Positions 1 to 64,000 of a stretch of 64,000 nucleotides of DNA are shown piece after piece. Within the stretch, counting starts at the first letter, position 1. The number at the start of each line of letters is the position of its first letter. Origin of the DNA: Macrostomum lignano (lineage: Eukaryota). The position numbers were made by a program, and so were the translations under genes. The notes beneath the pieces are model-generated. The model ran no database searches and had not been told where the DNA came from. It saw only the letters and a list, made by a program, of their open reading frames with translations. The stretch covers positions 620,001 through 684,000 of the forward strand of contig NIVC01000227.1 in the NCBI GenBank assembly GCA_002269645.1, written 5' to 3'.

Positions 1-903
1 CAGCGACTCGGTTTCAGCATTCTCTGTGATGACATCATCAGTTTCAGAATCCGATGTATGCAAAATGTCCATGGTTGTAGCTGATTTACTTTTCAATAAA
101 ATGATGCACTACTCGTATTAAGGAGGTGCAGTGCTTTCTCTTTCAAAAAGGCCTGTTTGCAGATTTTAAAGTGAACTGTAGAGTCTATAGCTACATATCG
201 AGTGTACACACTGCATAATCTATTTAGAGAGCATTAAGTGAAATGCACTTTGAAACTGTTTTTCGACCTTAGATTTGCCCAAGCCAAGTATAAAATGCTC
301 CCTTCTCGGCTAGAAAGGCTTTGCACAGGGGCGCATTAAGATTCTAGCTATAGTCTATGGCCAGCCCAACTGACCATGTCGGCAGGGAGGCTTTTCATAT
401 TACCAATTCCAGAATCAGAATCGGTTCGGATGTTCTTAGAAAAACAGCATGCAGTATATAACTATTCAATTGTTGAATGTTTGACTGCCTTAACAACCTC
501 ACTTAGCACAATTTTTCACTTTCTTCTTGGCGATTGTCATTCAATAATAAAAACTTTATAGCACGTATCTCCCTCTAGGTATGGAGACAAAAAGTTATAC
601 TTCACAAATTGGTTCTGGTTCTGGAACCAGAACAGGCAATATGAAAGGCCCAGGAACGGAGCTTTTGTATTTCTAGCTCCGGCGTGCAAAGGTTAAAATG
701 CTAATTCACCTCAATTTTATAGTTACCAACTGCAAAAAGTTGTAAAGTTTGAGCAAGACCGCAATCGCATTAAACTAAAACTTGCTGGATTACATAGCGT
801 GTATGTGTCTAAATACCGATTGAGAAAGGTTTAAATACACTAGAAAGTACAAAAAATCACAGACGATCAAAATTCACGAAAAATTGATAGATATTAGACT
901 CAC

Positions 904-3900
904 TTTTCACCGGGGGTCACTAGATCTTCCAACATAACAACGGAGCCATGTCTGCAGATGCCGGAAAACAGACCGAATACGTCGTACAGCCGATGCTGAG
1001 ATGCTGAGAGCAAGCTTTCGCCCCGACCAGCCCTCCAATTAGCGCAGGAGTCGTCCGCCGCTGTGACATTGGACTCGATATCGGGGGTGATAAAGTACCC
1101 AGCTTCTGCTTGAACTGAGTGGCCCGAATTCGCCGTCACTTTGTGCTTCATGCCGAAGCACGCGTCCAAGAGCAGAAAGAGTGGCTTTGAGGACACGCCA
1201 CCCTGTAGTACAAAGAGGAACGAAGAGATACAACGTATGCATTTATTATTTTTTTTTATTAAAGGCAGGGGGTTGTGTGCACCCAGGCGCACTTTAAGCG
1301 TCATTGGCACATAACCGGCGAGAGGCATTACTGCCCATTCCGCCGACTCCCCTGAGCAGGCAGACAAGCGCGCGGATACGTACGCAGGCACACACTCACA
1401 CAGGAGTGTACAGCGGCCCTAACTTTATTTTATCGTTAGGCATGTACACTTCACTGCGCCTTGGGATGTTGGCTCTCAAGGCCGTTAATTGCACGAGCAG
1501 AGCCAAGCCGAGATTCCAATTCAGCCCCAAATTAATGGCTGCACTTGGAATCGAGCCTGGGTCGCTGGCACACCAGAGCAGCTGCGCTACCGCTGGGCTA
1601 CGGCCCCCTAACGTATGCATATAAGGTTGCAAAAAGTTGCAAAGCAACCAAAAAACAGAATGATAAGTATAAATGCTAATTAACAGTAGAAACCCCAAAG
1701 AGGGGGAACGCACTTCTGACGATTTTTTTGCTGCGCCCGAACGGAGCAACTCAGGCGCACGAAATTCAAGAACAAGGTTTAACTTTTTGTTGCGCACTTT
1801 ATGAAAAATAAATCAAGTCACCACCCTTTCGGGCTGTCGAGATAATCAACGATTTTTCCAGGTAGGATTTTCCCATTCGTGCTAATGTATTCAGAACACC
1901 CCACACTCGAGTCAACCCTGTCTCAGCGCTGCCTTGCTGAGCCTTCATACGTCATCAGTGTCTTGAAAACATGTGCCTGCATCGCCTCTAGAAGCAGCGA
2001 CCAGTGGTCGTCACTTGGACGGAACTTCTGGACCTTCAGCGGATGCCACCAGGCGACAGGCGTCTATGACGACTCTGATGCAGAAAAGCCCAATATCACT
2101 GATCAAGCGTTCACAATGGGCAACTGTCGACTGCAGGAGGACCTTAACTTGACTCTGTAGCCTTTCACCCCCATCATGACGGCGTGTTCTTGAATTTCGT
2201 GCGCCTGCGTTGCTCCGTTCGGGTGCAGCAAAAATAATCGTCAAGGGGGAGGGGTTCCCCCAACCCGCTTGGGGCAAAAACGGCGGAAAAAGGCTAAAAA
2301 ATACTCACAACAAAGCAAGCAGGACAGTTCGGCAATTCAGGCCACCGCGCAACGGAAAGCACTCGACGAAATGCAGCAAAAGCACCGAATGAGTTGAGAG
2401 CCCGGTACATTTCCGCCTACACAATAGACACAAAAATAGGAAAAAATCTAATGAAAAAGTGCTTTAACTGTGGCAAAGGACGTTTAATTTTAGAATCTTG
2501 GCTAGCCAGTCCGTAAACTATACAATTGTATCCTGAAAACAACTATACTTGTTAGAGGAACCTACGAGCATGTCGGGGCTCAATGCTACTATTAACAAGT
2601 CGGACAGACTCTTACGATTGGACTTTGGATTGAACGCAGGGAAGCTCTATTTTTTAGAGTTGTATCTTTTGGAACACAAATTAAATAGAATAATTTTCAC
2701 AACAAAAACTAAATACGTGCATCAGCACTGGAAGTATGTGAAAACATGAATTATGTGTAAGTATGGGAAAGAATAAAACGATACTTTCAAACGCACGCAT
2801 AAAGTGATGTTTTGTTTTCAAAGTTTTGTAGTCATTGTTTTCTTCTCCTAGTTGGTGCATCTAAACTTTACAATGACTATCCTATGCTAAAAAGAAGCAG
2901 CCAGCTGCCTATTGTACGAAAACTGCCAGTTTAGGGAGCAGTTTAACTACGTTTTATTTAGAATATATTAATATTGAAAGTATTGATGCCTAAGAATAAT
3001 AAAAATACTTACACCTCGGGGTTCCCAAAGCGAATTTCGGAAATCTCTCAGGGCATTGCATGCGCTCCACAATGATGCCCCACATTGAAGCTGAACTGCA
3101 TCCAGCAGAAGGAGAGCGCGAATGTGAACAGCACGGCGTATGGACTGCTCTCCTCCGGGCTGGAGAGGCCAGAACCCGTTTCGAAGAAGAGTACCGCGAA
3201 CGTCGCAGCTGCATACCGAAGCTTCCACTAGCTGGCCTGCATATGAGTATTTTAAGAACAAGGATTAACGTTAAATGAATGTAAACGGATAATGAAAATG
3301 TTTGAAAGAACATTTAATTTTTCACAGTCAAAGTGCTGATAATACGGATATATGAACAATATACTGCTTATCTATGCGTGTATGCTATTCAACTATAGTT
3401 TTGCACCGCCTACACAAGTATCATATTAAAGCATCAGTAATAGTAACATAAGATTAAAAAGTCAAATTACGTACCATCAAACAGGAAAAGGGTTACAGGA
3501 ACAGTGTTAGAATCCATTTCACAGTTACACTTCAGAATCGCTGATGTCGCTTGTGTCTCATAGAAGCTTCCCTAAAAAAGACGATAGTAAAAAGGAAGGC
3601 GCTAAAAACTTACATTCTATATCGCACCTATCACAATAGTTTAATCCTATCACAATAGTTCAATCCTATCACAATAGTTCAATCCTATCACAATAGTTCA
3701 ATCCTATCACAATAGTTCAATCCTATCACAATAGTTCAATCCTATCACAATAGTTCAATCCTATCACAATAGTTCAATCCTATCACAATAGTTCAATCCT
3801 ATCACAATAGTTCAATCCTATCACAATAGTTCAATCCTATCACAATAGTTCAATCCTATCACAATAGTTCAATCCTATCACAATAGTTCAATCCTATCAC

Positions 3901-6900
3901 AATAGTTCAATCCTATCACAATAGTTCAATCCTATCACAATAGTTCAATCCTATCACAATAGTTCAATCCTATCACAATAGTTCAATCCTATCACAATAG
4001 TTCAATCCTATCACAATAGTTCAATCCTATCACAATAGTTCAATCCTATCACAATAGTTCAATCCTATCACAATAGTTCAATCCTATCACAATAGTTCAA
4101 TCCTATCACAATAGTTCAATCCTATCACAATAGTTCAATCCTATCACAATAGTTCAATCCTATCACAATAGTTCAATCCTATCACAATAGTTCAATCCTA
4201 TCACAATAGTTCAATCCTATCACAATAGTTCAATCCTATCACAATAGTTCAATCCTATCACAATAGTTCAATCCTATCACAATAGTTCAATCCTATCACA
4301 ATAGTTCAATCCTATCACAATAGTTCAATCCTATCACAATAGTTCAATCCTATCACAATAGTTCAATCCTATCACAATAGTTCAATCCTATCACAATAGT
4401 TCAATCCTATCACAATAGTTCAATCCTATCACAATAGTTCAATCCTATCACAATAGTTCAATCCTATCACAATAGTTCAATCCTATCACAATAGTTCAAT
4501 CCTATCACAATAGATCAATCCTATCACAATAGTTCAATCCTATCACAATAGTTCAATCCTATCACAATAGTTCAATCCTATCACAATAGATCAATCCTAT
4601 CACAATAGTTTAATCCTACCACAATAGATCAATCCTATCACAATAGTTCAATCCTATCACAATAGTTCAATCCTATCACAATAGTTCAATCCTATCACAA
4701 TAGTTCAATCCTATCACAATAGATCAATCCTATCACAATAGTTTAATCCTACCACAATAGATCAATACTTCTTACATTCCAACGCTGCACCAAATGAGGT
4801 GGAGAGTGTCGGTGCTGGTGCTGCAGGCACGGAAGGCAGACGGTCATTAAGTCACATTGCAAGCATCGGTAGCTATTTTCGCTGGTGTTGCCATGGCATA
4901 GTATGCATTTAACCGTTGGAGAAAAATGGTGACCAAATCCTGTTACGAATTCTGCAAAATGGTGATCCCATAGCTCTGCGGAATCATGCACCCGTTGATG
5001 ATGCGCAGAATAGACGAACTCAGCGTCAGGCTCCGGAAGTTCAGACGATTGCGTTTCCGGCCCTTAAACGAGGAGAATCAGAAACAGGGAAAGGTAAGCA
5101 TGCTTGACTTGACATGGTATTGCTTTGCACCAGATGGTGATGGGTATGACACAGGAAAGTTAAAAAATGACGATGAGATGAATTCTAAATTGGATGTAGC
5201 AATTAGATTGATATTATTTTAAGAGTTCAAAAAGGTTTTAAAAATTAAAAAGAAAGCTTTACTCTATCGAATTATAAAAAATCACAATAACATTTCTCTC
5301 ACAGGAGAGCTCTCTTTTTATGATACTACTTCTAGTATCTAAAGTATATGTTCCAGAAAATTATTATAGATAATGAGAGCATTCGGCTTTATTAACAGTC
5401 TATCTAATTAGTAAATTAAAAAGGACTAATTTCCGAGACTTTAAAGAGCAACTATTTTTATAATATAAGTCACCTATTCTACTCCAACCCCGGTCCACCA
5501 TTTTACCTACTTGGGAACACTGGTTTTACAAAAGACTATTATGAATTTGGAACAGTAACCAGAAGCAGTTGAAATTTTAGCTATTCGCATTCAAATCAGC
5601 CTCTGTGCAAAAAGCTGTGCAGTGCGGGACTTTTGCTTGCGGAGTTTTGCTTGCCGAAGTCTGCTGGCGGAGTTTTGCTTGCCGAAATCTGCTTGCCGAA
5701 GTCTGCTAGCGGAGTTTTGCTTGCCGAAGTCTGCTGGCGGAGTTTTGCTTGCCGAAGTCTGCTGGCGGAGTTTTGCTTGCCGAAGTCTGCTAGCGGAGTT
5801 TTGCTTGCCGAAGTCTGCTGGCGGAGTTTTGCTTGCCGAAGTCTGCTTGCCGAAGTCTGCTGGCGGAGTTTTGCTTGCCGAAGTCTGCTTGCCGAAGTCT
5901 GCTAGCGGAGTTTTGCTTGCCGAAGTCTGCTGGCGGAGTTTTGCTTGCCGAAGTCTGCTGGCGGAGTTTTGCTTGCCGAAGTCTGCTAGCGGAGTTTTGC
6001 TTGCCGAAGTCTGCTGGCGGAGTTTTGCTTGCCGAAGTCTGCTTGCCGAAGTCTGCTAGCGGAGTTTTGCTTGCCGAAGTCTGCTGGCGGAGTTTTGCTT
6101 GCCGAAGTCTGCTGGCGGAGTTTTGCTTGCCGAAGTCTGCTAGCGGAGTTTTGCTTGCCGAAGTCTGCTGGCGGAGTTTTGCTTGCCGAAGTCTGCTTGC
6201 CGAAGTCTGCTAGCGGAGTTTTGCTTGCCGAAGTCTGCTGGCGGAGTTTTGCTTGCCGAAGTCTGCTGGCGGAGTTTTGCTTGCCGAAGTCTGCTAGCGG
6301 AGTTTTGCTTGCCGAAGTCTGCTTGCCGAAGTTTTGCTTGCCGAAGTCTGCTTGCCGAACTTTGCTTGCCGAGCTTTGCTTGCAGGAAATTTGCTTGCTG
6401 CACATAAATTTGCCGAAGTTTGCTTGCAGAAATTTTGCTTGGCGAGGTTCGCCAGCCACAGTTTTCTTGCGGAACCTTAAAGAACCTATTAGTGAGCTTT
6501 TGTATTTCTATTTTTTATTTTCTAAGATTCGTGGAAGTCGCCTATAGTGTTATGATTTTGCATGAGGATATGGCGGATTTGAAAAGCCCTAGATGTTGAA
6601 ACTGGGAATACTGTTTCAACATCAGTACAGAATACAGAATAGATTTTTTGAAAACGAACGTACATTGTACATCAATGTACATCATTTCTATATACTAAAT
6701 ACTTAGAATGAAACTCTATAAGCCTAGTTTGAAAGCTTACTGTCAAGTCAGTTTACGTTGAATAAGAATCCACTTGCAAAGCATCTGTAGTAAGTAATAA
6801 TTGACTGACCAACTTCGCAAGTAATCAAAACAAGCAAGCAGACAAGCAAAATTCAAGTTCGGCAAGCAAAATTCCGCAAGCAAAGCTCGGCAAGCAAAAT

Positions 6901-8429
6901 TCCGCAAGCAAAGCTCCGCAAGCAAAGTTCGGCAAGCATAGCTCGGCAAGCAAAGTTCGGCAAGCATAGCTCCGCAAGCAAAGTTCGGCAAGCATAGCTC
7001 GGCAAGCAAAGTTCAGCAAGCAAAGCTCGGCAAGCAAAATTCCGCAAGCAAAGCTCCGCAAGCAAAGTTCGGCAAGCAAAGCTCGGCAAGCAAAGTTCAG
7101 CAAGCAAAGCTCGGCAAGCAAAATTCCGCAAGCAAAGCTCCGCAAGCAAAGTTCGGCAAGCAAAGCTCGGCAAGCAAAGTTCGGCAAGCATAGCTCGGCA
7201 AGCAAAGTTCGGCAAGCAAAGCTCGGCAAGCAAAGCTCGGCAAGCAAAATTCCGCAAGCAAAGCTCCGCAAGCAAAGTTCGGCAAGCAAAGCTCGGCAAG
7301 CAAAGTTCGGCAAGCATAGCTCGGCAAGCAAAGTTCGGCAAGCAAAGCTCCGCAAGCAAAGTTCGGCAAGCAAAGCTCGGCAAGCAAAGTTCGGTAAGCA
7401 TAGCTCGGCAAGCAAAGTTCAGCAAGCAAAGCTCGGCAAGCAAAATTCCGCAAGCAAAGCTCCGCAAGCAAAGTTCGGCAAGCAAAGCTCGGCAAGCAAA
7501 GTTCGGCAAGCATAGCTCGGCAAGCAAAGTTCAGCAAGCAAAGCTCGGCAAGCAAAGTTCGGCAAGCATAGCTCGGCAAGCAAAGCTCGGCAAGCAAAAT
7601 TCCGCAAGCAAAGCTCCGCAAGCAAAGTTCGGCAAGCAAAGCTCGGCAAGCAAAGTTCGGCAAGCATAGCTCGGCAAGCAAAGTTCAGCAAGCAAAGCTC
7701 GGCAAGCAAAGTTCGGCAAGCATAGTTCGGCAAGCAAAGTTCGGCAAGCAAAGCTCGGCAAGCAAAGTTCGGCAAGCATAGCTCGGCAAGCAAAGTTCGG
7801 CAAGCAAAGCTCGGCAAGCAAAGTTCGGCAAGCATAGCTCGGCAAGCAAAGTTCGGCAAGCAAAGCTCGGCAAGCAAAATTCCGCAAGCAAAGCTCCGCA
7901 AGCAAACTTCCTGCAAGCAAACGTCGTACTCCCTCCCGCATAGAGCATGGTGTGAGCCTTATATTGCCCGCTATTCCAAGCAGTTAGTTAACTTGCGGGC
8001 TTTATTTTTCAACCATTTGTCTATGCTTGCTCTATATGAGATAAAGCACGCTATTTTCCGGGCACTATTTACTTAGTGCCCTCGAGCTTTCGAGCTTTTC
8101 AAGACTAAAATTGTCCAGTGAACATTCATGAAAAGTGACCATTATACAGGAGGGTGACAAAATTCTATATTTGGTGTAGAATTTGCCTTGATTTGCAAAC
8201 AGTAGCACAACAGATGACTAAAAATATCACACCAATAAAAAATTTGTTACAGAGCACATCCTAAATGCAGCAAAAATCACTTACGGCTACTACATGATTC
8301 CGGATTTGAGGCACACACTCCCTTAGCAGGATGGCGCAACTGGCTGACAATTAATTGTTTTATAGCTTTCTGGCCAGGGCAACTGTATATTCTGGGCTTT
8401 CTTCTGCGATCTTCTTTTCGTCGTCCCAT
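904..8429 (-). CDS. Spliced CxC2/CxC3-KDZ (Zisupton/Kyakuja/Dileera-type) transposase-like gene, 3' part unresolved
   Basis: Hand-spliced exons 8429-8285, 5062-4776, 3571-3475, 3236-3013, 2416-2309 and 1202-904 have GT-AG introns with matching phases (1,0,1,0,0) and no stops over 386 codons. Motifs: CxxC..YRCxxC..CxxC..H..PxHxVQRWNG (CxC2-like), CxC..CSC..LLRNGFWP, CPAC, LLDACF, GLFSGICRHG..D..GEK (KDZ core). The exon after the phase-2 donor at 903 was not found. Confidence 0.85.
1243..1609 (-). mobile_element. tRNA-derived SINE in KDZ gene intron
   Basis: Minus strand starts GGGGCCGTAGCCCAGCGGTAG (A box), then GGCTCGATTCC (B-box-like), and ends in an A-rich tail. An 11-bp TSD (aacgtatgcat) lies at 1232-1242 and 1610-1620. 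Confidence 0.85.
1717..2243. mobile_element. Element bounded by ~58-bp inverted repeats (MITE-like)
   Basis: 1717-1774 is a near-perfect reverse complement of 2185-2243. The interior has no convincing ORF. Confidence 0.6.
3627..4765. repeat. 19-bp minisatellite (caatcctatcacaatagtt)n, ~60 copies, intronic
   Basis: Directly visible, highly homogeneous tandem array with variants only near the ends. Confidence 0.98.
5622..7940. mobile_element. Foldback-like element: two oppositely oriented arrays of a 14/28-bp subrepeat around a ~390-bp spacer
   Basis: The left array (ttttgcttgccgaagtctgctggcggag)n at ~5630-6440 and the right array (gcaagcaaagttcg/ctcg)n at ~6830-7920 are reverse-complement relatives. 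A related array starts at 63841. Confidence 0.7.
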
Positions 8430-8753
8430 CTGGAATACAACTGGAGAACAGGAGAATATTAATTTTTATCTTTAGTCTGGATTCAAACTGGCACTAGTCA
8501 AAAAGTGAAATCTATAAAAATATACCAATAAGCAGTACGATAAAAAATTGGTTATTAACAAACATTAAATAGCTATATATATATGTGTGTGGTGGAGTTC
8601 CCATTTTTCATAACACTTAATAAAATGCTTAAAATTGAAAATATGAGCTCTGAAATTGAATACATTAAAATATAGTTAAATTCTTAGAGATTTAGTATAT
8701 TTGGATTTATTTTAGCAGTCAGATATACTCTAGTAGGAATACATAGCCACATA

Positions 8754-9551
8754 CTTCGGGTGTGTCATAAGTAATGTCACTGCAGGCCTCTGTCTAAAAT
8801 ATGTAGGCACATGGACTTGTGGGTAGTGTTGCTGCAAAGTATACTTAGTGAAGCAATACCAGTGCATTTGAGACGTGCATAGGAGCACACTGTGCTCCAC
8901 CTGGATGGCAAGGGCAGCAAGGCAGACAATCGCTGCTGGCTAGGAGCTGGGGACTGCTGCCGACCGTGACCACGAGGTCCATCTCGGACAAGAAGACCAT
9001 GCTGCTGGTAGCCTTCACGCCAAACAAAGGAGTCTCATCAAGGGTCAACCGACTCAACCGTCAAGTTCGATGGTCAGTAGTTTTATCGGCTTTTGCCTGG
9101 CACACTGGGGACCTCTAGCGCACTCTCCGGTCAAATCCATGTCACCTGGATGAGGTTCTGTGGCAGATAAACACCGCACGGCCGCACACCTGTAAGGCTG
9201 TTTCGCATTTTCTGCCTGCACGGCGAGTGAATCTGCTCTGACAGTCCCTACAGCCCGGACTTAAACTTGTGCGACAGATTTCTGTTCATCAAATGGCTAA
9301 AGGCAGACTTTTCCAAGAGAGTTTCACAAGCCATGAAGAGGTCAAACAGGCCGCGTTGCACTGGTTATGGCAGTTGGAGGAAAAACACCTGCAGGCTGAG
9401 CTGTAGGTGTAGGTAGACAAGCTGTATAGCACTGCCAGAGGGTGATTGATATTGGGGGACTCTATGTTATTGGGTGGTACAGTTTTGTTCATCTGGGATT
9501 GCATGTTCCTCTGTTTTCACATCAGTGACATAACTTATGACACACCCGAAG
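8754..9551 (+). mobile_element. Non-autonomous mariner (Tc1/mariner) deletion derivative
   Basis: ~29-bp TIRs (cttcgggtgtgtcataagtaatgtcactg and its reverse complement, 1 mismatch) with TA duplications at 8752-53 and 9552-53. Degenerate transposase remnants: KKTMLLV, NTARPHT, PYSPDL..CD.FLF, F.S.EEVKQAALHWL. Confidence 0.88.
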
Positions 9552-12500
9552 TATAAGCTAATTGCTCTTCCAGGGATGGCTGAAACAAGAATAGAAGCAT
9601 CTTTCTTTGCTTGGGATGTGATGTGACCAAGTTAGATCACTGCCACCACTAATCCCAAGAAGCCTCACCCCTAGTAGAATGTTGAAAACCAGCAGACACA
9701 CACTTTAGAATAGTCTAACTATTTTATTGCACTTTAGAATTATAAGTGATGAGTATATGGGCCCCCTTCCATAGAGGTTGGGGTCCTGATTGTAGCCTGT
9801 CTTTGGCTGCCCATATGTATTTTATTTATTTGCTAGAGCAGCAGCTAGCAAAAAAGGGTGTGCACACAAAAAGGGTGTGCACACAGTGCTTTAGAAAAAA
9901 ATTCAAAAGTGCACCAGTTGCCATCTGTGGTTTTACAACTTTTTCCTATAGGGAGCCTCACAACATGAGAACTATGGAGTTTAGACATGCAACAAGAGGT
10001 GAGCTGAAAAGGCACTGGAACACATCAGTGAGTTAAGCTCTTTTGGTAAGTATTTAAGGATTGAATAGCTAAATTGGAGATCCTTAGATAACTCATTATA
10101 TATGGAGACTGAGCTGAGAGGGTGGTGAAGGTTGGAAAGGTCAATGGTCATGTAGTGAGTGTATTAGTGTTCTTGCCACCCTGGTGTAAGGCAGAAGACT
10201 AAGATTTGTGTCTATGCATTTGAATTGCAGGAACTCTATAATTATACTAGCCTAGTATATGAAAAACTAAGCTTGTGTTAGTTTTAGTTGATGAATTTTT
10301 AGAGCCTTTTTCAGAAATTTACTAAATGTTAAATAATGTTTTTTCTTCCTTTTCATTATTGTATCAAAGCCATAGGCACAATTTTAGTTCCAATGCTTCT
10401 TTGGTCATTTTTAATGCATTAAATCATTTATAATTCTAAAATAGGTTTATTATATATAAAAATACCAATAGCTAAAATGGCTATTAGCCACTTTTTATTT
10501 AGTATTTAAAAATAGGATAAGGCTAGTAGACCAGAATAGTTTCCTAAAGTTTATTGGTATAGCTAATCAGTTCCCATAAAGTATCAATACCATATATATT
10601 ACAGCTAGATATAAATATTTTAATATTACTATAATTTTAATATAATGTGAGTAAATCCCATTCTAATTACTGATATTTTGTCTTTTGTCTGATTTCCAAT
10701 CTTAACCAAACTTTTAAAAATAAAAGTTAGTGTATATATTTTGTTAGATAAATGGCAAATTTAACCACCAGATTTATGGTATTTTATTATATTTATATAT
10801 GCCCTTTGCCATTTAAGTTGGTCTTAGGACAAGATTTTTAGTCTTGGCACAAAGTTTCTATGCTAAGGACATTTGTGCTATTTTTGGTAAAATTGGTAAA
10901 ATATAAAAAATTTAATTAATTTAAATAAGATTTTTAAAAATCACACATGGAATTATATATTTTATGGGTCTAATTTATTATACAAATCCTGATTTGTATT
11001 AGGACATAGGACATTGTACATAGGCATTTTAGTAAATAGCATCCAGCATAGATCAGCCTAGTGGTGGCATAGTATACTATAATGATATAGTGCAACTATT
11101 AAGAGTGTAGTTCTGAGGCTTTCACTAATTAGATGACTACATATTTAACTATGTTAAGAAAGTCATAGTTAGTCACACTATTTTCTTATTTTTAAACCCA
11201 TAAATGAGTATTTTTTGTTTCTTACTATTGCACAATTAGGATAAATATCTAGTATCTAATGCATTTAAGGCAAAGCAATATACTTCAATTAGGATACAAA
11301 TTTAGGAATATTATAGAATAAAATAAAAAACATGATAAAAAACTAAAAAGTGCTATAATATATATTGTATATATATATCATATATATATTTGCTAATATC
11401 ATGAAATTGCATGATATTTGGCAAAAAGGAAAATGTACTATCTTTAACAAAAAGCAAATCAAGTATAAACAAGCTACCTAGTTTTTTCTAAGGTAATACA
11501 CTATAAAGATATAACAAAATAGAGAAAAAATAAAAAAAGAAACAAAGCAATAAAACAATGTTCTATAAAATAGATTTTACAACTGAAAAAGTAGCAATGA
11601 AAGGCTTCATATTTATGAATGACTTTGAGTGCTTAATTATATTTTTATATCTAATACACTATTTTCTACTATAATATATAATCAAACTTGGATTTTCCTA
11701 GGTATTATAAAAGCCTATCATATTAACTAAGCCTATAAATGTTAACTAATAACCAAGACCAAGATTATGGTTTGATAAAAAGCCTTGAAAGCTTATGCTA
11801 TTTTAGTTTTTTGTAATTAAGAATATATTTATGAATATATATATTTATTAGAATACCTTTTTGCTTCTTATTTGGTTTTTACTGCGTCCAATTTGGTATG
11901 TTGCAAATAGTTTAGCAGAAGTCATAGTTTACCATAGACTAAGAACTGAAGTAAACGAGCAATTTGATTTTTTTTACAACCAATTTGGTTTATTTCACAT
12001 CACGTATGCATTCACTATCCTCTCTCTGTCCACTAGATAGATTTTAGTATATGGTCTTCTTTGTGCCATTCTTTGCTTTAGTTATGCCTTCTAGCTATGG
12101 CCCAAATTGCTTGCAGTTAAAACCAAATTGATTTCTGTTGTCTATGGCTTTCTATAGTTTGTCTATGGCTAAATACTATTGCATAGCTATCCTAGCAAAA
12201 AAACCTAACAATAAATAGCTTAGATAATCATATCTATATACTATATTATACTATATGCAAGATATTATCCTAATACTATGTAGAAAAAATTGAGTAAATT
12301 CCTATGGCTATGCTATATAATATGTTTTAAAAAATTAGATAAAAAAGGACTAATTTAGGCCTATAAATTAATAATTCTAAAAAAAACTTTGCCAAATATT
12401 TAGTATTTTACTGCTTTAAGTTTAAATTAACAATTTCTTCCAATCTCATAGATAGGTTGAAAGTAAAAAAGTTTACATTTAGCAAAGTAAGTAAAATAAT

Positions 12501-13674
12501 CTTTAGTTTAAGTTTAAATGACTATTAAATTTTAGTAACCAGGTTTATCGACAAAGATTAGGCCTAATAAATAATATCTTCTAGGCCCCTATGGTACCCC
12601 TAGCTTTAGGGGCGGCAGAGCCTAATATTTGGGGGGGGGGCACCACTAGGCACAGGGCAAGGGGGGCATAGGTACCTTTTAATTGTTTATTAGGGCCTGA
12701 AATCAGAAAAAGCACTAAAAGTTGTTGCGTGAACTCATTTTCTGGGGGGGGGGCATGTGCCCCCAGTGCCACAAGCTCCCGCCAGCTGCCACCCATGCCT
12801 AGCTTAATAATCTGGGCCCAATGCTATAGGCCCTATATTGTTATTATTTGTGAAGAATAGAGCATGGGGTCTATTTATATAGCCTGGCTATGTAATAGAA
12901 CCAGAGGTACTGTTGCCACCACTGCCAGCCACACCTCATCATAGTTCACATTCACACAAACAGTCATAGAATGTGATAGGAGTGATAATAGACAAAAAAT
13001 TGCATGCATTTGAATTGAAGTCAACTTCCAGATATTCTAAAAAACACTCTCTGCCTAGACTGTAGATTGTAGTTCTACCATAATTACTAACGCATTAGTT
13101 ATTAAATTCCAGTCACTTCATATGACACAAAAGGCAATAAGTATACTAGTGTAAGAATTCGTAACACCTTACCAAATTTAGGCCTATGCATAAAAACAAA
13201 TGTTCTAAATTTCATTCGGCTCCAACTGCTATGAAAATAAACCGCCAACCTTGATTTGCGCAAAATGTAGCCTGTAGGCTTACTCTTTAAAAAGGTTTAA
13301 GCATTATTCTCATGACTTTAAAATGAATACAAATGGACATCTTACTAATACATTTTCGTACACAAAACATGTATTGACCGCTTCTGAAGCCGAAAAAAAC
13401 GTGTCCTATTCTGCTACGTGATTGTGACACTGATGCAACCACACTCAGCACTTATATGGTATAGTGATTTCAGTGAATGAAATAAATAAACCCCACTGAT
13501 CAATGTTTCAATGTACAATGTATGAGCGTACATAAAATATTAGAACCCCATTCTAACATACAAGTACAAATTGTCAGCACAAAAATTGTTATTGCTAAGA
13601 TTCTAAGATTTTCTAAGAAACGAGGTTTCCCGTCCTTCCACTTAAGTAGTTCTTGGTCTAATACCCTGTCGCCC

Positions 13675-13740
13675 TTTTGACTGTCGCCCTTTTGACTGTC
13701 GCCCTTTTAACTGTCGCCCTTTTCATCTGTCGCCCTTTTG
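13675..13740. repeat. Short 15-bp tandem repeat (ctgtcgcccttttga)n, ~5 copies
   Basis: Directly visible. Confidence 0.85.
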
Positions 13741-14619
13741 ATCGGTTGCCTCGGTCCGCCCCTAAAGCCTAAGCTTTGTGTATACCTGAATTGAATTCAT
13801 CCTTAAAATAGTCACTGCTAGCTAGCCACTAGCATGTTTTCATGGTTTACAATCATTTTTGTAAAAAGTCATTTTGGCAAAAGTTATTTTGGTGAAAGTC
13901 ATTTCAGCAAAGTTCATTTTGGCAAAAAGTTTTCACCACATTTATAAGGTGCTATATAGTTATAGTGTATTACCTCTTTGTTTATCAGTTGTTTGTTATG
14001 GTTTTTGAATAGAATTTTGAATATGTAAAATATGTGTATTTACAGGCAAAGGAACTTAACTTTGATTTGTAAAAATGTTTAGTGTAACATTAAATGAATG
14101 GTTTAATATAGGCAAAAATAGAAAACCTTGAAAATTAGACATATGTTTCAAGTATGGTTCAAGTGATTGAAAGATTCAGCAAGTTTTAAAAGTACAATGC
14201 ATATGCGTGCATATATACTAACCAATTATGCATCAAAGCAATTGATTTTCACTTACAAATATATATAAAATATAGGCCCTATCTATTATTTATTAAGACT
14301 AAGTTAATAAATAAGACCTATTTATATTTTGTCTAAGTCTAATATAAAAAGAAAAAGTTTTTTAGCTTACTTTTATTTTTATACTTTTTGTTGTTGCTAA
14401 GTAATATAAAACTATTGTTATTTTAGCTATTGTTGTGGCTAAGTAGCCCAATTGATGATATCTTTCAAAATGCCAAAATGTATATTAGCTAGGTCTACCA
14501 CAAAACTAGAATAAACTAAATTCACTAAGTATTATACCTAAAGTTGTTAGTTTGATTCTACCACTAGTAATTCACAAAGAAGATTCCGAGATACAATTAG
14601 CTCAAATTTGCCTAAGAAC

Positions 14620-15849
14620 TAGTGATGGACCAAATGTGGATTTTTGCAAGTTTCCGAAACCGAATCCGAATGTACAAAAAAATCCGAATCCAAATCTGAA
14701 TGTTTCCGAATGTAAGCAAAAAGTGTAAGGTAAACAGCGGGAGTAAACTATGACTCTTTTAATTTACGAAAATGTCTCGTCATCTAATTAGTGCGTACAT
14801 AAATTGACTGACAAGATTCCATCTCTCCTGGGCTTATATTTGTACTTGTACTTTTATTTTAGGGGTTGGATGTGATCACAATCGTGAATTCAGGACCATT
14901 TTTTCACGATAGTGATTTTGTTGAAACCTGTTCCATCAGTTGTGAATTTCTGCTTACATTTTTATTAGAAATATAACTTTTCTACTTCATTTACCAAAAA
15001 ATGTGAACACGAATGTATAAAGAATTAACAAATTTTAAATTTGTTGACTTGACAGCATTATGGCCGAGTAGCTATTATCAATATACGAGTATGATTTCTT
15101 TTCTTGTTTGTTATTTTCAACACTTGTAACTTACGAGCTCAGTATACATGTATGCTAATATAAATTCACAATCACGATCACGCCTGACTTTGAAAAATTC
15201 ATGCATGACCAAAATCTTCTACTTGTCCGACCTCTACTGATATCTATCGCGAAACCAAATTTAAAGAGACAGACTTAGATAGGAAATTCAGTTCTACTTT
15301 TACCGTGTTACATGAACATCTAATTCTAGTACTACTGACTATAGCTAATGAGTGACATATATAATATATATATATACATATAGTGCAATTATGATAATTT
15401 TACCGTATGTAGTAGTCCATGTGACCCGTGCAGTTGTAATTTTGCATTTTGAAAAAACCTGTTATTACACTTGAACAATAATTACCAAAATATTTCCATA
15501 ACTTTAGGTTTATTGTCTTACGGGTTCCTAGGTTTAGTAAATTTACTTATTTAACTTTTTTAAACATATATTGCTGCAAAAATAGACAATTGTAGAAAAA
15601 AAATGACATGATAGATTTTGCTCTTTGCCTTTTAATTTTCTTTCTTTTTAGTTTTTAGTTTCTTTATTTAACGGGTTGCAGCAGCTTTGGTTTCTTGATT
15701 TGTAATATTTATTTTAGATTTGAATTTTAGAAGCACATTTGGAAATATTCAGAAAAAAAATTTCTGAATCCGAAACATTCGGATTCCTATAAAAGTAAGA
15801 CTTTTTTTCGGATTCGGATTCCGAATCTGAATATTCGGACCCATCACTA
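14620..15849. mobile_element. hAT-type non-autonomous DNA transposon
   Basis: Termini TAGTGATGG...CCATCACTA, perfect 8-bp TSD ctaagaac (14612-14619 and 15850-15857), and subterminal ccgaat/attcgg repeats at both ends. Confidence 0.9.
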
Positions 15850-16529
15850 CTAAGAACTCCACTTAATTAGATTATCAAGAATTGATAAATGCTTCCTGAG
15901 GTCATAAAGGCTCAAATAACAGCTAGGATAAATTTATTATGCCTTAATTATTAGTTACAAATCTGAAAATTTTATCACAATTGAGATTAATTTATTATTT
16001 AATAACACTTAGGTAATTAGTTAGTTGCAATTAGGGGTATTGTTGGGAAAGGAGCTGGTTGGGTTAGGGTAGTTGGGGCTTACGATTAGGGTCCTTAAAT
16101 ATTGGATTCATGGATAGGGGTATTCCATTAAAGTCTGGCTGATAAAAAAGGGGACTCGGACTCTTGCTCTCATGAGCCACTGGAAGGAGAGGGGTTACCC
16201 CAGTTGGAAAGAGAATTTGATGCAATGGAAAAATTGGATACTCTGGGTGGTGGTAGTGACTAAACACTCTGTGTAACCCTATTCAAATTAACAGTAAAAC
16301 AAAATACAGAGGATGGAAACCCAAAATACAGTAAGGGGCAAAATAGGGATTTCCACGCAGGGAAATAACATCAATACACATATAGTATAAACAATTTACG
16401 TGAAGTGGGAATAGTGGGAGGTCTGGTCTAATCACTGTATCATATATATAAAAATTATTCAATCTCTTGTCAATAAGTACCTGTATTGGTCTAGCAGTAA
16501 TATACAGTTTTTACTTTAACTGTCTTCAG

Positions 16530-17632
16530 GCAAAGAAAGCAGCAAAAAAGCAGCCCCCATCGGCGGGTGTCAAGCAGCCTCGCCTTGCCCCAGATTTTGC
16601 TCACTTCGATTTGTCATCTCGAAGAAAACAGTCTGGCAAAAAATCTACTGCCAAAAAAGCGACTACTGATGGCGATGATGCGCCGTTGGATGCTGAGCTG
16701 AACCAACTGCTGCAGGCGCCACTGGCATCTGTTCGAGTGGATGTGCTCAAATCTCAATGCCTAATGTTAGAGGGCAAAGAGAAACGAAAGGTGAAGCATT
16801 TCTGATCTAGCTGTGGTCTGAATCTGCTGTTCTGCAATATCTTTAGTCAGCCATAGCCAAGATTTTCAGTCTTTCATTAGCCATTCATTAGTGAGGTTTG
16901 AGTTTTCTATTAGCCACTCATTAGTGAGGTTTGATTGAGTTTTCTATTGGCCATTCATTAGTGAGGTTTGAGTTTTCTATTAGCCACTCATTAGTGAGGT
17001 TGAGTTTTCTATTAGCCACTCATTAGTGAGGTTTGAGTTTTCTATTAGCCACTCATTAGTGAGGTTTGAGTTTTCTATTAGCCATTCATTAGTGAGGTTT
17101 GAGTTTTCTATTAGCTATTCATTAGTGAGGTTGAGTTTTCTATTAGCCACTCATTAGTGAGAAACGTAGCTTTCTATTAGTCCTTTATTAGTGAGATTTT
17201 CAGCCTTTTATTAATAATTTATTAGAAAGAGATTAGCTAGTGTAATAATGATGGAACACCCAGTCATGTAACTAATTTCTCACAATATTTTTATAATCTC
17301 AGGTTCGCGCTCGCCTCCTGGTTGCTATGGGCGCCCGCGTCGCCAAGAAGCGGCCAGTCGGCTACGCCCGGCTGCAAGTGGATCGGGCCGAAGCGAAAGT
17401 TCGCGAACGAGCCGACAAAATCGCCGAGCGAGCCAGGCTGCGCATAACAGGCTCCGGCGGTGCGGGCAGGAAGGCTGCCAGAAATAAGAAGGCCCAATCA
17501 TCGGCTGCCAACAATAGCGGCAAGGTTGAGAAGATTCGCCACGTTAACTCGAAAGCGGCGTCAAAGTTCAACAATAAATTTGCGGGAAACAAAAGAAGGC
17601 TTGATAATAGACGGGCTGGTAAAAAGCGGTGA
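16530..17632 (+). CDS. Probable FSAF1/C1orf131 (DUF4602)-like small-subunit processome factor; last two exons, first exon not identified
   Basis: Exons 16530-16790 and 17303-17632 join in phase 0 through AG/GT sites. The junction region LASVRVDV..EKRKVRARLLVAMGARVAKKRPVGYARLQ aligns without gaps to my recollection of the C1orf131 motif (RLEV..R..LGAKPPK..VNY.LQ). The C-terminus is Lys/Arg-rich. Confidence 0.6.
16851..17190. repeat. ~33-bp intronic minisatellite (gccactcattagtgaggtttgagttttctatta)n
   Basis: About 9-10 copies, directly visible. Confidence 0.93.
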
Positions 17633-17892
17633 TGCTCTAACGGTGTCATTTTTTCATGTCTGCATTTATTGGCATTATCATATAGACTATCGTTTTTTAA
17701 TGCATTTTTTAATGAAGCTGTTAAGTCACGATAAATTGCCATAGATTATGAGCGAGAAATTCACTGTTTTTATTAATTTAAGCAACAAGAACTTTAACAG
17801 GAAACAGATCGAGGATATAGCAAAGCAAACGAATACCAAAGTATTTGATTTTCGACAGTTAAGACTTATAAGTACGAGCTATATATTCTTTG

Positions 17893-19249
17893 TTAGAATT
17901 TGAACGTGCACCCATCGAAGAGGCAGTTGGCAAACATCGGCTGTTGCACACTTCGCAGGTCAACTTGAGCTTGCTGCATGACTGTTGCACTAGTGGTTGC
18001 ACTCGTAGTCGCATCGGTTGGTGGGGCCAAATTGTCACTAACAGCGGTAGCAACCTTCCTGAGGGTTCTGTCACGCTTGCGTGCGAGATAACGTCGAACA
18101 GTGGACTCCGATCGTTGTCCTGTTACCGCCATTATCTCCCCCATAGGCATTCCTTTGTCGAAAAGATCCGCAATACGCGTGACGCGTATGCAGTGATTCG
18201 TGTACTGCTTGGAGAGGTTGCACACACTACTAACGTGCTTCATGAATGCAGCCAACCAATTGACACCGCGCACTTGCGTAGCAGAGAATCGAATTTGTCC
18301 TCCCGAATTGTTAGTCAGAGGGCGCGGAAAGAACGAGGACGAATTCTGCGGTAACAAACTCTGATAATGCAGGATCAACTCCCGCTGAGCGCCGTAGATC
18401 CGACTCTGTTTGCGCTGATTTCCCTTGCATTTTGTTGGATCGCTAGTCTGGTTTTTTGTCTTTAACGGCGGCAACGCAAGATATGGATTCCCATCAGCGT
18501 CGACTTCTTCTTGGAGCGTGCCAACTTGCTTTAGACTTGAAAGGTGCTCTTGACATCTCTTGCCCAGGACATACAGCAGCGTAAATAGTACTTCATCTTG
18601 CAACCGTTCTGCTGTAGAACGGTCAAAATAAGCACGCATTTTCTGTAAATCACCTTCTTCTATTGGCTCGTGCTGATTGACAGTGCCTCCATCAGCATGA
18701 AAATGCCGCACCTTTACTCGCAGCATCCGGTTGGCAGTGGCGAACTCGTCACTGGAAATACGGCGTAATATTTGTTCGACGCTTCAGCACGAGAGTCAAG
18801 TACCTCTGCACTCCAGCACGAATGCAGACCAACGTAGCTGGCGAATAGCAACTGCCGTCAGATTTTTTTAGACAGAAGTAAAAGAACCTTAAAAATTCGG
18901 CCAAGCGACTGTCACTGATCACGCTTACATCCACAGCACCATGCTTCTTCAAAAACTCCACGAACATTTTGCCATACAGAAACATGTGTTCTCGTGTAGT
19001 GCTCGGCAGTGATTCCAGTTCGGCAACATCCATCGCACTGGGTAAATCAGATAGTTCTGGAAGCTCGACACTAGAAACCGCAGCGGCCTCATCAGCCGTC
19101 TCGATTTTAGTCAGGTAGTCGATAAAATCTCCAAGAATTTCATCGGAACTGTGGTTCACGGCGCTCAGTTCACTCAGAAAATCTAGTTCAGTAGACGAGA
19201 CGCCATCTAAACTGTCGACCGGTAGGTTTTTCCAGTTGATAAGAGGCAT
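17893..19249 (-). pseudogene. Crypton-like tyrosine recombinase (DUF3504-type), frameshifted
   Basis: Two ORFs (19249-18749 and 18726-17893) join through a 1-nt frameshift near 18760, restoring NI..DEFATANRML. Motifs: L..FLRFFY..LKK.DG..YSPATL..IRAGVQRYL, LGKR, YTNHCIRVT, TGQRSESTVRRY. Confidence 0.85.
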
Positions 19250-19528
19250 TTTTAATTCGATTTCTCTCGCTTCTTGCTTCTAGTTCTTAACTTCCTAACA
19301 GACTTCATGGTCGAGCTTTTCTTTTAGAGAACTGTATTCTAAAAAATTGTCTATGGTCCAATTAGTGGGGGCTCTGCCCCCACACCCCGCAAGGGAGCTG
19401 CGCCCCCTTGTCCATGCTCACTGCCGAGCCAATATCTATGGCACGAAGACACTGCAGCGTTACTTAATGGCGTGGCTTAATGGCGTTACATAATGATCAA
19501 CCGAAAACGCTAGTTTATATGATAATGC

Positions 19529-19632
19529 GATTATGTCTATGGTTTCAGAATTAAATAATGATCAGCAGTCACTCGTGGCTTCGCCACTCGTGACTGTGAT
19601 CATTATCCAAGTCTGAAACCATAGACTTAATC
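19529..19632. repeat. ~100-bp palindrome with GTCTATGG arms and GGCTTCGCC core, upstream of YR copy 1
   Basis: gtctatggtttcaga...ataatgatca.cagtca..cgtggc-ttc-gccactcgtgactgtgatcattat...tctgaaaccatagac. Confidence 0.9.
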
Positions 19633-20206
19633 TACCATTAAGATGGGGCAGTCATCATCTTCTAAGCCAGACTGACTTCATTTTAAAGTACATCGTAAAC
19701 TATATATAGCAATGTCTATTCCTAAACGCTCTATGCGGCATTAAAATGTTTGATTGAAGTTCATAAATAAAATCGCCCGTGATAATTCGGGCAAATCCCA
19801 TTTCTTACACCTATACTAACTATAGAAATAAGTTGTCTGTCTTGTGTGGTTGATTTTTTGAAATTAAAAAACCGGCTCAACCGATTTTCATCAAACTTGC
19901 ACCGTTCGATCAGAAATTTTCCAGTGACGGTACGTGTCGTGGCTAGGAAATCGCTCAATACTAAAGAGATTCAATATTCGAAGAACATGCTGTTTTGCGA
20001 AGGTCAAGAAGAAAGATAAAAGAACCGTTATTTCGACAATAAAAGAAGCGTCATGTCAACCATGTAAGACTCGTGGGGCAACTGCTAAGAAGTCAAGGGT
20101 CTGGGGTGTTTTCCGAAACTCTGCTCGAGGTTCATGAAGAATTGCGGAGACATCAAGACTCATATGGGGGGGGGATTGCTGAAATGCTGTGGCTCAACAA
20201 TACCAA

Positions 20207-20760
20207 ACTCCCTCACTGACCTCCCTCACCTCCCTCACTCTGACCTCCCTCACTCTGACCCTCACACTGACCTCCATCACGCTGACCTCCCTTACACTGA
20301 CCCCCTCACATTGACCTCCCTCACACTGACCTCCATCACGCTGACCTCCCTTACACTGACCTCCCTCACATTGACCTACCTCACACTGACCTCCCTTACA
20401 CTGACCTCCCTTACACTGACCTCCCTCACACTGACCCCCTCACATTGACCTCCCTCACACTGACCTCCCTTACACTGACCTACCTCACACTGACCTCCCT
20501 CACACTGACCTCCCTTAAACTGACCCCCTCACATTGACCTCCCTCACACTGACCTCTCTCACACTGACCTCCATCACACTGACCTCCCTTACACTGACCT
20601 CCCTCACACTGACCTCCCTCACACTGACCCCCTCACATTGACCTCCCTCACACTGACCTACCTCACACTGACCTCCCTCACACTGACCTCTCTCACACTG
20701 ACCTCCCTCACACTGACCTCCCTCACACTGACCTCCCTCACATTGACCTCCCTCACATTA
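20207..20760. repeat. 15-bp minisatellite (acactgacctccctc)n
   Basis: About 35 copies, directly visible. The TLTSL ORFs are artefacts of it. Confidence 0.95.
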
Positions 20761-21182
20761 AAAATGAGTTTTTTTTTAGTTTTTATCGCCGGAAAAATTG
20801 TGAGGTCTCTAAGAATTTCCTCGCAAACTCGCTTTCCTTCCGTAGCAGATCAAATATTTTTGACGCGCACTGCTAATTAATACGAGCTGCTTCTTGACTG
20901 GAATAAATTAATAAATTTGGCTAATTAGCGGTTTGCACCTGGCAAAGTCAAGCCAGACTTACTATTAATTTGGCCAAATTGTTGAATTCCTGTCAATTTG
21001 AGACTGTCTCAACGCATCTGAATACTCACCTGTCATCAACGCTCTGTTGCAGGTGCGTTTGTGTAATCAACCTATCGTGTGCTTCTTCAAATTCAGCATA
21101 AATAACCGATGTATATTGCACTCAGAACTCGCAGGTAAACATTTTTGCTAACTGACCAAGGTATCTGCTTCAAGCAAACAGA

Positions 21183-22073
21183 ATGCCAACAAAGTCTTCG
21201 AGGCATCTTCTTCTTCTGGCGGCCACTGCGGCGCTTTTGTGCGCCATCGCGGCCGCCAATCTGCCTGATAGCTCCGGCGTCAGAGCCATCGACTGGAGCA
21301 GAAAGCACAAGGGCGGACAGCGCTGGAACAAAGGCGGACAACGTTGGAATAAAGGCGGACAGCGCTGGAACAAAGGCGGACAACGCTGGAATAAAGGCGG
21401 ACAGCGCTGGAACAAGGGCGGACAGCGTTGGAACAAGGGCGGACAGCGTTGGAACAAGGGCGGACAGCGCTGGAACAAAGGTGGACAGCGCTGGAACAAG
21501 GGCGGACAGCGTTGGAACAAGGGCGGACAGCGCTGGAACAAAGGTGGACAGCGCTGGAACAAGGGCGGACAGCGCTGGAACAAAGGCGGACAGCGTTGGA
21601 ACAAGGGCGGACAACGTTGGAATAAAGGCGGACAGCGTTGGAACAAGGGCGGACAACGTTGGAACAAGGGCGGACAGCGCTGGAACAAGGGCGGACAGTG
21701 GAACAAGGGCGGACAGCGCTGGAACAAGGGCGGACAACGTTGGATCAAGGGCGGACAACGTTGGAACAAGGGCGGACAGCGCTGGAACAAGGGCGGACAA
21801 CGTTGGAACAAGGGCGGACAGCGCTGGAACAAGGGCGGACAGTGGAACAAGGGCGGACAGCGCTGGAACAAGGGCGGACAGTGGAACAAAGGCGGACAGA
21901 GCTGGAACAAGGGCGGACAGCGCTGGAACAAGGGTGGACAACGTTGGAACAAAGATGGACAGCGCTGGAACAAGGGCGGACAACGTTGGAACAAAGGTGG
22001 ACAGCGCTGGAACAAAGGTGGACAGCGCTGGAACAGGAGCGGACAGCGTTGGAACAAGGGCGGAAGTTATTGA
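21183..22073 (+). CDS. Secreted Gly/Trp/Arg/Lys-rich repeat protein (signal peptide plus ~36 x GGQRWNK)
   Basis: ATG follows a putative 47-nt 5'UTR intron (GT 21135, branch-like ctaac/ctgac, AG 21180-81). Hydrophobic N-terminus LLLLAATAALLCAIAAA. Differences between repeat units are mostly synonymous in this frame (ggc/ggt, cag/caa, cgc/cgt, aac/aat, aag/aaa), and deletions remove whole codons. Confidence 0.85.
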   Translation: MPTKSSRHLLLLAATAALLCAIAAANLPDSSGVRAIDWSRKHKGGQRWNKGGQRWNKGGQRWNKGGQRWNKGGQRWNKGGQRWNKGGQRWNKGGQRWNKGGQRWNKGGQRWNKGGQRWNKGGQRWNKGGQRWNKGGQRWNKGGQRWNKGGQRWNKGGQRWNKGGQRWNKGGQWNKGGQRWNKGGQRWIKGGQRWNKGGQRWNKGGQRWNKGGQRWNKGGQWNKGGQRWNKGGQWNKGGQSWNKGGQRWNKGGQRWNKDGQRWNKGGQRWNKGGQRWNKGGQRWNRSGQRWNKGGSY

Positions 22074-22544
22074 ACCGTTTGCTACTCAACCAATCGGTGC
22101 TATGCTCTATGAACTCTGGTTTCTCCCACAATGAAAAATGAAATGAGAGTCTCTGTGTTAGTTTTTTCTTTTTATTGACTGGAACAATATAGCTGGAGTG
22201 TTCTTGTGTGAGTAGTATTTTGTGTATTTTTCTACGGAGCCCATATAATTATCGACAGTGATACAATATTTTCTTAATCATTCATGAATCTTGGGCGTTT
22301 TTTCGACATTTTTAGGGCGTTGATGATGATTGCTTTTACGAACGAAATGTCGTAGTAGCATCAGAATGATATCTAAAAGTTTTTTTGGCTTAATTTCTCA
22401 ATCTGGGCTTCGGTTACTGCTGCCTCCATGTCCCATATAGCCAATGCTTTCAAGTATTGAGTACCACATGGATTGTCACTGACAATAGCTGATGCATTAA
22501 GCCATATTTCAACATAGTTATTTGCGACGTAGTAGTTGTCTACT

Positions 22545-25150
22545 AGACGTAGTAGTAGTAGTCGACGTAGCGGTACGTGACTTACTTGACTTAGCTGCAG
22601 GGCTGTCCTGGGGGGGGGGCACAGCGGGAATGCGCGAACGTCCATTCCGCTAATCCCTGAACGGCCGACGCGTCGCTATAGACAAAGGGTTGGCGCCCCC
22701 CAGGGAGGTCCCCCAGTGTCGCCAGCAGCTATAGTGCTCTCTGGAAAGGAGAGTTCGGCCCTGCGGGTGGCCCGGAGGTAGCGCATGAGCTGATGAAAGT
22801 TTTCGGGTTTGCACACTTCAGTAATAGATGTGTGTGGCCCGAGGTAAGTGAGTCTGGCGGAAATGCTCAGCGGTTTCGTCACCTGAGTTACAGAAACTGC
22901 AGATGGCGTTGGTGGTGTTGCCCTGCAGGTACTGGTGCCTAGAGAAGCAGCTGTGACCTAGGAGGGTCATGGTGGCAGCCCGGATGTCTCTGCGCGAGAG
23001 GCGCAAGAGGAGCTTCCGGAGCAGGTGAGAGGGCTGAGGGACAGCACCTTTGGATTGCCTGCATGTAGTGCAGTTCGCCCAGGTCGAGCGGTGCTGGGTC
23101 CTGATCCACGCTTTGATGCGCGAGTCAATGACACAGCCAGGAATCGGGACAAGAGGTTCGGGACCGAGAGAGGAGCCGGAGGCGCCAACTTTGCAAGGGC
23201 GTCAGCCAACTCATTTCCTCGGATCCCCACATGCCCCGGAACCCACTTAAGGGTGATTTTGTTGGTGGAACCCAACATGTTGAGGAGTTTGATACAGTTG
23301 AGGACTGTAGCAGAATTGGTACTACAGCCACTGATGGCGTGCAAGGCAGCTTGGCTGTCCGAATGGAAAATGATGTTCTTACCGGTTACGCCAGTGGCGA
23401 GAAGCTCTGCCGTGCAGGAGCTGATGGCGAGAACTTCATTTTGGAAGACACTGAAGTTGACCCCAGTGTACTGAGCGTGGGTTGCGATGACCCTCTCGTT
23501 CAGGAAGATTCCAACACCAAAACCGGTGTTGGCTGACTGCTTAGAACCGTCGGTGTAGCAATGAAACTCACCAGGTTTCAAGTGGTCATTGATGGTATCG
23601 CGCGAGTCTATAGCTACGGAGTAGCGTTGTTTCAGGTTGAGCGTTGTTGAGGCAATGTCATCGGTGAAGACGCAATTGGCCTGACACTCGTTGAGAATGT
23701 TGAGGCACAGGTCGCTATGCGGGACGAGGTTCCGCTTAGCAGTTGCCCTCATGTAAATGAATTTGACACCGGCATCAAGTAAGCGCCGCATCGTTCTAGC
23801 CGCCTCACCCCTGACGAAGAGGTCGAGAGGCGGTAGATTAAGGAAGGCCCCATGCCGGCAAAGGGCGTGGACCTGGTGGCGTTGCAGATAAGCCTACACG
23901 CTCTGCCCTGGATCGTGTTGAGCAAATCTGCGTGGCTTTTGACCTGGGTAGCGCTAACCCAGACAACCGAGGCGTACGTAATGGCGGGTCTAACTACGGA
24001 AGTGTAGATCCACCAAAGCCGCTTTGGGGATAGACCCCAAGAAGTGCCAAGTGCTCGTCGGAGCTGGGCCAGGATGGCTGAGGCACGCTTGGCTTTTGCT
24101 TTCACGTGGAAGGACCAGTTGAGCCGGTGGTCAAGTATGACCCTAAGACATCTGGTCTGGTGCGCGAAGGCAATATCTCTGCCGTATAACTGCAGAGGTC
24201 GTATGTTCCAGCGTATTCTGCTGGTGAACATAATGGCAACAGTTTTGGGCTCAGAGAGTTCCAGACCGTTGTCATTGGCCCAGGATTCGGCTTTGCGGAT
24301 AAAGCTCTGCATCAGATCCCTGAGCGTGCTGGGAGACGGTCCTGCCACAATGGCAGTGACGTCGTCAGCATGCCCGACTTTGAAGACGGGATCAGGTCGT
24401 GAGTCGCCCAGGAGAGCGTCCATGACCAGGTTCCAGAGCGTCGGGGTGAGGACTCCGCCTTGGGGTCCACCCTTACAGACTCTGGTGGAGGCAGTTTGCC
24501 CAAGAAGTTGGGCAGTGACCGTACGGTTGGAGATCATGTACATGATCCACCGTATGAGGGTAGCGTGAGCTTTGCGGTTTTGAAGGGCCCTCTGAAACGC
24601 TTCAAAGATAACGTTGTCGAAGGCGCCAATAATGTCGAGAAAAAGAGCCAGGGCGTTACCGTCACCAAGTACTACCCGTTCAATCTTCTCGACAATCGCA
24701 TGCAGGGCGCTGTCAGTCGACCTGGTACGGAAGGCGTGCTGATTATTGCTTGAGGGGCATTGCTGTCAGCTCGCATGAAAGCAGCGACCAGAGCTTGCTG
24801 ACGTTAAGCTAATTGGCCTAAAGGCCTTGACGCTCTGGTAGTTCACCCTTCCCGGGTTTGGGAATGAAGACTACCCGAGCTTTGGTCCAGCACTTGGGAA
24901 CGTATCCCAGCTGGATAGAGGCCCGCATGAGATTGCGAGTCTCAAGAACGAGGGTATATTGGCTGCTTCACGAAGAAGAACAGGGTAGATACCATCAGGT
25001 CCAGGAGATTTGAAGGGCTTGAAGGTTCTGACCGCACGAGCGATTAAGTCTTCAGTGATAATGCCCGCCGCTAGGGTGGCTCCCCTGACCAGGCCAGCTG
25101 ACTCCCGCTCTGCTGCGACCCCCTGCTGTCTCGGTTCTGTCTCCCACTCA
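22545..25150 (-). mobile_element. 5'-truncated, decayed non-LTR retrotransposon with RT + RNase H (I-group, Loa/Tad1/R1-like)
   Basis: KPFKSPGPDGI, GGPQGGVLTPTLWNL, HADDV (degenerate YADD), RNase H YTDGSK..SDSQAAL..WVPGHVGIRGNELAD, C-terminal CSFC..ETAEH, and a (CTA)n-like tail near 22550. At least four frame changes. Confidence 0.92.
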
Positions 25151-25369
25151 GCCACACGTGCCCTTCCGGAGCCCCTTTTTTCATTATGCACCTCGCCTAC
25201 CTCCCCATTTTTCAAGCGCCCCACCCCTTTATCATGTACTTCTCGCATTCCTCGTCTTACTCACCATGTTAGCCCGCTTTTCTTGCGCTGTCTCCTCCTC
25301 ATCCCGTGCTTACTTACAGTATTGCTTGTGCTCACCGTCGCCCCATCCCCTTTTAGAATCCCAAACGGT

Positions 25370-26000
25370 GACGCAAGGCCTCTGACCCCTCCTTCACCCC
25401 GATGACTCATGACCCCCTCTTGCGCAACACTTCTTCGACCCCCGCTGTGCTCATTTCCCCCACCCCTCCTCCGGATTGCGCAATTCTCTCATTTCTCATG
25501 TTTGCTATGGCGTTCTCATGCTTCTCATCATGACTCATTCTGACGTCATTTCTCCGGCAGCGAATCAGAAAGAGGGAGTCATGGAAACGACCTTGGAGCG
25601 GCGGCCGTGAGGGCTATTTAAGGAAGCGGTTTTCGGCGTGAGAACCCTCAGACGTTTGCATTTTGACGCTTCGACTTCGGTCCTTCTCGTCCTCTCTTAG
25701 GACTTGCCATCAGACGTTGATCTGACCCCACATTCGTCTATAGGACGAATCTCTGCCGGTCCGCGGTCCGATACCGTCAAGTTCCCTCAGCTCCCCAAGC
25801 GAGCTCATCTGCCGGCCCGCGGTCTGATACCGCCCAGCATCCTCAGCATCACCTGAGCTACATCAGCGCCTCGTCGCTCCAGCGCATCGCCGCTTCACTA
25901 CCTGCCTGTCCGCAGCCAACAGTCGCCCTCGGTCACTCCATCGCTCTCTCTCTCTGTGCAGCCGCCGGTGAGCTCCTGTACTGATTTGTGCTCTAATTGC
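25370..26000 (+). promoter_or_regulatory. Pol II promoter-like module (AP-1/CRE sites, TATA-like box, splice donor); possible LTR remnant
   Basis: TGACTCA at 25403 and 25531, TGACGTCA at 25541, TATTTAA at 25615, and a GTGAG donor at 25968. The layout resembles 48270-49025. Confidence 0.35.
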
Positions 26001-26639
26001 CTTCGCTTATCCGGGGTTTGCTTATTTCCCATTGTTTGATTAGAGAGCTGAGCCAATTGTGTTACCGTATCTTTGCTGTACTTACTTAATAGGGAAGCCT
26101 AATTGCCTGTTTATTTCGCCTAAGGGCCTAATCATTAACAATTACTAAGCTCCTGATTTCTCACGCCTTCACCATCATTTCACTCATGGCTTGCTAAGCC
26201 TTTCTCTCGGGGTGGCAAAGCATAAGGAAGTTTGGGTAAGCTAATGGCCTCTCCCCGTGCAAAGCCCGCATGTGTATGCGTGCTGCGGGTCCGAGTGTGC
26301 GTGCAGTAGAGGGATTAGCGAGTCTTGGCACAGAATGGCAGCAGGAAGGTTGCAACCCCATGCTTACGCGTCCCTTCGCCCTGAGCAATCTAAACTATAG
26401 CTAGTACATTTTCGCCTCACACTACTCTTAGTAATTGACGCCGCAAGTCCGCCTCATTCACAGCCAACAAAGGGTCCCCTGCTGAGAAATCCTCCAGATT
26501 GAGCCCAGAGTTCCCGAATATGCTCCAAGCAGTCCCTGTACTCGGCTGCATGCGTCTCCCCTGTTAGCCTAAATCCCCTGGTAACCAATCCAGGCGGGGC
26601 TCTAGCCTCGAGAGGTCTGGTAGTGAGATCCAGGTGCGC

Positions 26640-27175
26640 CAGGGGCGTCGCCACCAGGGGAGACAGGGGGACATGTCCCCCAGCAGTAAGAGCTATGGGG
26701 AGGACATGCCAATGCTTTGTCCCCCCTACCCCACCTTTGTTGACCTGTAATGGAAATCAATAATTTTGCTTCAGGGCGACAAAATATATGGTGTCTGCGA
26801 CACAAAAATGAGTGCCTGGGGCGCTAAAATGAGTGCCTGTGGCGCTAAAATAAGTGCATGCCTGTGGCGCTAAAATGAGTGCCTGTGGCGCTAAAATGAG
26901 TGCCTGTGGCGCTAAAATGAGTGCACGCCTGTGGCGCTAAAATGAGTGCACGCCTGTGGCGCTAAAATGAGTGCCTGGGGCGCTAAAATGAGTGCTTGGG
27001 GCGCTAAAATGAGTGCCCGAGGCGCTAAAATGAGTGCATGTCTGTGGCGCCAAAATAATCGCTGACAGCACCATTCTTAAACTAATGTACATGTAGGAAT
27101 TTACTCATGTACATGTAAAATATGCAGAATTCTTGGCTTTGTCCCCCCACCCTAAAATCCATTGCGGCGCCTCTG
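26640..27175. mobile_element. hAT-like MITE with internal gcgctaaaatgagtgcctgtg repeats
   Basis: Starts CAGGGGCGTCGCCA and ends TGCGGCGCCTCTG. Shares termini and the internal motif with 35695-36002. No clear TSD. Confidence 0.65.
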
Positions 27176-30100
27176 AGTGTGCAATATTGCCCCTGTCTGT
27201 GCTGACATTTGGAGTCTTCTACATGGCTGGCTACAGACCATACGGGATTGTGATGGATGATAGAATAATTATCTCCCTTAACGCTCTTAATTCACAGTTA
27301 TTTTCAGCACATACTACTTGTATCAGCCTCTTCTGTATAAACAGAGCGGAGATCGAATATCTGAGCTAGAATATCTACAATTTTGCTAAGCTGTGCCAGA
27401 AGTACCGGCCTAAGATCTTTATTAGCTATTCTGCAGTTTCCTTCCATGACTCGATCTCGACCCTGAAATCAGATCTGCATTCACGCAGACTGCCCACTCG
27501 ACTGTAGGGGTCACGAGGCTGCAAAAGTTATGGCTCGTGTGCTGATACTTGATGTGGATCACTTTCGCGACAGCCAGACTTTTTAGCTGCAAGTTGCTGG
27601 TCGCTGCATGAAGTTATCAGATAGAAGTACTTTACTGAAGTAAAAGAAGAAAACCATCTGGAAAACCGTTCGCCGTGCCAAAGTTTGAAATTTAAAACTT
27701 CCACGCTTGGCAAATCGAGAAAGCCCCATCTAAAAATAGTGCATATACATTACCTTGAAGTCGAGCCTAAAGTACGTGTGCGGGCATCCAGTACCAGTGT
27801 TACAGAAAGAAAAAATGTCTGCAAATTTTTATCATCTGTCCCCAACTCCGAACCCATTTCCGAATCCCAAATCCGATTTCTTTAAAGCATATTAAAGACA
27901 CTACGATAAATATGATAATTCATTACCGGCTTTCAGCTCATTTCTAAGAAATACAAGTGTAGCGTCCTTGTAGCGAGTCCTTCGAAAGTCAGATAGTTGG
28001 ATTGAGCTTAACTTTTTGATTTTTATGGCTATTGATTAAAAACAACAGTGAATTTTTTATTAGTAATACTTTCCAACAAACTAACTAGGCCCTAGTTCTT
28101 CTAGAATCATAAACCTTTGGCTCAATTTTAAGGATGATCCGAAGTCATCTAACTCAATTGAACTCCTCCTTGAACCTTTATTAGTGAGATCTGACTTTGA
28201 AATCCGTTTACTTAATTATTTTAGAAACCATATATGGCAAATGGACAATGAAATTCGAGCATATACACAGTACACAGAATACTATATTTATCCATTCGTT
28301 CGGTATCAAAAACGTTTTTTATTTAAATTTGATTTTTGATTCAACCTATAGGGACGTGACAGGCGGTATACAACATTTCTCTGCTCTTCCCGACATAGAT
28401 ATCGATCCCTTGGGATTCAGTTCCATTTCAGCATTCGCCAAGCCATGGTTAATCCCTTCGAAGCCATGCTAGTCATTCGCTCGGTCAAATTTAGATTCGA
28501 TCCGCACACTCGATTTCAATTAAGCGCTTCATTGATTATACCGCCGACAAATCTGCGCCTCTACTTGCTGTGAATTTCAACTCAGACACTTGTATCTCGT
28601 TCCTTGAGCATAATTAGGGTTTGGCCATAGACAGCAGAATGCAGAAAGCAATTTGGAAATAGATGCGTCCAATTTGGTATTCTGTGATTTGGTCTGCTCA
28701 AGAAACGCTCGTACAAGACAAATGGAGATATGGCACATACAGGCATAGCCATAGTTAATCATGGTTTTGCCATAGACGATAAAGCACTTTAAATAGAAAC
28801 ACTTGGTATAGTAGATCAATCAGCGTGCAGAAGCCACGAGTGATTGTTCGGTAATTATCTATGGAAAAGACATGCTGGACAGTTACATTGTAGTAATATT
28901 CCTTTTCAACTTCGGATTCGTCAAAAGTGAGTTTAAATCCGTCGTCAGCGTATGCAAAACTACATAGCGCTCAAGGGGAAGAGAATGAGTGTCTATGGTA
29001 AATTTTTAGAGAAAGTGACTCCGAATTCGTCTAAGTAAGTGAAATTCGTCAGTGCAAATACAGCCTGATCAGAAAAAGTGTTTGCTTTGTCCATGGTTAG
29101 AAAAGAAGATGTCTATGGTAAATTTAAGTAAGAAGGTGAGTGAATTTCGTCTGGAAAAGAAGCCCAATTTCTTGAAATCTTCATTTCATGCTTTGATTGT
29201 TGTCAGGGATTCCCTCTAAATAAATCCCGGAACCATAGTTGTATTCTATGGTTGAAGTTGGGGATGGGGGTGTGGGGGCGAAGCCCCCACATTCTTACCA
29301 TAGACAAAATTTCATTAAGAAATTTCTCGAGTCACGAAGGAAGAGAAGAGAGAAGCTCGCTTATTTAGATACATACAATGGATAAATAATCAGCGGTCCC
29401 AGTGCCATAGACAAATCGTTGTCACGTGCTGCGACCGCTGATTCTTTGCATTGTTTTTCTGTTTGACGATCCTACAGACAATGCATTGTTTGTAGTAATG
29501 GATTGTTCTGCATTAAAAATGTGAATAATGATCGTCAAATTGCTAAACAATAATCCTTGCAATATGTCCGGGAAAGTGATCGATTAAATCCCGCAAAATG
29601 AAATGTATGTCAGATAACCTCCCTGAAAGTGAGCTTCAAAGTGGTTAAGGATAGTTAAACAATACTGTCTTCTGCTCAAGGAAAAGGCAGCGGCTGGCAA
29701 CCAACTAAACCAATGAATCTAGCACTTTTATGAAATTTATGCTCAGCTGCATCCATAGAATAAACAGTTACTTTGGCAGCTGATGAGCAATCAAACTTAT
29801 TTAGTTAAGAGCCTCAGCTTCACTCTGGAAAAGAAAAGGGCCACAGGATGAGTTGTAGATTGATTGACGCCAGTTCATATCGGATTTGTCGATAGCGTCA
29901 ATTTTTAGTCGTAGCCAGAGTTGAACTTACATCGTATCGCACAGCTGTGTTACTGATCTTTATATGTTTGAATTAAAATGAGGAAGGCCTGCTGACATTG
30001 AAGACTGCTGTTTCTGCAACTAGGTTTCTTCCTTGTGGCAGAAAAAATGGAGCACACAAAGCCACGAAGACACATTTCTCCGTGTATTTACCCTGTGAGA

Positions 30101-33100
30101 AGCAAGTATAGAAGGGACTACTATATCTCGGACATGGAATAAAAGTAAAAGTGACGATAGACCCCCTTATCACAGGAGCGGACATATACCATAAAACTAC
30201 AAGTCTGGAGCACGTCATGCAGTTGTCACAAGGCAGGGTTCGGGTCAGCGTTAGCTCAGCGGTAAACGCGTCTGCAGACTCAAATTGCGGCAATCGTTAC
30301 GCATCAAAAAGTCGTCCATGAAACGTAAGACCTTGTAAAACCATTCTAACGTATCAACTACCATGATATATTGGACGCTGTGTTCTGCACACCATTACCA
30401 TTATTGTAATAAAAAAGCTTGGTTCAAACAAATCGGAAAATTTCAATTACCGACGATGAAACACAGAACTGTTTAAATGTGAACCTTTGCCGCCGTTTCA
30501 ATTGTCTTTCTCAGTATTTCAATATTCAGAAAGCGAAGGAAAGCTTTTTGAACTGAGAACTGCTTTGGCAGTGGGGATTAAATGAATGGCAAAGCTTTTT
30601 TACATCTTTTTATTAAAGCAATTATCTTGATTAGCCTACCATAACCTCAAGTTGTGTATCTTCTACAGCTACGGGTATTGGCTGGTACTTAAAGTTATGG
30701 AGTGCCCTAAATACACCAATAGACTAATTAGCTGGGTTCAAATTGGACTATAACGTACGAAATAACCCATACCTTGGAGAGCTGGTCACAGAATCCGCCT
30801 TTACTAATTAGTTTCCTGGTGAGGATAAAATATTAGCCATTATCTTGTCAGGTGCAGACGCCAACGTTCCATCAGACCCATGGTCTAGCTAATTGATTCA
30901 ACCTCTATACTCTCTTCTCAAGCCATATAACCTTTCACAATATGATATGGCAGAAATTGTCGTTTTCTGTCAACGACCTCCCCCATCACGCACTCCTATT
31001 AATAGTTATCAATTATCTTATTGATGGGTCAGCCCCTCAAAAATATTCAAATTTGTCCATTAATCAGTCTGGACCAAACTATCAGATTCGTACATGCTAA
31101 CGATTAACTTTGTAAACTATAGCTTTCCTAACAGCTCATTTCTCTAAGATCTTCAATAACATTTTGATTACTAAAACCTCGATCAAGCATAAAGTTTCCG
31201 TGATAGCTCCGTAGCGCTTTTCTTTGTCCACTGTGTACCTATAGAAACCAGAACCCTGTCTGTCTGTGTACAAATTAGATCGCTGTGGAAACTGGAACTG
31301 CTCAACCAAATGGCACCAATTTTTGCACCCACCCTAAACTCACTATACGGACAAGGTTTAGGCTACCTTATTAAAATTTCCTAAATGCAAGACTTCCTAC
31401 TTGAAAGTGCAAGAAACTGATTTAAAAGAAGCGATTTTTTCACTTTAACAATTAAACAGTGGTTGAGGAAGACGGCAAACACTAAGACAATAAGACGGTT
31501 GTGTAAAAACTAAACTTTATGAAAAAGTGATACAATATAATCCTAATGAATTAGTCCCATATTGAAAATTTCAATACTTTTACTATTACATAAAAGGCAC
31601 TTTAAAATTGAAATGCCTCCAAAAAGTGTATTAGGAAGGTTGCTTGACTGCGATTCAGATCTGCAAGGCAGAAGGGACAGGGCAACGCGGCTGAAGAAAA
31701 AAAATCACATAGCACAGAGACAGACAACGCAGATCGAGTGCAAGTGCGGTAGAAGGAGAACAAACCCAGAATTTGAAGCCTTTGACCGCAGACAAGATTA
31801 TTGACATCAGCAGCTGGCGCCAACACTTCCAACAATGCAGAGCTGGAGATACACAAATTGAGAGCTGCAGTTTATGTGGCTAAGAGGTGACGGCCAACTA
31901 GAGGATGCATGGACTTTCACCTGCAATTGCTGCATTCGGTACGCTCGTAACTTTAGTGCAGGAGCTCAAGGCTAAGTTAAATAACCAGGAGCCAAAGAGA
32001 GCCAGGTTTCGTGTCTCAGAAATGATGCACGGATATCTGATGTTAATGTTCTCTTTACCTGCCAGTAGGCAGTTGTGCTTTCATTCGCAAATTCGAACGG
32101 ATGTTTGATCAAATAATTAAAAAATAAATTCTGAAGTTTGCCAATTGTGTGCTCTGAGAAACGGCAGAATTCAGATTTTCAGATATAAGGTGGGGTCGTC
32201 TGTGAAGACAGAACGAGCTATAGTGCATTTTATATTTCACGAGTTCTTTTAAAAAAGTTTTAACATTAAAAATCCGTACAGCGTTCACAAAAATTCTAAA
32301 AAAGATTAATAGAGATGTGAATGACCTTTCAGAGTGACTTGCTTGTCTGTGTGAAGTGCTTAATCTGGTGCATGTAAAATAATAATAATTGTGCGGACTT
32401 AAATAGAAGTAACAAGAAGTACACAAGTGCAATAAGTCTGATTAATAAATTACTGTAAAAGTCAACAACATAAAGTTTTAACTAACATTTGAGTGTGAGG
32501 CTTGCTTAGATAAAAAAGTTATGATATAGCATCCGAAATACGACATCAAGACACTGATTGAGAAAGTGCAATAATCAATTAAACCTGAATGTGCAATAAC
32601 AAAATTCTAAGATTTTAAAATAAACCGACGTAGGTCGAAAAGGGTAACATTGTGGCAATCAAAATTTGACCTCGATTCGATTGATTTCACCGCATAAGAA
32701 TCGTTCACAATATAGTTCTAGCTACTCAACGATTTTTCGAATCAAGTCGGGAAAAACTATACTTCAAAGTTGCAAATTACATTATGACGTACATCAGCAA
32801 ATCATAGAATGTCAACTAAACTGACAACGAGAATCTGAATTGCAAAACGAGCTGGAGTCCCGCTGACAAGCAGAGTAAACTTGTATAAAACTGAAACAGA
32901 ATTTATACGCTGCTGTCAAAGGATATTGCAAGCAAAACAAGAACAATTAATGCATCGATTTCAACACTGTATGGTTATTAGTGAAAGGAAATATAGCAGC
33001 TAGTGAATGTAAAAAGAATAGTAACGACTACATACATTAGCCATCAAGGACAGGGAGTCTCGCAATGTGACTCAATTAGCGATTAAAAGACTGGTAGAGG

Positions 33101-33165
33101 AATCGATATTTGATTTTCGTGCTATAGCATTGTGGATGATGCTTCAATTGGTGTCACAGGGCTTT

Positions 33166-33233
33166 AACAACATGAAAAACAACAACAACAACAACAACAT
33201 GAAAAACAACAACAACAACAACAACAACAACAA
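33166..33233. repeat. (AAC)n microsatellite, duplicated with catgaaa spacer
   Basis: Directly visible. Confidence 0.95.
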
Positions 33234-34199
33234 GTGGATTGCCACCTGTTGTTGACCACTGGTTTCGGGGTGTTGTTGCTGATAAAATATATGATCCTGA
33301 GTGGACGTGTGCGCTGCAGACTTTAACTATAGACAGCTTGCACTGTACCGCAAGAATACTAAGCATAAGACAGAATGCCAACTTCGCATCTGCAGCTGCA
33401 GATGGAGCCAAAAGTGCAGCTTCCCGGCAGTTTACTTTAAAATACTTTAGAATGTGTGAGTATATACGCAGTTATGATAAATATTCTATACATAGCTTAT
33501 TTTTCTTTTTTCCGGCTTCAGCTGCAGTTGCGAAGTTGGCACTCTATCTTATGCTTGATATTTTCTGTTGTACCCAATTCAAAATCATCTACCTCAGAGT
33601 GCACCTTCAGAGCTTAAGTATATCTGCATCTACTTGCATCTGGGATACTCTTAACAGATGGGAGAATTTTAAGTCAAGAAAAGAAGGACTAGCTACTCAA
33701 GTAGGAGGGAAACTATACGTTTTTTAGAAAATTTGAGGAGGCTGCCGCACGTTTGACCAAAAAATACATTGCGGAGATAAGAGGCTTTCATTTTTCAGCA
33801 CAAAAACTGTAATTACTTCTGATAGGAGGCAGGGCTTAAATGTTCATTTTCTGATATGTCTTGCCTCTCTTAGCTTTATGGATATTCATAAAGCAATGAA
33901 TTAATTTTATTGACAAAGCTAATACTAATTTTATATCCTAGCTCGTGCGTACATATCCTGTGACTAAAATCATGAAAATGGCACGACTCGTTTCAATGGT
34001 TTTATGAACCTACATGTATTTGAAACCATTGTGTTGCACATTCAATCATAAATTCAACTTCCCAGAGAATTAAAGTCCAGTTTGTAGATCCCCAAAGCCT
34101 CAAAGGGCCAAAAACGTCAGATTTTTCTAGTTTTATTTTTTTTTGTCTTGCATGGTAAAAGTTACCGAGAAGCTCCGTTTGTCCTTTTACCTTCGAGCC

Positions 34200-35330
34200 T
34201 CATCCAGCAGCGGTGGTCCTAATATTGTACGCCGTCGTCACCGAGGTGGCCAGGTTGATGCCCGACGACTCCTTCGCTGACGCCTTTCGGCGCCTGCCGC
34301 ACAGGCCAGCGGTTGCCAGGCAGATGGCGCCCCCAATCGTCTGGCAGAAGGCCGTACGAAAGCTTCGTCCAATGAAGTAAGCAAACGGATCGAAAATGCT
34401 GTTCAAGAACATGAAGCCCTCCAAAACTTGATTGCCCAAGTCTAACTGGCTCTCGGTTAGTTGTTTGCTCGGCGACAAGTACCTGGCGCTGTAGCCTTCG
34501 TACACAGAGAAGGCCGCCCTGGGCGCGTGCGTCAGGAAGAACACGAGGTTCATGCCGATCATCGCGGCGCAGGCGCCGACCATTTTGTTGCGCTTCAGGT
34601 TGGCCGAGCCGCTGGTCAGGCGGCTCAACTTGCTGGCCTGAAGCCGAAGCGCAACGGCCACGATGATGCATCCGGATAGAAGAACAAAGAACAGTGCCAC
34701 CTTTGACACGTAGAACTCGATATTGTACTGCAGTGGGTCCAAGACGGCCAACAATGCTTCGTCAGTCCTGCTATCGCAGCGGTTGTCAATGTACTCTTGC
34801 TCGGCAGACCACAGGGCCGGGTCAATGCTGCCTAACAGAAACAGAATGATTAGCATGATGCAGTGGTTGCGTCCAGTCATGATTGTCTTCACTTTCAGCG
34901 GCATCACCACGGCTAGGACGCGTTCAACTGTAAGTCCAACGTGAAAGTACGGCGTTCCATTCAGTATGTACTTGTGGACATAGTTGACAATGTAACACGC
35001 GGCCGCGTTTTCGTTCATGAGCTTCAGAAACGGGGACAGTTTGTAGTTCATTGTGCGCATCAAGTAGATCTGGTAGCAGTTGAAGCCGCCGATTGCCAGC
35101 GAAAGCGCGTCGAAGCTGGTAATGATCAACATCGTGCGCCTCGATATTTTAGGGAAAGTCTTCGAGTTGAGTAGGATGGTGATGAAGCAGAGAACGTTGA
35201 CGACTATTCCGAAAACCATTAAAGTTGGCATCAGCCAAATGACGATGTTAGTGAAGGCCCAGCGCCAGCTGGGAATTTCAAACCAAGGCAGTTCTTCTTC
35301 TTCGGCTGTACTATTGCTGCTGTCGTACAT
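34200..35330 (-). CDS. Class A (rhodopsin-like) GPCR, peptide-receptor-like, intronless, 376 aa
   Basis: Seven hydrophobic segments, TM1 GIVVN, TM3 C..TVERVLAV, TM6 FFLTHAP, TM7 NSIFDPFAY (DPxxY variant), an N-terminal N-glycosylation sequon and a C-terminal Cys. Confidence 0.93.
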   Translation of the reverse strand: MYDSSNSTAEEEELPWFEIPSWRWAFTNIVIWLMPTLMVFGIVVNVLCFITILLNSKTFPKISRRTMLIITSFDALSLAIGGFNCYQIYLMRTMNYKLSPFLKLMNENAAACYIVNYVHKYILNGTPYFHVGLTVERVLAVVMPLKVKTIMTGRNHCIMLIILFLLGSIDPALWSAEQEYIDNRCDSRTDEALLAVLDPLQYNIEFYVSKVALFFVLLSGCIIVAVALRLQASKLSRLTSGSANLKRNKMVGACAAMIGMNLVFFLTHAPRAAFSVYEGYSARYLSPSKQLTESQLDLGNQVLEGFMFLNSIFDPFAYFIGRSFRTAFCQTIGGAICLATAGLCGRRRKASAKESSGINLATSVTTAYNIRTTAAG

Positions 35331-35694
35331 GACTGAAGCAGGTCGCGTGTAACTCTCTACCTCCTGCGCAAGATTGTTGAAGCGATGATTCGAGTTGACT
35401 TCTTAGTTTTAACGACCTAACCTAACGAGTCACCTAACCTAACGAGTAACCTAACGATGAGTTTGCATTATCTTTATGAGTTTATCCATAAAGTAGGCTT
35501 CGCTAATTTAAATTTAATAGAAGTCATATTGTCTGATCTTTATGTTTCCTATTTTCAAATGCGGTAAAAGTTAACAGACTCCGAGAGAGCGCAGTTATAG
35601 TAAAGTTTTTAGGCTGCTTCTGTTCAATATAGATGTCACAAATCAAGTTTTATAAAGCTAAGCTCGTGCCATTTGTCTACGACGTAATTGCTTT

Positions 35695-36002
35695 CAGGGG
35701 CGTCGCCATGGATTTTATGGTGGGGGCGGACAAAATCAATAATTCTATATGTTACATAATTACAATCCTCCAAGTATGCATTTTATTTGAGAATCGGTGT
35801 TGTAGGACTCATTTTGACAACGCAGGCACTCATTTTGGCGCCGCAGGCACTCTATTTTGGCTTCCTGAAGCAAAACTTTGATTACCACAACGGGTCACAA
35901 GGTGACATGAGGGGGAGACAAAGCATTGGCATGTCCCTCCATAGCTTTTACTAGGGAGGCATGTCCTGTCCCCCCCCTGTCCCCCCGGTGGCGACGCCCC
36001 TG
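35695..36002. mobile_element. hAT-like MITE
   Basis: 14-bp TIR CAGGGGCGTCGCCA / TGGCGACGCCCCTG with a degenerate 8-bp TSD (attgcttt / gttgctgt). Confidence 0.8.
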
Positions 36003-36934
36003 GTTGCTGTTTCTGTTGTAGATTTTGACCTCGTCATTGCAGCATGCGAGGTCACGAATAAATACGACGAGAACTGGAAAATTCAAGTAACAAACTGTCC
36101 CCACTCACCCGAGCTTGAAGTGCCGACTTGACTCTGGATTCGAGTGCAGGGCAGAAAACTGCAAACAGTGTGCAAGCCTACAGAAAATGCGCCTGCTCCC
36201 TGGCAGTGTGCGAGTTGTCTCCTCTGAACCAGACAGCAACAGCAATGCGCGCGTCGATCACTCGGAGCGAGTGTTTTTGGCTTTTTTGGATAGAGCCGCC
36301 GAAGCAGTTTTATACTGGGCGAGGAGCTCAGGACGCGACGCCTCTGATGCTGAACGTTTTTTTTTCACGCGCAAGCTGTCGAACGAACTAATTGGTAATG
36401 CGACTAATACCAGAGATAGGGGCAGAGAGTGACGGATTAAAATCGAGAAAACGACTAAAACAGGACACGATAGTTCGTTGATGTACGCTCGTAGCAAAAC
36501 CAAATTTTTCTTCTGAGCTCTGCTCCGGTTTCCATCCATATGCCGCAGATTATTAAATAGCTGTTGGTGACTGTTATTTCCTTCTCCATCTCCCTCTCTC
36601 TCATCCGTTCTGGCAGACAGGGCTCTACCAGTGTGGCCGAGGCGGTCTGCGATTGGTTTGCAGTGGACGAGGGGTGTTGAGGACCGTGTCTAGTGAGTCT
36701 TGACGTCCTAAATGGCAATCAGTTAGCTGGATGTGTAGCCCCGAACACTATGCATTATGTGGGCATCGTTTACCTGATTGTCCAGTAAAAACTCTCGTGG
36801 CCAACTTTCAGTTGTACTAATTAGCAATAAAGCCATGAAAGTGTCCACAAATGTCCACACTGATACATCCTAACTTGTTGCAAATGGACCGTTCCTTGAG
36901 TAAATAGCTGCCAGAATCGTGATTGACATTGACT

Positions 36935-37590
36935 ATACTTTTTTGCGATTGAATTCGTCCAAACTGCAAAAACCTTTCGTCCACAAATGCTTTCTTAATG
37001 GGAGCTAAATTTAGATCATACCATAGACAACTGTGTTCACGCAAAACGGTTCATCCAGTTTGTAAAACATTTCGTCCCCTAGACTAGAGACCGAGTGTAC
37101 TGTTCCTACCATAGTTAACACCCAATTGACAGTTCGCTTTTGCTACCACTACAGCTACAGCAACGCATTTCTTCCATTCTGAACCCGGCAAAACAGTCGA
37201 AGATGAACCGAGGCCTGGCGGATGCACATTTTGAAGAGAGAGGTCGAAGCTGCACTGCACGTGATTACACAGGAGATGTGCCAGCAATGGACCAATCGCA
37301 CTGTGGGTTACTACGGCCGCTGTTTGGACTACGAAGACATTTTGAACTAACATTCTAACAAGAGACACTGTTTTTGCTTTGTTCAATATCTCGTGATATC
37401 AAATAAAGTCGCTCCGTTTAGCTGTTAGCTGTTTGGACGAAGGGTTTTGACGAAATGTTTTACAAACTGGATGAACCGTTTTGCGTGAACACAGTTGTCT
37501 ATGGTATAATCTAAATTTAGCTCCCATTAAGAAAGCGTTAGTGGACGAAAGGTTTTGCAGTTTGGACGAATTCAATCGCAAAAAAAGTAT
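36935..37590. mobile_element. Element with ~142-bp inverted repeats enclosing a ~370-bp spacer
   Basis: 36935-37076 is a near-perfect reverse complement of 37449-37590, and both arms carry CCATAGAC/GTCTATGG. The spacer weakly resembles a degenerate IS630/Tc1 C-terminus (S.ILNP, IT.E.CQ.W....Y.RCL). Confidence 0.7.
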
Positions 37591-38506
37591 ATTTGAATAG
37601 CCTGCTGACCGCGATCTGCATGATGTAGCTGTGTTTTTATGGATTATGTACTATTAGCTATACGCTATTAGGTTTTTACGGTAGCAATCAGGGGGTCTTT
37701 TTCGAAACAACGAGCCTAGTGTAAGTTCTATGGTATGTGCCGTCGTAAGTCAGAACTTTGCGCTTAGCGTAAGACGGGTGGTAAAGCTGTTTCTCGAAGA
37801 AAATTTTTAGAGTTCTCGCAACTTACGCGGTTCGCAATTCATCGTGAAGCAAAATATGCTGTCTATGGTCAAAGTCGTAGAGTTTAAGATCAACCTTACA
37901 AAAGACCATAGACCTACGAACGTTTCGAGAAACCGCATCTGTCGCAATATTACGACCTGTTAGGCAAACCGTAAGCGTTTTCATCACAACTTACGTCTAT
38001 GGTCCATCGCAACGATTTCTATTGTTGGTTTTGGTGGACCGCGAGTCAGTTTGGTTTAAATGCACCACTCGAACTGGTTCCCACTCGATGCGAACGATTC
38101 TGTTTTCAATTAGTTTCTTTTTCAAATTTTCACTCTGCTGCCAATCTCATGTCGTTTAGCGTCGCTTTTCGCTAAAAAAATTATTGCTTATGCCACTCGA
38201 GTGCAAAAATATCAACTGCTAACTGCCAAATTTGGCGTTCGCTGGTGTCCTGCTCTTGTGTCCTAGAGGCTGGTTTTTGAGAGGCCTCAAATAGCTCACT
38301 ATTTTATTGCACCCTCAACTGAAATATTTTCAATATCCTGTTCTCATTTTCTGACAGAGTCTTTTCCACCATCATCATCTCGACAGAGTATTGGATTTTG
38401 ACAGAATGGCATCACTGATGACAGTGACTCAGTTAAGTCCTTCCACTTCTCCCAGGGATTTCAACTCGATAATGAGCTTCAATTTTGGGTGTCAATTTTG
38501 AAATTG

Positions 38507-39562
38507 CCGGAATTTCTGCATCATTCCCGGAATTTCTGCATCCTTCCCGGAATTTCTGCATCATTCCCGGAATTTCTGCATCATTCCCGGAAGTTCTGCA
38601 TCATTCCCGGAATTTCTGCATCATTCCCGGAATTTCTGCATCATTCCCAGAGTTTCTGCATCATTCCCGGAATTTCTGCATCATTCCCGGAATTTTTGCA
38701 TCATTCCCGGAATTTCTGCATCATTCCCGGAATTTCTGCATCATTCCCGGAATTTCTGCATCATTCCCGGAATTTCTGCATCATTCCCGGAATTTCTGCA
38801 TCATTCCCGGAATTTCTGCATCATTCCCGGAATTTCTGCATCATTCCCAGAGTTTCTGCATCATTCCCGGAATTTCTGCATCATTCCCGGAATTTCTGCA
38901 TCATTCCCAGAGTTTCTGCATCATTCCCGGAATTTCTGCATCATTCCCGGAATTTCTGCATCATTCCCGGAATTTCTGCATCATTCCCGGAATTTCTGCA
39001 TCATTCCCGGAATTTCTGCATCATTCCCGGAAGTTCTGCATCATTCCCGGAATTTCTGCATCATTCCCGGAATTTCTGCATCATTCCCAGAGTTTCTGCA
39101 TCATTCCCGGAATTTCTGCATCATTCCCGGAATTTTTGCATCATTCCCGGAATTTCTGCATCATTCCCGGAATTTCTGCATCATTCCCGGAATTTCTGCA
39201 TCATTCCCGGAATTTCTGCATCATTCCCGGAATTTCTGCATCATTCCCGGAATTTCTGCATCATTCCCGGAATTTCTGCATCATTCCCGGAATTTCTGCA
39301 TCATTCCCGGAATTTCTGCATCATTCCCGGAAGTTCTGCATCATTCCCGGAATTTCTGCATCATTCCCGGAATTTCTGCATCATTCCCAGAGTTTCTGCA
39401 TCATTCCCGGAATTTCTGCATCATTCCCGGAATTTCTGCATCATTCCCGGAATTTCTGCATCATTCCCGGAATTTCTGCATCATTCCCGGAATTTCTGCA
39501 TCATTCCCGGAATTTCTGCATCATTCCCGGAATTTCTGCATCATTCCCGGAATTTCTGCATC
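38507..39562. repeat. 20-bp minisatellite (tcattcccggaatttctgca)n, ~53 copies
   Basis: Directly visible. The 364- and 381-aa ORFs are repeat artefacts. Confidence 0.98.
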
Positions 39563-39924
39563 CTCTTCAATTCTTTTAGTTCTTACTTTATACACGCTCG
39601 TACAATGCAAGCGTACTTCCATAGTGACAAGTGAGGTGCCTGAATGAGGTCTACAGGAAGTGATAGAATACGAGCTAAACTACTAAAATTTATAAAGACG
39701 GCCAAGAGGAAGTTAAATTAACCGTCTAGTGACAAATCTTGTTTTATAGATTTACAAAAACTAATCAGACGTACAGCAAATTTGTACTTGAACAGCTGTA
39801 TACAACGCGTAATTTGAGATTTAGCCTGTAGGCCACTTGATGAACAAGTAAATCTGTTACACTTAAGGTGTCAGTAGGTCTAATAAGATTAAATATTAGT
39901 TGACGGAAGTTCCTTTACAGCTTG

Positions 39925-40340
39925 CCAGTGCCATTGCGAGAGGCGCCAGAATCAGTGCCATTGTGAGAGGCGCCAGAATCAGTGCCATTGTGAGAGGCAC
40001 CAGAAACAGTGCCATTGTGAGAGGCGCCAGAATCAGTGCCATTGGGAGAGGCACCAGAAACAGTGCCATTGAGAGAGGCGCCAGAATTAGTGCTATTGGG
40101 AGAGGCACCAGAATCAGTGCCATTGATAGAGGCACCAGAATCAGTGCCATTGGGAGAGGCACCAGAATCAGTGCCATTGGGAGAGGCACCAGAATCAGTG
40201 CCATTGGAGGCACCAGAATCAGTGCCATTGGAGGCACCAGAATCAGTGCCATGGAAGGCACCAGAATCAGTGACATTGGAGGCGCCAGAATCAGTGCCAT
40301 TGGAGGCACCAGAATTAGTGTCATTGGGAGAGGCGCCAGA
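39925..40340. repeat. 18-27-bp minisatellite (gaggcaccagaatcagtgccattg..)n
   Basis: Directly visible, with variable unit length. Confidence 0.92.
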
Positions 40341-40884
40341 ATTCATCGTTAAACAGTTCATCATAGTCAGCACACTTCTATTTAGTATCGAAATACATGC
40401 GATATAACGTTTTCCTAATCTTTCATATAGTCTCATGGGTGGGGTGGCTAGATAATCCCGAAGCAAAATAATTAACTAATTGAATTTGCTCCCAGATAGC
40501 AAGATTGATCCCCGTGTCACCATGTAGAGCTGGCATCATAACTATAGCATGTGGATAATGTTTCAATACGTACTGTATGTGCGCTCGAAGCGGCAGTTAT
40601 TAAAACCCAGAGATTTCCGTGGAGTAAAACAACTGATTGGTACGCCTGATATTCTTAGAAATGGGCTGCTCATTTTAGGAATTACCATAGACAAATTCGG
40701 TGGAGAAAAGTACAGTACGTCGATAGCTGTTCATGAGGTCAATAAGGGATTGACGATTAAGGGCGTCGACTTATACAAGTCGATCACTACAATACTGGTG
40801 TTTCTTGTAAAATTGCACACTACTATATGCCGTAGCGTCTACTATGAGTAGATTACTGATGCACCATTTTTTAAAATAGTAGAT

Positions 40885-41575
40885 TTGGCGCTACTTTTGT
40901 GTGTAGCTTTGGCGCCTCTTGTGAGTAGCTTTGGCGCCACTTTTGTGATTAGCTTTGGCGCCACTTTTGTGAGTAGCTTTGGCGCCTCTTGTGAGTAGCT
41001 TTGGCGCCACTTTTGTGATTAGCTTTGGCGCCACTTTTGTGATTAGCTTTGGCGCCACTTTTGTGAATAGCTTTGGCGCCACTTTTGTGAATAGCTTTGG
41101 CGCCACTTTGGTGATTAGCTTTGGCGCCACTTTTGTGAATAGCTTTGGCGCCACTTTTGTGATTAGCTTTGGCGCCACTTTTGTGATTAGCTTTGGCGCC
41201 ACTTTTGTGAATAGCTTTGGCGCCACTTTTGTGATTAGCTTTGGCGCCACTTTGGTGATTAGCTTTGGCGCCACTTTTGTGAATAGCTTTGGCGCCACTT
41301 TTGTGAGTAGCTTTTGCGCCTCTTGTGAGTAGCTTTGGCGCCACTTTTGTGTGTAGCTTTGGCGCCACTTTTGTGATTAGCTTTGGCGCCACTTTTGTGA
41401 ATAGCTTTGGCGCCACTTTTGTGAGTAGCTTTTGCGCCTCTTGTGAGTAGCTTTGGCGCCACTTTTGTGATTAGCTTTGGCGCCACTTTTGTGAGTAGCT
41501 TTGGCGCCTCTTGTAAGTAGCTTTGGCGCCACTTTTGAGTAGCTTTGGCGCCTCTTGTAAGTAGCTTTGGCGCCC
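40885..41575. repeat. 24/21-bp minisatellite (agctttggcgccacttttgtgatt)n
   Basis: About 29 copies, directly visible. Confidence 0.96.
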
Positions 41576-42992
41576 AAGCCTAAAATTTCTAATTGCTATA
41601 AACCCTCAGCTATATTTGAATGTTGCCTTCGAATACCTTAGGAATCCAGCAGTCATTAAGGAGTTCCTCTGAGTCAAGAGAAAATTCAAAAGAAAACACT
41701 CCCCAAGAAACACACTCAAGAGCGAAATGAAGAAAAAGTCGTGAGCAGAGAAGATGGAGCTCACTGAAATACTTTGTATTAGTAGGCGCAGGCTGGGTTT
41801 TTTCAAGCACACGGACTACTTTTCATGTTGAGTGCCTTCTTCCCAGTAACAATCCTACATTCAAGGTTCAAAGGGGGCTAATGAAGCACGCCGAACGTTG
41901 CAAGTAAAGTACACATATTATATATATATCCTAAAATTACTGCTTGGCACGAGTAGATGAGCCTACGTGCTCAAGTTTGTGTAAAATGAGGCAATGGAGG
42001 TATCACATGGCTTACATGACATGGCATGGATATGCAGTGTAGATGCAGATCGAACGGGCACACGCCTGTTCAAAAAAAATACTAAAGACAACAATCTTTA
42101 AAGGTGACAATTTTGCTTGCATTTATTATTACTATTATTATGATTATATCATGTTGAAACATATTACTATAACTCTAATACATGTTACACATTAGTCTGC
42201 AGCTGTATATATCAATATTTACGGTTTCTTCTACAAAGGGGATCGCGGTCGAACGCAATCCGCGCGGTGCTCAAATAGATTAAAGAAGACAGCGCGATTG
42301 ACGGTAAAGCCGTAGGGGGGGGGGCGATACAAAAGTGAAAATGAGTTCATATTTTATGCTTTGTACACCTATTTTACACCTGTTATAATTTTGTCTTCTG
42401 CTTTGGCGTTGGGCCCTATTTGTATGTACGAGCGCAGTCTGACTATGCCAATATGACCTATGTGAGAAAATAGAAAAACAAAAAAGAAAATAAGAAACGT
42501 TTCTTAAAACATTCTCTCGGATGTGCCTTTAAGAAAGGAGACAAATGGATGGATGGATCATGAATTATGAATTGCTATTTTTGCAGTGCAACTGAAAAAA
42601 GACGGAAAAATGGATTCGGCGCGAGATAGCAGTTATCCAGACTCCCAATCGTCGAAGTTAAAATTTTATTTCAATTTGTTTCAATTTCAATTTCAAAGCT
42701 TGTAGAGACTACGAGCAAGCAATTTAATCAAAGATAGCCATAAAACATGCATTTTGAGCCTCAATGCTAGTTGTCCATGCCATGGTAAAAATTGTGTCAA
42801 ACCGGCAGGCCATTTAATCCTTGGAGCAATCATTTAAGCACTGAAATCCATAGACAGCGCTGTCTATGCCGTTCCAATCTCAGTTTTTTAACATGTCAGA
42901 CGAAAGTGACCAAAGCCAGCACCATTTTTTAAGACATCGACGGAATCGCTGCCGAAGATGCCGGAAAGTAAAAACTTTTCTGTCGTGTGTTT

Positions 42993-43140
42993 CTTGCCCC
43001 GGGTGAACGTCTATGGTCTCAGTGTAAATTTAATTTATTTGCATCGAAATAGCAGTTGCACAGTGAAATAAACCATTTATTTGCACCGATGCAAATAAAT
43101 GAAATTTACACTGAGACCATAGACGTTCGCCCGGGGCAAG
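42993..43140. repeat. Hairpin: 54-bp inverted arms with a 40-bp loop, downstream of YR copy 2
   Basis: cttgccccgggtgaacgtctatggtctcagtgtaaattt.atttatttgcatcg, with its reverse complement at 43087-43140. Confidence 0.92.
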
Positions 43141-43496
43141 TGGGGGATACATGAAAAGGCCGAGCAAGATAGTGCTTAAATTTAATCCCCGCTTTGGCCC
43201 GGCCAGCTGCCTTTCTCCTCTGTGTATTTTCATTTCTTGGACTCCAAGAAATAATTTTCTATGGCTAAAAAACATTCTTTCAAATGAGTTGAGACTCCCA
43301 TCAGGCGTTTCTTGGAGGCCAAGAAATAATTGTCTATGGTAGAAACACAAAGATGCTGTTATACTTTTGAAACAAGACCGGTTTCACAACACTGAATAGC
43401 AACAAATGGGGATCGAAAGTGAAAAATCTAACAACGGGCAGTCTTGTATCAAGAGGGTGTCAGAGGGAGTCAGCGAAGGAAAGAGGATGAAACTAA

Positions 43497-44843
43497 TCAA
43501 AGTGGAACACCACTCTGTTGCTGTCTCCAAAAGCCTCCATCCAGAGGAGGCAAGGGCACTTGCACCTGCGTCGCAGTCACCCGAGACTCACTCACCGGTT
43601 GGCCGGTTGAGGAACCACTCAACAGTGCACTCGTGCGTTTCTCCATGGTCACCGAGGTACCGATGTACTTCTCCACTGCACTGGAGCTGTGGCCAGTCAC
43701 ACGGCAGATATCCGCCCGTTCCATACCAGCCTCGCGGAGACGGGTTGCGCAACTCTTACGGAGACTCTGATTCGAGTAGCGTCCAGTGTCAGAGGGAGCA
43801 ACCACGGCGTCCTTGACGACGGTTGCCAATGAATGACGTCCAATCGGTGCCCTTGTCAACCAGGCAGATCCAGGCTGGCCATTCCAGTTTCGATTCCATC
43901 CCAGAAACAGCGCCTCGTTGCACTCATTAGGACGCACAGAGACGTACTGCTTGTAGACGCACAAAATGCATTTTTGGTGATTCTCAGTGTGGAAAGCACG
44001 AACGACTTTGGGGTCCCTTCGTAGTCCTTGTAAGCCGCCCTGATGAGTTTTGGTCACGGCATTGTCCACATACTTCAGACACTCTTCATCGTCAACCGTC
44101 TCAAGCTTGATTTGGCGATCGAACAGCAGATCTCGTAACTCCTGGCCACCACGCAATGCAAAGTGTTCGCCAACGAGCCAAACAAGCGTGATCACCAGCA
44201 TCTTGGGTTCCTTCACTCCAAGCACACCTTCGATCTAAAGCTTCTCTTCAATAGACTCGGGGATCACATCTGCCTTCCGCAATCCTGCACCCTTTCCAGC
44301 CTTGGTCGAGATTTTCATGGCGGTATCTAGAGCACGTTTACTGTCGGCGAACTCTTTGTCAAGCCAGAAGCTCCAATTCTTATTGAACGTGTTTTGCCAG
44401 TGATACTGTAGCATTGAATACAGATCCTTCAGCGTCGACACAGAGTAGCGCTCACCATCTTTGTTCCGGGCCTCCATAACAAAAAATTTCAGCAGGTAAT
44501 TCAGGTCACATTTGCTAGCATCCTCCAGCTCAGCGAGAACCATAAGTGACGGGCCTTCACCCATCGCCCAGGCACGCTTCTTCTCGTCATGCCACTCGCG
44601 GAAGACGGAAAAGGCCCACTGCGCCTTTTTCTTGGTGGTCTTCGGCACGGTCTCTTCAATGTGTCTGGCAATTTCATTCTCTGAAAGTTGCTCGAACCGG
44701 CCGGTGAGAGCGGCTTCAATAGGTCCAGCGTTATCCCCGGGCTTCAGGATGAAATCCAGTAGGTCCGGCGAAATCTCCATATCCGGGGCTTCAACAACGA
44801 CAGCAGCAGAGATGTCACCCATATTCGGTACCAAGCTACACAC
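43497..44843 (-). pseudogene. Crypton-like tyrosine recombinase (DUF3504-type) with one in-frame TAG
   Basis: ORFs 44843-44235 and 44225-43497 are in the same frame. The TAG at 44235-37 sits where the family has Trp (EEKL*IEGVLG vs EE.LW..G.LG). Motifs: L.KFFVMEARNKDGERYS..TL, FALRGGQE, KTHQGGL, YSNQSLRKSCAT, TGHSS.AVEKY. Confidence 0.9.
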
Positions 44844-45720
44844 AACTGAAGCTTTTCTGATCTTACACAGAATATTCGGCTTTATAGAGCTTTATAGCCA
44901 ATAGTCTATGGCCGAGGCTTAGTCTCATTTCCTCCCGCTGGCTGCGGCAATTAAATATAATCCCCACTTGATTTCGTTGTCTATGGCCTAGAACGACTTC
45001 GGACTGCGCTTCTAGGCCTCGGCTTCGCCTTAGCCGTTCCTAGGCCAAAGAAACGAAATCAAGTGGAGATTATCTTATACGAGTGCTCCAAGGATTAAAT
45101 TGCCTGCCGGTTTGACACACTTTTTACCATAGACGACTAGCATTGAGGCTCAAAATGCATGTGTTTTTGCTATCTTGGATTAAATTGCTTGCTCGTAGTC
45201 TCTACTAGCTTGCAAAATGCTATAGTTTGTCGAGAAACTCCCTATGAAGCTAACCACCAGCATGGAATCAACCAGCATCACTTTGAATTTAACTTCTGTT
45301 CCCCGGCGAGCAGAGTTGAGAAACATAATTTTTCAAGTATTGGCGCGTCTGTGTAGAGTTTATACACTGGCTCGAGAAAGCAGGAAGTTTGCTCGAGCTC
45401 GCAGACAGGAAAACTGACGAGGCCACCGCTACATGCAGTGTGTGTTGAGTGCGTGCGTGTGCTTGCCGGCTGAGCAGACTCGTGTATACCGACTGACTTT
45501 CGGGCTGCACTATTGAAGCTAGTCTTTATAAAAACTGGTCATACACGCTCTCGTTAATCATTGGTGACGTAGTTCAAGAACTTCTTGCTCATGAACAACT
45601 AAAGTAAAATAATCCTTACACTCGATTTGCTTAGAAGATCGGATTTGTTTAGAGCGGATTTTACCTTATCGAATTTGTCTATGGGCAAATCCCCTACAGC
45701 GTTGTCTAGAGCATACCAAA

Positions 45721-46500
45721 GACAACTTGATAACTCAGGACCGGAAACGAGCCAATTCATGGTGAAAAAAGTATGAGGCTCGTTCAACCCCTACACTGCT
45801 GGTTGGGATTCTATTCACCAGCGTAGCTTGTGGAATGGCCTGCAGAGCAGGCCATAGACTATTTCAGCATATTTTTGACACAGCCGTAGCCTGCGATAGC
45901 AGGCGGATTAGCTTATACTCGTAGCAATAAAGGATAAACATGAAAGCAAAAAACAAGCTGGAGTGGGGTGCAGATGGACGGGTGGGTGGGTATAAATGAC
46001 ACAGTAAAATTGTGGGATTCATCAAATCAAGAAAGCTTGAAGCTACATGATAAAAGTCAAGTGCCAATTATTTAACGGAATCATCGATCAGCAGCTTTAT
46101 TTAGTGCAATAATTTCTAAGTATCGGACAGTGTTTGTCATGGCTGCTCAAGTGCATTTTGATCCGGATACCGACTCCGAACTAGAGGAGGAGGAAGGCTG
46201 GCTAACAGCGGATGAGGGTGAAGATGAAGAAGACGAGGACCTGCATCTCCAGCCAAATGAAGACGCCTTTAAGTATAAGATGGAAGGAAGCGTTGTGCGA
46301 AGGATGTGGTAAGAAGATGGCTGCCACTAACCTGGCACGCCACAGAAAGATCTGCCAAAACTGACCGGACCGGCCCGTGACGGGACGGCGCGCCTATGCC
46401 GCAAGGCGATAAAAAGGCGAGAAGAAGAAGAAGAAGAATGAAGACGCCGGAGGCTTGCCAAATGATTGGCTCGTTTCCGGTCCTGAGTTATCAAGTTGTC
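45721..46500. mobile_element. Cassette bounded by perfect 36-bp inverted repeats, containing an acidic exon-like fragment
   Basis: 45721-45756 is the exact reverse complement of 46465-46500. Inside, ATG 46139 to a GTAAG donor at 46309 encodes MAAQVHFDPDTDSELEEEEGW... Confidence 0.55.
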
Positions 46501-47253
46501 CTTGGAGCATACTAAATGCACTGCAGGTGATACGAGAAATATAAACAAGAATCGCCTGATACGAAGAGATTCTGTATGGCTCATCTCCTAGTATCAGGCG
46601 ATTCAATTTGTATGTAATCCACGGCATGTGCGACCCGAATATAATGCCTTATCTCCGCTAGCCATGTCTATGGCGTTGCTTTGTCTATGGTAGCGGAGTT
46701 ACGCTACTGATTATCTCCGCTCATTTAACACTGGGGGAATAGACGAGGCGCACGTAGGCAAAGTGGATCACATGACGTTCATTTATAAGAAAATCGAGAG
46801 TAGCCTTCGTCTACTTCAAGGTCAACTTTCGACGAAAGAAAGTACAAAACCACCCAGATAAGGAATTTTCAGTTTGATTAGAAACCAACCCCCTGGTATC
46901 CTGGAATGCTACGTTGTCAAGGGGAATTACACCTATGGCAGTGTACAATCTCTTCATTGAGTATTAACTATATCTCAGCGTTATTACACAACAATCTGTG
47001 ATTAAACTAAAGTACCTCAAGTACGACTTTAGTAGGACAGAAACTTTGTTTCTTAGAAAATATTTAATAGCTGGCTTATACAAAAATACACTACCGAGAT
47101 AGAAGTTTTCCGGGTTTTTGTCAGCACAAAATAACGTAATTGTATTTTCTGCATTAAGCCAGTCTTCAACCATTTTCTAAGAAACAAAGTTTCCCACCCC
47201 GCTAAAATCATCCTTGGACTCACTGAGTGCAACGCTTAAAAAACACTTGAAGG

Positions 47254-47880
47254 TCAGGCCAGGCCTCTCTGATGACCGCAGCAGCAACCGACGTTGAGTC
47301 GCCAGTTGCTGCGAATGAGCACGCCAGCCATGAAGGCGGACGGAGCCCCGACGCAGAAGCTGGCGATGGTTGACACTCCCAGCAGTGCCAGGGTGCCCGG
47401 ATCGCAGGCTGCCAGATTCCAGCTGGCCGTGATGTAGAACACGCTGAAGGTGCACGTGTTGAGCAGGATTAGACCGGCTGCTGACGCCAGCACGGACCGG
47501 ATCGCGGCTGTGCTGAGCAGGTGCTCAGGAGCTCGGTGCATCATCAGACAGTGGAAGGCCAGGTAGAGGCTTAAACAGGCATTAATCAAGCCCAAGCCGT
47601 GCTTGAACCGAGTGCAGCCGTCGATAATGTTCACCAGCTCGGTCCCGGCCGCTAGGCAGCCTTGCGCAGTCAGCAGGAAACCCGACGCGAGTGCCTTCAA
47701 CAGGTCCGGCGGCTTGGCTGCCTTGGCGTCGGACTGTTGCTTCTCCTGCTGCTGCTGTTGTTGCTGCTGCTGATGCTGAGAGCTGATAGCAACTGGCGTG
47801 GAAGCCGGAGCAACAGCCGATCTGCCTGAATGAGGCAGCTGCTGCAGGCTGCTTATGATAGTGCTCATTAGACTGCTCAT
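47254..47880 (-). CDS. Small four-transmembrane protein with N-terminal polyQ (possibly CD20/MS4A-like), ~208 aa
   Basis: Likely start is the ATG at 47880 (MSSLM). Four hydrophobic helices, a C-terminal CCC and GC-rich codon usage like the other genes. The family assignment is topology-based only. Confidence 0.65.
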   Translation of the reverse strand: MSSLMSTIISSLQQLPHSGRSAVAPASTPVAISSQHQQQQQQQQQEKQQSDAKAAKPPDLLKALASGFLLTAQGCLAAGTELVNIIDGCTRFKHGLGLINACLSLYLAFHCLMMHRAPEHLLSTAAIRSVLASAAGLILLNTCTFSVFYITASWNLAACDPGTLALLGVSTIASFCVGAPSAFMAGVLIRSNWRLNVGCCCGHQRGLA

Positions 47881-48269
47881 CGGGGTGGCGCAATGAATTG
47901 CGAGGAGGCAAATTCGAACCCTCCTTAAATTAGGCAGGCGCGGACAGTGCGAGGGAAGAGCTGGGAACCCACTGCTCAAGGGGATTGGCTTGGAGAGGCC
48001 AGAAATCCCCGGCCACGCAGAGCCAAGAGGAATTGAGCAGTTAAGTACCAATTGGAATGAAATTAACTGAAATGAACGTCATAACTAGATCGAGACATCG
48101 GCATTCACCAGCTGGTTACAAAAAGTTAAACTGATTATCTTGATCCTTGATTTTGTGCATTATCAGGAAAAACATATTTAAAAGCCTGTGCACCAGTGAA
48201 GTATGCGGTGGGTACATGCAAATATACGAGCTGGAAAGTCTCAGTTCTTATCTCGACAATAATTGATGT

Positions 48270-49025
48270 AGACACGTCCTGGGCCTCCCCACTAACTCTT
48301 GCGCACCCTCCCTTCCTCCCTTGCGCCCCCGTGATGACTCATGCTTATCACCCACCCCAATCCCCCGCGCACCCACCCCACCTTTCTATTGTTCGAAATC
48401 ACTCATGCGTGTGACAGTTTTATGACCCCTATCTCACCAAGCTTTTTCCCGCCCGTTACGCAATCCCCCCATCATAAATCATTTTTCTCCGCTGCAACTC
48501 ACCTAAATTTCTTGTCCAATCACAGCGCGGCTGGCGGATGACGTCATCAGGGTTGCTTGGTAGCGGAAGTCAAGGACAGGTCACGCTCACGTGATTGCGT
48601 GACGCGTGATCTCAGGGCTATAAATAGGAGCCCTCTTTGAGCCCAGTGGCAACCGTCGGCTCCGGGGGACTCAGTACTCGAACCGGAGCCTTCCTGCCAG
48701 CGCGATCCGCGAGTTCCGCCCGCATCCCACGACTCGTTCCCGCGTACTCCAATCATCCCCTCTGAAGTTCTACAAGCTAATCTCTCCCCCCCCCCTAGGA
48801 CCAAGCTAATTTCCCCTAAACACTTTGATTGCTCCCAGATCCAGATCCTCAGGATCTTCCCCATAGACATCCGCTAACTGTTCTCCCCTCCATCATTTGC
48901 GACCTCCCCTAACGTCCAACCCAATCCAAGACTTCTGGTCATCACGTTGAGGCGCTGACTGCAGCCGTCACCGTGACCACCTGACGACCACCGCGCCAAG
49001 CAGTCCTGCCGTGTCTGTTAAGGTA
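48270..49025 (+). promoter_or_regulatory. Pol II promoter-like module (AP-1, CCAAT, CRE, TATA, splice donor); possible LTR remnant
   Basis: TGACTCA at 48335, CCAAT near 48515, TGACGTCA at 48539, TATAAATA at 48619 and a GT donor at 49023. Confidence 0.4.
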
Positions 49026-50169
49026 TTTTCCTTTTTTGCGCTGTCCTTGTGTATGGTCAGCCAGGTCTCCACTCCTATAGCTTACCATCTTTAAATATTA
49101 ATTCTCAATCTATCACACTTTGATAATTAACCGATTTTTTGTGCCAAGTTCACAGGGCCAGAAATTTAGGGCAATAGCCATTCAAAACTGTTCGCTTCGG
49201 TCTATTTTCTCATCTGCCATAAATCGTGGCATGAAGTGCGAGTAGGGAGTGCACCTGTCGCGGGGCATGGGATAGAAGCTGAGGATCAGAGTGCAAAATC
49301 ACCGAGTATGAGCCAAATACATCCAAATAATCATAGCAGTAACAGTGTTTCTAAGTAAATCCCTGTAAGATTGCACCATGAGAGAGCTCTGGCACTTCCA
49401 AATCCCCTGCTGCATCGAATCCATCTAGGAGGAAAGACATTAGAATGGCGTTACCTATTATCTACCCTTGAGATCCTGGGGCTTAGGAGGGAATCTTAGT
49501 CTAATCTAAACCGCTCACCAGCTAAAAAGACTATGCAAAAGTGCACTGACTAGACTGTCCTTGTATGCCTCGCATAGAGTCCCTTAAACCAGCCATTTCT
49601 ACGAGCTACTGTAGCACACTTGGGGTCAAGAACCTTAGTCTGCTATAGACCGGGAGTTCCCGTTTCGTTAGTGGGAGTTCTTATCGGGTGTACTCCTGCA
49701 AAGATAACTGGTTAGCGGCCAAGCCTTTAGCGTATACCTTCAAACAACTCGGACCCGCTGTCTAGATAATGGGATCTTAGCTGGAACGTCAGCTACCGCA
49801 CCATCCAGAGGTGGACAAAGTCTAAGGGACGAGGCCTGGTGGCTGTACCTTTCAGCGTCAGAGCCCAGGTGTTGCACAAGTGTTTTCATGCAGCCCGGGT
49901 TACGTCATTATCACTTCTCCCTTTCTCGTGCGTCGCTTGCGAAGCCATTTCAGTATTTTCTTAAGTTGTTCGATTGTAAATTAGCGTAGCAGCTTCTAGG
50001 TGTTTCATTCGTGTCATTGAACTAAAACTTCTCTTAGCTTGATTGACTTTTTATCCACAGAGAAGGATTTAACAGCTGGCTTGGCTTGCAGTGTGTGGGA
50101 GAGTGCGGCTTGGAATTGCGAGCTGTCTTGACTCCATTGTCAATGGCCGAGTGCAGTTCTGTGGCAGTG

Positions 50170-50690
50170 GCTTTGATCGGCTTTATTGTCTATGGCCGAG
50201 TGCAGTTCTGTAGAAGTGGCTATATTGTCTATGGCCGAGTGCAGTTCTGTAGAAGTGGCTATATTGTCTATGGCCGAGTGCAGTTCTGTAGAAGTGGCTA
50301 TATTGTCTATGACCGAGTGCAGTTCTGTAGAAGTGGCTATATTGTCTATGACCGAGTGCAGTTCTGTAGAAGTGGCTATATTGTCTATGACCGAGTGCAG
50401 TTCTGTAGAAGTGGCTATATTGTCTATGGCCGAGTGCAGTTCTGTGGAAGTGGCTATATTGTCTATGACCGAGTGCAGTTCTGTAGAAGTGGCTATATTG
50501 TCTATGGCCAGTGCAGTTCTGTAGAAGTGGCTATATTGTCTATGGCCGAGTGCAGTTCTGTGGAAGTGGCTATATTGTCTATGACCGAGTGCAGTTCTGT
50601 AGAAGTGGCTATATTGTCTATGGCCGAGTGCAGTTCTGTAGAAGTGACTATATTGTCTATGACCGAGTGCAGTTCTGTAGAAGTGACTAG
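50170..50690. repeat. 39-bp minisatellite (attgtctatggccgagtgcagttctgtagaagtggctat)n, ~13 copies
   Basis: Directly visible. The unit contains GTCTATGG. Confidence 0.96.
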
Positions 50691-51744
50691 TTATTATCGA
50701 TGGCTGAGTGCAGTTCAACTAAACTGATAAACACAATACTTTTTAAAGCGATTTTTATGCGTTATGAAAATTTGAGCCTAAGTGCCCCCCCCACCCGCAG
50801 CCAACCATATTATGAAGTGTCATGAGCACTGTACTGGGTCTAGAAGTTGCATAGTTGAAAGTTTCTGTCTTTGTGTCGTCAAAATTCGCGTGAGTCTAGC
50901 TGCGACTCTTCAGGCTCGTTCGTGCAGCCGCCTGCCTATCTCGCCAATTCAACTGTCATTCGAGATACTGTATAAGCAAAAGCATTCATACAGCTAGTTA
51001 GATAAATTTCCTTCTATGCTTTGTTTAACCTTGCCTGCGGTAAAAACAGATTGTTAGCTACTAGTGCTCTCAATTTTAACTGTCTTATTTTTGTGTAAGC
51101 TGAGAACGCACTCACTCAGCCTGTCTAGCCATGCATGCTAGCTTGTAGACGAGTCAAAAAAATACACACAAGAAGACTAAAACGAATAGGATGACCAAGG
51201 TACCGATGAAATTTCCCAAAGGCAGAGCACATGGGAGGGGGGCACACCCAAACGTACAGGAGCTGCTCTGGCCAGCATCAGATAATCCCTGTTGACGAAG
51301 TGAGGTGAGCGAGGCTCTCATGGGCTCTGGGGACACCTATGCGGTCTGCTCTTGCCCTTATGCCTATCCGAGCGAAAATGTTCAACGCCTAAGGTGGAAG
51401 AAAAGCAAATTTCCTGTTCAAAGCTGTGCAACGTCTCCTATAACCCCCTCCGCCTTAGTCAACTCTGTCCTACCATCATAAATTTCAGCGCACCTCTTGT
51501 AATTAGCTTTCTCACACCTTAGCAGCTCTTGGCCAGTAATTACGAGTATCACCTTTGAGCAGGCCCCTTGAACTGTCACAAGGGGGGGGGGTCAATCCGA
51601 ATAAAAACTATTTCTTGAGAGAGACTTCAGACCAGATTATTCTCCACTCGATCCGTTTCCTATTCTCTGATTTAAATTTTTTAAAATCTGGATAAACCCA
51701 GTTTCTTTTCAAGCAGCGCTGCACACAGACGGATCATAAATTAG

Positions 51745-52495
51745 TGAAGCATATTGGGGATAAACTAGTAAAGCATATTGGGGATAAATTAGTTATGCAT
51801 ATTGGGGATAAACTAGGGAAGCATATTGGGGATAAATTAGGGAAGCATATTCGGGATAAATTAGTGAAGCATATTGGGGATAAATTAGGGAAGCATATTT
51901 GGGGATAAATTAGTGAAGCATATTGGGGATAAATTAGTTATGCATATTGGGGATAAATTAGTTATGCATTTTGGGGATAAAAGTTAGTGAAGCATATTGG
52001 GGATAAATTAGGGAAGCATATTGGGGATAAATTAGGGAAGCATATTGGGGATAATAGGGAAGCATATTTGGGGATAAATTAAGAAAGTAAGAATATTGGG
52101 GATAAATTAGGGTAGCATATTGGGGATAAATTAGGGAAGCATATTCGGGATAAATTAGTGAAGCATATTGGGGATAAATTAGGGAAGCATATTTGGGGAT
52201 AAATTAGTGAAGCATATTGGGGATAAATTAGTTATGCATATTGGGGATAAATTAGTTATGCATTTTGGGGATAAAAGTTAGTGAAGCATATTGGGGATAA
52301 ATTAGGGAAGCATATTGGGGATAAATTAGGGAAGCATATTGGGGATAATAGGGAAGCATATTTGGGGATAAATTAAGAAAGTAAGAATATTGGGGATAAA
52401 TTAGGGTAGCATATTGGGGATAAATTAGGGAAGCATACTGGGGATAAATCAGGGTAGCATATTGGGGATAAATTAGGGAAGCATATTGGGGATAT
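51745..52495. repeat. ~24-bp G-rich minisatellite (gcatattggggataaattagggaa)n with a 294-bp higher-order duplication
   Basis: The diagnostic variant tcggg recurs at 51851 and 52145. Confidence 0.95.
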
Positions 52496-54164
52496 GTAGA
52501 TGAAAAGAGGTCCACGATGTAAGATGAACAAGCAAGGCCAACTAGATAGGCAATTCACAATTTTTAAGACAGCCCACAAGGAGACGAGCGGGCGAAATGA
52601 ATGAAAAAGCCAAAATTTCTCAAAATTCAAAGAAATTGAAACAGAAACTTGATGCACTCTGTTGCTGTCTGTCATATCTCTGTCAGGTCAACAAATAATA
52701 CAAAGCATTATTGATTATTTTCATAAATGAAATAACATGTGCAAGCACGGTACAGCCAATGTGTAAAATTTTGATGATAAGAAGGACAAACCTGTCTGGC
52801 TGGAAAAGTGCAAATCACTTAACTAGTACGCGTCAGCAGTGAGAAGTGTATAATAATAATAATAACAATAATAAAGACTTATAAATGTCAACAAACCAAG
52901 GAGGAACACCTAATAAACCGTTTATTATATAATTTTACAAGCAACAAATTGTTTCATAGACGATAAATGATTTAATTTTAGAATTAAACTTATCTGATGA
53001 ATATGTGAGAATGGCTGTTAACTGAAGAATTGAATTTATGGAATTATGAGACTTCAATCCTCCATGACGTACATTAGAAACCAACAATGAATAATTTGAG
53101 TTAGGATTTAGTCCAGGCCACAGATACTAGAACGACTAGATGGTCCACTCAGCACATTTGCGTGTCAGCTAATTTCAGTTCAGTAGTAAGTTAAACAGAA
53201 TCATTTTAAAGATTCTGTGAGTTTTAAAGCCAAGGCTCAATTATTGGCTATTACCCCTGCCCAGCTTTAACCCTCCAACCGCGCCTTTCTTCCACACTAC
53301 CCCCCGCCCCGCCCCAATTTTTATTGCCCTTCTCGGAATTCCAGCCTAAAGCTGCCATGTACATTCAGTGGACTGGCCAATCTACATTATTGCTGAACCA
53401 ATTAGCAAGTTGTTTACGCGCCTGCAAGCTTGGGCTTCTAAACTTATCCAAGTCATTTCAGCTGACTTTATTTCTATAAAATAGCTTATGTATTCTTCTT
53501 TGCTACTGAATAGAGAGTAGAAAGCTGTTTTGCTAAGTATATGCCTGAGCGGCTCATCTAGTTAATTTAGTATATGTGGTTCAAACTGAAGTGAGACAGC
53601 AATGAATGGAGTTTTTTTAATAAAACAGCAATAATAGACAAAATTGGAATGCGGTTTGAATCTGTAGACTGAACCGATGACGCAGTTAGGATACGATCTT
53701 ACGATTATTACAGGTAGCTATTATTTGTAAAGTTTTCTTAGAGAAAGAGCTCAACATAAGCAAATTAGATTGTGCAAAATAATACATAATACAGCCCAAA
53801 TATCATAGAGTAAAAGAACCATTAAAAGTAACCGAGAATATGTCTATGTAAGTGTTAGCAAATTAGCAAAAATAAAACAGATTCCAAAAAGCAATATAAT
53901 AGTTGAGTTACTGTAATTAAAATCTTATCAAACAGACAAATTAATTTTAAAAGAAATTCAAAAGAATATCTTGAACAAATTATTTTCAAATTTTACAGGA
54001 AACACCTTAGAAATGTAAACAATATAAAAACACGAATTATACTACTTTGAAAACTAAGTAGAAAAGTAAAAAGTTTCTATCTAGCCGTTAATGAAAACAA
54101 CTTAAGTGGTTGGGTCCAATGGGGCAATTTGAAAGATATCTAAACGGATATTATAGGATGAGTG

Positions 54165-54470
54165 TAGAGTGTACATTGTGGGTAGAGAGGGTTTCGGACT
54201 CTGGAGAGTGTACATTGTGGGGAGAGAGGGTTTCGGACTCTGGAAAGTGTACATTGTGGGAGAGAGGGGTTCGGACTCTGTAGAGTGTACATTGTGGGGA
54301 GAGAGTGATTCGGACTCTTAGAGAGTGTACATTGTGAGGAGAGAGGGTTTCGGACTCTGTAGAGTGTACATTGTGGGGAGAGAGGGGTTCGCACTCTGTA
54401 GAGTGTACATTGTGAGGAGAGAGGGGTTCTTCGGTCTTTATAAAGTGTACTGGTACATTGTGGGGACAGG
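54165..54470. repeat. 39-bp minisatellite (agagtgtacattgtggggagagagggtttcggactctgt)n
   Basis: About 7-8 copies, directly visible. Confidence 0.93.
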
Positions 54471-55555
54471 GGGGTTTGGAATCTTATGTATATTTGTGTG
54501 GATGCTGAGACTCGTATGCATCAAGGTGTGAAAAGATCATTGCGGGCTATAAACCAACCAACTATTAACTGGATGAAGCACTGGACAACTCAGCGAGAAG
54601 GGGGTATTTTATAAATTGTATAAATTTATTGGGCAAAAAAACGCACAAGACTAAACAGTTAGCAACAGAGCAGAGCAAAACCACTAAATATATTAGAGCA
54701 AAAACGAAATAACGCAAATGTATACTTGATATTTATAGAGAACCAGTGGGGGCCGTAGGACGATAATTAATTTAAAATTATCGACCTAGGCAGGTGCCAC
54801 AGCCATGTGTAAACTAATTAAGAACAAAAGATAAGACAAATACGATACGAGATAACGATAGAATAGGTGCGCAAGTTAAAATATCGCCTAGCACGTATGA
54901 TATAACCATCTATAATTGTTCAGCTTTATAAAACCCGGGTGCTCATAAATGTTTAATTGTTAATTAAAGTAGCACTGGCAGGTAAAATAATTCCCTATAT
55001 AGATAGAAGCAAAGCAAAGCAAAACTAACCGAAGGCACAAGGCAGCATAGTTAATTACAGTAAGGAAAGTATAGCCGTAACTACCAATAGTAAATTTGAC
55101 TTGGAATTATCTATACACCCTGTGGGAATACAGTTTATCAGACAGCAGGAAGATTAGGGAATAAAATTTAATTAATTGGTCTCAGTGACTCAGTGCTATT
55201 GTTATACCATAAATAGGAATTGATAGACCGATATACCTATTTGTTCATTGACTAATTAAGATTATTTTATAGCATAATTTATTTTTTGCACACACATTTC
55301 ACAATGTACATAATTAAAAGTACATGTCGCACCGCACGCCATTCACACCAGGCGATGTGCACATTAAAAGTACTTACTGTACTTTAGGTTATTCAGATTC
55401 CAAGCCCGCTCGCACACGCCGTGTCGCCAAGTTTTTTAATTTCTAAAGTTGATAACTAATTAAATCAAACTGATAATCCCGAGAATGTCCCGCTCAGGGT
55501 TATAGGACTCAAACAGGTAGACAGGCCCAATCTAAGAGCTGAATTTTTTTCAGTC

Positions 55556-60112
<4,557 letters not shown>

Positions 60113-60404
60113 GAGAAATTGTTTGATTTGATTAATTTCTCACTCGATTGATAGATTTTTTGTAATAATATTAGGCATGAAATAGCAAATTTAGAAATAA
60201 TATTTTCATAATTTGATAATTTTTTAGTTGAAAGCTCACAAATGTAGGTAAGTATTAACACAATAAAAATTATTACTATGAAGAAAGTGACTAAATCTCT
60301 ACATTAGCTGTTTTATTAATTAGTAGAAAATATTCATAAGAACAATAGTTGAGTTTTAAAGCATCATTTCAATTGTAGATTTGCAATTACATTACTCAGA
60401 TTAT

Positions 60405-60600
60405 ATGGTTGGAGCATTGGACTCACTAATGAAAGGTTGGGGATTTGATTCCCAATCCCACTGGAACAATTTGTGTCCTCAAGCAAGACACTTAACTTTG
60501 CATTGCTTCAGTTCACCCAGCTATAAAATGGGTGCCAGCATTAGTTATGGTACAAGAATAATTGACAGCATATGGTAACCCCCCAGGCCTTGGACTAAAC
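60405..60600 (+). mobile_element. Old tRNA-derived SINE with CORE/Meta-like central domain
   Basis: Decayed B box (gatttgattccc) followed by gtgtcctcaagcaagacacttaact..gcttcagttcacccagctataaaatggg, which resembles the CORE-type SINE core. Confidence 0.55.
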
Positions 60601-60695
60601 AGGCATACGCAGCTTTCAGATGTACTGCACAATAGTTGCAGCTGAGCTGTTTTGCACATCTGCCAATTAGGGTAGGTGTAATTAATCATACATGT

Positions 60696-60832
60696 GCAAC
60701 CTTGGGAATTACTCAGCCATTTCTATTGGCAACACACACACATGTAAGTCGCTATTGGCTGAGAGCAGTCACGTGACTATTATTACATGTGTGTGTAGCC
60801 AATAGAAATGGCCGGGTGAATCCCTAGGTTGC
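60696..60832. repeat. ~137-bp hairpin (MITE-like) upstream of KLC
   Basis: ~50-bp imperfect inverted arms around a loop containing GTCACGTGAC. Confidence 0.85.
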
Positions 60833-63800
60833 GCCCAAGCATGCATATATAATGATAAACAAATTTTTAGTATACTAAACATACAAGGTTTAACCATTAT
60901 TGTATACCCTTTGTTAGTATGAGTATAAATAATTAGGTAATTCCAAAACTAGGTATTTTGTTTTATAGTATATGTTATAAACTAGGTGCATGCTAGGATT
61001 CACGTTAGGGAGGGACAAAGACATAAATCCATCTCAAATGAAGGCAATGGAAGCAAAATACAAAGGCAGTAAAAAGGTTCTCCCTTCCAGGAGGCATGTC
61101 CCTAGTGTCCCCCCTTGGCTATTCCCTTGGTTATAATATACTAACTTTTAATTTAACATCTCGAATTTGGACTCCTTTTTTAAATCTAAAATTGGCAACT
61201 TTTTTAAGTTGAATGCTTTTTAATTTATTGGGATTCTAGGAATTTGGAACCAAAATTGCTAATTATCGTTTCTTAATCTAAGGACAACAGCATTAAAAAA
61301 GCAACTATTTATAGATAAATTCAATAATTCAAAGATGGCCAATCCACTTTGAATAATTAGTAGCCATGCTCTTGCCACCCCTACAAGGCAAAAACTTGAC
61401 TTTACTGACTATAAATAGAGAGAAAAGGTAGAAATAGATCAGACTTTACTAGTCATCCTTCTAGGGCACTTAGACCTAGGTAGCCATAGACCTATATAGA
61501 GAATTGGTAACTTGGGTTATGGATGGTCTAATACTAATAGGCATAGCAAGGTCTCATTGCTCTAATCCCAAGTATAACTAGTTTTTAAGATAAGGTTCTC
61601 TACTTAAAGTAGCTTTTCCACTATCTCTATGCTGGGAATCTAAAAGGTAGGCCTATCTTAATATTGTGATAGGCCTAGTGCTAAGATAAAGAATAAGGTC
61701 TTTTATATAAAGGGGCTTTTGATCTATGCAAGGTTAAGACCCCTTGATTTTAACTAGGTTTGTTTGAGATAGAGTTTAAATAATTATTTGATTCCTATTT
61801 GGCAAATGTCAATGCTAAAAAATGATAAAAAATCTTTGATAGGCCTAATAGGCCTATTTTATATTTTATATAGGCTAATTATTTTTTTAATGGAACCTTG
61901 ACTTTATTAATCAATAATGTTCAATAGGCCCTATAAAACTTTAAATATAGCTAGGTAATTAATCTAATACTAGCAATAGCCCAAATAGTCTAACTAATTA
62001 AATAGGGGGCCTATCTACTAAGACAATACTTATAATTATAAACCTAGAGCTCTTTTTAGACTAGGCCTAGCCTAGGCTAGGTCACTGACTCACTATCTAT
62101 ATTAGCATTATAGCTAGCAGCTAGGGCTTTTGTAGGCCTAATAGGCCTACTAATTTATAAACTAGACATATTTAACTGAGTCATAGGTCTCATCAATGGC
62201 ACTAAATATAGGCCTAGGCTACCTGGGCCTACTTGTAATTGTAATTGTAGACTAGGCCTAATTTAAGGCCTAGGCCTATGTGAAAATATGAAATTAGCAA
62301 AATTCTCCAAATTTAGGCCTAGCCATCTGATTGTCTTTTTGATGAGTGGGATAGGATGACATGAAATGTAGGCCCTATGTATGGTGTAAGTCACTATATG
62401 CGTGTATCTTGAGTGCATGATTAAAAAACAATTCAGAAATCAGCATTGAATGAAGAAAAGTAAAAAAATCGATTCTCTAGAGCAGAGGCAGAGGCTATAG
62501 TAAGTATAAGGCTAAGGCATCCATCGCTCAAGGGGCACAACTGACCCGTAATGTACAGGAGTAGGCCCTACACAACAAAGTGCTGGGCTGCCTTCCCGAC
62601 CCGACCCCACTTCTCTGCAGACTGCAAGCAAGGCTTGTAGCTAGTGCCACTTCATGGCATTTAACATGACCATGACAGAGCTCGCTTTATCCTCCGACAG
62701 GAAACTTTGCATCATCCAGATGAAGATCTATTTACTGGTAGCTACTATGTATTTCATTTCAATTTAATGATGCTTATTTATGATAATTCAAGAACTAAAT
62801 TGCTGCTACTAAAAAGTCTAAAAATATTTTTTACCGCTTTTTAATTCTACGCCATTTACTTCATTTTAACAAGTCAGCAGCAAACAAAAACTTGAGACGA
62901 AATCAAATTAACTTTAAAGAAAACTATATCTTTACTCAGTAACCTACGTGAGTTGAATAATGAAGGGCAATACCAGGCGGCTTAGGGGTTTGACTGGACG
63001 AGGTCCCGCAGTCGAAATTACTGCGACTTCTAGTGGCCCTTTCGTAAACACCTCAAGAGTATATATTTGACTACGCTGATAACCGATCGCCATCTTTTCA
63101 TCACCTTTGCTAGCAACCGGCCCGATAGATTGACAGGCTAGTCTAGTAGGTGGCTTCTTAGCCTTGGTCTGTGGTAAAAAAAATTAAGTAGAAGCCCGTT
63201 AAAAGCCCCTACGCTCGTAGTACATTTACATTAAGCAAACCGGCCGATCGAGGTTTGCAATGTGCCGGCCGACATCTAAAGGGTACTGCAGTTTGGTGTT
63301 TAACGTAAAAGACACCCGGCCAGCGCAGGTGCAGGGAACTCTTCTGCTGGACATTCATGTACGGACCTACTGCACACGTATTGCGCTGTGCGTACATGTA
63401 AGGTATTCGCGTAAGGTACCGTAGCTGTCTTTCAGCCCGACGAAGCACTATTTGACCGCGCAGAGCTGTGATTGAGTCCGTCCTGCTGTGCAACTTGAGG
63501 CGTGAACGCTGACGGCCCACACTATAATAGCTAGAGCAGCTTAGCAGCTGCATGGACTCATGCAGCAGAGGGCTATACTATAGCTGCTCGGTACATGTGG
63601 TGGCCCTTTGAGCCCGGCGTCAGCTGTGCCTGTGCAACGCCCGGCAGCGGCAATTCAAATTCAACTGGCTGGCCAGACGTGATCCGGCCCGGCCAAGAGC
63701 TACTATTGCTCCCGCCGTTGCAGGACATCCAGCTTCTGATCACCGGCCTTGCAGTGCCCAGGTAAGGGCCAGCTGGAGCGATCTTCCCGTCATCAATGAA

Positions 63801-63840
63801 TTCAAATACATACATGGTATGGATGGACGGGTCTATGAAA

Positions 63841-64000
63841 TTTGCTTGCGAGACTTTTGCTTGCCGAACTTTGCTTGCCGAACTTTGCTTGCCGAACTTT
63901 GCTTGCCGAATTTTGCTTGCAGGAAATTTGCTTGCCGAACTTTGCTTGCCGAACTTTGCTTGCCGAACTTTGCTTGCAGGAACTTTGCTTGCCGAACTTT
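63841..64000. repeat. Start of another (gccgaactttgctt)n array of the Foldback-like family; runs off the window
   Basis: The unit is the reverse complement of the 6830-7920 array. It begins with tgcgagacttttgcttgc, like tgcgggacttttgcttgc at 5622. Confidence 0.9.

Follow-up and report, generated by a model that had tools for sequence, protein, structure and literature searches.

A nine-exon KDZ transposase gene with repeat-filled introns in Macrostomum lignano, probably part of a resident transposon copy

Introduction

Does an intron-rich transposase gene that has stayed intact while repeats accumulated in its introns belong to a transposon, or has its host taken it over? The question is raised by BOX15_Mlig019149g2 of the flatworm Macrostomum lignano, the first six of whose nine exons lie in the window analyzed here (64,000 nucleotides of contig NIVC01000227.1, positions 620,001 to 684,000). 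KDZ (Kyakuja-Dileera-Zisupton) transposases (Pfam PF18758) were first defined in basidiomycete fungi, and KDZ/Zisupton elements are little-studied large DNA transposons whose experimentally observed movement is so far mostly fungal. A literature search for Zisupton in flatworms or Macrostomum ("KDZ" was not paired with those terms) returned no paper. An earlier note, made from the sequence of the window, had described a hidden, spliced KDZ gene of the Zisupton family and had held it to be more like a domesticated host gene than a mobile copy. The analysis below points instead, with a probability of roughly 0.6, to a resident KDZ transposon copy, autonomous or recently stranded.

Results

Gene structure and GenBank identity

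Each border of the six minus-strand exons carries an AG acceptor or GT donor, and the cumulative phases are 1, 0, 1, 0, and 0, followed by 2 at the final donor. When spliced, these exons give 386 stop-free codons with the N-terminus MGRRKEDRRRKPR, and the coordinates and phases given in the earlier note were confirmed. The exons are as follows:

8285 to 8438, minus strand: exon 1, with the ATG at 8429-8427 and the basic N-terminus MGRRKEDRRRKPR
4776 to 5062, minus strand: exon 2, with a B-box/ZZ-like zinc finger, CxxC..CxxC..CxxC..H.H..PPH
3475 to 3571, minus strand: exon 3, with the first CxC motif (CNC)
3013 to 3236, minus strand: exon 4, with the second CxC motif (CSC), TLLRNGFWP, and SLWSACNAL
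2309 to 2416, minus strand: exon 5, with YRALNSFG..AFRR...W....CPACF
904 to 1202, minus strand: exon 6, the first half of the KDZ catalytic domain, with LLLDACFG, CRHG, and TPGE(K); donor at 903

Two exons that had been proposed although absent from the open reading frame list (3571-3475 and 2416-2309) align with the paralog blocks GS.Y....CxC and Y/FR.LN..G...AFR.....W.....CPACF, and they do complete the CxC and CPAC motifs. The 386-amino-acid product is contained, without a mismatch and at offset 3, in the 745-amino-acid GenBank protein PAA87534.1/PAA90160.1 (P0002), which removes a chance origin of the six-exon model. The GenBank label "partial" is explained by an annotated coding sequence that begins 9 nucleotides upstream of the ATG, at 8438. 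Downstream catalytic exons had been predicted, and exons 7 to 9 were found 1.3 to 2.6 kb past window position 1 (19705-21009 of L002, the locus on this contig), where they encode the YDVAC, FHAYGH..C, and GEAVERFW motifs. The complete open reading frame of 2,238 nucleotides has no stop or frameshift, and every motif is conserved; UniProt model A0A1I8GQ87 represents the same gene with incorrect splicing.

The gene was not hidden, as GenBank already holds this nine-exon coding sequence, in a gene annotation built from StringTie/TACO RNA-seq assemblies (PMC5730564); it is a new flatworm member of the known KDZ transposon superfamily. That the RNA-seq-guided GenBank model is the spliced product indicates expression of a spliced mRNA, a property shared by active transposases.

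KDZ domain, catalytic core, and zinc-binding region

Membership in the KDZ family was judged against the Pfam gathering score of 26.6 bits. The 386 amino acids encoded in the window scored 33.5 bits over profile positions 3 to 98, and the full 745-amino-acid protein scored 140 bits over positions 3 to 217 of 217, so the assignment of a spliced KDZ transposase gene stands. Ten residues (D303, D416, E465, E468, C343, C373, H375, H439, H443, and C447; P0002 numbering, with the D303 codon at 1166-1164 in exon 6) are invariant in six flatworm sequences, and E389, D416, H443, C447, E465, E468, and W471 are the same in all 16 animal and fungal sequences compared. In the AlphaFold model the order of secondary-structure elements is compatible with an RNase H-like core, with pLDDT values of 85 to 94 in the core. 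A Foldseek search of the full model against the PDB gave nothing significant (the best transposase was ISCth4, E 0.69), and a PDB sequence search gave weak matches to B-box/ZZ fingers only.

The CxC2/CxC3 clusters named in the earlier note were borne out in part. The CxC1 and CxC2 Pfam models gave no match to the protein at E <= 0.1; such matches were weak in P0010 (a paralog described below) and P0005 and above the cut-off in P0159 of amphioxus. The region nevertheless aligns with the CxC domain of P0159, with the C.C motif and TLLR.G.WP kept, and amphioxus relatives have a CxC1/CxC2 region homologous to that encoded by exon 4. Within E <= 0.1, a Pfam scan of P0002 yielded just KDZ and a sub-threshold IS1595 zinc ribbon, with neither SWIM nor CxC4.

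From this domain layout a mode of action can be proposed. The basic N-terminus MGRRKEDRRRKPR would direct nuclear entry, while the B-box/ZZ-like finger and the CxC cysteine cluster would bind zinc and recognize the transposon ends. D303 on strand 1, D416 after strand 4, and E465/E468 in the following helix may form an RNase H-like acidic core, which would cut and rejoin DNA and thereby generate a short target site duplication (TSD).

Intron repeats and flanking elements

The introns of BOX15_Mlig019149g2 total 8.6 kb, compared with 1.4 to 2.7 kb in its paralogs, and contain at least five nested repeats or arrays. The following elements were located in the introns and upstream of the gene:

3627 to 4766, no strand assigned: 19-bp satellite, 60 copies, in intron 2; the array in the second genomic copy (L001) exceeds it by 342 bp
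5623 to 7921, no strand assigned: Foldback-like pair of inverted 28-bp tandem arrays, in intron 1
1717 to 2243, no strand assigned: small element of ~530 bp in intron 5, with 59-bp inverted ends (1717-1774 and 2185-2243)
8752 to 9553, no strand assigned: Tc1/mariner-like nonautonomous element, flanked by TA and bounded by 31-bp terminal inverted repeats (TIRs), that lies 320 bp upstream of the ATG

Of the intron contents listed earlier, the satellite, the inverted-end element, and the Foldback-like arrays were upheld. By eye, the reported SINE, at about 1400-1620, has A and B boxes like those of a tRNA, yet neither ARAGORN nor Rfam called it.

Two candidate features upstream of the gene were rejected. 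The C-terminus of the old gene model P0001 matches 8876-9036, which at first suggested tandem KDZ copies or long terminal direct repeats; the matching sequence is an antisense open reading frame of the dispersed Tc1/mariner-like element, an element that also terminates several unrelated gene models, and Pfam did not recognize this degenerate mariner-like remnant. An SNORA77 candidate at 9135-9236 was weak, below threshold, and within the same repeat. On the other side of the gene, the region 3' of the stop codon has undergone heavy rearrangement and holds mariner-like insertions, a satellite with a 40-bp unit, and a 1.9-kb palindrome.

Paralogs and the ancestry of the introns

Three M. lignano paralogs, BOX15_Mlig024767g1 (P0003), Mlig032550g1 (P0151), and Mlig007768g1 (P0010), are 26 to 40% identical to BOX15_Mlig019149g2. 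Their domain order is the same, but they differ from it in their short introns and low identity. The flatworm sequences, including BOX15_Mlig019149g2 and P0003, form one clade with 100% bootstrap support, beside other animal and Agaricomycete KDZ proteins. No protein 40 to 99% identical to BOX15_Mlig019149g2 was present among 5.8 billion protein clusters, and searching a word-indexed protein collection with the alignment of the paralogs gave no further flatworm relatives.

Seven intron positions and phases are common to P0002, P0003, P0151, and amphioxus P0159, and six of them occur in P0010. As these introns are shared with diverged paralogs and with amphioxus, intron richness is a trait of the family. 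The multi-exon build of KDZ transposases is thus of ancient origin and should not be taken to indicate domestication. The eight introns were probably inherited from the family ancestor, with nested repeats later inflating them from about 1.4-2.7 kb to 8.6 kb.

One paralog lies in a complete element. The P0003 element is 9,924 bp, with 259-bp TIRs (98.5% identical), no other long open reading frame, and a 6-bp TSD, CTCATT, this single insertion being the source of the 6-bp value for the flatworm clade. No inverted repeats were found within 10 kb of P0151 or P0010, which counts against the transposon reading.

These data bear on whether the host keeps the gene, its mobility lost, for a cellular function. 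The intact 745-amino-acid open reading frame amid so many nested repeats speaks for such domestication, as do correct splicing of its transcript and the suffix "g2," which by the naming convention of the annotation (PMC5730564) suggests a second gene cut from a longer transcriptional unit; Zisupton-derived genes have also been reported in vertebrates (PMC3424704). However, the intact frame is partly an ascertainment effect, since broken copies would escape notice, and the same intron richness is found in the TIR-bearing P0003 element. No ortholog 40 to 99% identical was recovered, and the intact catalytic residues discriminate neither way. The ratio dN/dS between paralogs was rejected as a measure, since at 26 to 50% identity they are saturated, and the two genomic copies, being identical, give no such signal either. 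Domestication is accordingly judged unlikely.

Duplicated block and candidate transposon ends

The gene lies within a block of at least 22 kb common to contigs NIVC01000227.1 (L002) and NIVC01000126.1 (L001). The two copies are collinear over about 23 kb, with unrelated left flanks that carry different genes. No substitutions separate them in exons or introns, and exon-versus-intron divergence is therefore uninformative as a test of selection. The left edge of the block is as follows:

13415 to 13435, minus strand: left edge of the shared block, reading CATCAGTGTCACAATC on the gene strand; candidate 5' transposon terminus

The block start (window position 13435) is identical at 13 of 16 positions, in register, to the outer TIR end of the P0003 element (CACCCGTGTCACACTC), and the core of this terminus, GTGTCACA, occurs once in the 31-kb locus. 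The break in collinearity and the terminus-like sequence coincide to the base, which argues against domestication and for a transposon copy.

Other observations count against the transposon reading. In the 10 kb that follow the stop codon, no right terminus or inverted repeat was recovered by blastn (word size 9), a fuzzy 13-mer of the terminus, the expected TSD, shared 11-mers, or Smith-Waterman alignment against shuffles, and the right edge of the shared block lies in the assembly gap at 28259-28802 of L001. Copy number appears to be low, as each paralog is on just one or two contigs and BOX15_Mlig019149g2 passed an annotation filter that discarded transcripts overlapping repeat annotation (PMC5730564). 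Both the missing right repeat and the low copy number would fit domestication. On that view the gene would be a host-retained transposase, immobile but expressed and kept intact while repeats filled its introns, which is improbable. A tblastx comparison of L002 with the P0003 element found the KDZ gene alone in common, with no TET/JBP partner, and there was no other conserved open reading frame within the 31-kb locus.

The missing right end also raises the possibility of a stranded relic, a KDZ copy that was formerly mobile, has lost its right end downstream, and is now transcribed under no selection. The DV1 line has duplicated chromosomes, so the two near-identical copies could be ordinary duplicates, one with a rearranged left flank, and the Mlig_3_7 assembly indeed holds 180 Mb of duplicated blocks (PMC5730564). 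The rearranged sequence 3' of the stop codon and the inflated introns agree with decay, and Cryptococcus KDZ-domain genes without inverted repeats or TSDs have been read as relics (bioRxiv 10.1101/2024.08.15.608186). Against a relic stand the conservation of all motifs in a frame free of stops and frameshifts and the break in collinearity precisely at a terminus-like sequence; moreover, Cryptococcus KDZx1 is mobile although no TIRs were detected (bioRxiv 10.1101/2024.08.15.608186). A relic is thus doubtful, and the resident transposon copy remains the preferred reading.

Discussion

By its sequence, BOX15_Mlig019149g2 falls in a branch of the KDZ superfamily, whose members are cut-and-paste DNA transposons, that is specific to flatworms. 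Together with its paralogs, the locus shows a distinct KDZ branch to be resident in a free-living flatworm. Nothing in the analysis shows domestication, and the claim made for it is not supported, given the ancestral intron richness, which has also been described for Zisupton transposons (PMC9297572), the P0003 element with its TIRs and TSD, and the TIR-like start of the shared block. Were domestication true, it would be a spiralian KDZ case in a regenerative flatworm, with a function testable by knock-down and transgenesis. For annotation, the gene should be labeled a KDZ transposase, and the 9.9-kb P0003 element, with its terminus CACCCGTGTCACA and 6-bp duplication, can serve as a masking template for the flatworm KDZ family.

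The gene resembles the KDZ superfamily in its full-length KDZ domain, its upstream Cys-rich region, and the motifs D.xF, CRH, GE(K/R), YDxxCK, FHxxGHxxxCQ, and DGExxERxW. Unlike fungal KDZ genes, it has an animal host and no TET/JBP partner in the 31-kb locus, its protein does not reach the CxC Pfam models, and it carries an extra B-box/ZZ-like finger common only to other animal members. KDZ1 of Cryptococcus neoformans, which is experimentally mobile, is 10.9 kb with 236-bp inverted repeats (bioRxiv 10.1101/2024.08.15.608186), and the P0003 element (9.9 kb, 259-bp inverted repeats) is closely like it in layout. KDZ1 differs from the flatworm elements in its 8-bp TSDs, extra genes, and membership in the Dileera clade; compared with it, the copy in the window has a candidate left end and no right end that was found.

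Assignment to the Zisupton family, as first proposed, is unproven. The Zisupton domain set is KDZ, CxC4, and SWIM (bioRxiv 10.1101/2024.08.15.608186), the latter two of which were not detected in the BOX15_Mlig019149g2 protein, and that protein has 745 amino acids, whereas Zisupton has about 1,400. The Zisupton TSD is 8 bp (PMC12730594), in contrast to the sole TSD observed in the flatworm clade, that of 6 bp at the single P0003 insertion. The likeness lies in gene architecture and nearest relatives: the Zisupton transposase gene has multiple exons and, in one description, "looks like a typical protein-coding gene" (PMC9297572), the combination of a multi-exon gene with a KDZ domain being shared with Zisupton of fish, the nematode Pristionchus, and other eukaryotes, and the nearest non-flatworm relatives of BOX15_Mlig019149g2 are in lancelets, echinoderms, and molluscs, as has been reported for Zisupton of Pristionchus.

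Gene structure and annotation

All six exons proposed in the earlier note were present, bordered by AG before and GT after.

Exons of the KDZ gene within the window
8429-8285, minus strand, exon 1
5062-4776, minus strand, exon 2
3571-3475, minus strand, exon 3
3236-3013, minus strand, exon 4
2416-2309, minus strand, exon 5
1202-904, minus strand, exon 6

Their summed lengths gave the phases 1,0,1,0,0, and the splice product comprised 386 stop-free codons with the N-terminus MGRRKEDRRRKPR. Past exon 6, nothing in window positions 1 to 900 carries the frame further. At its own locus, L002 (position 18439-x for window position x; 100% identity), the whole gene consists of nine GT-AG exons, with exons 7 to 9 located 1.27 to 2.57 kb past window position 1 and coding for SYDVACK, FHAYGHTAACQ, and DGEAVERFW, the catalytic motifs that had been predicted to lie there. 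An exhaustive profile search identified the corresponding 745-aa protein (P0002), inside which the 386 window-coded residues match exactly from offset 3; it is the Macrostomum lignano entry PAA87534.1/PAA90160.1 of GenBank, titled "hypothetical protein BOX15_Mlig019149g2, partial." The contig, NIVC01000227.1, belongs to assembly GCA_002269645.1, whose GenBank annotation was made from RNA-seq using StringTie/TACO and experimentally defined ends, with repeat-overlapping transcripts dropped (PMC5730564). The predicted splice junctions are therefore RNA supported, and a gene that had been described as hidden was already in GenBank.

An older UniProt model of the same locus, A0A1I8GQ87 (P0001, "DUF3677 domain-containing protein"), is mis-spliced, with exon 4 in the wrong frame, exons 1 to 3 and 5 absent, and the antisense ORF of a repeat as its 3' end. 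This repeat is a nonautonomous Tc1/mariner-like element, present at window 8752-9553 and at L002 21340-22312 and 26745-27715, with 31-bp inverted repeats (TACTTCGGGTGTGTCATAAGT.ATGTCACTG), TA flanks, and frameshifted DE.W, D..R.H, and YSPD remnants; it was not recognized by Pfam. Its antisense ORF (METRLFGVKATSSMVFLS...) ends several unrelated M. lignano UniProt models (P0001, P0008, P0009, and P0012).

Other features of the window
43497-44843 and 17893-19249, minus strand, ORFs with DUF3504, phage-integrase-like, and QRICH1-like domains, relatives of Crypton-type tyrosine recombinases
22967-24543, minus strand, retroelement reverse transcriptase and RNase H ORFs split into overlapping frames, by our reading of non-LTR type
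34200-35330, minus strand, intronless rhodopsin-type GPCR ORF, an ordinary host gene
55556-60112, minus strand, exons of a kinesin light chain-like TPR protein, an ordinary host gene
16530-17632, plus strand, FSAF1-domain gene, an ordinary host gene annotated in L002
21093-22141, 38485-39634, 39896-40466, 40891-41416, 50086-50727, and 57150-57695, long tandem arrays with several frames open on both strands, mimicking ORFs of 130 to 380 aa

Domains and predicted fold

The Pfam KDZ model (PF18758) matched residues 295 to 386 of the window product at 33.5 bits (cut-off, 26.6). As only the first 98 of its 217 positions were matched, the domain extends out of the window; full-length P0002 scored 140 bits over positions 3 to 217, bearing out the KDZ assignment of the earlier note. 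Relatives of P0002 bear KDZ/CxC labels in UniProt. Domain order was compared in an alignment of P0002 with five flatworm relatives and amphioxus, sea-urchin, and priapulid proteins; in P0002, a variable basic N-terminus is followed by a zinc-finger-like motif, a two-CxC region, CPACF, and the KDZ core. The conserved CxxC..CxxC..CxxC..H..H finger has weak B-box/ZZ similarity. Of the CxC clusters claimed previously, two CxC motifs, together with TLLRxGxWP, align with the CxC1/CxC2 Pfam domain of the amphioxus KDZ protein P0159, but with the Pfam CxC1 and CxC2 models this region stayed below reporting level (E 0.1). Residues D303, D416, E465, and E468 (P0002 numbering) are invariant among the flatworm sequences, and E389, D416, E465, and E468 are so across animals and fungi. 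Domain and motifs place P0002 within the KDZ superfamily; Mlig019149g2 is an additional member of a known group, of annotation value and modest general interest.

The AlphaFold model of P0002 (mean pLDDT, 68.9; core, 85 to 94) places D303 on strand 1, D416 just past strand 4, and E465/E468 at the opening of the helix after strand 5, the order expected of an RNase H-like transposase core. We infer this fold from topology and knowledge of the superfamily, since a Foldseek search of the model against the PDB gave no significant match (best transposase, ISCth4; E 0.69).

Intron ancestry and contents

Seven intron positions, with identical phases, are common to P0002 and the M. lignano paralogs BOX15_Mlig024767g1 (P0003) and Mlig032550g1 (P0151), and six of them occur in Mlig007768g1 (P0010). 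All seven positions and phases recur in the 16-exon amphioxus gene for P0159 (Branchiostoma belcheri KV411395.1; L007 6001-14053, compared against L002) at an identity of only ~25 to 30%. This animal KDZ clade therefore inherited its exon-intron build from its ancestor, and intact splice phases are thus uninformative on domestication; the intron-rich structure that had been taken as its sign is a family trait, found also in P0003 and P0159. Intron size is particular to the P0002 copy, totaling 8.6 kb versus 1.4 to 2.7 kb in the paralogs.

Intronic repeats
3627-4766, 19-bp satellite, 60 copies
5623-7921, two inverted arrays of 28-bp units
1717-2243, ~530-bp element with 59-bp inverted ends

These contents had been reported correctly, except that the putative SINE at ~1400-1620, with tRNA-like boxes by eye, was called by neither ARAGORN nor Rfam. 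An ORF kept intact while its introns gained repeats fits a domesticated host gene and likewise a stranded relic of a KDZ transposon, as do the low apparent copy number and the expression of the gene.

Transposon ends

P0003 is encoded within a 9,924-bp segment (L003 6646-16569; NIVC01000166.1) bounded by 259-bp, 98.5% identical terminal inverted repeats (TIRs), which have the termini CACCCGTGTCACA...TGTGACACGGGTG and hold internal repeats of GGGGAAACTACAT. The segment is flanked by the 6-bp direct repeat CTCATT and contains no other long ORFs. Judged from its sequence, it is a bona fide, structurally complete KDZ element. No inverted repeats were found within 10 kb of P0151 or P0010.

L002 is collinear over ~23 kb with a second genomic copy of the gene, L001 (NIVC01000126.1), with zero exon differences and one intron indel outside satellites. 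Collinearity breaks sharply at L002 5004 (window 13435; L001 5002), to the left of which the two loci share nothing and their annotated genes differ; nor did the L001 flank match any part of the window over the following 50 kb. The common block opens with CATCAGTGTCACAATC, identical in register at 13 of 16 positions to the outer end of the P0003 TIR (chance, ~3.5e-6, reckoned for one comparison), and its core, GTGTCACA, is unique within the 31-kb locus. The ATG is 5.0 kb downstream of this start (4.2 kb if a later mariner-like insertion is discounted); the distance in the P0003 element is 3.4 kb. The boundary check suggested earlier thus yielded a terminus-like left edge only, as five different searches of the 10 kb downstream of the stop codon failed to turn up a matching right end. 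This region is rearranged: it holds a perfect 1.9-kb palindrome and a 40-bp satellite as well as mariner-like insertions. The right edge of the block falls in a 544-N scaffold gap of L001, within a mariner-like copy. Duplicated chromosomes are known in the sequenced DV1 line (PMC5730564). The two inverted arms of the palindrome (L002 21643-23575 and 25482-27414) match perfectly over 1,933 bp and are separated by a 1.9-kb spacer. The palindrome begins 0.6 kb downstream of the gene, and L001 has a corresponding region; it may exist in the genome or have arisen during assembly.

The missing right end fits a stranded relic or a domesticated gene, of which we regard the former as unlikely and the latter as slightly more so. 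Mlig019149g2 is probably a transposon-borne transposase gene (probability, roughly 0.6), because one member of its lineage sits in a structurally complete transposon, the start of its own duplicated block resembles the end of that transposon, and the features that seemed typical of a host gene are shared across the family.

Relatives and comparison with known KDZ transposons

M. lignano has at least five KDZ lineages (P0002, P0003, P0151/P0004, P0006/7, and P0010), 26 to 50% identical to one another, which together with P0005 formed one clade in a neighbor-joining tree (bootstrap, 100%). P0005, a 748-aa KDZ protein from an intronless, presumably mRNA-derived contig (L004; Logan SRR30276804, 2,935 bp), clusters with P0003, to which it is 43% identical. 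Outside this clade, the closest relatives come from amphioxus, where there are many paralogs, and from sea urchins, a starfish, a priapulid, and bivalves; mushroom KDZ proteins come next. In the literature searched, Zisupton and Macrostomum or flatworms were mentioned together in a single paper, on Tc1/mariner.

The label "Zisupton family" went further than the sequences allow, and the assignment of P0002 to Zisupton proper is unproven: the sole target site duplication (TSD) observed in the flatworm clade, from one insertion, is 6 bp, versus 8 bp in Zisupton, and neither a SWIM nor a CxC4 domain was detected in P0002. Published TSD lengths for Kyakuja, Dileera, and Zisupton are 7 to 8 bp, again unlike the 6 bp of the P0003 element. 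In layout, the P0003 element (9,924 bp; 259-bp inverted repeats) closely resembles Cryptococcus KDZ1, a 10.9-kb element with 236-bp inverted repeats and an 8-bp duplication whose transposition has been observed (bioRxiv 10.1101/2024.08.15.608186).

Follow-up and report, generated by a model that had tools for sequence, protein, structure and literature searches.

The window analysed here, a 64,000-nt stretch of Macrostomum lignano contig NIVC01000227.1, carries a kinesin light chain gene, an intronless GPCR gene and a set of minisatellites that together occupy ~17% of its length. The kinesin light chain showed 46-48% identity to its best matches, which came alike from molluscs, annelids, arthropods, amphioxus and vertebrates, while the GPCR had no protein match at E<=1e-10. 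On the forward strand, an ATG-to-TGA open reading frame (ORF) of 296 amino acids was located at positions 21183-22073, with the TGA stop at 22071-22073. It consists of a signal-peptide-like start, a short spacer and a tandem array of heptads (Table 1). The census of the 36 units gave 28 copies of GGQRWNK, three of GGQWNK, and one each of GGQRWIK, GGQSWNK, DGQRWNK, GGQRWNR and SGQRWNK. Tandem Repeats Finder (TRF) delimited the array at 21307-22064, with a period of 21 and 36.5 copies, and the stop codon follows 12 nt past the last full unit. This layout agrees with the original prediction of about 36 GGQRWNK heptads behind a short spacer ending in RKHK. The last 21 nt of the spacer (21291-21311) resembled a degenerate repeat unit, with 10 of 21 bases identical in a by-eye alignment, and retained the Arg and Lys of unit positions 4 and 7, respectively.

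Table 1 Features of the GGQRWNK locus, in window coordinates
Feature	Position	Strand	Basis
Putative TATA-like element (CATAAATAA), ~80 nt 5' of the ATG	21097..21105	+	sequence reading
Putative initiator-like TCAGAA	21122-21127	+	sequence reading
GT..AG stretch of 47 nt, 5' of the ATG (CAG|GTAAAC ... CTAAC ... AAACAG|A)	21135..21181	+	
Start codon and signal-peptide-like segment M1-A25	21183..21257	+	n-h-c heuristic, Kyte-Doolittle
Spacer/pro-region N26-K43 (NLPDSSGVRAIDWSRKHK), 18 aa, RKHK at its end	21258..21311	+	read from sequence
Coding tandem array, 36 units of 21 nt (three of 18 nt), consensus GGCGGACAGCGCTGGAACAAG = GGQRWNK	21312..22058	+	
Truncated last unit and tail GGSY, then TGA stop	22059..22073	+	read from sequence
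Two overlapping AATGAA hexamers, possible variant poly(A) signals, ~60 nt past the stop	22130..22142	+	

The GT..AG stretch upstream of the start codon might serve as an intron of the 5'UTR or for acceptance in trans-splicing, neither of which the ORF needs. Its acceptor is A/C-rich without a pyrimidine tract, and in this respect similar to the three kinesin light chain introns of the window. The original prediction had made the gene depend on splicing of this stretch. That dependence is invalid, because the stretch lies 5' of the ATG and there is no ATG in 21124-21182, so that splicing makes no difference to the integrity of the ORF. Furthermore, a transcription start ~25-30 nt past the TATA-like element would leave a first exon of only ~5-11 nt, which makes an intron at this place doubtful. 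No canonical AATAAA was present within 250 nt downstream. The TAATTA sites of the promoter region were nothing unusual for the window. Rfam returned no match over the window, and neither flank repeats nor paralogues were detected within it, so there was no sign of mobile-element membership.

Predicted secretion and composition of the encoded protein

The N-terminal segment begins with an n-region of MPTKSSRH, followed by LLLLAATAALLCAIAAA, with predicted cleavage before N26. Its h-region (L9-A25) is a 17-residue uncharged hydrophobic core with a 9-residue Kyte-Doolittle mean of up to 2.6, and AAA precedes N26. Among the 1,974 ATG codons in the six frames of the whole window, ATG 21183 was the only one with this n-h-c pattern, as judged by heuristic criteria (not SignalP) drawn up after the sequence was seen. 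The scan thus upheld the signal-peptide-like N-terminus that had been proposed and, given that the ORF is coding, secretion of the product is strongly expected.

The mature protein would comprise ~271 residues (~32 kDa) with a pI of ~12 and a net charge of ~+69. Gly accounts for 27% of the chain and Trp, Lys, Arg, Asn and Gln for 13-14% each (Lys plus Arg, 27%); 97% of it consists of these six residues. The 296 amino acids include 37 Trp and one Tyr, and a single Tyr leaves no basis for Dopa chemistry. Acidic residues are limited to three Asp and no Glu, and the pro-region is not anionic (two Asp versus three Arg/Lys and one His). Both the near-absence of acidic residues and the Gly-rich cationic chain with regularly spaced Trp had been described in the original prediction, and both were confirmed by the composition (27% Gly, 14% Trp, +69).

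When the single sequence was submitted to AlphaFold, a long helix appeared in one of the five models (pLDDT 74.9 versus 36-56), with a pTM of 0.29, and was broken at the 6-residue units. With one confident model of five and this pTM, the helix was discounted as structural support. A coiled-coil heptad protein was likewise rejected, since each heptad has one hydrophobic residue and two Gly and the helix occurred in one of five models. A GW/WG Argonaute-hook protein was rejected because the neighbours of Trp are Arg and Asn, not Gly, and because the start is signal-peptide-like.

Homology and literature searches

Neither a word-seeded search of 5.8 billion proteins nor a Pfam search returned a match. 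A phmmer search against 1.84 billion representatives gave 695 matches, of which 16 were inspected; these proved to be unrelated low-complexity sequences built of heptads (GGTNFNQ, SLQRLNK, GGRRWVR, DISGQRV and similar) and were rejected as relatives. The N-terminus of the query was aligned in only 4 of the 150 phmmer matches listed, and the three of these inspected were unrelated. An exact-sequence look-up in a collection of 15 billion proteins contained neither the 296-residue ORF nor ten other ORFs of the window. At the DNA level, a two-unit degenerate pattern had no match in metagenome contigs, and a pattern for WNKGGQRW matched once each, in isolation, in two contigs from metagenomes and one of viral origin; as none of these matches was tandem, they were judged to be due to chance. 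Searches of the literature for GGQRWNK and its sub-strings found no relevant paper. The family had not been recognised at the outset, and neither a Pfam family nor a homologue emerged from the protein searches. On present evidence, the array would represent an uncharacterised orphan gene.

Intact polycation or peptide precursor

A multi-copy peptide precursor would also be compatible with the layout of the protein, in which a predicted signal peptide and a short pro-region with a basic cluster at its end precede near-identical short units that abut directly. A convertase-type cut after Lys, at R-W-N-K|G in the array and at R-K-H-K|G in the spacer, would then release ~36 copies of GGQRWNK, or of GGQRWN after carboxypeptidase trimming, as a non-amidated signalling or bioactive peptide. 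The R-x-x-K|G of every unit and of the spacer end (RKHK|GG) matches the general convertase motif of Seidah and Prat, (K/R)-Xn-(K/R)|, with n=2; the P4 Arg is nevertheless missing in 4 of the 36 units. Paracopies typically show peptide-level conservation as strong as that found here at each position (pN/pS 0.04). Multi-copy peptides that are not amidated, and copies clustered one after another, do occur in several animal groups (10.1101/265579).

Several features of the protein argue against such processing. The array has no dibasic pair, only the monobasic R-x-x-K|G, and no X-Gly-Lys/Arg amidation signal was found anywhere in the protein. Since screens for multi-copy neuropeptides require dibasic or G-[KR] motifs (10.1101/265579), the GGQRWNK protein would fail them. 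Lys at P1 makes a poor convertase site, each predicted peptide contains an internal Arg, acidic spacers are lacking, a charge of +69 is unusual, and no similarity to known neuropeptide families was detected in the protein and Pfam searches. The original prediction had set a neuropeptide precursor aside for want of G-K/R signals. Their absence was verified, with no Gly-Lys or Gly-Arg in the 296 residues, but the monobasic R-x-x-K|G had been overlooked, so that this absence alone is insufficient. On balance a peptide precursor, though the main rival reading, is unlikely, and an intact extracellular polycation is moderately favoured over it.

Codon-level constraint in the array

The variation among the 36 units supports the array behaving as coding sequence under purifying selection. 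In the forward frame, 44 of the 49 variant cells were synonymous. The recurrently variable columns of the unit were 3, 9, 12, 18 and 21, every one a third codon position, and their minor bases (6, 9, 14, 3 and 12, respectively) were all synonymous, whereas the five non-synonymous changes were each singletons; pN/pS among units was 0.038. The unit allows four CpG transitions, and the one that is synonymous was the only one present. All three indels were 3-nt deletions that each removed one CGC codon, although these may reflect only one to three independent events. In contrast, the other 14 minisatellites of the window, taken as controls, showed no phase concentration and had indels of -1, -2, +1, +4 and -14. 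The variation at wobble positions and the whole-codon deletions, said beforehand to set this array apart from its neighbours, were thus recovered, and the formal test of synonymous excess that had been named as a check revealed one: by permutation, at least 44 synonymous cells of 49 had P = 2.8e-4 in this frame and P = 0.0095 in the best of six frames. The probability that the five commonest variants would be exactly the five synonymous ones was 1/252.

These figures bear on the alternative that the array is a non-coding minisatellite with a chance ORF, preceded by an accidental ATG and hydrophobic stretch. Minisatellites are abundant in the window, no homologue was found in protein searches, and none of the six frames is interrupted within the array, so that openness by itself carries no weight. 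The wobble signal amounts to about five mutational events later multiplied by repeat turnover, and five mutations amplified in this way could be enough to give a chance ORF such a pattern. As ~10 arrays in the window have a period divisible by 3, the any-frame P of 0.0095 fails correction and is not compelling, whereas the P for the a-priori frame survives. The perfect split of recurrent and singleton variants by synonymy also argues against chance, as do the codon-exact indels here versus frame-breaking ones in other arrays. Moreover, the only signal-peptide-like start of the window sits exactly in frame, a stop follows right after the array, and the codon usage is like that of the window's real genes. 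A chance ORF is accordingly improbable.

Strand assignment

The antisense frame, which reads LFQRCPP, has third positions that coincide with those of the sense frame, and 45 of the 49 cells were synonymous in it, marginally above the sense frame. The wobble argument of the original prediction therefore stood as to codon-level constraint but did not identify the strand. Because the two frames have common wobble positions, the strand call needs other evidence. The signal-peptide-like ATG lies in frame, 43 codons 5' of the array. In the sense frame, deletion of CGC simply removes Arg, whereas in the antisense frame it turns QR into H and is thus not codon-exact. The wobble column of TGG was invariant, though the antisense frame would leave it free to alternate between TTC and TTT. 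Measured against 1,093 codons from the kinesin light chain and GPCR of the window, mean ln RSCU was +0.115 for the sense frame and -0.185 for the antisense frame, the latter using TGT, rare in this reference set (RSCU 0.19), 36 times. A minus-strand gene in which the array is an exon read as a Cys/Pro-rich (LFQRCPP)n repeat is scarcely credible: the pyrimidine tract and CAG that each unit presents on the minus strand make an internal splice acceptor conceivable, but the frame lacks an ATG and is closed just upstream of the array by in-frame stops (22069-22067 and others further out), AG is absent from the interval that separates these stops from the array, and the non-repeat tail is devoid of a signal or other recognisable feature. 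Coding on the forward strand is highly probable.

Proposed role of the GGQRWNK protein

Taken together, the 21-bp array very probably belongs to a genuine gene, the product of which would be secreted and extremely basic. In the mechanism that we propose, a single coding exon (21183-22073) would yield a preprotein whose signal peptide directs the product to the secretory pathway. The sequence statistics show an array that expands and is homogenised by unequal exchange, as the surrounding minisatellites are, and in which selection preserves the peptide unit and the reading frame, with the consequence that only synonymous variants spread. Outside the cell, the Gly-rich, flexible polycation would probably remain largely intact and make multivalent electrostatic contacts, together with cation-pi and pi-pi contacts of Trp, with polyanions. 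Candidate partners are sulfated glycans, phosphoproteins, microbial envelopes and charged surfaces. The protein might then lend cohesion to, or coacervate within, a secreted material such as an adhesive, mucus or capsule, or act as a defence polycation that coats surfaces; we infer both the coacervate or adhesive role and the antimicrobial role from the composition. With one Gln and one Lys per heptad, cross-linking by transglutaminase may also be possible. Such cross-linking has one weak lead, short of evidence: a bacterial transglutaminase has been assayed with a synthetic peptide containing GGGQRWRQ as a candidate Gln substrate (PMC5612097).

The joint reading, namely a lineage-restricted forward-strand gene whose secreted product acts as an intact extracellular polycation, has about an even chance of being correct, roughly the product of the separate estimates for coding, secretion and an intact polycation. 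A bolder and rather unlikely proposal is that the gene was born from a minisatellite and still evolves as one, a single 21-bp array among the many having gained a start codon and a signal peptide and then been subjected to selection at the peptide level. It would encode either a new class of secreted material protein in which Trp and not Dopa provides cation-pi cohesion or coacervation, or a 36-copy precursor of a new non-amidated hexapeptide, GGQRWN.

If expressed, the protein would be a compact natural Trp-based polycationic repeat polymer of 36 near-perfect heptads, with a charge of +69 and 14% Trp. The chemistry of Trp polycations has been pursued synthetically, in cation-pi coacervates, wet adhesion and RW-type antimicrobials, whereas the well-studied natural models rely on Tyr and Dopa. 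Expression would also make the locus a clean coding array among non-coding minisatellites, with a signature of selection visible within a single allele, and hence a useful case for studying repeat turnover versus purifying selection and the origin of orphan secreted proteins.

Comparison with known systems

Trp/Arg-rich antimicrobial peptides such as indolicidin, tritrpticin, the lactoferricin core RRWQWR and synthetic (RW)n are cationic and contain Trp. They are 6-40 residues long, have clustered Trp and Arg, and are usually derived from precursors with anionic pro-pieces. The GGQRWNK unit shares the R-W dipeptide with them, but it has one Trp and a charge of +2, and the pro-region is not anionic. 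Multi-copy neuropeptide precursors, including cnidarian RFamide/RWamide and xenacoelomorph examples, likewise combine a signal peptide and a short pro-region with consecutive near-identical units that end in a basic residue. The GGQRWNK protein differs from these in lacking dibasic sites, a Gly amidation donor and family similarity, and in its extreme net charge.

Among adhesive proteins, Pc-1 of the sandcastle worm Phragmatopoma is built of a Gly/Lys/Tyr decapeptide repeat. Pc-1, Pc-2, Pc-4 and Pc-5 are highly repetitive, basic proteins made from a narrow set of amino acids, and they coacervate with a polyanionic partner (PMC4275877). Like the GGQRWNK protein, they are signal-peptide-led basic repeat proteins; their aromatic residue, however, is Tyr/Dopa, their unit length is another, and their partner is the polyphosphoserine protein Pc-3. 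In mussel Mfp-3f, Gly makes up 25-29, Asn 10-18 and basic residues ~26 mol% (PMC5132118), close to the 27, 13 and 27 mol% of Gly, Asn and Lys plus Arg in the GGQRWNK protein, and both proteins are low-complexity and strongly basic, Mfp-3 being secreted and the GGQRWNK protein predicted to be so. In both, an aromatic residue accounts for between one in seven and one in five positions, and Trp in Mfp-3s aids surface drying and self-coacervation (PMC5132118). Nevertheless, Mfp-3 is a 5-7 kDa protein that is not a perfect tandem array and in which Tyr is converted to Dopa, whereas the GGQRWNK protein has ~32 kDa, 36-fold heptads and Trp. Protein and Pfam searches detected no sequence homology to Mfp-3 or to the Phragmatopoma Pc cement proteins. 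Held against Dopa-type adhesives in general, the GGQRWNK protein is Gly-rich, basic and of low complexity, but Tyr, abundant in such adhesives, occurs once in 296 residues.

Mlig-ap1 of Macrostomum lignano has extremely basic K/R regions that are cohesive through charge with polyanionic glycans, an interaction that heparin blocks (PMC6410801). Although Mlig-ap1 exceeds 5,000 residues, carries lectin, vWD and EGF domains, and has repeats rich in K/R/P/S and not in Trp, it shares with the GGQRWNK protein the combination of extremely basic repeat regions, a lack of homologues and secretion, the last being predicted for the GGQRWNK protein.

Layout and predicted product of the repeat gene

The repeat gene is a 296-codon ORF on the plus strand (window 21183-22073) with an ATG start and a TGA stop. 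Its 36 units comprise 28 copies of GGQRWNK, three of GGQWNK and five with single substitutions, and the same array was recovered by Tandem Repeats Finder (period 21, 36.5 copies). This layout agrees with the original prediction of a signal-peptide-like N-terminus, a short spacer ending in RKHK and about 36 heptads. The predicted mature chain (N26-Y296) has 271 residues, 31.8 kDa and a pI of about 12; its 72 Lys+Arg against 3 Asp (net charge about +69) bear out the claimed near-absence of acidic residues. Its composition is 26.9% Gly, 13.7% Trp, 13.7% Lys, 13.3% Asn, 13.3% Gln and 12.9% Arg. Ser and Thr are nearly absent, so the product is not mucin-like, and there is a single Tyr. The protein contains no N-glycosylation sequon except one accidental NRS, and no WxxW C-mannosylation motif. 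AlphaFold without an alignment returned a single long helix interrupted wherever a 6-residue unit occurs, with one of five models confident (74.9 vs 36-56) and a pTM of 0.29. This fold was discounted because a single model was confident and because two Gly per heptad also disfavour a helix; the chain is treated here as flexible or disordered.

We favour an intact extracellular polycation over a multi-copy peptide precursor cut at R-x-x-K/G. With n=2, the general convertase motif (K/R)-Xn-(K/R) takes this form, and precursors of this type typically have a short pro-region followed by directly abutting, near-identical copies. Such a site can be placed on every unit and on the spacer end (RKHK/GG), although four units lack the P4 Arg, Lys is a poor convertase residue at P1, each predicted peptide would carry an internal Arg, and acidic spacers are absent. 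Dibasic sites and an amidation Gly are missing too, so the protein fails the motif screens used to find multi-copy peptide precursors (10.1101/265579); as had been claimed, not one Gly-Lys or Gly-Arg occurs in it. Processing into peptides, the main rival to the intact chain, is regarded as unlikely.

Features of the repeat gene and its surroundings (slashes mark cleavage or splice positions)
Feature	Position	Strand	Description
TATA-like element	21097-21105	+	CATAAATAA; putative, from sequence
Initiator-like element	21122-21127	+	TCAGAA; putative, from sequence
GT..AG stretch	21135-21181	+	good donor CAG/GTAAAC, CTAAC branch-like motif, A/C-rich acceptor
Signal-peptide-like segment	M1-A25	+	n-h-c layout: MPTKSSRH, then 17 uncharged hydrophobic/small residues to AAA/N
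Spacer		+	18 residues, C-terminal RKHK
Tandem array	21312-22058	+	36 units
Tail and stop	after array	+	GGSY, then stop codon
Two AATGAA hexamers	22130-22142	+	3' of stop; putative, from sequence
Crypton-like elements/derivatives	43497-44843 and 17893-18726	-	ORFs with DUF3504, phage-integrase-type tyrosine recombinase and QRICH1-type domains
Non-LTR retrotransposon fragment	22967-24543	-	overlapping ORFs with RVT_1 and RNase H domains
Orphan GPCR	34200-35330	-	intronless 376-aa ORF, rhodopsin-family 7TM Pfam model, E 5.6e-10
Kinesin light chain gene	55556-60112	-	four exons: about 60112-59710, 59159-58644, 57355-57062, 56497-55556
Intronic minisatellites in kinesin light chain	59354-59677, 57396-58539, 56592-57011
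Three arrays on one motif	5634-6398, 6855-7921, 63837-64000		TGCTTGCCGAA, 14/28-bp units

Codon-level constraint on the array

All six frames are open across the array, so an open frame alone means nothing. The 36 units were aligned in register and variant bases were tallied in each of the 21 columns. Minor bases numbered 6, 9, 14, 3 and 12 in columns 3, 9, 12, 18 and 21, all of them transitions at third positions of the ATG (sense) frame and all synonymous. The remaining variable columns (1, 2, 10, 17 and 20) held singleton, non-synonymous changes, leaving 44 of 49 variant cells synonymous. A formal test for synonymous excess had been set beforehand as a possible refutation, and it found such an excess. 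When the ten observed variants were re-dealt over the 21 columns, with copy numbers and transition/transversion class kept, the P value for at least 44 synonymous cells was 2.8e-4 in the sense frame, 0.0046 in any plus-strand frame and 0.0095 in any of six frames. The five synonymous variants were exactly the five commonest (P = 1/252), and Nei-Gojobori estimates over the 33 full-length units were pS 0.47 and pN 0.018 (ratio 0.038). The two CpGs of the unit permit four CpG transitions, and only the synonymous GGC to GGT was observed. All three indels in the array remove exactly the CGC (Arg) codon.

As controls, the window's other 14 arrays were each aligned to their own consensus by the same procedure. 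Recurrent variants were not concentrated in one phase in control arrays with a period divisible by three, and control-array indel lengths were -1, -2, +1, +4 and -14. The proposed difference from the non-coding minisatellites of the window, with wobble-position variation and whole-codon deletions, is therefore upheld. These sequence statistics indicate an array under peptide-level purifying selection that otherwise behaves like neighbouring minisatellites. A chance ORF, which six open frames alone would accommodate, is improbable beside this synonymous excess.

Strand assignment

One antisense frame, reading (LFQRCPP)n, shares its wobble columns with the sense frame, and 45 of 49 cells are synonymous in it. 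The wobble argument originally made for a plus-strand gene thus stands as a signal of coding in one of two frames and fails as a strand call. Among the 1,974 ATG codons in six frames of the window, only that at 21183, in frame with the array, satisfied heuristic criteria drawn up after the sequence had been seen (basic n-region, 12-residue uncharged hydrophobic core, small residues at -3/-1, 45 open codons), which indicates a signal-peptide-like start. The antisense frame lacks an ATG; directly upstream of the array it runs into stop codons, at 22069-22067 and at several further positions, and no AG separates the last stop from the array. The 3-nt deletion is a clean Arg loss in the sense frame and changes Gln-Arg to His in the antisense frame. 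The TGG wobble column is invariant among units, as the sense frame requires because G-to-A there would make a stop, whereas it is a free TTC/TTT site if read antisense. Against a reference of 1,093 kinesin-light-chain and GPCR codons taken from the window, mean ln RSCU was +0.115 for the sense array vs -0.185 for the antisense array, and the antisense reading would need the rare codon TGT 36 times. The array is very probably coding on the plus strand, and a minus-strand (LFQRCPP)n gene is scarcely credible.

On the minus strand (window 21170-22057), each unit presents a pyrimidine tract and then CAG (CCGCCCTTGTTCCAG/CG), giving 36 potential splice-acceptor-like sites that could matter if antisense transcription exists.

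Flanking sequence and genomic surroundings

No ATG occurs from the initiator-like element up to 21183. The GT..AG stretch, with an acceptor similar to those found in all three kinesin-light-chain introns, lies wholly within the 5' leader, and the ORF is independent of it; transcription starting near 21124-21130 would leave a first exon of 5-11 nt. Its splicing, offered originally as a criterion for the gene, is therefore no test of it. No canonical AATAAA follows the stop. Within the window the flanking sequence is single-copy, and the gene is not bracketed by terminal repeats. At window 20870-20930, 250-310 bp 5' of the ATG, there are two homeodomain-type TAATTA cores along with more ATTAAT motifs; TAATTA is over-represented window-wide (50 observed vs 28 expected), so this cluster carries no clear meaning.

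The window is eukaryotic and minisatellite-rich, with about 10.7 kb (17%) of 64 kb in tandem arrays. The minisatellites have 13-39-bp units, mostly in 10-60 copies each, and unrelated consensus sequences; codon-phase-biased variation was seen only in the 21-bp array. Of the arrays sharing one motif, the second is the reverse complement of the first, about 450 bp apart (an inverted minisatellite pair), and the third extends past the window end. The kinesin light chain introns (549, 1288 and 564 nt) are each largely occupied by a different minisatellite, and long poly-Gln insertions are present in the last exon. The best matches to this gene's product come from molluscs, annelids, arthropods, amphioxus and vertebrates, with an overall identity of only 46-48%; the TPR exon shares 86% identity with a Capitella protein. 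The GPCR, which lies some 12 kb from the repeat gene, is very divergent: none of 5.8 billion proteins matched it at E<=1e-10. Together these distances mark the source as a fast-evolving metazoan whose proteins are missing from the collections searched. The non-LTR fragment begins about 900 bp downstream of the repeat-gene stop on the opposite strand. The Crypton-like set includes a second, weaker integrase-like ORF, located upstream of the gene.

Search for relatives

The original prediction did not recognise the family, and no relative was found in Pfam or, with a word-seeded method, among 5.8 billion proteins. An exhaustive phmmer run on 1.84 billion cluster representatives gave 695 matches, which were rejected as homologues, the 16 inspected being unrelated low-complexity heptad sequences; among 150 matches listed, four aligned at all to the query N-terminus. 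Exact look-ups of the repeat ORF and ten further window ORFs found none in the protein collection, degenerate DNA patterns for the repeat gave no tandem match among metagenome or viral contigs, and a full-text literature search for the motif returned nothing relevant.

Proposed function and comparison with known proteins

The protein is probably exported, and on the favoured reading it works uncut as a flexible polycation. By comparison with known basic adhesive proteins, multivalent charge and Trp cation-pi contacts would let (GGQRWNK)36 bind or condense polyanions, and its composition could suit a role in an adhesive, in mucus or in a capsule, or as a coating harmful to microbial envelopes. 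With a Gln and a Lys in each unit, transglutaminase cross-linking would be possible, an idea whose one point of support is that a GGGQRWRQ peptide has been assayed as a possible Gln substrate for a bacterial enzyme (PMC5612097).

Lineage-specific secreted tandem-repeat proteins are well known as a kind; new here are the GGQRWNK unit, the reliance on Trp and the extreme charge, with no detectable family members elsewhere. The closest functional analogues would be the basic low-complexity proteins that invertebrates secrete in their adhesives. In the flatworm Mlig-ap1, K/R regions provide charge-based cohesion that is blocked by heparin (PMC6410801), and the sandcastle-worm proteins Pc-1/2/4/5 are basic, highly repetitive and coacervate with polyanion (PMC4275877). 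In mussel Mfp-3f, Gly makes up 25-29, Asn 10-18 and the basic residues 26 mol% (PMC5132118), almost the composition of the repeat protein, with Trp here where Mfp-3f has Dopa; the same paper attributes surface drying and self-coacervation to the Trp of Mfp-3s.

What the first reader, a model, noticed from the sequence alone, without database searches (positions are those of the whole stretch)
42696..45211. Tyrosine-recombinase (Crypton-like) element enclosed by long inverted repeats and internal hairpins
Seen: a 448-codon YR frame with one premature stop lies between ~130-bp inverted repeats. It has a 54-bp-arm hairpin on its 3' side and a GGCTTCGCC-containing hairpin on its 5' side. Known: Cryptons are generally described as lacking long TIRs and moving through YR-mediated circular intermediates. 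Inference: this may be a YR element family with a distinct end architecture (inverted ends plus cruciform-forming sites), or a Crypton nested in or captured by a TIR element.
Basis: partly seen in the sequence, partly recalled or inferred. Interest (0 to 1): 0.8.

Follow-up and report, generated by a model that had tools for sequence, protein, structure and literature searches.

The report
Crypton transposon with hairpins, inverted ends
This is a broken copy of a Crypton-type "jumping gene" from an unidentified animal. Its non-coding ends carry conserved DNA hairpins, long inverted repeats and many copies of one exact 8-letter word, features not described for animal Cryptons that point to where its recombinase may act.

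Summary
A tyrosine-recombinase (YR) frame of the DUF3504/QRICH1 (CryptonA) type lies on the minus strand at 43493-44822. It sits between 151-bp inverted arms (87% identical), with a 54-nt-arm hairpin 3' of the gene and a GGCTTCGCC-apex hairpin 5' of it. The gene carries a C-terminal frameshift as well as the stop codon.

New findings:
- The arms are not a foreign MITE. They are homologous to DNA next to the closest YR relative (55% aa) on another contig, though there in a different arrangement.
- The 5' hairpin, capped by GCGAAGC (a known hyperstable DNA mini-hairpin), recurs in four other lineages: the window's second Crypton, Macrostomum lignano, and two metagenome lineages.
- Inverted repeats linking the 5' and 3' ends recur in relatives. 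In two families the element ends are defined independently of the repeats.
- GTCTATGG marks the hairpin stems and the arms. It is the commonest 8-mer of the window (39 sites, 1.5 expected).

Six M. lignano copies show no terminal TIR and no TSD. Whether the 151-bp arms are this copy's true ends remains unresolved, because only one copy is available.

Verdict: a new architectural variant of Crypton, with candidate cis sites for YR transposition in animals.

The parts
42688..42838 (+). Left inverted arm (module X, outer end at 42688, inner end at 42838). It lies on the 3' side of the gene.
   Evidence: 151-bp inverted match to 45074-45219, 86.8%. Homologous to L002 1843-1989. Its copy of the 8-mer is degenerate (GTCCATGCCATGG).
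42848..42868 (.). Palindromic double site CCATAGAC-AGCGCT-GTCTATG ('pal'): two inverted copies of the 8-mer around a 6-bp centre. It resembles a core-type YR site.
   Evidence: Sequence read and motif hit at 42848(-). A comparable CCATAGACTATGG lies at the outer end of module X in L002. As a fold it is weak, z = -2.1.
42993..43140 (.). 3' hairpin (hp3): 54-nt arms and a 40-nt spacer, with GTCTATGG/CCATAGAC in the stem (43009+, 43117-).
   Evidence: DNA fold -63.5 kcal/mol, z = -19.4. Only sub-threshold generic miRNA-hairpin matches in Rfam.
43233..43349 (+). Two 42-nt direct repeats. Each has a small palindrome TTTCTTGGnnCCAAGAAA followed by TAATT(T/G)TCTATGG.
   Evidence: the repeat finder D2 (83%) and I8. 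Motif at 43332.
43493..44822 (-). Tyrosine-recombinase pseudogene (QRICH1-type N domain plus DUF3504 catalytic domain). TAG at 44237-44235, frameshift around 43545-43600, conserved tail ending at 43495-43493.
   Evidence: Homologues P0019 57%, P0001 55%, M. lignano P0004 40% (tblastn; first found). Best PDB profile hit is QRICH1 9hjt, E 1.3e-6. Foldseek returns QRICH1, Cre/Tre, XerA, Tn1549 Int and IntI on a low-confidence model.
44904..44911 (+). GTCTATGG site 82 bp upstream of the ATG. It is the outer partner of 45127(-), placed roughly symmetrically about the hp5 apex.
44954..45076 (.). 5' hairpin (hp5): outer arms 44954-44978 and 45052-45076, an inner imperfect palindrome, and apex GGCTTCGCC at 45021-45029 (GCGAAGC on the gene's sense strand). 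GTCTATGG at 44979, with a degenerate partner CCAAAGAA.
   Evidence: DNA fold z = -8.7. The same design occurs in the window's second YR, the M. lignano family, and contigs L006 and L017.
45074..45219 (-). Right inverted arm (module X, inner end at 45074 abutting hp5, outer end at 45219). It lies on the 5' side of the gene and carries GTCTATGG at 45127(-).
   Evidence: blastn match to L002 1880-1989, 65%, E 4e-8, same relative orientation as in L002. Three-way alignment.

Best explanation
The locus is a decayed copy (one stop codon plus one frameshift) of a YR-only DNA transposon of the Crypton kind, CryptonA/DUF3504 group, in an unidentified metazoan genome.

It belongs to a sub-lineage whose only named member is from the flatworm Macrostomum lignano. 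The non-coding DNA of this sub-lineage has a conserved design:
- a long 5' hairpin capped by the hyperstable DNA mini-hairpin GCGAAGC;
- usually a 3' hairpin;
- inverted repeats that pair the 5' region with the 3' region;
- in the window's elements and M. lignano (with variants in L002 and L006), several copies of the exact word GTCTATGG placed as inverted pairs on the hairpin stems and repeat arms.

The 151-bp arms (module X) are lineage-specific Crypton DNA, not a captured foreign TIR element.

Inferred mechanism (not shown):
- GTCTATGG is the recombinase-binding or crossover word. It contains TATGG, the terminal repeat reported for most CryptonS elements.
- The hairpins extrude as cruciforms or fold in single-stranded DNA, nucleated by the GCGAAGC cap, and so present paired sites.
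- The element moves through a YR-made circle. In that circle, the right-end repeat and the repeat beside the 5' hairpin would extend the hairpin into one long palindrome containing the junction.

I give roughly even odds that the two X arms are the true termini of this copy. The alternative is that they result from a permuted or tandem integration, or from a YR-mediated rearrangement.
For: YR identity:
- Pfam DUF3504 at 1.5e-15, plus QRICH1 and Phage_integrase.
- PDB profile hit to QRICH1.
- Foldseek hits to QRICH1, Cre, XerA, Tn1549 Int and IntI.
- R...K...(Q)xxR...H...Y pattern invariant across the clade.
- It is the only long ORF inside the arms.

Mobility of relatives:
- Six M. lignano copies at different loci, 97-99% identical over 1.85 kb, with all flanks different.
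- Three copies of the L006 family at 99.3-99.8%.

Module X belongs to the lineage:
- L002 1843-1989 aligns with both arms over about 145 bp.

Conserved 5' hairpin with GCGAAGC apex:
- Window YR1 and YR2, M. lignano, L006 and L017.
- Contigs L002 and L007 break inside it.
- GCGAAGC mini-hairpin, Tm 76.5 C (PMC13037366).

Inverted repeats joining the ends:
- YR2, z = 10.7.
- L006 family, 17/17 nt, with B' within about 6 bp of the independently defined right end.
- L013/L022, z = 4.4 and 6.8.
- L015 (44 nt and 29 nt), L020 (40 nt), L016 (32 nt).
- M. lignano, 18 nt, subterminal.

Motif:
- 39 sites against 1.5 expected.
- The commonest 8-mer outside tandem arrays.
- Sharp logo, with few one-mismatch variants.
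- Seven sites inside this element.
- Enriched around the M. lignano copies.
- TATGG termini of CryptonS (PMC3212892).
Against: - Only one copy of this family is available, so its ends are not defined. No unambiguous TSD or empty site was found.
- In L002, module X lies downstream of the gene in the opposite relative orientation to the window's 3' arm. The window's architecture is therefore not simply shared.
- M. lignano copies have no terminal TIR, and their ends (GTATAC... and ...GTAGGTT) carry no GTCTATGG.
- Two inverted sites would invert, not excise, the DNA between them unless the core is symmetric.
- GTCTATGG is absent from 14 more distant relatives. It is common in unrelated contexts of the window, so it could be a host-factor site.
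- The canonical active-site His is Gln throughout the clade, so activity is unproven.
- The AF2 model is poor: pLDDT 60, TM 0.27-0.38.
Confidence: 0.68

Rival explanations
1. The X arms are not the ends of one mobile unit. On this view the Crypton proper runs from the 5' hairpin to the palindromic site (about 42848-45076). It lies between X copies because of one of three events: integration beside or inside resident Crypton-derived DNA, integration of a circle opened at 'pal' instead of the usual junction, or a later YR-mediated or palindrome-driven rearrangement.
For: - In four families with independently defined ends, the left terminus sits at or within about 40 bp of the base of the 5' hairpin, with nothing conserved outside it: M. 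lignano, L006/L025/L026, L013/L022, and the start of L015/L020 similarity.
- In L002, X follows the gene and ends exactly where the 5' hairpin should begin. The window's X-hp5 junction therefore looks like a circle or tandem junction.
- Contig L008 (P0019, 57% aa by tblastn; its cluster representative scored 60%) ends at a CTCTATGG 150 bp after the stop codon.
- Copy L001 sits between inverted arms that lie outside the unit shared by six copies. L016 looks similar, judged from the conserved left end of two related families.
- The arms differ by 13% while the 1.3-kb ORF has only two lesions.
Against: - No YR, hairpin or X remnants were found in the flanks that would mark a second element.
- Inverted repeats joining the 5' and 3' regions are the rule in relatives.
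- X co-occurs with this YR lineage in two genomes.
Confidence: 0.35
2. GTCTATGG is not the recombinase's site. It is a binding site for a host protein, or a word spread by other repeat families, and the Cryptons merely carry or exploit it, for example as a promoter element.
For: - It occurs in about 25 unrelated contexts in the window, including a 39-bp satellite, and in an 83-bp satellite in M. lignano.
- One site lies 82-100 bp upstream of the ATG in YR1, YR2 and the M. lignano family.
- It is absent from more distant YR relatives.
- It is not at the M. lignano element termini.
Against: - Its orientation relative to the gene differs between M. lignano and the window's two copies.
- Within the elements it sits as inverted pairs on hairpin stems and repeat arms rather than at one promoter position.
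- The TATGG core matches CryptonS termini.
- No such motif is reported in the M. lignano genome paper.
Confidence: 0.25
3. A DDE-type TIR transposon or MITE captured a Crypton, as in MarCry-1_FO. The arms would then be the TIRs of an unrelated cut-and-paste family.
For: Long TIRs are typical of such elements. A possible 7-bp TSD, TTTCAAA/TTGCAAA, can be read. A MarCry precedent exists (PMC3212892).
Against: - No DDE ORF lies inside the arms.
- There are no other copies of the arms in 64 kb.
- The arm sequence is homologous to DNA beside a 55%-identical YR gene in another genome, and there it is not arranged as a TIR.
- The candidate TSD is itself near-palindromic.
Confidence: 0.05
4. The locus is a remnant or non-autonomous derivative of a DIRS-like YR retrotransposon, which has inverted terminal repeats.
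For: Inverted terminal repeats together with a YR are the DIRS1 hallmark (background in PMC13465315).
Against: - There is no RT, RNase H or methyltransferase remnant. The whole 2.5 kb is accounted for.
- The YR is DUF3504/QRICH1-type (CryptonA), not DIRS-type.
- Intact relatives are 1.85-2.0 kb and encode only the YR.
Confidence: 0.03

Closest known systems
CryptonA elements (Kojima & Jurka 2011, PMC3212892) and their DUF3504 relatives, including Glomhoppers (PMC13465315)
   Same: A single gene encoding a DUF3504-type YR with a QRICH1-like N-terminal domain. The size is about 2-2.5 kb (CryptonA-1_OL is 2073 bp, CryptonA-2_SP is 2263 bp). There is no RT and no clear TSD. Relatives are multicopy.
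   Different: Published animal Cryptons are described as having no terminal repeats, direct or inverted. This copy has 151-bp inverted arms. Its lineage has conserved GCGAAGC-capped hairpins, repeats that pair the two ends, and a recurrent exact 8-mer.
CryptonS elements of oomycetes and diatoms
   Same: Most share TATGG terminal direct repeats, taken to be the crossover sequence. TATGG is the core of GTCTATGG.
   Different: The YR group is different. The M. lignano element termini do not carry TATGG. No hairpins or TIRs are reported for CryptonS.
DIRS1-type YR retrotransposons
   Same: A YR together with inverted terminal repeats and internal complementary sequences that make sense only in a circular junction.
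   Different: No reverse transcriptase or RNase H, and a different YR clade.
Folded-DNA substrates of bacterial YRs (integron attC, CTX-phi attP)
   Same: Imperfect palindromes of 60-150 nt that place inverted recombinase-binding words on a stem. Foldseek lists the integron integrase among the matches.
   Different: This is a resemblance from established knowledge only. Neither strand selectivity nor binding has been tested here. These are eukaryotic elements with a different YR clade.
QRICH1 / ZMYM domesticated DUF3504 proteins
   Same: QRICH1 is the best structural and sequence match in the PDB (9hjt).
   Different: The window gene is a multicopy-family pseudogene flanked by repeats. The clade keeps R, R, H and the Tyr nucleophile and has no extra host domains.

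Membership tests
Crypton (YR-only DNA transposon), CryptonA group | Encodes a tyrosine recombinase as its only protein, with no RT or DDE transposase | tested here: met
   It is the only long ORF between the arms. Pfam DUF3504, Phage_integrase and QRICH1. Foldseek returns QRICH1, Cre, XerA and others. tblastn finds nothing else.
Crypton (YR-only DNA transposon), CryptonA group | YR related to DUF3504 (CryptonA/WOC-ZMYM-QRICH1 branch) | tested here: met
   DUF3504 scores 58 bits against a 29.7 cut-off. PDB profile hit to QRICH1 at E 1.3e-6, covering both domains. No phylogeny against named CryptonA consensus sequences was possible because Repbase is not available.
Crypton (YR-only DNA transposon), CryptonA group | Catalytic R-H-R-Y tetrad | tested here: inconclusive
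   ALRGG (Arg), QSLR (Arg present, the canonical His is an invariant Gln), GHSS (His) and Y are invariant in all 8 clade members. The assignment is by motif position, not by structure. The window copy itself is broken.
Crypton (YR-only DNA transposon), CryptonA group | No TIRs and no TSD; at most short terminal direct repeats | tested here: not met
   This copy lies between 151-bp inverted arms. No clear TSD. The M. lignano relatives have no terminal TIR and no TSD, and only an 18-nt subterminal IR.
Crypton (YR-only DNA transposon), CryptonA group | Multiple dispersed copies or evidence of mobility | not testable with these tools
   This family has one copy in the window and the source genome is not searchable. 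Relatives do meet the criterion: 6 M. lignano loci and 3 L006-family contigs.
DIRS-like YR retrotransposon | RT/RNase H (with or without methyltransferase) plus a YR between ITRs | tested here: not met
   No such ORFs or remnants. Intact relatives encode only the YR.
DDE TIR transposon or MITE carrying a captured Crypton (MarCry-like) | DDE transposase or independent copies of the TIR pair, and a TSD of fixed length | tested here: not met
   No DDE ORF. No further X copies in the window or in 26 loci. X is homologous to DNA beside another YR gene. The TSD is ambiguous.
Domesticated DUF3504 host gene (ZMYM/QRICH1/KCTD1/KIAA1958) | Intact, single-copy host gene with added host domains and loss of catalytic residues | tested here: not met
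   Stop codon plus frameshift. The locus is flanked by repeats. Relatives are multicopy. R, R, H and Y are retained.
Folded single-strand or cruciform YR recombination sites (attC / CTX attP type) | Imperfect palindrome with recombinase-binding words on the stem, used in folded form | not testable with these tools
   Predicted DNA folds have z from -8.7 to -19.4, with GTCTATGG on the stems and a GCGAAGC cap. Use in folded form needs biochemistry.

The most novel reading that the evidence does not exclude
The GCGAAGC-capped hairpins and the GTCTATGG word may be the so far unknown cis recombination sites of animal Cryptons, used in a folded form (cruciform or single strand) as with integron attC or CTX-phi attP. 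On this reading the circular intermediate carries its junction inside one long palindrome (right-end repeat | 5' hairpin | inner repeat). The same recombinase would also have scattered or amplified GTCTATGG-bounded segments (satellites, foldback elements) across these genomes, making the word the commonest 8-mer.
Probability: 0.2. Interest if true: 0.85.

Novelty: new variant of a known kind. Interest (0 to 1): 0.6.

Why it matters
How animal Cryptons move is unknown. Their ends are described as featureless, and no recombination site has been defined. Here a clade of CryptonA-type elements shows conserved, testable cis elements: a hairpin capped by a known hyperstable DNA mini-hairpin, repeats that pair the two ends, and one exact 8-mer containing the CryptonS crossover pentamer. 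The clade includes at least nine intact 441-aa genes in Macrostomum lignano, a flatworm with established transgenesis. This turns the question of what the Crypton recombinase recognises into a direct experiment. It may also explain an extreme oligonucleotide bias and part of the unusual repeat content of these genomes.

Tried and rejected
- A full-text search for GTCTATGG returned only primer sequences.
- No motif or Crypton description was found in the M. lignano genome paper. Only one unrelated review mentions both Macrostomum and Crypton.
- An exact look-up of the window's GPCR found nothing. A KLC homologue search did not identify the host beyond 'metazoan'.
- A profile search with the YR alignment added only one new protein.
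- A metagenome scan for GTCTATGG...GGCGAAGCC...CCATAGAC gave 0 hits.
- The idea that the 5' hairpin palindrome extends into a third, gene-proximal X copy was tested and rejected. Outside the hairpin only the 8-mer itself aligns, and 157 of 500 shuffles scored as well.
- No inner B/B' repeat was found for YR1 apart from the motif.
- No remnants of a second element (YR, X or hairpin) were found in the flanks.
- The weak similarity of 42567-42634 to the hp3 loop (D4 and I6) is at chance level.
- The TSD search was ambiguous because the arm ends are near-palindromic.
- Rfam gave only sub-threshold miRNA-hairpin look-alikes, and no tRNA lies nearby.
- The AF2 model is low confidence (pLDDT 60). I used it only as weak support for the YR fold.
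- The M. lignano flip/flop cannot be assigned to the YR. In L010 the switched segment extends beyond the motif, which fits palindrome-templated repair as well.
Full report
**1. The observation**

- Two inverted arms, 42688-42838 and 45074-45219, align over 151 bp at 86.8% identity (E 1e-47).
- The only long reading frame between them is on the minus strand.
- Downstream of the gene lies a hairpin with 54-nt arms (42993-43046 / 43087-43140, 96% complementary).
- Upstream lies a composite hairpin at 44954-45076 with GGCTTCGCC at its apex.
- Folded as single-stranded DNA, the two hairpins give -63.5 and -37.2 kcal/mol, with z-scores of -19.4 and -8.7 against dinucleotide shuffles.

The frame matches Pfam DUF3504 (1.5e-15, above the curated cut-off), the QRICH1 N-terminal domain and Phage_integrase.

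- The arms are about 151 bp long.
- Besides the TAG at 44237-44235, the gene has a frameshift near its 3' end. The C-terminal tail conserved in all homologues is encoded in another frame and ends at 43495-43493.
- No target-site duplication can be read with confidence, because the arm ends are themselves near-palindromic.

**2. The protein and its relatives**

Homologues are rare. They comprise a few metagenome and SRA contigs (P0019 57% and P0001 55% identity by tblastn; the shorter cluster representative P0002 scored 60%) and one named family in the flatworm Macrostomum lignano (P0004, 40%).

All eight aligned members keep ALRGG, NQSLRK, GHSS and the downstream Tyr. The usual active-site His is an invariant Gln.

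A profile of the clade finds human QRICH1 (9hjt) as its best PDB match. A low-confidence AlphaFold model (pLDDT 60) is matched by Foldseek to QRICH1, then to Cre/Tre, XerA, the Tn1549 integrase and an integron integrase.

The gene is therefore a CryptonA-type recombinase, and this copy is a pseudogene. The host is a metazoan: the window holds a kinesin light chain gene, a GPCR, a non-LTR retrotransposon and many minisatellites. The species could not be named.

**3. An unexpected word**

GTCTATGG occurs seven times inside the element:
- on both stems of the 3' hairpin;
- on the 5' hairpin;
- in the right arm;
- twice in inverted orientation around a 6-bp centre at 42848-42868;
- after each of two small direct repeats.

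In the whole window it occurs 39 times against 1.5 expected. Outside tandem arrays it is the single most frequent 8-mer of the window, ahead of all A/T-rich words. It occurs in about 25 unrelated contexts. Its logo is sharp, TTGTCTATGGY, and one-mismatch variants are few.

The same word is enriched around the M. lignano homologue: 7 sites in 11 kb against 0.27 expected. It also builds an 83-bp satellite there. It is absent from 14 loci encoding more distant relatives at 24-37% identity, so it is lineage-specific.

Kojima and Jurka (PMC3212892) report TATGG as the terminal direct repeat of most CryptonS elements. That is a lead for a crossover role, not a test.

**4. The hairpins are conserved**

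A second, very distant Crypton-like gene in the window (17893-19249, minus strand, about 25-29% identity in patches, frameshifted) has a 5' hairpin at 19529-19632. It reads GTCTATGG...GGCTTCGCC...CCATAGAC.

The M. lignano family and contig L006 carry a 5' hairpin of the same design. Contig L017 has the same capped hairpin about 410 bp downstream of its degraded gene. Contigs L002 and L007 begin inside the 5' hairpin.

The stems differ in sequence, but the apex is always GCGAAGC, usually within cgagGCGAAGCcgag. GCGAAGC is the 'extraordinarily stable mini-hairpin' of DNA (Tm 76.5 C), known from single-strand phage origins and hairpin promoters (PMC13037366). This argues that the structure acts as folded DNA.

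3' hairpins are also present in M. lignano and L006.

**5. Where elements end in relatives**

Six M. lignano copies share 1.85 kb at 97-99% identity.
- All begin GTATACATTCTCC..., at the base of the 5' hairpin.
- The five whose right end could be located all end ...CTTTCTGTAGGTT.
- All flanks differ, and there is no TSD and no terminal TIR.
- They have only an 18-nt subterminal inverted repeat.

Three copies of the L006 family define a 2.0-kb unit. It starts at the hairpin base and ends in a 17-nt sequence that is the exact complement of the 17 nt immediately following the hairpin.

The same layout (5' hairpin, repeat B, gene, B' at the right end) holds in several other cases:
- L013/L022, with ends set by inter-copy similarity;
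- L015 and L020;
- the window's second element, z = 10.7.

In a circle, B' joined to the hairpin and B would form one long palindrome containing the junction. Inverted repeats linking the two ends are thus a general property of this group. This is contrary to the published description of animal Cryptons as lacking any terminal repeats.

**6. The 151-bp arms**

No other copy of the arm sequence exists in the window or in any fetched locus except one. Contig L002 encodes the 55%-identical recombinase, and its positions 1843-1989 align with both arms over about 145 bp. The arms are therefore Crypton-lineage DNA, which argues against capture by an unrelated TIR element.

The arrangement differs, however.
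- In L002 the module starts at a palindrome, CCATAGACTATGG, 110 bp after the stop codon.
- It runs in the orientation of the window's 5'-side arm.
- It ends exactly at the contig end, where the 5' hairpin would begin. The contig's other end lies inside that hairpin.

So the adjacency 'module X then 5' hairpin' is shared between the two genomes. The window's 3'-side arm is inverted relative to L002.

Together with the hairpin-based left ends seen in relatives, this leaves two readings.
- This family really has X/X' as inverted termini.
- The window shows a Crypton (hairpin to 'pal') joined to X copies through permuted or tandem integration, or through rearrangement.

In M. lignano L001 the copy lies between inverted arms that are outside the unit shared by six copies. 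L016 looks similar, judged from the conserved left end of two related families. That keeps the second reading alive. I found no remnants of a second element in the flanks.

**7. Mechanism**

Shown:
- the recombinase family;
- the conserved hairpins with a GCGAAGC cap;
- the end-pairing repeats;
- the motif's placement and enrichment;
- recent multiplication of relatives without TSDs.

Inferred:
- GTCTATGG is the recombinase's binding or crossover word.
- The hairpins extrude or fold to present paired sites.
- Movement goes through a circle whose junction lies in a long palindrome.

Among the six M. lignano copies the 5' hairpin exists in two mirror-image forms, with several deletion derivatives. 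The structure is therefore dynamic. In one copy the switched segment extends beyond the motif, so palindrome-templated repair explains it as well as recombinase action does.

**8. Verdict**

The finding is real. It is a Crypton, and it belongs to a lineage with an undescribed, conserved cis architecture. The specific claim that the long inverted repeats bound the mobile unit is unproven. I rate it a new variant of a known kind, of moderate to high interest to transposon specialists. It offers concrete candidate sites for Crypton recombination in an experimentally tractable flatworm.

Noticed in passing
window, 39 sites (e.g. 353, 11932-12168, 19349-19626, 28625-29412, 37021-38002, 45677-46690, 50188-50623, 61484): GTCTATGG is the most frequent 8-mer of the window outside tandem arrays (32 sites, about 22-fold enriched). 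Its logo is sharp (TTGTCTATGGY) and its contexts are mostly unrelated. It is also enriched in M. lignano loci.
   Followed up: partly
window 17667-19632 (-): A second, very divergent Crypton-like element. The YR is split into two frames (17893-18726 and 18749-19249). The 5' hairpin lies at 19529-19632 with a GCGAAGC apex. An inverted repeat of about 30-60 nt (around 19470-19533 against 17671-17730, z = 10.7) joins its two ends.
   Followed up: partly
window 28600-29450: A cluster of six GTCTATGG sites, with GGGGGCGAAGCCCCC at 29273-29287 and a CCATAGTTGTATTCTATGG palindrome, but no long ORF. It may be a non-autonomous or decayed Crypton-derived sequence.
   Followed up: no
window 36935-37590: A foldback-like element with about 146-nt inverted arms (95-97% complementary) around a 372-bp centre. 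Each arm carries GTCTATGG. It is unrelated in sequence to module X.
   Followed up: no
window 50179-50716; L005 7340-8336: Tandem arrays with one GTCTATGG per unit: a 39-bp unit in the window and an 83-bp unit in M. lignano.
   Followed up: no
window 45716-46505: A 41-nt, 98% inverted repeat pair (45716-45756 / 46465-46505) lies immediately to the right of the element, with GTCTATGG sites at 45677, 45852, 46666 and 46683.
   Followed up: no
L001 4733-4870, L003/L005 3706-3870, L004 3784-3870, L009 2749-2880, L010 2676-2850: The 5' hairpin of the M. lignano Crypton family exists in two mirror-image ('flip/flop') forms, with microhomology deletions, among copies that are otherwise 97-99% identical.
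   Followed up: partly
L001 4709-4732 / 6827-6850; L016 1680-1711 / 3416-3447: The L001 Crypton copy lies between short inverted arms that are outside the unit shared by six copies. L016 looks similar, judged from the conserved left end of two related families. This may reflect insertion into inverted-repeat targets.
   Followed up: no
L006 2186-2240 and L026 19-73: The right flank of one copy equals the left flank of another (89%) and is followed by a degenerate copy of the element's left end. This hints at tandem or same-target insertions in that family.
   Followed up: no
window 3627-4766, 5634-7921, 20228-22064, 38503-39562, 40878-41574, 51736-52494, 57396-58539 and others: The density of minisatellites with 14-39-bp units is very high, including inside the kinesin light chain locus.
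   Followed up: no
window 22967-24543 (-), 34200-35330 (-), 55556-60112 (-): The window also holds non-LTR retrotransposon RT/RNase H ORFs, an intact single-exon GPCR-like ORF, and kinesin light chain exons with poly-Q tracts.
   Followed up: no
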